Shown: piece by piece, positions 1 through 20,939 of the stretch
Position numbering within the stretch: position 1 is the first letter of the stretch
Layout of the letters: each line of letters opens with the position of its first letter
Assembly (NCBI GenBank): GCA_039630575.1
Contig: JBCNUW010000027.1
Location: 275-21,213 of the forward strand
DNA: 20,939 nucleotides
Direction of reading: 5' to 3'
Source of the DNA: Candidatus Hydrothermales bacterium
GTDB lineage: Bacteria; Hydrothermota; Hydrothermia; Hydrothermales; JAJRUZ01
Made by a program: the position numbers and the translations under genes
Notes under the pieces: generated by a model
What the model was told of the DNA's origin: nothing
Databases searched by the model: none
The model's input: the letters and a program-made list of their open reading frames with translations, nothing else

Positions 1-431
1 TCAATTCCAGGGTAAATATCTTTTATCTTTATTTTTTCATAAGTTATAACTCCGATAATTCCATCTGGATTAGAGGGTAAGTAGTAATTTGAGTATCCAG
101 GTAAGGGATTGTGGTACTCTATATTTTCTTTTTTTATGCTTGAACCAATAAGTTCAATATCAATCCTTGCATATTGTATGTTAGTGTTTGATGGTTTATA
201 GATTACATAGCTTACTCCCTTTTTTGTTATGAATATTCCGTATCCTTTGAGTTTTGTTTTTAGAAGGACATCATGAATGGGTTTTCCTTCAAAATCTTGG
301 ATTTGTCCTATGTTCTTTTCAAAGCCTATATAATTGTTTATCCATTTCTCAATAGTTTCAGATTCATAACTTTTTAAAGTACATAGTCCTGATATCTGTG
401 AGAATAATAAAATTTTTATTATTTTTTTCAT
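1..431 (-). CDS. Secreted/surface protein, N-terminal part only (runs off window); resembles the N-terminal domain of SBBP beta-propeller-repeat proteins (DUF7948-like)
   Basis: Translated by hand: ATG at 431, open to the window edge. MKKIIKILLFSQISGLCTLKS (signal-peptide-like), then GFEKNIGQ, LPGYSNYY and KIKDIYPGI, motifs I recognise from SBBP-repeat protein N-termini. Strong SD AGGAGGT at 443-437. Not in the ORF track because the stop is outside the window. Confidence 0.75.
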   Translation of the reverse strand, partial: MKKIIKILLFSQISGLCTLKSYESETIEKWINNYIGFEKNIGQIQDFEGKPIHDVLLKTKLKGYGIFITKKGVSYVIYKPSNTNIQYARIDIELIGSSIKKENIEYHNPLPGYSNYYLPSNPDGIIGVITYEKIKIKDIYPGI

Positions 432-451
432 AAAAGACCTCCTTTTTAAAA

Positions 452-480
452 ATTATAATGAAAAAAAATAATTTTGTCAA
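452..480 (-). promoter_or_regulatory. Consensus sigma70-type promoter TTGACA-N17-TATAAT
   Basis: Plus-strand tgtcaa at 475-480 and attata at 452-457 read TTGACA and TATAAT on minus, with an exact 17-nt spacer, just upstream of the SD and ATG (431). Confidence 0.85.
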
Positions 481-518
481 AATTTTTAGAGGATATAAAT
501 AGACGATACATTTAAAGT

Positions 519-2633
519 TTAAAGGAAGTCGTAGGGGTTTAAATCAATTTTTATTTTTAGTTTTTCTGGGATTTGATTTAGGATTTTTTTAAAATCGTTT
601 TCATCTTTTACCTTAATTAGTAATCTGTTTCTGTATAATCCTTTCAGTTTAATTATTGGGGGTGAAACAGGTCCTAAAATTTCAACTTTAAGGTTACTTT
701 CTTTTAATTTATTTTTTATGAAATTTAAAATCTCTTCTCCATCTTCATTTATCTTAGTGTTTGACTCTATAATAACTAATCTTGAAAAAGGCGGGTAATT
801 CAGCTTTTCTCTTTCTCTGAGTTCTTCCTCGTAGAATCCTATTATGTCCAAATTTAAAATCTTTTCATAGATTTTATCTTCTGGAAAATAAGTTTGGATG
901 ATGGTTTTCCCCTCTTTTCTTACTCTTCCTATAAGTTGAGTTAATCTTTGAAACATTTTTTCTTTTGATCTAAAATCAGGAAAGTTTATCTCTTGGTCAG
1001 CATAAAGAACAGAAGCAAGACCAACTTGAGGGTTATCTAAACCCTTAATTATCATTTTTGTTCCTATTAATATATCAATTTCACCTTTTATAAAACTTTC
1101 AAAGACTTCAAAAACTTTTTTTCTTCCTGAGATGGCCTCTTTATCCATTCTCTTTATGTTTCTTTCTGGAAAGAGTTTTTTCAGTTCAATTTCAATTTTT
1201 TCAGTTCCATAGGAAGATGTTTTAAAATTATTTGATTTACAGGATGGACACTTTAACGGAGGTTCTTCTTTCCAGCCACAGTAATGGCATAAAAGTAAAT
1301 TTCTATTTTTATAAAGTGTTAAAGATATTGAACAGTTGATACATATTGGAGTATATCCACAGTTTTTGCATTGAATGAAGTGAGCAAATCCTCTTTTATT
1401 TAGAAAAAGAATTACCTTTTTATTTTTTTTTAAAACATCTTCTATACTTTCTAACAGTCTTCCACTTAAATAAAATCTAACAGGTTCATCCCTTAGGGAG
1501 ACTATCTCAACATCAGGATTTTTGTAACCTGAAATCCTATTTGGGATAAAGAAGTATTTTCCTTTTTTATTTGAGCTATAATATGTCTCAAGTGATGGCG
1601 TTGCGGTTCCAAAGATTAAAGGGACTTTTTCTATTTCAGATCTTTTTATAAGAATATCTCTAACATGATAAAAAGGCTCTCTTTCTTTTTCTTTATAACT
1701 TTCCTCTTGTTCTTCATCTACAATTACTACACCGAGATTTTTAAAAGGTAAAAAGACTGACGATCTTGCTCCAAGAACAACACATGGTTCTTCACTTAAA
1801 GTATTTAAAAGCACATTCCATTTTTCTTCTGATTTCAATATAAAGGAATATAAGAAAAGCTTATATTTTTCAAAGATAAAATATGGGGCTATCTGAGGAA
1901 AAAGAGAAATTTCAGGAACAAGAACAAGAGCTTTTTTTCCTTTATAAAGAAAGTTTTTTACAATTTCTCTATAAATAAAAGTTTTACCACTGCCTGTTAC
2001 TCCATGTATCAAAAAAAATTTTTTATTTTTTTCATTTAATATTTCGTTTATTATATTCTTTTGTGTTTCAGTTGGTTCACGAGGAATTTCTATTTTAGCG
2101 AGTCTAAAATTAAAATCTTTTTCCCTTTTCTTTTCTGCTGAAAAAATTTTTTTTATTACTCCCTTTTTCTCGAGATTTATCAGATTATAAATAACTCCTT
2201 TTGAAAATTCTTTTATTAGTTTTTTTCGTGATACTTTTTTTTTCTCTTTTATATATTTAAGTATTACACTTTCTTTTTTTGATAGATTTTCTAAATCTTT
2301 CAAATAAACATAATATTCCTTTTCAATTAAGCTAAGGGAAGCTGGAATAAAAAACTGCAAAGTTTTATCATAAGATGTTTTATAATACTCTTTAAACCAT
2401 AATATAAGATCAAGAGTTTCTAAAGGGAAATCTAAACCTAAATAGTCTTTCTCACCAATTTCTAATATTTTTTCTTCAGATAAAGGTTTATTTTCCCTTT
2501 TATCTATACAGATACCCACTCTTCTTTTGTTTCTTACTTTTAAATAAAAAAGAGAGCCCTTTTTGATGTCAATTTCACTTTTATAAGTAAGAGTTCCAGG
2601 TATGCCTGTTACAAGAAAGTCATAAAAAAACAT
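519..2633 (-). CDS. priA: Primosomal protein N' (replication restart helicase)
   Basis: Walker A GVTGSGKT, LVPEISL, GARS, DEEQ (DEEH-like) box, GTATPSLE, LFLNKRGF, eight-Cys zinc region (CKNC, CINC, CHYC, CPSC), GTEKIE, YPPF, LGP. Confidence 0.95.
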   Translation of the reverse strand: MFFYDFLVTGIPGTLTYKSEIDIKKGSLFYLKVRNKRRVGICIDKRENKPLSEEKILEIGEKDYLGLDFPLETLDLILWFKEYYKTSYDKTLQFFIPASLSLIEKEYYVYLKDLENLSKKESVILKYIKEKKKVSRKKLIKEFSKGVIYNLINLEKKGVIKKIFSAEKKREKDFNFRLAKIEIPREPTETQKNIINEILNEKNKKFFLIHGVTGSGKTFIYREIVKNFLYKGKKALVLVPEISLFPQIAPYFIFEKYKLFLYSFILKSEEKWNVLLNTLSEEPCVVLGARSSVFLPFKNLGVVIVDEEQEESYKEKEREPFYHVRDILIKRSEIEKVPLIFGTATPSLETYYSSNKKGKYFFIPNRISGYKNPDVEIVSLRDEPVRFYLSGRLLESIEDVLKKNKKVILFLNKRGFAHFIQCKNCGYTPICINCSISLTLYKNRNLLLCHYCGWKEEPPLKCPSCKSNNFKTSSYGTEKIEIELKKLFPERNIKRMDKEAISGRKKVFEVFESFIKGEIDILIGTKMIIKGLDNPQVGLASVLYADQEINFPDFRSKEKMFQRLTQLIGRVRKEGKTIIQTYFPEDKIYEKILNLDIIGFYEEELREREKLNYPPFSRLVIIESNTKINEDGEEILNFIKNKLKESNLKVEILGPVSPPIIKLKGLYRNRLLIKVKDENDFKKILNQIPEKLKIKIDLNPYDFL

Positions 2634-2642
2634 CTAAAGATT

Positions 2643-3134
2643 TCAGATTCTTATCACTTCAATTTCAAAATTGTTTCCGTTTATTTTAATTAAACCGAAG
2701 GTATTTATAATCGAGAAGATTTTATCAGTAGCTGATCCAGGATTAAAAAGGTGTGTATTTCCAATTTTTTTATTAAAAACCCTATGAGAATGTCCAAAAA
2801 TAATTAGGTCTAAATTTTCGTTTTGAAACTTTTTTAATACCCTATTTTCAATTCCAAATGGTGCTCCAGTTCCGTGAAAGAGTCCTATTTTTAAATTTTC
2901 AATTTCAAAAATTTTTATTTCAGGTAAAAGGTTAAAAAGTGAGGGTTCATCCATATTTCCGTGAACAGCATGAATAAAAAAATTTTTTTCTAAAAAAAGG
3001 TAAAAGTCCTGACAGACGAAATCTCCGGCATGAATTAAACCATCTGACTTTTCTATTTCTTTTAATACTTTAGAGGGGAGTTCCTTTGCTCTCTTAGGTA
3101 TGTGGGTATCAGAGAGAATAACAAATTTTTTCAC
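2643..3134 (-). CDS. YfcE/MJ0936/Vps29-family metallophosphoesterase
   Basis: Motifs SDTH, HAGD, GNMD, HG, GHSH, NPGS; GTG start overlaps the upstream stop (GTGA). Confidence 0.9.
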   Translation of the reverse strand: MKKFVILSDTHIPKRAKELPSKVLKEIEKSDGLIHAGDFVCQDFYLFLEKNFFIHAVHGNMDEPSLFNLLPEIKIFEIENLKIGLFHGTGAPFGIENRVLKKFQNENLDLIIFGHSHRVFNKKIGNTHLFNPGSATDKIFSIINTFGLIKINGNNFEIEVIRI

Positions 3135-3223
3135 TTTTTCTTTTTATGTCTCATCTTTTTTCTTCTTTTTTTTAATTTGTGTCTTTTAATTTTTTTTAAT
3201 TTTCTTTTTCTTCCGCAGGGCAT
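3131..3223 (-). CDS. Small basic 30S ribosomal protein, bS22/mS38 (AURKAIP1/COX24-domain) family, 30 aa
   Basis: Translated by hand: MPCGRKRKLKKIKRHKLKKRRKKMRHKKKK*. Fits the MPxGxKRKxxKxxxHKxKKRxxxxRHKKK pattern of Bacteroidota-type bS22. Its TGA overlaps the GTG of the next gene. Below the ORF-track size cutoff. Confidence 0.85.
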   Translation of the reverse strand: MPCGRKRKLKKIKRHKLKKRRKKMRHKKKK

Positions 3224-3241
3224 AACTTATTTTTTATTTTT

Positions 3242-3260
3242 AAAAGGATTTGAACCTTTT
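3242..3260 (-). repeat. T-arm-like hairpin copy 1: AAAAGG-TTCAAAT-CCTTTT
   Basis: 6-bp inverted repeat with a 7-nt TTCAAAT loop starting at the HU stop codon; core GGTTCAAATCC at 3256-3246. Confidence 0.7.
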
Positions 3261-3529
3261 TAATCCTTTATTTTCATTTTTGGTGATGGTTCAAAAATTA
3301 CTTTCCACTGGGCAGGTATAGAAATTTTTTCTCTTGTTGTAAAATTTCTTCCTGTTCTATTTTTTCTCCATTTAACTTTAAATATTCCAAATCCCTTCAG
3401 GGATACCTTCTCTTTTGATTCAATAGAATTTTTTAATATTTCAATAAATTTTTCAACAATTATTTTTACATCCTTTCTCGGAATACCTGTTTCTTTGTGT
3501 ATTCTTTGTATTAATATATGTTTTGTCAT
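3260..3529 (-). CDS. HU/IHF-family DNA-binding protein
   Basis: MTK start, KVSLKGFGIF, RTGRNFTTREKISIPA, FEPS; 89 aa. Confidence 0.92.
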   Translation of the reverse strand: MTKHILIQRIHKETGIPRKDVKIIVEKFIEILKNSIESKEKVSLKGFGIFKVKWRKNRTGRNFTTREKISIPAQWKVIFEPSPKMKIKD

Positions 3530-3551
3530 CAGCTCTAAATCCTTTTATTTA

Positions 3552-3562
3552 GGGTTTGAACC
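3552..3562 (-). repeat. T-arm-like motif copy 2: GGTTCAAACCC
   Basis: Same 11-mer core in the GGDEF-HU intergenic gap, with only a 2-bp stem. Followed by a separate small inverted repeat CTAAAT-AAAAGG-ATTTAG covering the likely HU SD. Confidence 0.6.
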
Positions 3563-3597
3563 ATTATAATATAATTCTTAAAATTATGTTTTTTCAA
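3563..3597 (-). promoter_or_regulatory. Possible internal promoter for HU-bS22-yfcE-priA
   Basis: TTGAAA (3597-3592)-N18-TATATT (3573-3568), plus an overlapping TATAAT (3568-3563). The AT-rich background makes chance matches plausible. Confidence 0.4.
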
Positions 3598-4525
3598 CTG
3601 ACGGTATAGAATAAACATAATTTTTGCCCTTCTTTTTTGCTTCAAAAAGAGCCTTATCTGCAATAACAAGTAATTTTTCAGGTTTATCAGTTGATTTTGG
3701 AAAACTTGATACACCAAAACTTGCTTTTATATTAAAATTAAGATTTTCTTTTATTTTTATACTATGTTCTTCTAATTCTTTTCTTATAGTGTTTGCTATT
3801 ATTACTCCTTCTTCCAATGTGGTTTTAGGGAATAAAAAGGCAAATTCGTCACCACCGTATCTTGAAATTACCGCATAGGAGTAATCAGTTAAAAGAAAAA
3901 AATTCTTTAGAAATTCACCTACCTTTTGTAAAACTTTACCTCCAACAAAGTGACCATGAATGTCGTTTATCTCTTTAAAATTGTCAAGATCCATAATAAT
4001 TACCGTTACTGGATAGTTGTTTTTATCACTCAAGAATTTTCTAAGTGAAACAAGAAAGTATTTTGAATTAGAAAGTTCAGTTAAATCATCTTTTGTAACA
4101 AGCTCTTCTACTTTTTCTTGGAATTCTATTAACTCAATTAAAAGAGAGATTACATAAAAATATAAAATTTCATCTTCACATAGAGATTTACTTAATGTTC
4201 CAATAAAACCAATTGCTTTGTCGTAGCTGAAAAAGGGGAAAATAATCGCGTTCTCCAATTCATCTATAATCAAAGAAGAATGATAATAAGATTCTTTAAA
4301 AGGAATATCTCTGTAGTTTATTTCCTCAGGTAAAAAATTTTTTTCAACATTAGATGATTCAATCAACACATATTTATTTTTGATTTTTTTGTAAAGAAAG
4401 AAGGATGTTTTATTTGAAGATATTAATTCTTTAAGTACCATTTTGGTTTTATTTCTGTCCCATAAGTAATTAAGCACATAAGGAAGGTTAGAAATTAAAA
4501 TTTTAATTCTATCGTTTTCCACCAT
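3584..4525 (-). CDS. GGDEF-domain dinucleotide cyclase with a degenerate GAF-like N-terminus; atypical (Hypr-like) nucleobase pocket
   Basis: DDLT..N, MDLDNFKEIND.HGHFVGG (Gly where Asp is canonical), RYGGDEF, ASFGV, ADKALFEAKKKGKN; no RxxD I-site. N-terminal AIIFPF..DKAIGFI is GAF-like. Confidence 0.9.
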   Translation of the reverse strand: MVENDRIKILISNLPYVLNYLWDRNKTKMVLKELISSNKTSFFLYKKIKNKYVLIESSNVEKNFLPEEINYRDIPFKESYYHSSLIIDELENAIIFPFFSYDKAIGFIGTLSKSLCEDEILYFYVISLLIELIEFQEKVEELVTKDDLTELSNSKYFLVSLRKFLSDKNNYPVTVIIMDLDNFKEINDIHGHFVGGKVLQKVGEFLKNFFLLTDYSYAVISRYGGDEFAFLFPKTTLEEGVIIANTIRKELEEHSIKIKENLNFNIKASFGVSSFPKSTDKPEKLLVIADKALFEAKKKGKNYVYSIPSVEKT

Positions 4526-6593
4526 AGATTGGTATCACCTTTTTATTGTTCACAACAAAAAAATCATCAATTAATTCTATATTTTCAAGTTTTTCAAATT
4601 TTAACATTTTATCTTTATTAAGCTCTTCAAGTTCTAAATATCCGATGTATGAAATTGTAAAATTCTTATTTTTTATTTTAAAGGTTTTACAGTTTAAAAG
4701 TAAATCTTTTAGATTTTTTTCTTTTACTTCTTCCTCTATTTCAATAATATTTGAATTTATAATAAGATTAGTTAGACTACCTATATCAAGTAGAATAGTA
4801 GAAGAGTCGGGAAGTTTAACTTCAGAGAGTATATACGCTAAATTAGGTATAGGACCTTGAATGTCGAAGTCTCCAAAGGAGTTGAAAGAAAGGTATATAT
4901 CCTTTTCTAATTTACCAGAGAATATTCCAATACCAAGTCTAAAGAGACTTTTTAAAGGGATATCTTTTCCTAAAACATCCGGAAAGAATCCCCTATATTC
5001 AGGATAATGTTTTCTTATGAATTCCTCAGACTTTTCCAGTAATTCAATTGCACATAGTATTGCTCTTTCAGTAGCTTTTTCCTCTGGTTTAATTAGTAGT
5101 TGATCTGAAATTGCTTTTTGAAATCTCATCTTATGACCACTTAAAATAGTTTCCTCAAAAATTTCCTTATATAGTTTGTTTGAATTTTCTGCAAAAAAGG
5201 AAATTCCACCGTCACCTGTTTCTTTTACAGGAAAACCTCCATAGGAGGAAATGGAATTCTTTATTACTTCTTGAAATTTTTTCTTTATAGATAGTTCCTT
5301 TTGCGCATTAAAAAGAGCAATTGACATAAAGGTTGATCCTCTTATATCGTAAACAAGAACAGAAATGACTTGTTTGTTTTTATTTATGAAGTCCTTTAAT
5401 TTTTGTGGCTCGTCAATTTTTACTTTTATTCTTTTTAAATTATTTAATTTTATATATCCCCCCTTTGGAACTAAGGAGAAATAGATGAATTGGCTATTTC
5501 TTTTTTCATCTTCATAGAGATCTTCGTAGGGTTTTACAAAAATTTTTCTTTCTAAAAGTTTTAGTTCAAAAAGCTTACTTAAAGTCTCTTTTATAAACTG
5601 AACATTTTTTAAATAAAAATCTAAAATTTTGATGTCTACTCCCAAAATTTTTCTCTCAAGAAAATTCTCAAAATAAGGTGAACTTTCACCCTTAAAAATT
5701 TTATAACCCTCAGCAAAGATAAATTTTAAGTCTTTTTCAATATCGTTAAAATTAAGATTTAATTTTTCATAAGTTTTGTATAATTTTAAAACATAAAATA
5801 TGTGATTTTCAGGTAAAATATTAACAACAATTTTTCTTTTTTCACTTTGAATAGTTTTTTCTTTTAAAGTTACACCTACAAATCTTAATATTTTTGTAAA
5901 TTCTCTGCTTAATTTATCAGCAATTTCTGTATTTTTTTCCTTCAAAATTTCTTCCCTTACTTCCTTTATTTTTTCATCAAAGAATTTAAGTATTTCTTTT
6001 TTTATTTCCTCTGAGTTTTCTAATTTTTGTATTTTATTCTTACTTTCTTCTAATAATTTGTAAATTCTTGGATTCCATTTTGTCATTTTTTTATAAATTT
6101 CCTTTTCAGTTTCGTTAAATTTTTCCATAAGTTTAAATCTATGAAGTTCAAAAATTAAAAAAGTAATAAAAATAGTAAAAAGGTTTATAGAAAGATCCTC
6201 TTTGTTGAGTATTTCACCTACTGAGGTAATGTCCAGGAACTCAAAATTAGGATTAACCTCTAAAAAATTATCCCATTTAGTTTCGAATTTTTTTTTATTG
6301 CTATAGACTTTTCTTGATATTTTGAAAAAAAGCAAATCAATTATTTCTCTGTATAATCCCTTTAAATCTTTTTTGTATTCTTGATATATTTTCTTTAAGT
6401 TTTCAAAATCTTTTAAGTTTTCAAGGTCAAAAATTATTGCTGGTGTTCTGAATTCCTTTTGAAATTCAGTAATTAAATTTTTACATTCTTCAGATAAAAC
6501 CTCAGAAACATAATTTTCAAGGTCTTCAATAAATTTTAGTGGTTTTAAAAGAGAATAGGAGTAAATTATGGATTCAATTAATCCCTGTTCCAA
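4509..6593 (-). CDS. Large protein with a C-terminal class III adenylate/guanylate cyclase-like domain and a ~400-aa helical N-terminal region
   Basis: VLVYDIRGST (D416), GGFPVKETGDG (K457, D461), A..AILCA, RLGIGIFSG, FDIQGPIPNLAYIL (D577, N584, Ile at the usual Arg). TTG start 7 nt after pilT. Confidence 0.75.
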   Translation of the reverse strand: MEQGLIESIIYSYSLLKPLKFIEDLENYVSEVLSEECKNLITEFQKEFRTPAIIFDLENLKDFENLKKIYQEYKKDLKGLYREIIDLLFFKISRKVYSNKKKFETKWDNFLEVNPNFEFLDITSVGEILNKEDLSINLFTIFITFLIFELHRFKLMEKFNETEKEIYKKMTKWNPRIYKLLEESKNKIQKLENSEEIKKEILKFFDEKIKEVREEILKEKNTEIADKLSREFTKILRFVGVTLKEKTIQSEKRKIVVNILPENHIFYVLKLYKTYEKLNLNFNDIEKDLKFIFAEGYKIFKGESSPYFENFLERKILGVDIKILDFYLKNVQFIKETLSKLFELKLLERKIFVKPYEDLYEDEKRNSQFIYFSLVPKGGYIKLNNLKRIKVKIDEPQKLKDFINKNKQVISVLVYDIRGSTFMSIALFNAQKELSIKKKFQEVIKNSISSYGGFPVKETGDGGISFFAENSNKLYKEIFEETILSGHKMRFQKAISDQLLIKPEEKATERAILCAIELLEKSEEFIRKHYPEYRGFFPDVLGKDIPLKSLFRLGIGIFSGKLEKDIYLSFNSFGDFDIQGPIPNLAYILSEVKLPDSSTILLDIGSLTNLIINSNIIEIEEEVKEKNLKDLLLNCKTFKIKNKNFTISYIGYLELEELNKDKMLKFEKLENIELIDDFFVVNNKKVIPIYGGKR

Positions 6594-6600
6594 AAATTTT

Positions 6601-7749
6601 CTATCTTGCTGAAGGTAATTTTTCTTTTATCATCTGTTCAAGTTCTTCAGGGTTATGTGAGAAGGATACAGCAGTTTCAAGGGTAATTTTTCTTTCCATG
6701 TAAAGTTTAAAGATTGATTGGTTCATAGTTTGCATTCCATATTTTTGCGATGCTTGGATCACTCCGTAGACCTGATGTAATTTGTTATCCCTTATAAGGG
6801 CTCTTACAGCTGGAGTTGCTATTAGAACCTCACAGGCTAGTACTCTTCCTCCTCCAACTTTTGGTAAAAGAGCCTGGGTTATAACTCCAAGTAGAACAAA
6901 TGCAAGTTGAGCTCTTACTTGTTGCTGTTGATGCGGAGGAAAGACATCAATTATTCTATTTATTGACTCTACAGCTGAGTTTGTATGGAGTGTTGCAAGT
7001 GTAAGGTGTCCTGTTTCGGCTATAGTTAAAGCTGCTGCTATTGTCTCATAATCTCTCATCTCACCAATCATTACAACATCAGGATCCTGCCTTAGTGCAT
7101 ATTTAAGTGCATTCTTAAAACTTTTAGTATCACTTTCTACCTGTCGTTGTGAAATAAGTGCTTTTTTGTTCGCAAAGAGGTATTCTATAGGGTCTTCTAT
7201 TGTTATTATATGGCACCTTCTCTCTGAGTTTATTTTATCTATTATTGCTGCTAAAGTTGTTGATTTTCCGCTACCTGTTGGACCTGTCACAAGTACAAGT
7301 CCCTTGGGTCTTGATGCAAGATCTGCAATTACCGTTGGTATACCAAGTTCTTCAAAACTTCTTATCCTAAAAGGTATTGTTCTTATGGCTATTGATACAG
7401 TTCCTCTCTGCTTATACACATTAGCTCTAAATCTTGAAAGTCCAGAAATTCCAAAAGAAAAATCACATTCCCATTCTTCCTCAAACTTTTTCTTGTGCTC
7501 ATCTCTCATAACTGAATAAGCTAGTGCCTGAGCCTGCTCAGGAGTTACAGGAGGGTAAGAAGAAGGAACAAGAACCCCATCAATCCTGAACATAGGAGGA
7601 GAACCAGCAGAAATATGAAGATCAGTTGAACCTCTCTGAACCATTTCCTGCAAAAGTGAAATCATCTGAACTTTTGTTTTTTTATCCTCTACTTCAGTCT
7701 TTACCTCTGTTTTTTTAAATTCAACCTTTTTTGGATTAGTTTCATCCAT
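6601..7749 (-). CDS. pilT: Type IV pilus retraction ATPase
   Basis: STDLHISAGSPP, GPTGSGKSTT, TIEDPIE, LRQDPD..GEMRD, AETGHL...TLHT, AVRALIRD (AIRNLIRE motif), GMQTM. Confidence 0.96.
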   Translation of the reverse strand: MDETNPKKVEFKKTEVKTEVEDKKTKVQMISLLQEMVQRGSTDLHISAGSPPMFRIDGVLVPSSYPPVTPEQAQALAYSVMRDEHKKKFEEEWECDFSFGISGLSRFRANVYKQRGTVSIAIRTIPFRIRSFEELGIPTVIADLASRPKGLVLVTGPTGSGKSTTLAAIIDKINSERRCHIITIEDPIEYLFANKKALISQRQVESDTKSFKNALKYALRQDPDVVMIGEMRDYETIAAALTIAETGHLTLATLHTNSAVESINRIIDVFPPHQQQQVRAQLAFVLLGVITQALLPKVGGGRVLACEVLIATPAVRALIRDNKLHQVYGVIQASQKYGMQTMNQSIFKLYMERKITLETAVSFSHNPEELEQMIKEKLPSAR

Positions 7750-7764
7750 TTTTAAAAATCTCCC

Positions 7765-7791
7765 TAAAAAGAGGGTTTGAACCTCTCCTTA
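7765..7791 (-). repeat. T-arm-like hairpin copy 3 (terminator/attenuator-like): TAAGGAGAGG-TTCAAAC-CCTCTTTTTA
   Basis: Up to 10-bp stem (2 G-U) with a TTCAAAC loop, starting at the pilB-2 stop. The 3' arm contains a U5 run, and the pilT SD GGGAG (7764-7760) follows directly. Confidence 0.7.
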
Positions 7792-9537
7792 TTCTTCTCC
7801 TGCAGCTGTTACCCTTAAAACTTCTTCAAGGGTTGTAATTCCCTTTTTAATTTTTATTATCCCGTCCTCTCTTAGAGTATGCATTCCCTCTTCTCTTGCT
7901 ACCTCTCTTATTTTATCCGATGTTGCGTTGTTTAAAATCATTTCTCTTATCCGAGGAGAAATTGGCATAACTTCATATATACCTATTCTTCCTTTATATC
8001 CTGTATTATTACAGACCTCGCAACCTTCACCTCTATAAAATTTTATACTTGAAATTTCATCTTTTGGAATACCCAACTCAATTATAAGTTCAGGATCATA
8101 ATTGACTTCCCGTTTACATTTCTGACAGATCCTTCTTACAAGTCTCTGTGCCTGAATTAATATAACCGAGGAAGAAATTAAATAGGGTTGTATGCCAAGA
8201 TCAACTAATCTATCTATTGTTGTTGGAGCATCGTTTGTATGGATTGTAGAGAAAACAAGATGACCGGTTAAAGCAGCTCTTATTGCTATTTCTGCTGTTT
8301 CTGAGTCTCTTATTTCTCCTACAAGTATCACATCTGGAGATTGTCTTAGAAAGGCTCTTAAAGCTGAAGCAAAGTCAAGGTTGACTTCCCTGTTTACCTG
8401 CACTTGATTTATGCCCTCTATGTTATATTCTACTGGATCTTCTATCGTTATAATTTGTCTGTCAGGTGTATTAATGGAAGAAAGTGCTGAATATAGGGTT
8501 GTAGTTTTTCCACTACCTGTAGGACCTGTTACAAGTATTATACCAAATGGGGAATTTATAGCTCTTAAAAATCTCTGTAAGTCATTCTCTTCAAATCCTA
8601 AAACTCTAAGATCTAGTGAAAGTCCGGATTTATCAAGAATTCTCATTACTACCTTTTCTCCGAATATAGTTGGAACTACTGAAACGCGAAAGTCTATAAT
8701 CTTTTCATTACTATTTTCATCTTTCAGTTTTAGCTGTATTCTACCATCTTGTGGTTTCCTTCTTTCGGAAATATCTAAGTTAGGACTACACATGAGTTTT
8801 ATCTTTGAAACTATTCCTGTAGAAAGCCTATTAGGTAAATCAGCATAAACTTGTAAAACACCGTCTATTCTAAACCTTATTCTTAAAACTCTCTCAAAGG
8901 GTTCAATATGAATATCTGAAGCCCTTTTAAACACAGCATCTTTTATTATTTTGTTAACTAATTTTGTTATATGAGTATCCTTACTTAATTTTAAAATTTC
9001 TTTTTCATCAAGAGCTTCCTCATATTCTTCTAATGCTATTTCCTCTATATCAAAAGGTGTAGCTTCTTCCTCTTTTTCTTTTATCTCCTCTATTTTTGCT
9101 ATTTCTTTTTTATAACCTGGATAAAATCTTTCTAAAGCTCTTCTTAGAGAGGATTCGGCAGCTATAACAGGTTCTACATCAAGTCCAGTAATAAATCTTA
9201 CATTTTCTAAAGCTTGAATATTTGAAGGGTCTATCATCGCTAAAAATAAAATATTTGCTTTTCTTGCCAAAGGTAATACTTCATAATGATAGCAAATATC
9301 AGCTGGAAGAAGTTTCAAAACTTCTTCAGGTATCTTTATATCTGTAAGATCCATAGCAGGAACACCAAGCTGTTTAGCCAAAACCTCAACAAGTTGTTTC
9401 TCTGTTATATATCCAAGCTCAACAAGGGTTGAGCCTAATCTTTTTCCAAATTCTTTTTGTTTTTTTAAAGCTTCTTCAAGTTGTTCCTTGGTTATTAAAC
9501 CATACTTTATAAGAAGTTCACCAATTTTAAGCGGCAT
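7789..9537 (-). CDS. pilB: Type IV pilus extension ATPase PilB/GspE (copy 2) with MshEN N-terminus
   Basis: KIG..L...G.I...QL..AL..Q / RLG..L..LG tandem motif, ASDIHIEP, PQDGR, GPTGSGKTTTLY, RQSPD..GEIRD, TGHLV.ST.HTN, CQKC/CEVC zinc site. Confidence 0.93.
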   Translation of the reverse strand: MPLKIGELLIKYGLITKEQLEEALKKQKEFGKRLGSTLVELGYITEKQLVEVLAKQLGVPAMDLTDIKIPEEVLKLLPADICYHYEVLPLARKANILFLAMIDPSNIQALENVRFITGLDVEPVIAAESSLRRALERFYPGYKKEIAKIEEIKEKEEEATPFDIEEIALEEYEEALDEKEILKLSKDTHITKLVNKIIKDAVFKRASDIHIEPFERVLRIRFRIDGVLQVYADLPNRLSTGIVSKIKLMCSPNLDISERRKPQDGRIQLKLKDENSNEKIIDFRVSVVPTIFGEKVVMRILDKSGLSLDLRVLGFEENDLQRFLRAINSPFGIILVTGPTGSGKTTTLYSALSSINTPDRQIITIEDPVEYNIEGINQVQVNREVNLDFASALRAFLRQSPDVILVGEIRDSETAEIAIRAALTGHLVFSTIHTNDAPTTIDRLVDLGIQPYLISSSVILIQAQRLVRRICQKCKREVNYDPELIIELGIPKDEISSIKFYRGEGCEVCNNTGYKGRIGIYEVMPISPRIREMILNNATSDKIREVAREEGMHTLREDGIIKIKKGITTLEEVLRVTAAGEE

Positions 9538-9539
9538 AG

Positions 9540-11390
9540 TTATTCAATTTTTGTTTCTTTTAACACCTCTTCAGGTGTAGTTATTCCTTTTAAAATTTTT
9601 CTTATGCCTGTTTCTCTCAAACTTATCATTCCTTCCTCTAAAGCAGCTTTTTCAATCTCAAAAGTGGGGGCCTTTTTTAATATGAGTTCTCTAATCTTTT
9701 TCGTAATAGGCATTACCTCAAATAAGCCTGTTCTTCCTTTATAACCTATTCTAAAGCATTTTTCGCAGCCTTTTCCTCTATAAAATTTAATACCTTTAAA
9801 TCTATCAGGGTTATCAGGTGAAAGATCAAATAAAACAGACTCATCTGGGGTGTATTCTTCCTTACAGTTTTCACAAATTTTTCTAACAAGTCTCTGGGAA
9901 ACTACCACAAGAAGGGTGGAGGCAATCAAAAAGGGCTCAATTTCCATATTTATTAAACGTGTTATAGTAGCCGCTGCAGTATTGGTATGAACTGTAGATA
10001 AAACAAGGTGTCCTGTAAGTGAAGCTCTTATTGCTATCTCTGCTGTTTCAAGATCACGGATTTCCCCAACCATTATGATATCAGGGTCTTGTCTTAAAAA
10101 AGCCTTTAGTCCTGCTGCAAAAGTCATTCCTACACTTTCCTTCACTTGAACCTGATTTATACCATGGAGAGTAAATTCTACCGGATCTTCAACAGTTGAA
10201 ATATTAACATCTATTGAATTAAGCTCCTGAAGGGCAGAGTATAAAGTTGTAGTTTTCCCACTACCTGTAGGTCCTGTAACAAGAATTATTCCGTTTGGAT
10301 TTTTTAAAATTTTTCTAAATATCTTCAGAGATTCCTCTTCAAAACCTAAAACGTCTAAACTAAGCTCAATTGCGGACCTATCAAGTATTCTCATTGCAAC
10401 CTTTTCTCCATATACAGTTGGAATAACGGCAACACGCACATCTATTCTCTTATCACCCATTTTTAGTCTAATTCTCCCATCCTGGGGTTTTCTTTTTTCC
10501 TCTATTTTCATTTTTGATACACCCTTTATTCTGGCAACAATTGGTCTTATTAATTTTACATCTCTTTTTAGAACTTCTTGAAGAACTCCATCGATTCTAT
10601 ATCTTACTCTGAGCTCTTTCTCATAAGGTTCGATATGAATATCTGAAGCTCTTCTTCTTATTGCTTCATAAAGAATTGCATTTACAATTTTTACAATGGG
10701 AGATTTTTCATCCTTTATGGAGGTAATATCTTCTGCTTCGTCCTCTACTTTTTCAGGTGCAAGTTCTATATCATCTCCGTACACAAGAATTTCTTCGATA
10801 CTTTGCTCTGATTCAGAACTCTTTATTTCTGCTTTATTTTTTGATCCCTCAATCAGTTCTTTTGTTTCTTTTCTTTCAATTTGAGAACTACCAGTTAACA
10901 CTTCAATACCCATATCTTCACTTTCAATTTTTGCAATTTGATCCATCATGTCTTCAATCTTGTAGTATTTTTTTATTGCTTCCTTAATAAAGTCTTCAAG
11001 AGCAATAAGTGGTATAACTTCAAATTTTGTTAAAAATCTTACATCTTCAATTGCAAAGTGATCTTCTGGATTAGCCATTGCCAAGAACAACTTGTTCCCC
11101 CTTACTGCCAATGGAACAACATCATATCTTGCAGCAACATGGGCTGGAATAAGTTTTATAACCTCATCTTGAATGCTTTCAAAATGTCTCTTTTTTGCTA
11201 CTGGCACGTTTCCAAATTGTTCAGATAGAACCTTTAAAATATCATCCTCTGTTGCATAACCTAATTCAAGCAATATTGACCCGAGTCTTTTTCCGTTTCT
11301 TTTCTGCAATTCAAGTGCTTCCTTTAGTTGTTCTTCTGTTATAACTCCTGCATCAATAAGCATTTCACCGATTCTTTTTATCCTTTTCAT
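9540..11390 (-). CDS. pilB: Type IV pilus extension ATPase PilB/GspE (copy 1) with MshEN N-terminus and a long acidic linker
   Basis: RIG..L...G.I...QL..AL..Q / RLG..L..LG tandem motif, ASDIHIEP, PQDGR, GPTGSGKTTTLY, RQDPD..GEIRD, CENC/CEKC zinc site. Confidence 0.93.
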   Translation of the reverse strand: MKRIKRIGEMLIDAGVITEEQLKEALELQKRNGKRLGSILLELGYATEDDILKVLSEQFGNVPVAKKRHFESIQDEVIKLIPAHVAARYDVVPLAVRGNKLFLAMANPEDHFAIEDVRFLTKFEVIPLIALEDFIKEAIKKYYKIEDMMDQIAKIESEDMGIEVLTGSSQIERKETKELIEGSKNKAEIKSSESEQSIEEILVYGDDIELAPEKVEDEAEDITSIKDEKSPIVKIVNAILYEAIRRRASDIHIEPYEKELRVRYRIDGVLQEVLKRDVKLIRPIVARIKGVSKMKIEEKRKPQDGRIRLKMGDKRIDVRVAVIPTVYGEKVAMRILDRSAIELSLDVLGFEEESLKIFRKILKNPNGIILVTGPTGSGKTTTLYSALQELNSIDVNISTVEDPVEFTLHGINQVQVKESVGMTFAAGLKAFLRQDPDIIMVGEIRDLETAEIAIRASLTGHLVLSTVHTNTAAATITRLINMEIEPFLIASTLLVVVSQRLVRKICENCKEEYTPDESVLFDLSPDNPDRFKGIKFYRGKGCEKCFRIGYKGRTGLFEVMPITKKIRELILKKAPTFEIEKAALEEGMISLRETGIRKILKGITTPEEVLKETKIE

Positions 11391-11407
11391 TCCTTATCTA
11401 TTTTATA

Positions 11408-12601
11408 TTAAACTTTATAGATCAGTTTTCGCAACTCATTCAATATAAAATGGGAACTTTTAAATTTTATCTCTTCTCTTTTACCTCTGAAAAGCTTTTT
11501 AAATACTAAAGTTTCTTTCTCATAAGAAATAGCAAGGTAAACTGTACCAACCGGTTTTTCTTTTGAACCACCTGTGGGTCCTGCTATACCAGAAATGGAA
11601 AGACCAAAATCAGTGTCAAACAGTTTTCTAACACTTTCAGCCATTTTCTTTACAACAGGTTCTGATACCGCTCCATAATTTTTGAGATCTTCCTCTTTTA
11701 CACCAAGAATCTTTTTTTTAATCTCATTTGAGTAGGCAATTACTCCGCCTATGAAATACTCTGAACTACCTGGAATATCTGTAATTCTTGAAGATAAAAG
11801 TCCTCCTGTACAACTTTCTGCTGTGCTTATTTTTTTCCCTTTTTCTTTAAGTAACCTTCCGACAACTTCCTCAAGTAATATAGGTCCTTCTGAAGAAATA
11901 TCATCCATAAATGTTTTATATAAAAAATCTTTTGTTTCATTAACTTCTTCTCTTTTCCCCTTTACACCCAAAATTACTCCACCTGTGTAAGGTAGAAAAA
12001 AGAGAAGATTTAAGTTTACCTTTTCTTTTAAAACATCTTGAATTTCAATTTCCTTTTTGAAAGGTAAATCAAAATATATAACTTTATGATCTTTTTTAGG
12101 TTCAAAATCCTTTAATATTTTCTCAAGGGAGTGTTCAAATTCATTTTTTGGACCTGGTAGTGAAAAAATTTTTTTCCCCTTTTTTTCAACTAAAAATGAA
12201 TGGGCTAATCCGATCTCATTTATATAAATTTTTGCACCCTTTGGAAAAAGTCCATATTTTTTATGCTCTTTTTCAGAAAGTAATGGTTCTCTTTTTTTTA
12301 AATCATTAAAAATGTCCTCTCTGAATACAAGCTCTATGTTAAAAAATTCTGAAATAGATTCTCTTGTAATATCGTCTATAGTAGGACCTAATCCTCCTAT
12401 GGTAAATAAAGTATCAGTTTTTTCTAAGCAAAAGGAAAGAGCCTCTTTAATAGATTCTTTTGAGTCTTTAGCTGTTACGTGAATTTCAACTTCTTCTCCT
12501 AATTCTCCTAACTTTTTAGCAAGATAATAAAAATTTGAATCGACTCTGTATCCGCTTAAAATTTCATTGCCTATGGTGATGCAAGATATTTTTTTATTCA
12601 T
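11408..12601 (-). CDS. cinA: CinA-family bifunctional protein (COG1058/MocF-like domain plus PncC NMN deamidase)
   Basis: GNEILSG...DSN, GGLGPT.DD.T, LPGP; C-terminal [40 protein letters not shown]. Confidence 0.93.
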
Positions 12602-13191
12602 GTAGGAGCCTTGCTTGAAAGATGTCTTATAACCATCTTTGCTATTTCTTTTAATGTTTCGAAAACTCCTTTTCCAATGGTGGCAACTGCTTCATAATAA
12701 GGTACACCATCTTTGTTTAAGTTTCTTTGTAGGTCTTCAATTGGAGCTGCATTTGGTAGGTCTCTCTTGTTATACTGTATTACATAGGGTATATCTTCAA
12801 TTTTTAATCCGTATGTTTCAAGATTTTCAAGCATGTTCTCAAAACTTTCAATATTTTCGTCCATTCTCTCGATCTGAGAATCAGCGACAAAGACTATTCC
12901 ATCAACGCCTTTTAAAATCAATTTTCTTGAGGCATTATAAAAGACTTGACCAGGAACTGTATAAAGATGAAATCTTGTTTTAAAACCTCTCACGTTGCCA
13001 AGATCTATTGGTAAAAAATCAAAGAACAAGGTTCTTTCCTGCTCTGTAGCAACAGAGACAAGTTGTCCTTTAAGATCTGGTGAAAGTTTTTCATATATGT
13101 ATTTTATGTTTGTAGTTTTTCCAGAAAGACCCGGACCATAATAAACTATTTTAACATTAATTTCTCTTGATGCGTAATTTATTAGAGCCAT
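12598..13191 (-). CDS. mglA: MglA small Ras-like GTPase (cell polarity/motility)
   Basis: [60 protein letters not shown]; very close to the Myxococcus/Thermus MglA pattern. Confidence 0.97.
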
Positions 13192-13197
13192 AATTTT

Positions 13198-13682
13198 TTA
13201 AGGTCCAAAAAGTTTATCAAGTTCTTCTTCAGCTTCTTTTAAAAAACTTTTATCAAAAACCTCTTTAGGTGGGGTAACTTTTAATTTTTCAAAAAGTTCG
13301 TCAAGTACATGTTCTAATTCCTGTGAAGCATGTTTTGTTCTAACTTTCACCAGTCCCAGAGTTGTTTTTGAATCAAACAGAACTGCAAGAATAACCCTAT
13401 TTGCTACAAGTGAAATAAATAAAGAATTTTTTTCTCCTTGATGGTAAAGAGAAGAAAAGTTTTTTTCTCCAATCAGTTCAGCAAGCTGACTTGTTGCACC
13501 GAAATCTGCTGCAGATAGTGTAGCAAAAGAAACAATATCAAGACCACTAATATCTCCAATTGAAGTTATAAGTTGTCCAGCTTTATCAATAAGCAAAACT
13601 GCATTTGAATTTGAAGTTTCCTTTAGCTTTTTCAGTATTGTCTCAACTTTTTTAAAACTTTCCTCAATATATTTATATTCAC

Positions 13683-13686
<4 letters not shown>
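13198..13686 (-). CDS. mglB: MglB roadblock/LC7-domain GAP for MglA
   Basis: LLIDKAGQLI, FATLSAADFGATSQLA.LIGE..F..LYHQGEK, FD..TTLGLV, acidic C-terminal helix ending LDKLFG; directly upstream of mglA. Confidence 0.94.
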
Positions 13687-16563
<2,877 letters not shown>

Positions 16564-16567
<4 letters not shown>

Positions 16568-17214
16568 GCTTTATTCCCCTTTATAACATTCAGTGGGTCA
16601 GAAGTTCCGATTCTTTCAACTCCCATCTCTATTAGGATACTTGCGAACCCAAAAGATCTGATTCCTCCTGATGCTTTAATTTTTACGCCATTTTTTAAAG
16701 ATTTTTTTATTATCCTGATATCAGAAAGCCTTACTCCCCTTGAAAGAAAACCTGTTGAAGTTTTAACAAAATTTGCTCCACCTTCACATACTAATTTTGT
16801 AGCTAGAGAAATCTCGTCTGCAGTCAAAAGTCCACATTCAATTATTACTTTTAAAATTTTTCCATTTGAAATCTTTGCTACCTCCTCTATTTCCCTTCTT
16901 ACTTCTTCATAGTTACCGTCCTTGAATTTTTGGATATTCATTACCATATCAATTTCATCGCATCCCAATTCAAAAAGTTTTTCAGTTTCCTTTTTTTTAA
17001 AGTCCTTATTTTTATAACCAAAGGGAAAATCGCAAACAGATATAAGTTTTATTTTTGTATTTTTGATAAGTTCTTTAACCTGTAAGACTCTGGAAGGAGG
17101 CACACATATTCCAAAAACTTTAAGTTCGATAGATTTTTCTACAAATTCCTTATATTCTTTCCAAGTTTTTTCAGGCCTTAAAAGGGTTGCCTCTATATAT
17201 TTTTCTATTTCCAT
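16564..17214 (-). CDS. deoC: Deoxyribose-phosphate aldolase
   Basis: TLLRP, FPFG, DEIDMVMN, LKVIIE, FVKTSTGF (Schiff-base Lys), IKASGGIR, RIGTS. Confidence 0.95.
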
Positions 17215-17229
17215 ATAATAAATTATAAC

Positions 17230-17835
17230 TTAAAGTTTAAATAGATAAAAAATTGTCCCGAAAATGTTTATTTTCTCTTTAATTTTATAATTTCTTGAAA
17301 ATTCCCTTATTTTTAAACCTAGTATACTCGACCTTAAAAAGTTATATTCTGGAAAAAAAATTGATAGTATATAAGTGAAAAAATAAATGTAAGGAATTAA
17401 AACAAAAGAAAAGGGAGTAGAAGGTCTAACCATTTCAAGAATGTATATTTCACCGCTATTTTTTAGAATTCTTCGTGTTTCTCTTAAAAATAATTCTTTC
17501 TGTTCTATGTTCCTCCAGAGAAAACTGCTCACAACATAATCAAAACTTTTGTTCTTAAAAGGTAAAAAGTTTGCATCAGCTCTAACATAAAAGATTTTTT
17601 TATTTAAAAGTCTTTTTTCAAGCATTTTTTTAGAAATTTCAATTGCAAAAATTTTTTTTACTTTTTTTCTTTTACTTAAATACATCGAAAGCTCACCTTT
17701 CCCTGCTCCTACATCGCAGATTGTACCTGATACCCTTTTTGACAAAAACCACCTTGAATAATGGTCTACTCCTAAAGAAAAAATAAGGTTAATTATGTCA
17801 TAAATTTTTGCTATTTTGTCGAATCTACTATTCAT
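17230..17835 (-). CDS. UbiE/MenG-like class I SAM-dependent methyltransferase (201 aa; start revised from 17964)
   Basis: MNSRFDKIAKIYDIINLIFSLG matches the UbiE/MenG N-terminus; also DVGAGKG, ADANFLPF...SFD, RN...L.E..RILK..G...ILE. ATG at 17835 makes an 8-nt ATGAATAG overlap with the pilD stop. Confidence 0.85.
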   Translation of the reverse strand: MNSRFDKIAKIYDIINLIFSLGVDHYSRWFLSKRVSGTICDVGAGKGELSMYLSKRKKVKKIFAIEISKKMLEKRLLNKKIFYVRADANFLPFKNKSFDYVVSSFLWRNIEQKELFLRETRRILKNSGEIYILEMVRPSTPFSFVLIPYIYFFTYILSIFFPEYNFLRSSILGLKIREFSRNYKIKEKINIFGTIFYLFKL

Positions 17836-18580
17836 TAACAAATATTTTATAAAATAAGTAATGATGGTTGGGGTATATAAGGTAGTATAAAAGGATTCCA
17901 AGAAAAAGAAAAGGTAAAAGTGGTAAATATCTATTTCCCCTTTTAAAAAGTAGAAATAAACCAACTAAGGAGCCTAAAAGAAAGGATAGAAAGAAAGTTA
18001 AAATTAAGTCAAACCCCCTTATATAGGCTGCTATTAGGGCAAAAACATAAGGATCTCCCTCACCTAAGGCTTCCTTTTTAAAAAAAACTGAACCAAGCCA
18101 TCTTAAAAGAATACCAAATAAAAAAGCTAAAAAGGAGTAAATTATTGACTCTATTAAATGATTGTTAACAGAGGAAATTATAAAAGCGACGTAAAGGGAT
18201 GGAAAAAGAATAACATCGTAGATGTATCCTGTCTCGTAGTCAATAAATGCCATTAACATTAAAGAATAGGTTAATAAAACTGTTTCAATCATTTTAACGG
18301 AAATACCAAACTTTTTATATGCTAAAAGGAATAAAAGTGCTGTTAAAAGTTCTACTAAGGGATATCTAAAACTTATTTTTGATTTGCAGAATCTACATCT
18401 ACCCTTTAGTAATATGAAACTTATTATGGGAATGTTATCATAGAATTTTATTTTATTTTTACAAACAGGACAGAAGGAAAATGGTTTTATTATTGATAGA
18501 CCCTTTGGTATTCTATAAATAACTACGTTTGCAAAACTACCGAAACAAAGACCTAAAATAAAGAAAAAAAAGTTATCCAG
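17828..18580 (-). CDS. pilD: Prepilin peptidase/N-methyltransferase (A24A); start extended from 18292, probable CTG start
   Basis: The frame stays open from 18292 up to a TAG at 18586-18584 and encodes GLCFGSFANVVIYRIP, SFCPVC, YDNIPIISF..LKGRCRFC...IS.RYPLVELLTA (PilD N-domain). The C-terminal part has FIDYE and LGEGD (catalytic Asp pair) and YLPLLPFL. Confidence 0.9.
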   Translation of the reverse strand: MDNFFFFILGLCFGSFANVVIYRIPKGLSIIKPFSFCPVCKNKIKFYDNIPIISFILLKGRCRFCKSKISFRYPLVELLTALLFLLAYKKFGISVKMIETVLLTYSLMLMAFIDYETGYIYDVILFPSLYVAFIISSVNNHLIESIIYSFLAFLFGILLRWLGSVFFKKEALGEGDPYVFALIAAYIRGFDLILTFFLSFLLGSLVGLFLLFKRGNRYLPLLPFLFLGILLYYLIYPNHHYLFYKIFVNE

Positions 18581-19862
18581 CAGCTAATACCCTGTTTTTA
18601 CCGCTTTCTTTTGCCTTATAAAGGGCTTTATCTGCTTTTTCAATTAGAGTCTTTCCATCTTCAGCATCATCAGGAAAAACTGCTACTCCTCCAGAAATTG
18701 TTAATTTTCCGCCTGGTTGTTTCTCTTCCTTAGGGAATTTTGTTTTTTCTATAATTTTTCTTATCTGGTCTCCATAAGTTAATGATTCAAACTTGTCTCT
18801 TCCAGGTAAAAGAACAACAAATTCCTCACCACCGTATCTTGCAGGAATGCCATAAACTGCTTCTGCTGTTTTCTTTAAAATTTTTGCAATCCCTCTTAAA
18901 AGCTTATCTCCCATTGGATGTCCATTTGTATCGTTGTATTTTTTGAAAAAGTCGATATCGAGCATGAAAATTCCAACTTTATAACCATCCTTTTTTGCTT
19001 TTATTAATTCTTTTTCTAATCTCTCCATAAAGTATCTTTTATTATAAATCCCTGTTAAACCATCTGTATCAGCCATTGTTTGTATCTTTTCGAGAAGCAT
19101 TGCTGAGTTAAGTGAAAGGGCTGTAAGTTCAGATATCATCTGTAGAGCCTCCATTGATGTTCTCAAAGCTTCTTCCTTTGTTTCTTTGACAGAGATACCC
19201 TGTATTTTTTCTTCCTTAATCCCTGACACAGCTACTACTCCAAAGGTTGTAGCATGGTAAGTAAGAGGAGAGATGATTTCATAATCTACACCAAAGGGAT
19301 CTGCAAGATAGGTTTCTGCAAGTCCATCTACCAAGGCATCTTGAAACATAGTATCTTTGTCCATGATGTACCTTTTTTTTGCTACATAACCTATGGGTCC
19401 CTCTCCAAGATTATAAACAAGATCACCTTTTTTAAAAGTTTCTTTTCCTGTTAATGTTTTATGTTCATAAAGAACATATTTAAGACCCTCTTCAGTTGGT
19501 GTAAAGTAATATACATTTTCAACATTTAATATATTCTTTGTTTGCTCTAAAACAAGATAAATGATGTCTTTTTCTTCCCTTAGTTCACTTAAGGCTCTTG
19601 CAAGGTTGATTACAGATTGTATCATCCTTTTTCTTTTAGAAAACATTAAATTAAGCTCATCAATTCTGTTTGTTAGTTCCTTTACCATATTTTCATGAGT
19701 ATCCCTTAGACCTTTTAAACGCTTCTCAAGTTCAGTAATTTTTTTATTTTTATCTTTTATTTTTCCTCTTAAATCAGAAATAATAATTAAAAAAATTATT
19801 AAAATCCCTAAAAATATAGTTATAACTAAATAAACATTTTCCCTTAAGAGTTCGTTTATCAT
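18573..19862 (-). CDS. Membrane-anchored diguanylate cyclase (TM helix, coiled coil, GAF-like, GGEEF)
   Basis: Hydrophobic VYLVITIFLGILIIFLIII, heptad-like charged segment, GEGPIGYVA/ISPL...TFGVV (GAF), DGLTG..N, LDIDFFKKYND.NGH..GD, RYGGEEF; no RxxD I-site. Confidence 0.92.
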   Translation of the reverse strand: MINELLRENVYLVITIFLGILIIFLIIISDLRGKIKDKNKKITELEKRLKGLRDTHENMVKELTNRIDELNLMFSKRKRMIQSVINLARALSELREEKDIIYLVLEQTKNILNVENVYYFTPTEEGLKYVLYEHKTLTGKETFKKGDLVYNLGEGPIGYVAKKRYIMDKDTMFQDALVDGLAETYLADPFGVDYEIISPLTYHATTFGVVAVSGIKEEKIQGISVKETKEEALRTSMEALQMISELTALSLNSAMLLEKIQTMADTDGLTGIYNKRYFMERLEKELIKAKKDGYKVGIFMLDIDFFKKYNDTNGHPMGDKLLRGIAKILKKTAEAVYGIPARYGGEEFVVLLPGRDKFESLTYGDQIRKIIEKTKFPKEEKQPGGKLTISGGVAVFPDDAEDGKTLIEKADKALYKAKESGKNRVLAAG

Positions 19863-20939
19863 TTAAACCTCTTATAAAGTCTATTCTCAACTTCTTTCAA
19901 TTTATTATAAACTTCATTTTTTAATTTTTCAAAATCATTTTCACTAACTGGGATTTTATTTTCAAAGAGACTTTTTTGAACTAATTCATAGCTTTTTGAT
20001 CTTTCCAATCCTTTTTTTATGAAGTAATATAAAAAGCTTTGCGAGAAAAGTTCTTTTTCATATTTCATTAAGTTTTCTCTTAATCTATCTTTGTTTATTA
20101 CTAAATTTTCCAGCATATGAATCATCTTATCTAAAATGTAAACTGTTATATGAGATAAGTCAGGGAAAATTATTCTCTCTACTGATGAGTGAGATATATC
20201 TCTTTCATGCCACAGTACTGCATTTTCAAGTACTGGAAAAAGATTCCCTCTTAAATATCTTGAAAGACCACAAATTCTCTCCGAAATAATTGGGTTTTTC
20301 TTATGAGGCATACTGGAAGATCCCTTTTGACCTTTTTCAAAGGGTTCACTTAATTCTTGAATTTCAGTTCTTGATAAAAGCCTAATTTCTGTTGCAATTC
20401 TCTCAAGAAAAAGTCCTATTAAAACTAAAGAGAAAATAAAAATAACGTGTCTATCTCTTGGAATTATTTGAGTTGAAATAGGTTCAACCTTTAGACCCAA
20501 TTTCTTTAAAACAAATTCCTCAACTTCAGGTGGAATATGTAAATAATTTCCAACTGACCCTGAAAGTTTACCAAAGGATACCTCTCTTAACGCCTCTTTT
20601 AATCTTTTTTCATTTCTTTTAGCCTCAGATAAATAACTTAAAAATTTATGAGAAAGTGTTATAGGTTCAGCAAACATTCCGTGAGTTCTTCCTGCCATGA
20701 AAACACTTTTATTTTCCTCTATTTTCTCTAAGATTACGTCCTCTAATTTTTTTATTCTTTCTAAAACTATTTTTAGTGTTTCTCTCATTTGGATAGAAAG
20801 GGTGGTATCTAAGAGATCTGAAGATGTAAGTCCATAGTGAATATAAGTTGATAACTCCTTACCTACTTTTTCCTCAAGTACATCGACGAAGGCAGCTACA
20901 TCATGATTTGTTATTTTTTCTCTTTCTTTAACTTCTTGA
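19859..20939 (-). CDS. purB: Adenylosuccinate lyase (5'-truncated by the window edge)
   Basis: The frame is open past 20788 to the edge (TNHDVAAFV, IHYGLTSSDLLDT). Also GRTHG..AEP, STQIIPRDRH, GSSSMPHKKNP, WHERDISHSSVER. Confidence 0.96.
   Translation of the reverse strand, partial: QEVKEREKITNHDVAAFVDVLEEKVGKELSTYIHYGLTSSDLLDTTLSIQMRETLKIVLERIKKLEDVILEKIEENKSVFMAGRTHGMFAEPITLSHKFLSYLSEAKRNEKRLKEALREVSFGKLSGSVGNYLHIPPEVEEFVLKKLGLKVEPISTQIIPRDRHVIFIFSLVLIGLFLERIATEIRLLSRTEIQELSEPFEKGQKGSSSMPHKKNPIISERICGLSRYLRGNLFPVLENAVLWHERDISHSSVERIIFPDLSHITVYILDKMIHMLENLVINKDRLRENLMKYEKELFSQSFLYYFIKKGLERSKSYELVQKSLFENKIPVSENDFEKLKNEVYNKLKEVENRLYKRFK

Follow-up and report, generated by a model that had tools for sequence, protein, structure and literature searches.

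Gene content of the locus

The window (the whole stretch of DNA that was analysed, 20,939 nt) comes from a hot-spring bacterium of the uncultured WOR-3 group. Every pil and signalling gene named in the initial annotation was found where it had been placed, between 3584 and 19862, and all are on the minus strand. Six housekeeping genes that had gone unmentioned are interleaved with them: a UbiE-like methyltransferase gene, deoC, a 92-aa open reading frame (ORF), ligA, recR, and cinA. Gaps and overlaps across the whole run range from -17 to +54 nt, and the tight, co-oriented spacing described earlier is thus real but does not exceed the genome norm. Genome-wide, neighbouring ORFs are on the same strand in 79% of cases, same-strand gaps have a median of 1 nt (71% are ≤20 nt), and there are seven runs of at least 20 genes, so coupling at this locus is uninformative. 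Promoter-like sites were not enriched (85 versus 78 ± 9.1 in shuffles). Terminator-like sites numbered 16 versus 9.1 ± 2.8 in shuffles, and the four on the coding strand each lie within a gene.

The genome (94.7% complete) has six GGDEF genes in total, namely GGDEF_A and GGDEF_B in the window and four further ones, and encodes one EAL and two HD-GYP proteins, five cNMP-binding proteins, and, at other positions than the cyclase-like gene described below, six ordinary class III cyclases above the PF00211 cut-off. No PilZ was found in it.

The upstream part of the run holds four genes of interest, all on the minus strand. GGDEF_A (18573..19862; GGDEF domain, 154.5 bits) codes for a predicted membrane-anchored GGEEF diguanylate cyclase with canonical motifs (RYGGEEF, and the specificity Asp in GHPMGD). 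The prepilin peptidase gene pilD (17828..18571; Peptidase_A24) had an ORF listing of 17828-18292. Its frame is open to 18571 (247 aa), which adds a Cys-rich N-terminal part, and contains no ATG, GTG, or TTG upstream of 18292. The mglB gene (13198-13686) codes for a Roadblock domain protein that scores 90.6 bits with the MglB model, below the cut-off of 200, and mglA (12598-13191) for a small GTPase with a P-loop and a YTVPGQ motif. MglA and MglB set type IV pilus (T4P) polarity in Myxococcus.

Pilus motor genes

Two paralogous extension ATPases that share 49% identity are encoded in tandem on the minus strand by pilB1 (9540..11390, 616 aa) and pilB2 (7789..9537, 582 aa), both with T2SSE (469.7 and 465.7 bits, respectively) and MshEN domains. 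With the TIGR02538 PilB model (cut-off 675.65), PilB2 scored above the cut-off (719.4 bits) and PilB1 slightly below it (669.8 bits). The PilB1 sequence has recognisable Walker A, Asp box, His box, and tetra-Cys motifs. The earlier assignment of MshEN to both proteins was borne out, with a full MshE-type c-di-GMP motif predicted at residues 6-58 of PilB1 (11217..11375, minus strand) and residues 4-56 of PilB2 (9370..9528, minus strand). NF053729 scores were 75.3 and 77.4 bits against a cut-off of 38 (80 and 81.4 bits in the genome scan), and these were the only two proteins in the genome above that cut-off. The PilB1 motif consists of a 24-residue motif, a 5-residue spacer, and a second 24-residue motif, the arrangement that defines MshEN in the accessible part of PMC5013675.

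As far as the MshE, PilB, and PilF receptors are described in the accessible parts of PMC5013675 and PMC11656802, PilB1 and PilB2 resemble them in being PilB-family ATPases with a double motif of 53 residues at the N-terminus. They differ in that two MshEN-PilBs occur in tandem here and the first motif of PilB2 opens with Lys (KIG) rather than Arg (RLG). No cyclase-like or GGDEF gene beside pilB and pilT was found in those parts of the two papers. Acinetobacter baylyi, according to the accessible part of PMC11656802, has two extension ATPases for one pilus, PilB and TfpB. PilB1 and PilB2 are likewise two PilB-family extension ATPases of one organism that possibly serve one machine, but they are tandem paralogues particular to one order. 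Orthology to TfpB was rejected for PilB1 and PilB2 (465.7 and 493.6 bits versus a cut-off of 850).

The retraction ATPase gene pilT (6601..7749, minus strand, 382 aa) follows pilB2 and scored 495.9 bits with the PilT/PilU model TIGR01420 (cut-off 319.1). PilT identity among relatives is 79-95%, and in the family of this genome (f1) and in a second family of the order (f2) the cyclase-like gene is always immediately downstream. A tandem pilB duplication with a strong motif in both copies was seen in f1 and f2 only. In 12 genomes from f6, f7, f8, f10, f11, and f12, the best-scoring PilB homologue was below the NF053729 cut-off (n = 8) or gave no score (n = 4), and PilB-like proteins with a strong motif but without the cyclase-like/GGDEF pair occur in f4 and f10.

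A divergent cyclase-like protein

The gene downstream of pilT (4509..6593, minus strand, TTG start) codes for a 694-aa protein, cyc694, and overlaps GGDEF_B by 17 nt. The protein has no Pfam or NCBIfam matches, and its family is rare, with 47 representatives in 1.84 billion proteins. Its N-terminal region of ~400 residues is helical with no recognisable fold, and it is followed by a cyclase-homology domain at about residues 400-620 (4734..5396, minus strand; Foldseek). An AlphaFold2 model (pLDDT 85.7) produced 106 matches to class III cyclase domains at E ≤ 0.001, led by CyaC, Cya2, and CyaB and also including Rv1900c (probability 1.00, TM by target about 0.7). The C-terminal domain is accordingly predicted from the model to be a class III cyclase fold, in keeping with the earlier "class III cyclase-like" reading despite the silence of Pfam and NCBIfam.

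A profile comparison with CyaB (E = 6e-4) spans the first metal-Asp region, where the motif DIRGST/DIRGFT aligns between the two proteins, as does the K..GD motif. Both metal-binding Asp residues and the Lys/Asp pair are present. In an alignment of 43 family members that are about 20% identical outside constrained sites, D416, K457, and D461 are kept in 42, and R418, N571, D577, and G580 in all 43. Position 593 is Arg or Lys in 40 of the 43. This alignment shows no conservation of the canonical transition-state Asn-Arg pair: 19 members have Asn and 17 have Arg at position 584, and at position 588 at least 42 have a hydrophobic residue, Thr, or Tyr. The class III cyclases CyaC (1WC0-1WC6), Cya2 (2W01), CyaB (3R5G), and Rv1900c (1YBT) share the predicted fold of cyc694, which differs in lacking the conserved Asn-x-x-x-Arg and a PF00211 match (the model finds the six other cyclases in this genome) and in having the long helical N-terminus and a GGDEF neighbour. 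The protein cyc694 may not be a cyclase.

GGDEF_B and its relatives

GGDEF_B (3584..4525, minus strand, 313 aa) has a shrunken GAF-like N-terminal domain and a GGDEF domain (122.3 bits) of the rare Hypr (GacA/GacB-like) clade with the motifs RYGGDEF and GHFVGG. The nucleotide-specificity position, equivalent to Asp344 of PleD and Ser348 of GacA, is Gly196 (codon 3938..3940, minus strand) in place of the canonical Asp. All eight GGDEF_B orthologues have Gly at this site, and GGDEF_A has Asp. The closest solved relative is 6d9m, the Hypr GGDEF domain of GacA (E = 1.2e-27; structural Z 24.2, rmsd 1.7 Å, 35% identity), whose GHLVGS aligns with GHFVGG. Canonical PleD ties with GacA on structural Z-score, and the two cannot be told apart by fold alone. 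The cross-dimer residue Tyr304 has its counterpart in Ser154, and Ser at that site goes with mainly cGAMP in the accessible part of PMC6456294. From the same part of that paper, Geobacter GacA (6D9M) is similar in that its motif is GGDEF, not GGEEF, and its cross-dimer residue is not Arg; it differs in being a Rec-GGDEF protein with Ser348 where GGDEF_B has Gly196. The published Hypr enzymes, as far as their descriptions were accessible, have Ser or Thr at the specificity site where GGDEF_B has Gly, and no tests of Gly there were found in the accessible Hypr literature.

The cyclase-like gene was compared at 80 loci from WOR-3, Stahlbacteria, TA06, Edwardsbacteria, Cloacimonadota, and UBP2. 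At 61 of them the next 1.5 kb downstream holds a same-strand GGDEF gene whose active site is readable; at one more the partner is cut by the contig end, and two of the 18 partnerless loci end within 900 nt. At the specificity site the 61 partners have Ser (48) or Gly (13) and never Asp. All 61 have the GGDE[F/Y] motif, which the accessible part of PMC6456294 reports to be the rule for natural Ser/Thr-348 enzymes. Just two other GGDEF genes occur at these loci, both with Asp and GGEEF, and the partners form one clade separate from them (support 100/98). The GGDEF protein initially called "atypical" falls, as judged from its sequence, in this clade of proteins with the Hypr (cGAMP) signature.

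The 11 partners sampled all have a (REC-)GAF-GGDEF or GAF-GAF-GGDEF architecture. GGDEF_B aligns with REC-GAF-GGDEF partners from residue 92 on (hhalign probability 100%). The central GAF region is gone from its N-terminal domain, of which only the last two strands align; Pfam did not detect a GAF domain in it, and the sequence before the GGDEF domain lacks an RxxD inhibitory site. A close known counterpart of the partners is GacB of Myxococcus xanthus, described in the accessible part of bioRxiv 10.1101/600031 as a GAF-Hypr GGDEF protein and cAMP-activated GMP-AMP cyclase. The likeness lies in the GAF-GGDEF architecture, the prevalent Ser signature, and the combination of a non-Asp specificity residue with a GGDEF-type motif. 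It differs in that no cyclase gene is described beside GacB in that text, whereas here a cyclase-like gene is immediately upstream, and in that GacB has Ser, where GGDEF_B has instead Gly, a shrunken GAF domain, and no RxxD.

Besides the GGDEF gene, no neighbours are shared across lineages. Outside the order, genes near the pair code for YceG, RuvX, PyrB, a phosphoribosyltransferase, an amidohydrolase, a Na+/H+ exchanger, and a CBS protein, placing it among pyrimidine, ruvX/mltG, or transporter genes. The cyclase-like gene and its Hypr-type GGDEF partner are an old two-gene signalling module. Since elsewhere the pair sits in unrelated contexts, its neighbours are often functionally unrelated and position alone is weak evidence for a target. 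Linkage to pil genes was found in one order only (4 of 80 loci) and is a single evolutionary event. The cyc694 family was not found in 30 genomes of ten sister families, with the exception of one weak match (23.6 bits, 1020-aa frame).

Conservation of gene order

The whole region is syntenic within f1, and pilB1-pilB2-pilT-cyc694-GGDEF_B is contiguous and co-oriented in all five other f1 genomes. This synteny includes housekeeping genes (ligA, recR, deoC, priA), so conservation within f1 is uninformative. The five-gene block is also contiguous and co-oriented in three of five f2 genomes; the two with no match are 67% and 75% complete. Its f2 flanks differ on both sides, with pdxJ and a 180-aa ORF upstream and ligA downstream. 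Of 11 window adjacencies evaluable in f2, five are broken and six kept, four within the block and two in mglB-mglA-cinA. Between f1 and f2, cyc694 is 34-35% identical and GGDEF_B about 40%, and the block is kept nonetheless.

The f2 mglB-mglA genes are on another contig than the block, with cinA still adjoining, followed by genes other than pilB or pilT. The sequence examined on either side of the f2 block (9.4 kb upstream and 3.6 kb downstream in L016, shorter in L017 and L018) yielded no match to pilD and no orthologue of GGDEF_A, whose only hits there were domain matches of 31-35% identity that overlap GGDEF_B. On this comparison, MglAB, PilD, and GGDEF_A have no conserved linkage to the block and are neighbours only. 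The synteny comparison proposed in the initial annotation thus turned out well for pilB-pilB-pilT-cyclase-GGDEF, which stay together while their flanks are shuffled, but not for these three.

Discussion

The initial annotation suggested that up to three nucleotide signals, together with a polarity GTPase, may be wired to one motor, integrating pilD, mglB-mglA, the motor genes, the cyclase-like gene, and both GGDEF genes. All of these genes are present, co-oriented, and tightly spaced, the entire arrangement is kept within f1, and MglA has the TVPGQ hallmark. Synteny largely refutes so broad a system, which we regard as very improbable: conservation within f1 spans ligA, recR, deoC, and priA and is hence uninformative, six housekeeping genes are interleaved, the f2 mglB-mglA-cinA genes lie on a separate contig with no pilB or pilT after them, and pilD and GGDEF_A did not turn up in the sequence examined around the f2 block. 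Because MglAB, PilD, and the GGEEF enzyme have no conserved linkage, the proposal is not backed by synteny. We tentatively favour a smaller functional unit, the block at 3584-11390 rather than the 16-kb run, in which an old pair joined a duplicated pilus motor operon and would act on the MshEN domains of its PilBs. Taken as a whole, this explanation falls somewhat short of probable.

Two other readings compete with it. The pair may be a self-contained, genome-wide module whose place behind pilT is functionally meaningless, with other targets for its dinucleotide and with PilBs that sense the c-di-GMP pool of all six GGDEF genes; we consider this combination possible but doubtful. The pair's unrelated housekeeping contexts outside the order, the genome-wide co-orientation (79%) and 1-nt median gap, the single origin of the pil linkage, and the four further GGDEF genes, one EAL, and two HD-GYP fit it. 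Against it, the block outlived rearrangement of both flanks (5 of 11 adjacencies broken) at 34-35% identity in cyc694, the two PilBs are the sole confident MshE-type receptors in a genome where PilZ was not found, and the linkage goes together with the pilB duplication and a strong motif in each copy. Slightly less likely, cyc694 would bind a nucleotide without cyclising it and serve as sensor or scaffold subunit for GGDEF_B, with no diffusible cNMP involved, and GGDEF_B would be an ordinary diguanylate cyclase of relaxed specificity. This would agree with the unconserved Asn-Arg pair, the lack of a PF00211 match, and the loss of the GAF pocket region in a lineage that has kept the pair with its 17-nt overlap, and the six ordinary cyclases and five cNMP-binding proteins could cover normal cNMP signalling. 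However, the metal Asp residues, the Lys, Asp577, Arg418, and Arg/Lys593 (40/43) are strongly constrained in a pattern more like an active site, and partners elsewhere retain full GAF domains.

In the favoured explanation, the block would be co-transcribed and cyc694 would receive or generate a nucleotide signal and thereby control GGDEF_B. Elsewhere the signal is probably a cNMP that the GAF domain of the partner senses, much as cAMP activates GacB; in this order control may go via the GAF remnant or by contact. GGDEF_B would in turn produce a cyclic dinucleotide, which we infer to be c-di-GMP, 3',3'-cGAMP, or both. Binding to the MshEN domains of PilB1 and PilB2 would then shift the balance between extension and PilT-driven retraction. 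According to the accessible part of PMC5013675, MshEN binds c-di-GMP with a Kd of 0.5 µM and cGAMP about 660-fold more weakly, and in M. xanthus cGAMP was judged to be no major regulator of T4P motility, with mild effects (bioRxiv 10.1101/600031, accessible part). Linkage to pil genes, the pilB duplication, and a strong motif on both copies coincide in this one order, where the pair behind the motor genes may give the pilus motor a nucleotide signal of its own.

Gene content and spacing

Genes in the window were assigned from Pfam and NCBIfam matches, and the assignments bore out, gene by gene, the list in the initial annotation. The 20.9-kb window has ~30% G+C, and its minus strand holds all long ORFs. 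From the high-coordinate end these are a purB-like lyase that extends past that edge of the window (19859–20938), GGDEF_A, a canonical GGEEF diguanylate cyclase (18573–19862), pilD (17828–18571), a UbiE-like methyltransferase (17230–17964), deoC (16564–17214), a 92-aa ORF (16289–16567), ligA (14272–16296), recR (13683–14279), mglB (13198–13686), mglA (12598–13191), cinA (11408–12601), pilB1 (9540–11390), pilB2 (7789–9537), pilT (6601–7749), a gene for a 694-aa cyclase-like protein without a database match (cyc694; 4509–6593), and a second GGDEF gene, GGDEF_B (3584–4525). Genes for HU, a metallophosphoesterase, PriA, and a DUF7948 protein lie downstream of GGDEF_B on the same strand. Six housekeeping genes are interleaved among the 'pilus' genes.

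Adjacent genes overlap by up to 17 nt or are up to 54 nt apart. Across the 1.89-Mb genome, ORF neighbors are on the same strand in 79% of cases, with a median gap of 1 nt between them; gaps of 20 nt or less make up 71%, and there are seven runs of at least 20 genes. Co-orientation in the window therefore says little, because the whole genome is built of tightly spaced, same-strand genes. Promoter-like sites are no more frequent in the window than in shuffled sequences. Four of the 16 terminator-like sites are on the coding strand, and all four fall within genes. The sole perfect sigma-70-like promoter match (12/12) is at 452–480 (minus strand), just upstream of the DUF7948 gene starting at 431.

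The pilD frame (17828–18580, minus strand) stays open over 247 aa, which include the Cys-rich N-terminal part, so the apparent 280-nt 'gap' behind GGDEF_A is coding. No ATG, GTG, or TTG start was found in this frame before 18292; judging from the sequence, the probable pilD start is a CTG that overlaps the stop codon of GGDEF_A (CTGCTGGATAAC) or else an ATT. The same situation is found in L011, the closest relative, and three other relatives have a TTG start farther upstream, within the end of GGDEF_A.

Conserved linkage in related genomes

Synteny identified a smaller unit within the window. The cyc694 protein is present in all five other genomes of the window's family and in three of five genomes from a second family within the order; the two without a match have completeness values of 67% and 75%. 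With the single protein as query, no match was obtained in 30 genomes from ten further families of the class, where a 43-member family profile produced one weak match (23.6 bits, in a 1020-aa frame). Within the window's own family the entire 20 kb is syntenic, which is uninformative because the housekeeping genes are conserved along with the rest. In the second family, pilB1-pilB2-pilT-cyc694-GGDEF_B (3584–11390 in the window, minus strand) is intact and the flanks have changed on both sides, with pdxJ and a 180-aa ORF upstream and ligA directly downstream. Six of the 11 evaluable window adjacencies are kept there, four being the junctions of this five-gene block and two those of mglB-mglA-cinA.

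The initial annotation had combined the genes between 3584 and 19862 into one multi-second-messenger control system for type IV pili. Under the synteny test that it proposed, its five-gene core stays linked in the second family, and MglAB, PilD, and the canonical GGEEF enzyme drop out. There, mglB-mglA-cinA is on a contig other than that of the pil block in two of three genomes searched (no match in the third), the next genes are neither pilB nor pilT, and no conserved linkage of MglA/MglB to the pil ATPase genes was found. Both pilD and GGDEF_A are absent from the stretches fetched around the block. Synteny does not support the wider system with MglAB, PilD, and GGDEF_A.

Three further observations concern these loci. 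The mglB-mglA-cinA genes form a unit kept in both families independently of the pil genes (window, 11408–13686, minus strand; L101, 7312–9581; L102, 7977–10241), so that CinA, a competence/damage-inducible protein of the NMN deamidase family, adjoins the MglAB GTPase module in both. One genome of the second family (L016) has two prepilin-type (N_methyl) genes (4494–5033 and 7341–7886, both minus strand) 1.5–5 kb upstream of pilB1 and on the opposite strand; the window itself has no pilin gene. A second cyc694-GGDEF pair, resembling that of the second family, is on a 3147-base contig of a genome from the window's genus (L010/L023); this genome has 8% contamination, so the copy may come from another organism.

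The cyclase-like and GGDEF pair across lineages

A scan of one genome per species yielded 173 places encoding a cyc694 relative, of which 80 were kept for analysis. They include loci from WOR-3, Stahlbacteria, TA06, Edwardsbacteria, Cloacimonadota, and UBP2. Partner GGDEFs were detected by profile HMM, and in 61 of the 80 loci such a gene, its active site readable, follows on the same strand within 1.5 kb. A further partner is cut by a contig end, and 2 of the 18 partnerless loci end within 900 nt. The specificity site of the 61 partners is Ser in 48 (within GHLVGS, as in the Hypr enzyme GacA), Gly in 13, and Asp in none, and all 61 have GGDEF or GGDEY. Just two further GGDEF genes occur in these loci, and both are Asp/GGEEF. 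A tree of the 63 domains places the partners in one clade apart from these two (support 100/98), with two changes of the Ser/Gly label and the window's clade on a long branch. Many Ser-type partners (L025–L052 and others) also have VDDNFGH, a second active-site change that puts Asp at the sugar-face Asn site of canonical enzymes and GacA (Asn339).

All 11 partners sampled for architecture are (REC-)GAF-GGDEF or GAF-GAF-GGDEF proteins, resembling the GAF-Hypr GGDEF enzyme GacB of Myxococcus xanthus. The GAF domain of GacB binds cAMP, which activates the enzyme (bioRxiv 10.1101/600031). Other recurring neighbors of the pair are lineage-specific housekeeping genes, and pilB and pilT adjoin it in only 4 of 80 loci, all among those most similar to the window. 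On sequence evidence, the pair is old and widespread.

GGDEF_B is a reduced member of the partner clade

In the window's order the partner has been shortened to 313 aa, the REC domain is gone, and Ser has changed to Gly. An hhalign comparison of GGDEF_B with REC-GAF-GGDEF partners gives 100% probability from residue 92, the alignment upstream of the GGDEF domain being limited to the final two strands of GAF plus the linker helix. GGDEF_B has no Pfam GAF match and no RxxD site upstream of the GGDEF domain. The N-terminus of its structural model is a five-stranded alpha/beta domain; matches to the GGDEF domain prevailed in the fold search.

Hypr GGDEF enzymes, the cGAMP-making type, were reportedly first defined by Hallberg et al. 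in PNAS in 2016. The closest solved relative of GGDEF_B is a proven Hypr enzyme. Its top sequence match is 6d9m (E = 1.2e-27; next match, 2.4e-21), which is also its top structural match (Z 24.2, rmsd 1.7 Å, 35% identity), with Z tied with PleD. This structure is the Hypr GGDEF domain of Geobacter metallireducens GacA, in which Ser348 permits ATP besides GTP (PMC6456294). The motifs of GGDEF_B are RYGGDEF and GHFVGG, the latter where canonical enzymes have G-D. The specificity position (Asp344 of PleD, Ser348 of GacA) is Gly196, departing from the Ser/Thr of Hypr enzymes; Gly occurs in all eight orthologs of the two families, and GGDEF_A has Asp with GGEEF. Natural Ser/Thr-348 enzymes have GGDE[F/Y] exclusively, and Asp enzymes split 57:43 between D and E (PMC6456294); RYGGDEF conforms to this 'Goldilocks' rule. 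The cross-dimer residue is not Arg: Ser154, invariant in 9/9 orthologs, aligns with Tyr304 of GacA, and Ser at this site is associated with mainly cGAMP (PMC6456294). The Ser/Thr rule has been confirmed, as has the S-to-D reversal in Bd0367 (PMC9140294). In the passages of the later Hypr literature consulted, no statement on Gly at the specificity site was found. For GGDEF_B, 3',3'-cGAMP is a candidate product.

cyc694 has a predicted cyclase fold with a non-canonical catalytic arrangement

The cyc694 protein has no match in Pfam (E ≤ 0.01) or NCBIfam, and none of 33 distant family members exceeds any Pfam cut-off. The family is rare: a search of 1.84 billion proteins yielded 47 representatives at E ≤ 0.001. 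A PF00211 scan of the genome found six other genes over the cut-off, all ordinary class III cyclases, and not cyc694; five cNMP-binding proteins are also encoded elsewhere in the genome. A confident AlphaFold2 model built from 43 sequences (pLDDT 85.7, pTM 0.79) nonetheless shows the class III cyclase fold at about residues 400–620, where Foldseek returned 106 matches at E ≤ 0.001. The top matches are CyaC, Cya2, and CyaB (probability 1.00, TM by target 0.66–0.74), and adenylyl or guanylyl cyclases occupy the top ranks throughout. A PDB search with the family profile produced CyaB as its sole match, covering the first half of the domain only (E = 0.095 with 8 sequences, 6e-4 with 43). No usable feature match was found for the N-terminal 395 residues, for which structure matches have TM ≤ 0.30 and the PDB profile search gave coiled-coil noise.

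The profile alignment places DIRGST on DIRGFT of CyaB and K..GDGG on K..GDC, so that both metal-binding Asp residues are present (D416 in DIRGST, D461 in GDGG). In class III cyclases, a Lys/Asp pair specifies ATP as the substrate, and an Asn and Arg pair, N-x-x-x-R, stabilizes the transition state. K457 of cyc694 aligns with the Lys of the CyaB K..GD motif; D577 is placed only by motif resemblance, as are the other second-half catalytic residues, because the CyaB match spans the first half only. In the family alignment Asp416, Lys457, and Asp461 are each conserved in 42/43 members, and Arg418, Asn571, Asp577, and Gly580 in 43/43. The N-x-x-x-R motif is not conserved at positions 584 and 588, the expected transition-state positions, which are placed by motif. 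At position 584, where Asn is expected, 19 of 43 members have Asn and 17 have Arg. At position 588, where Arg is expected, at least 42/43 have one of Leu, Ile, Phe, Thr, Val, and Tyr, with Arg not among the residues listed; position 593 is Arg or Lys in 40/43. These patterns indicate a metal-binding pocket under strong constraint, which probably also binds a purine and whose catalytic arrangement is non-canonical; cyc694 may be a regulatory pseudo-cyclase instead of a cNMP source. A complex prediction for cyc694 (residues 300–694) and GGDEF_B scored 0.01 against a mark of 0.32, which neither supports nor opposes binding.

PilB paralogs and candidate receivers

Both PilBs in the window carry the MshEN c-di-GMP motif well above the NF053729 cut-off of 38 bits (PilB1, residues 6–58, 75.3 bits; PilB2, residues 4–56, 77.4 bits), and they are the only proteins in the genome to do so. 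Motif I starts with RIG in PilB1 and KIG in PilB2. No PilZ domain was found in the genome, which is 94.7% complete. As defined for the MshE-type motif (PMC5013675), these two domains are candidate c-di-GMP receptors. The MshEN domain of Vibrio cholerae binds c-di-GMP with a Kd of 0.5 µM and cGAMP with a Kd of 330 µM, and c-di-AMP binding was undetectable (PMC5013675). On the PilB model TIGR02538 (cut-off 675.65), PilB2 scores above the cut-off (719.4) and PilB1 marginally below it (669.8); both score lower on the GspE model, below its cut-off, and both retain the Walker A, Asp-box, His-box, and tetra-Cys motifs.

The tandem pilB duplication is found in the window's order, with a strong MshE-type motif on both copies (72–83 bits). 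Among the best PilB homologs in 12 genomes of six sister families, eight fall below the 38-bit cut-off and four have no score. Strong-motif PilB-like proteins occur in two sister families (f4 and f10), without the cyclase/GGDEF pair. The MshE-type motif of the main sister-family homologs (G014, G015, G016, G020, G021, G026, G030, and G040) is degenerate, at 20–37 bits against the cut-off of 38.

The pilus machine is otherwise dispersed, with PilC on another contig and four prepilin-like genes on two further contigs. Genome-wide there are six GGDEF, one EAL, and two HD-GYP genes. One HD-GYP gene encodes a REC-HD-GYP phosphodiesterase on another contig of the same genome (L104, 426–1913, plus strand). 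Its guanine-contact motif, Rxx(K/R) in enzymes of the c-di-GMP type and RxxQ/N in the published cGAMP type (bioRxiv 10.1101/600031), reads RSYA and fits neither. The GAF-HD-GYP protein in L103 has the canonical RPYR.

Interpretation and significance

The best-supported reading is that, in one order, an old module of a cyclase-like protein and a Hypr-type GGDEF became placed after the genes for PilT and two tandem copies of MshEN-PilB. Its position behind PilT persisted through rearrangements on both sides, and we hold a functional link between the pair and the pilus motor block tentatively, at slightly less than even odds but ahead of its main rival. From the gene content we infer that a signal would act through cyc694 on GGDEF_B, that GGDEF_B would make a cyclic dinucleotide, and that binding of this product by the MshEN domains of PilB1 and PilB2 would set the balance of extension and retraction. 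That rival, a serious one, is that the place of the pair behind pilT is a historical accident. The pil linkage is one evolutionary event, the pair has unrelated genes around it elsewhere, and nothing can be read from gene spacing in so tightly packed a genome; set beside the persistence of the five-gene block in the second family, we find an accident rather doubtful.

A more specific version of the functional link is a private circuit for a two-motor pilus, in which cyc694 would drive a Gly-variant Hypr GGDEF to make a non-canonical or mixed purine dinucleotide (e.g., 3',3'-cGAMP), and the MshEN-PilB paralogs (RIG versus KIG) would have diverged to read different dinucleotides, letting the cell choose its extension motor. 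We think this quite unlikely; if true, a choice of pilus motor would for the first time be seen to depend on a dinucleotide, and the cyclase/Hypr-GGDEF pair found across WOR-3 would gain its first physiological output.

MshEN-mediated c-di-GMP control of pilus extension ATPases, Hypr GGDEFs, and a cAMP-activated GAF-Hypr GGDEF are already known. What sets the window apart is that the pair occurs in a pilus-motor setting, beside tandem MshEN-PilBs, and with a reduced partner of the Gly type. Judged by titles and the start of abstracts, no prior description was found in the literature on WOR-3 GGDEF proteins, WOR-3 type IV pili, or Hypr/adenylate cyclase operons, and the portions consulted of a 2024 review of PilB cofactors (PMC11656802) mention no cyclase-like or GGDEF gene beside pilB. 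In known MshEN and Hypr systems the signal source is usually one of many unlinked cyclases, whereas here a candidate generator (cyc694), converter (Hypr-clade GGDEF), and receivers (two MshEN-PilBs) are encoded side by side and co-inherited in two families. Should the link prove non-functional, the lesson would be that close gene packing carries little information in a compact thermophile genome. If it is functional, the block would be a compact, testable model of local second-messenger signaling at a molecular motor, would give a first candidate output for a widespread uncharacterized pair of WOR-3-related lineages, and would reveal the effect of a natural Gly at the GGDEF specificity site.

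Follow-up and report, generated by a model that had tools for sequence, protein, structure and literature searches.

An arginine-less class III cyclase relative overlaps a diguanylate cyclase gene in a pilus motor gene cluster of a Hydrothermales bacterium

Immediately downstream of the pilus motor genes of a Candidatus Hydrothermales bacterium lies a gene for a class III cyclase relative that lacks the canonical transition-state arginine. The constant partner of its family is an overlapping downstream GGDEF gene, and not pilT. The best reading of these data is that a non-canonical cyclase, or else an ATP-binding pseudo-cyclase, drives a c-di-GMP synthase that serves PilB motors of the MshEN type.

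The gene (P0001) occupies positions 4509..6593 (minus strand) of the window, that is, the whole stretch of 20,939 nucleotides that was analysed, and encodes a protein of 694 aa with its stop codon at 4509-4511. The TTG start is the sole ATG, GTG or TTG within the first 60 codons, and its position is kept, as either ATG or TTG, across orthologs of 692-694 aa that share 56-82% identity. The pilT stop codon at 6601-6603 leaves a gap of 7 nt, and the GGDEF gene, starting at 4525, overlaps the cyclase-like gene by 17 nt; these coordinates agree with the open reading frame, gap and overlap given in a preliminary description of this DNA. No Shine-Dalgarno sequence is evident before the TTG. Between 3000 and 12000, promoter-like sites occur at chance level (36 versus 33.6 ± 6.4 expected), and 11 terminator-like sites were counted versus 4.1 ± 2.5 expected.

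Searches of Pfam and NCBIfam with the whole protein and with each half, at E values up to 10, gave no meaningful match, and no membrane domain was detected in the Pfam searches. Since no tested Pfam or NCBIfam model detects the family, annotation likely leaves its members as 'hypothetical protein', the name carried by two homologs in their source. The family is limited to uncultured WOR-3-like MAGs, being found in 106 of the 272 genomes of the phylum, and literature searches found no published account of it. A comparison can be made with the DUF2652 cyclase-like proteins, described in the accessible part of their report as remote, computationally recognised relatives of class III cyclases (PMC4886424). 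Both groups are thus remote relatives of these enzymes, but as far as that part of the report goes DUF2652 is a different family from different phyla (Actinobacteria, Bacteroidetes and Proteobacteria), and our protein has no Pfam match to DUF2652 at E<=10.

The C-terminal domain (residues ~408-694, 4512..5372, minus strand) is, from its predicted structure, an unambiguous class III cyclase fold, a single cyclase-homology domain (CHD) with insertions according to AlphaFold (AF2), Foldseek and VIA. The AF2 model of residues 395-694 reached a pLDDT of 84.5 and a pTM of 0.88. Class III cyclases made up the whole of the best 31 of at least 500 Foldseek matches, with E values down to 1.4e-9, the value obtained for CyaC (1wc3, TM(target) 0.69). 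The matches in the VIA comparison include CyaB of P. aeruginosa (3r5g, Z 18.3, rmsd 2.5 Å over 182 of its 195 residues, model range 14-300) and CyaC of Spirulina (1wc1, Z 18.1, rmsd 2.5 Å). The class III assignment proposed beforehand was thus borne out by structure search. We also considered a separate, PilZ-like β-domain at the C-terminus, and rejected it because model residues 14-300 align to one whole cyclase domain in VIA.

Pyrimidine cyclases are among the structural matches as well, namely a cUMP synthase (7r65, Z 16.2, rmsd 2.5 Å) and a cCMP cyclase (8jsf), which raises the possibility of an active enzyme with another substrate or product, making cUMP or cCMP or carrying out a different nucleotidyl transfer on the palm fold. 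In two other WOR-3 families (loci L041, L047, L051, L054), moreover, the cyclase-like gene sits in a packed pyrR-pyrB-pyrC-CHD-(GAF-GGDEF)-uridine-kinase-family array. We nevertheless consider such an activity improbable: adenylyl and guanylyl cyclases outscore the pyrimidine cyclases in VIA, the base-specifying pair described below is of the adenine type, the GAF domains of the partner proteins resemble those that bind cAMP or cGMP, and the window offers no pyr gene context.

At the sequence level, the relationship to known cyclases is distant. PF00211 (Guanylate_cyc) gave no match to the whole protein or its C-terminal half even at E<=10, and canonical cyclases were reached through the family profile only, and weakly (CyaB at E 0.0011 in a PDB profile search). 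When aligned by hhalign to the canonical cyclase domains of the same genome, the family profile scored a probability of 80% and an E value of 1.4e-5. In this alignment D416, K457 and D461 lie opposite their canonical counterparts (D, K, D), and FGDFDIQGPIPNLAYI lies opposite EGDYTAIGDTVNIAQR. The latter pairing places D577 at the specificity site, N584 at the transition-state Asn of VNIAQR on helix α4, and I588 at the Arg position of NxxxR. Both metal-binding aspartates (D416, D461) and the base-specifying Lys/Asp pair (K457, D577) are therefore present, the latter at the positions that specify adenine (ATP), while the canonical transition-state Arg position is occupied by Ile588 (ATA, 4830..4832, minus strand). 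All six residues are those named in the preliminary description.

To place these residues in a family context, we counted conservation over 50 family sequences of ~30% identity. Column 588 holds I, L, F, T, V or Y, and R or K in 0/50 members; the loss of the arginine, first noticed in the single sequence, is thus a trait of the family. A recent mutation from AGA to ATA at codon 588 is ruled out by the same count, and the remark that ATA lies one base from AGA becomes irrelevant. Asn at position 584 is retained in just 26/50 members. In contrast, D416 (49/50), R418 (50/50), K457 (49/50), D461 (48/50) and D577 (50/50) are near-invariant, the pattern expected for a site that still binds metal-NTP.

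A substitute for the missing arginine may be found elsewhere in the domain. An insertion of ~32 aa (residues ~471-502, 5088..5183, minus strand) follows the GDGG hairpin, in line with the earlier estimate of some 30-35 aa; it is unmatched in hhalign and forms a helix and a β-hairpin in the AF2 model (helix 77-84, strands 85-90 and 93-98, model numbering). It carries Arg490 (codon 5124-5126), which is present in 42/50 members; three of the eight apparent losses have an Arg one residue off and look like an alignment shift. The other candidate is an Arg at position 584 on α4, found in 16 members that form one clade in a quick tree (hereafter the REAN clade). Arg490 is present in 34/34 of the members without this α4 Arg, so that every member has at least one candidate substitute, at 490 or 584, a pattern that rests on few evolutionary events. 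The earlier suggestion of an Arg supplied from the insertion fits this pattern of Arg490.

Like CyaB and CyaC, the protein has both metal Asp within the same catalytic fold, a Lys placed four positions ahead of the second of them, an Asn on α4 and a DIRG(S/F)T motif. It differs from them in a unique ~400-aa helical N-terminus and in ~100 extra residues lying in insertions, including the helix and β-hairpin that bear Arg490, and no member of its family has the NxxxR Arg; its identity is only ~20%, and it scores under every Pfam and NCBIfam threshold.

These observations bear on whether the protein catalyses at all. It might instead be a pseudo-cyclase that binds ATP-Mg through D416, D461, K457 and D577 without turnover and, as a sensor of energy state or of a ligand, controls by direct contact the diguanylate cyclase to which it is translationally coupled. 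The absence of the catalytic Arg from all 50 members and of the Asn from 24 of them agrees with this idea, as does the presence of canonical cyclases elsewhere in the genome (six PF00211 matches above cut-off), which could supply a cyclic nucleotide (cNMP) in place of our protein. The TTG start and the lack of an evident Shine-Dalgarno sequence suggest low abundance of the protein, also in keeping with a pseudo-cyclase. Against it stand the near-invariance of the metal and base-specifying residues at ~30% family identity and the candidate substitute Arg in every member. Taking also the evidence from the partner gene given below, we regard a pseudo-cyclase as possible but rather unlikely.

The overlapping partner is a diguanylate cyclase of 313 aa (3584..4525, minus strand; Pfam GGDEF 2.2e-35) with its GGDEF domain at residues 145-302. 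It had been described as an atypical GGDEF protein with a GAF-like domain. Its RYGGDEF motif is canonical and invariant in 7/7 orthologs, so that only the N-terminal 140 aa are atypical, and for these a likeness to GAF could not be demonstrated: Pfam at E<=10 gave no match, a PDB profile search returned 0 matches, and hhalign against the GAF domains of relatives gave a probability of 0.5%. ESM features of this region fall with GAF clusters at 0.87-0.90, a weak lead only.

The coupling to this downstream gene proved to be the strongest signal that we found. A same-strand (GAF-)GGDEF gene directly downstream overlaps the cyclase-like gene in 25/30 loci, by 13-57 nt, and such an overlapping gene also follows in 7/10 distant loci scanned with Pfam. 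In other families, the GAF domains of the partners are of the cNMP type, with PDE5 (1.8e-39), 5w10_A (a 195-aa chain, 4.3e-37, which we take to be Lcd1), CyaB2 (3.8e-35), PDE2A (5e-33) and PDE10A (3e-30) among their best matches; cNMP-binding GAFs rank first, and other GAF types appear at E 1e-15 or worse. The overlaps suggest stoichiometric co-production of the two proteins, which would suit direct contact by a pseudo-cyclase, as would the fact that the partner in the window's taxonomic order has no recognisable cNMP-binding domain. However, the partners in most families carry PDE5/CyaB2-type cNMP GAFs, which implies a diffusible cyclic nucleotide and argues against a protein without turnover.

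Upstream, the window holds pilT, encoding a PilT/PilU-family ATPase (6601..7749, minus strand; TIGR01420 6.2e-149), preceded by two pilB paralogs, each with an N-terminal MshEN motif: paralog 2 (7789..9537, minus strand; TIGR02538 3.1e-216, NF053729 77.4 bits) and paralog 1 (9540..11390, minus strand; TIGR02538 3.2e-201, NF053729 75.3 bits). The MshE-type c-di-GMP-binding motif is thus matched above its cut-off (38 bits) in the sequences of both PilBs. The order pilB-pilB-pilT-CHD-GGDEF was recovered in 6/6 loci, covering both families of the window's taxonomic order.

This arrangement had led to the proposal that the gene occupies the slot of pilC and encodes a motor-coupled cyclase. Such a protein would dock on PilT/PilB instead of PilC and report motor activity, much as cAMP signalling depends on pili in Pseudomonas. 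The invariable order in these six loci and the gap of only 7 nt after pilT would agree with it, and PilT has been implicated in cAMP surface sensing of P. aeruginosa, according to the available portion of one study (PMC10187167). Nevertheless, neither pilB nor pilT was present near the cyclase-like gene in any of 14 loci of other families (15-19 kb examined per locus), indicating that the family predates and outlives the pilus context. Moreover, a genuine and intact pilC (408 aa, two T2SSF domains, 7.6e-69) was located on another contig (C56) beside pilS-pilR, and the cyclase-like protein has no T2SSF match in Pfam and, as noted above, no detected membrane domain. We therefore give little credence to motor coupling. 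Rather than replacing PilC, the protein, an Arg-less cyclase relative whose gene overlaps that of a c-di-GMP synthase, likely supplies pilus control with a signal.

Taken together, these data lead us to favour, tentatively and a little short of calling it probable, a two-gene module whose input half is the cyclase-like protein, which may make a cNMP (probably cAMP, at a low rate or by means of Arg490) that switches on the downstream diguanylate cyclase. In such a relay, a signal would be read by the helical N-terminus (residues 1-394, 5412..6593, minus strand). This region is predicted to be helical, also by DSSP, and has no Pfam or NCBIfam match; its AF2 model, built from a 9-sequence alignment, is unusable (pLDDT 36, pTM 0.21), no usable feature match came from the ESM Atlas, where structure rows stayed at TM <=0.30, and a PDB profile search gave chance-level matches only (E >=0.066). 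The cyclase domain would then dimerise and cyclise an NTP, and the resulting cNMP would be bound by the N-terminus of the diguanylate cyclase, where the partners in other WOR-3 families have a cNMP-type GAF as sensor and the window's partner presumably a degenerate domain of 140 aa. Local c-di-GMP would increase and be bound by both upstream-encoded MshEN-PilB ATPases, powering pilus extension against PilT.

Two known systems offer parallels to this favoured relay. In Xanthomonas campestris, the gene for the class III cGMP cyclase XC_0250 adjoins that for XC_0249, a cNMP-binding GGDEF protein (PMC3770947). As described in the accessible part of that source, the likeness lies in the linkage of a class III cyclase-type gene to a diguanylate cyclase gene; the relay from cNMP to c-di-GMP, by way of a cNMP sensor on the GGDEF enzyme, may have its counterpart in the module of the window. 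On the same limited basis, the sensor of XC_0249 is a CAP-type cNMP domain, whereas that of our protein's relatives is a GAF and that of the window's partner is unassigned, and XC_0250 is a canonical cyclase of demonstrated activity, whereas our protein lacks the Arg and is known from its sequence and a model; unlike the Xanthomonas pair, the genes in the window overlap. The second system is Lcd1 of Leptospira interrogans, a GAF-GGDEF protein activated by cAMP (PMC8846402, available portion). It shares its architecture with the partners in other WOR-3 families, but the window's partner has no detectable GAF, and that portion of the source reports no dedicated cyclase adjoining Lcd1.

A bolder form of this proposal, which we put forward as plausible yet doubtful, is that the family forms a branch of its own among class III cyclases, novel in that its catalytic Arg has moved to the inserted β-hairpin (Arg490) or to the former Asn position (REAN clade), and hard-wired to a diguanylate cyclase through gene overlap. 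Within the pilus motor operon of Hydrothermales-like WOR-3, a three-tier cascade encoded in one operon would then run from cNMP through c-di-GMP to MshEN-PilB.

Should the protein prove active, it would show that a class III cyclase may dispense with the NxxxR Arg by recruiting one from elsewhere, and the rules by which genomic cyclases are called active or dead would widen. If it is inactive, it would offer a clean case of a pseudo-cyclase retained as a regulator. The family's recurrent overlap with GAF-GGDEF genes provides a compact and testable example of cross-talk between cNMP and c-di-GMP in a candidate phylum without cultured members and, in the lineage of the window, this module appears, judging from gene order and motifs, to be tied to pilus extension motors gated by c-di-GMP.

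The gene for the cyclase-like protein (P0001, 694 aa; 4509-6593, minus strand) is an open reading frame with a TTG start codon, and no alternative ATG, GTG or TTG occurs within its first 60 codons. Its orthologs start at the identical position with either ATG or TTG, and the TTG start (6591-6593 here) recurs across the order, in the window, in P0007 and at the fetched loci L011, L012 and L013. A Shine-Dalgarno sequence is not evident upstream of the start in the window, which together with the TTG codon hints at deliberately low translation. The window is low in GC (25-37%) and carries nearly all of its genes on the minus strand, in the order ligA-recR-mglB-mglA-cinA-pilB-pilB-pilT-target-GGDEF-HU, with intergenic gaps of at most 54 nt or overlaps. 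As the preliminary description had noted, 7 nt separate the upstream pilT stop from the target gene, and the target overlaps by 17 nt the GGDEF gene that follows on the same strand (3584-4525); the ORF coordinates confirmed both distances, and residues D416, K457, D461, D577, N584 and I588 (ATA at 4830-4832) were each found in the translation.

Scans of the protein with Pfam and NCBIfam gave no match, even at E ≤ 10 and with its two halves scanned separately. A profile of 30 sequences covering the C-terminal 300 residues (A2), drawn from the homolog collection and a search of the phylum's genomes, reached class III cyclases among solved structures weakly and over its first half only (CyaB 3r5g, E = 0.0011). 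Against 1.84 billion representatives it recovered 45 clusters at E < 1e-10, and the weaker matches (E about 1e-5 to 1e-3) were to Guanylate_cyc proteins of the canonical type. The AlphaFold2 model built from A2 was confident (pLDDT 84.5, pTM 0.88), and a Foldseek search with it against the PDB gave class III cyclases throughout the 31 matches listed, of at least 500, the best being CyaC (E = 1.4e-9), with cUMP and cCMP cyclases further down; the cyclase fold proposed from sequence was thus borne out by predicted structure. VIA re-alignment (CyaB 3r5g, Z 18.3, rmsd 2.5 Å, 182 residues) showed that model residues 14-300 cover one whole cyclase domain, so that the C-terminal strands complete the cyclase fold, and their being an extra domain was ruled out.

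Canonical cyclases are also encoded in the host genome, with seven PF00211 matches, six above the cut-off and one, possibly a cyclase pseudogene, interrupted by a TAA stop (G000:C5:41246-41518). Comparison of A2 with the five best canonical domains of this genome (A3) by hhalign (probability 80%, E = 1.4e-5) matched D416, K457 and D461 to the canonical D, K and D, and FGDFDIQGPIPNLAYI to EGDYTAIGDTVNIAQR. The latter pairing places I588 at the arginine position of NxxxR, N584 at that of the asparagine and D577 at the specificity position. About 32 residues following the GDGG hairpin are matched by nothing in the canonical domains; isoleucine in place of arginine and an insertion after the hairpin had both been read correctly from sequence. 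The insertion is modelled as a helix and a β-hairpin.

Residues were tabulated for the window protein and 49 homologs covering the domain, fragments (8 of the 57 profile hits) being left out. Conservation was near-complete at D416 (49/50), K457 (49/50) and D461 (48/50), and complete at R418, N571 and D577 (50/50 each). Position 588 held most commonly I (19), L (19), F (6), T (2), V (2) and Y (1), and R or K in none of the 50 sequences. By this comparison, which answers the question of Ile588 conservation raised earlier, the absence of the arginine is an old trait of the family, and a recent point mutation is ruled out as its cause. Position 584 is N in 26 sequences, R in 16, S in four, D in two, and A and H in one each, and R490, inside the insertion, is present in 42 of 50. 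Arg490 occurs in all 34 sequences without Arg584, and Arg584 in all eight without an aligned Arg490; three of these eight have an arginine one residue off, probably through an alignment shift. A quick tree united all 16 sequences with Arg584 in one clade of their own (support 99) and placed the window protein with its own order (support 99); a very long branch separated the whole family from the host genome's canonical cyclases. The pattern at positions 490 and 584 is consistent with relocation of the arginine, although few independent events lie behind it. In the upstream tandem paralog clade (e.g. L043:7569-8702 and L049:8061-9197), helix α4 carries R-E-A-N: an arginine takes the place of the canonical Asn and an Asn follows three residues on, which resembles NxxxR with its two residues exchanged. 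The Arg490 hairpin has been lost from some sequences of this clade.

The two tandem pilB paralogs of the window (7789-9537 and 9540-11390, minus strand), about 50% identical to one another and duplicated in all six loci of the order, both encode an N-terminal MshE-type c-di-GMP-binding motif above the NCBIfam cut-off. The pilC gene, whose usual slot after pilT the target had been described as occupying, was located on contig C56, where it encodes 408 aa with two T2SSF stretches and precedes genes resembling pilS and pilR; a Tad/Flp cluster lies on C5 and a second pilT paralog on C78. On C56, a Cas6-family gene (L062, 8161-8931) has pilC-pilS-pilR on one side and a cheW-cheY-cheA-cheC cluster on the other. 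Genes for a small GTPase resembling MglA and for an MglB (Roadblock) GAP (12598-13686, minus strand) share the array with the pilus ATPases, with cinA between; the pair was present at all three loci from the window's own family, and at the three sister-family loci it was not found. A 154-aa prepilin-peptidase (Peptidase_A24) ORF (17828-18292, minus strand) overlaps by 137 nt a UbiE-type methyltransferase ORF (17230-17964, minus strand); the arrangement may reflect truncation or fusion of PilD, or a miscalled start.

The family is present in 106 of 272 genomes of the phylum, often as two tandem paralogs. Among 20 larger loci fetched, the order pilB-pilB-pilT-target-GGDEF was found at all six from the window's own order, whereas neither pilT nor pilB was found within the stretch fetched at any of the 14 from other families. 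Direct coupling of the target to PilT, which the gene's position might suggest, would therefore be lineage-specific at best, and we regard it as improbable. A GGDEF gene lies downstream at 10 of these 14 loci, and in a Pfam scan of ten of them GAF(-GAF)-GGDEF followed directly in seven. Among the 30 best loci, which include the window's own, overlap the genomes of the 20-locus set and come from kin rather than independent genomes, 25 carry a (GAF-)GGDEF gene that overlaps on the same strand, and the five that do not are all of one genus. When 185,579 species genomes were scanned with a pattern-seeded search, 132 relatives emerged; the 80 listed are all MAGs and carry the labels WOR-3, Stahlbacteria, Hydrothermus, TA06, Edwardsbacteria/UBP2, Cloacimonadota or 'uncultured', with no cultured organism among these 80.

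At four loci of other WOR-3 families (L041, L047, L051 and L054), the cyclase-homology domain (CHD) gene belongs to a tightly packed pyrR-pyrB-pyrC-CHD array, followed at three of the four by a GAF-GAF-GGDEF gene and a gene of about 520 aa of the uridine-kinase/PRK family. The pyrR-pyrB-pyrC surroundings in two other families suggest a different product, for instance a cyclic nucleotide of the pyrimidine type, which we nevertheless consider a long shot. The GAF domains of the relatives' partners matched best cyclic-nucleotide-binding GAFs (PDE5, 1.8e-39; CyaB2, 3.8e-35; PDE2A, 5e-33; PDE10A, 3e-30), with other GAF types far behind at 1e-15 or worse. In the window's own partner, a diguanylate cyclase (DGC) with an invariant RYGGDEF motif, a GAF domain was not detectable in the 140-aa N-terminus by domain or profile comparison, and ESM features gave a weak GAF lead. 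The same window encodes a second, unrelated GGDEF protein of 429 aa (18573-19862, minus strand), which begins with a membrane or coiled-coil region at its N-terminus.

Because the metal- and base-binding residues are near-invariant, every member has a candidate substitute arginine and the overlapping downstream gene encodes, in relatives, a predicted cNMP-type receptor, our best reading, held tentatively, is that the target is a working, non-canonical cyclase, its activity being predicted. Less likely, it would bind nucleotide as a pseudo-cyclase and control the DGC through direct contact. As a working cyclase, the target would feed the DGC, which in the window's order sits beside PilB motors that would be gated by c-di-GMP.
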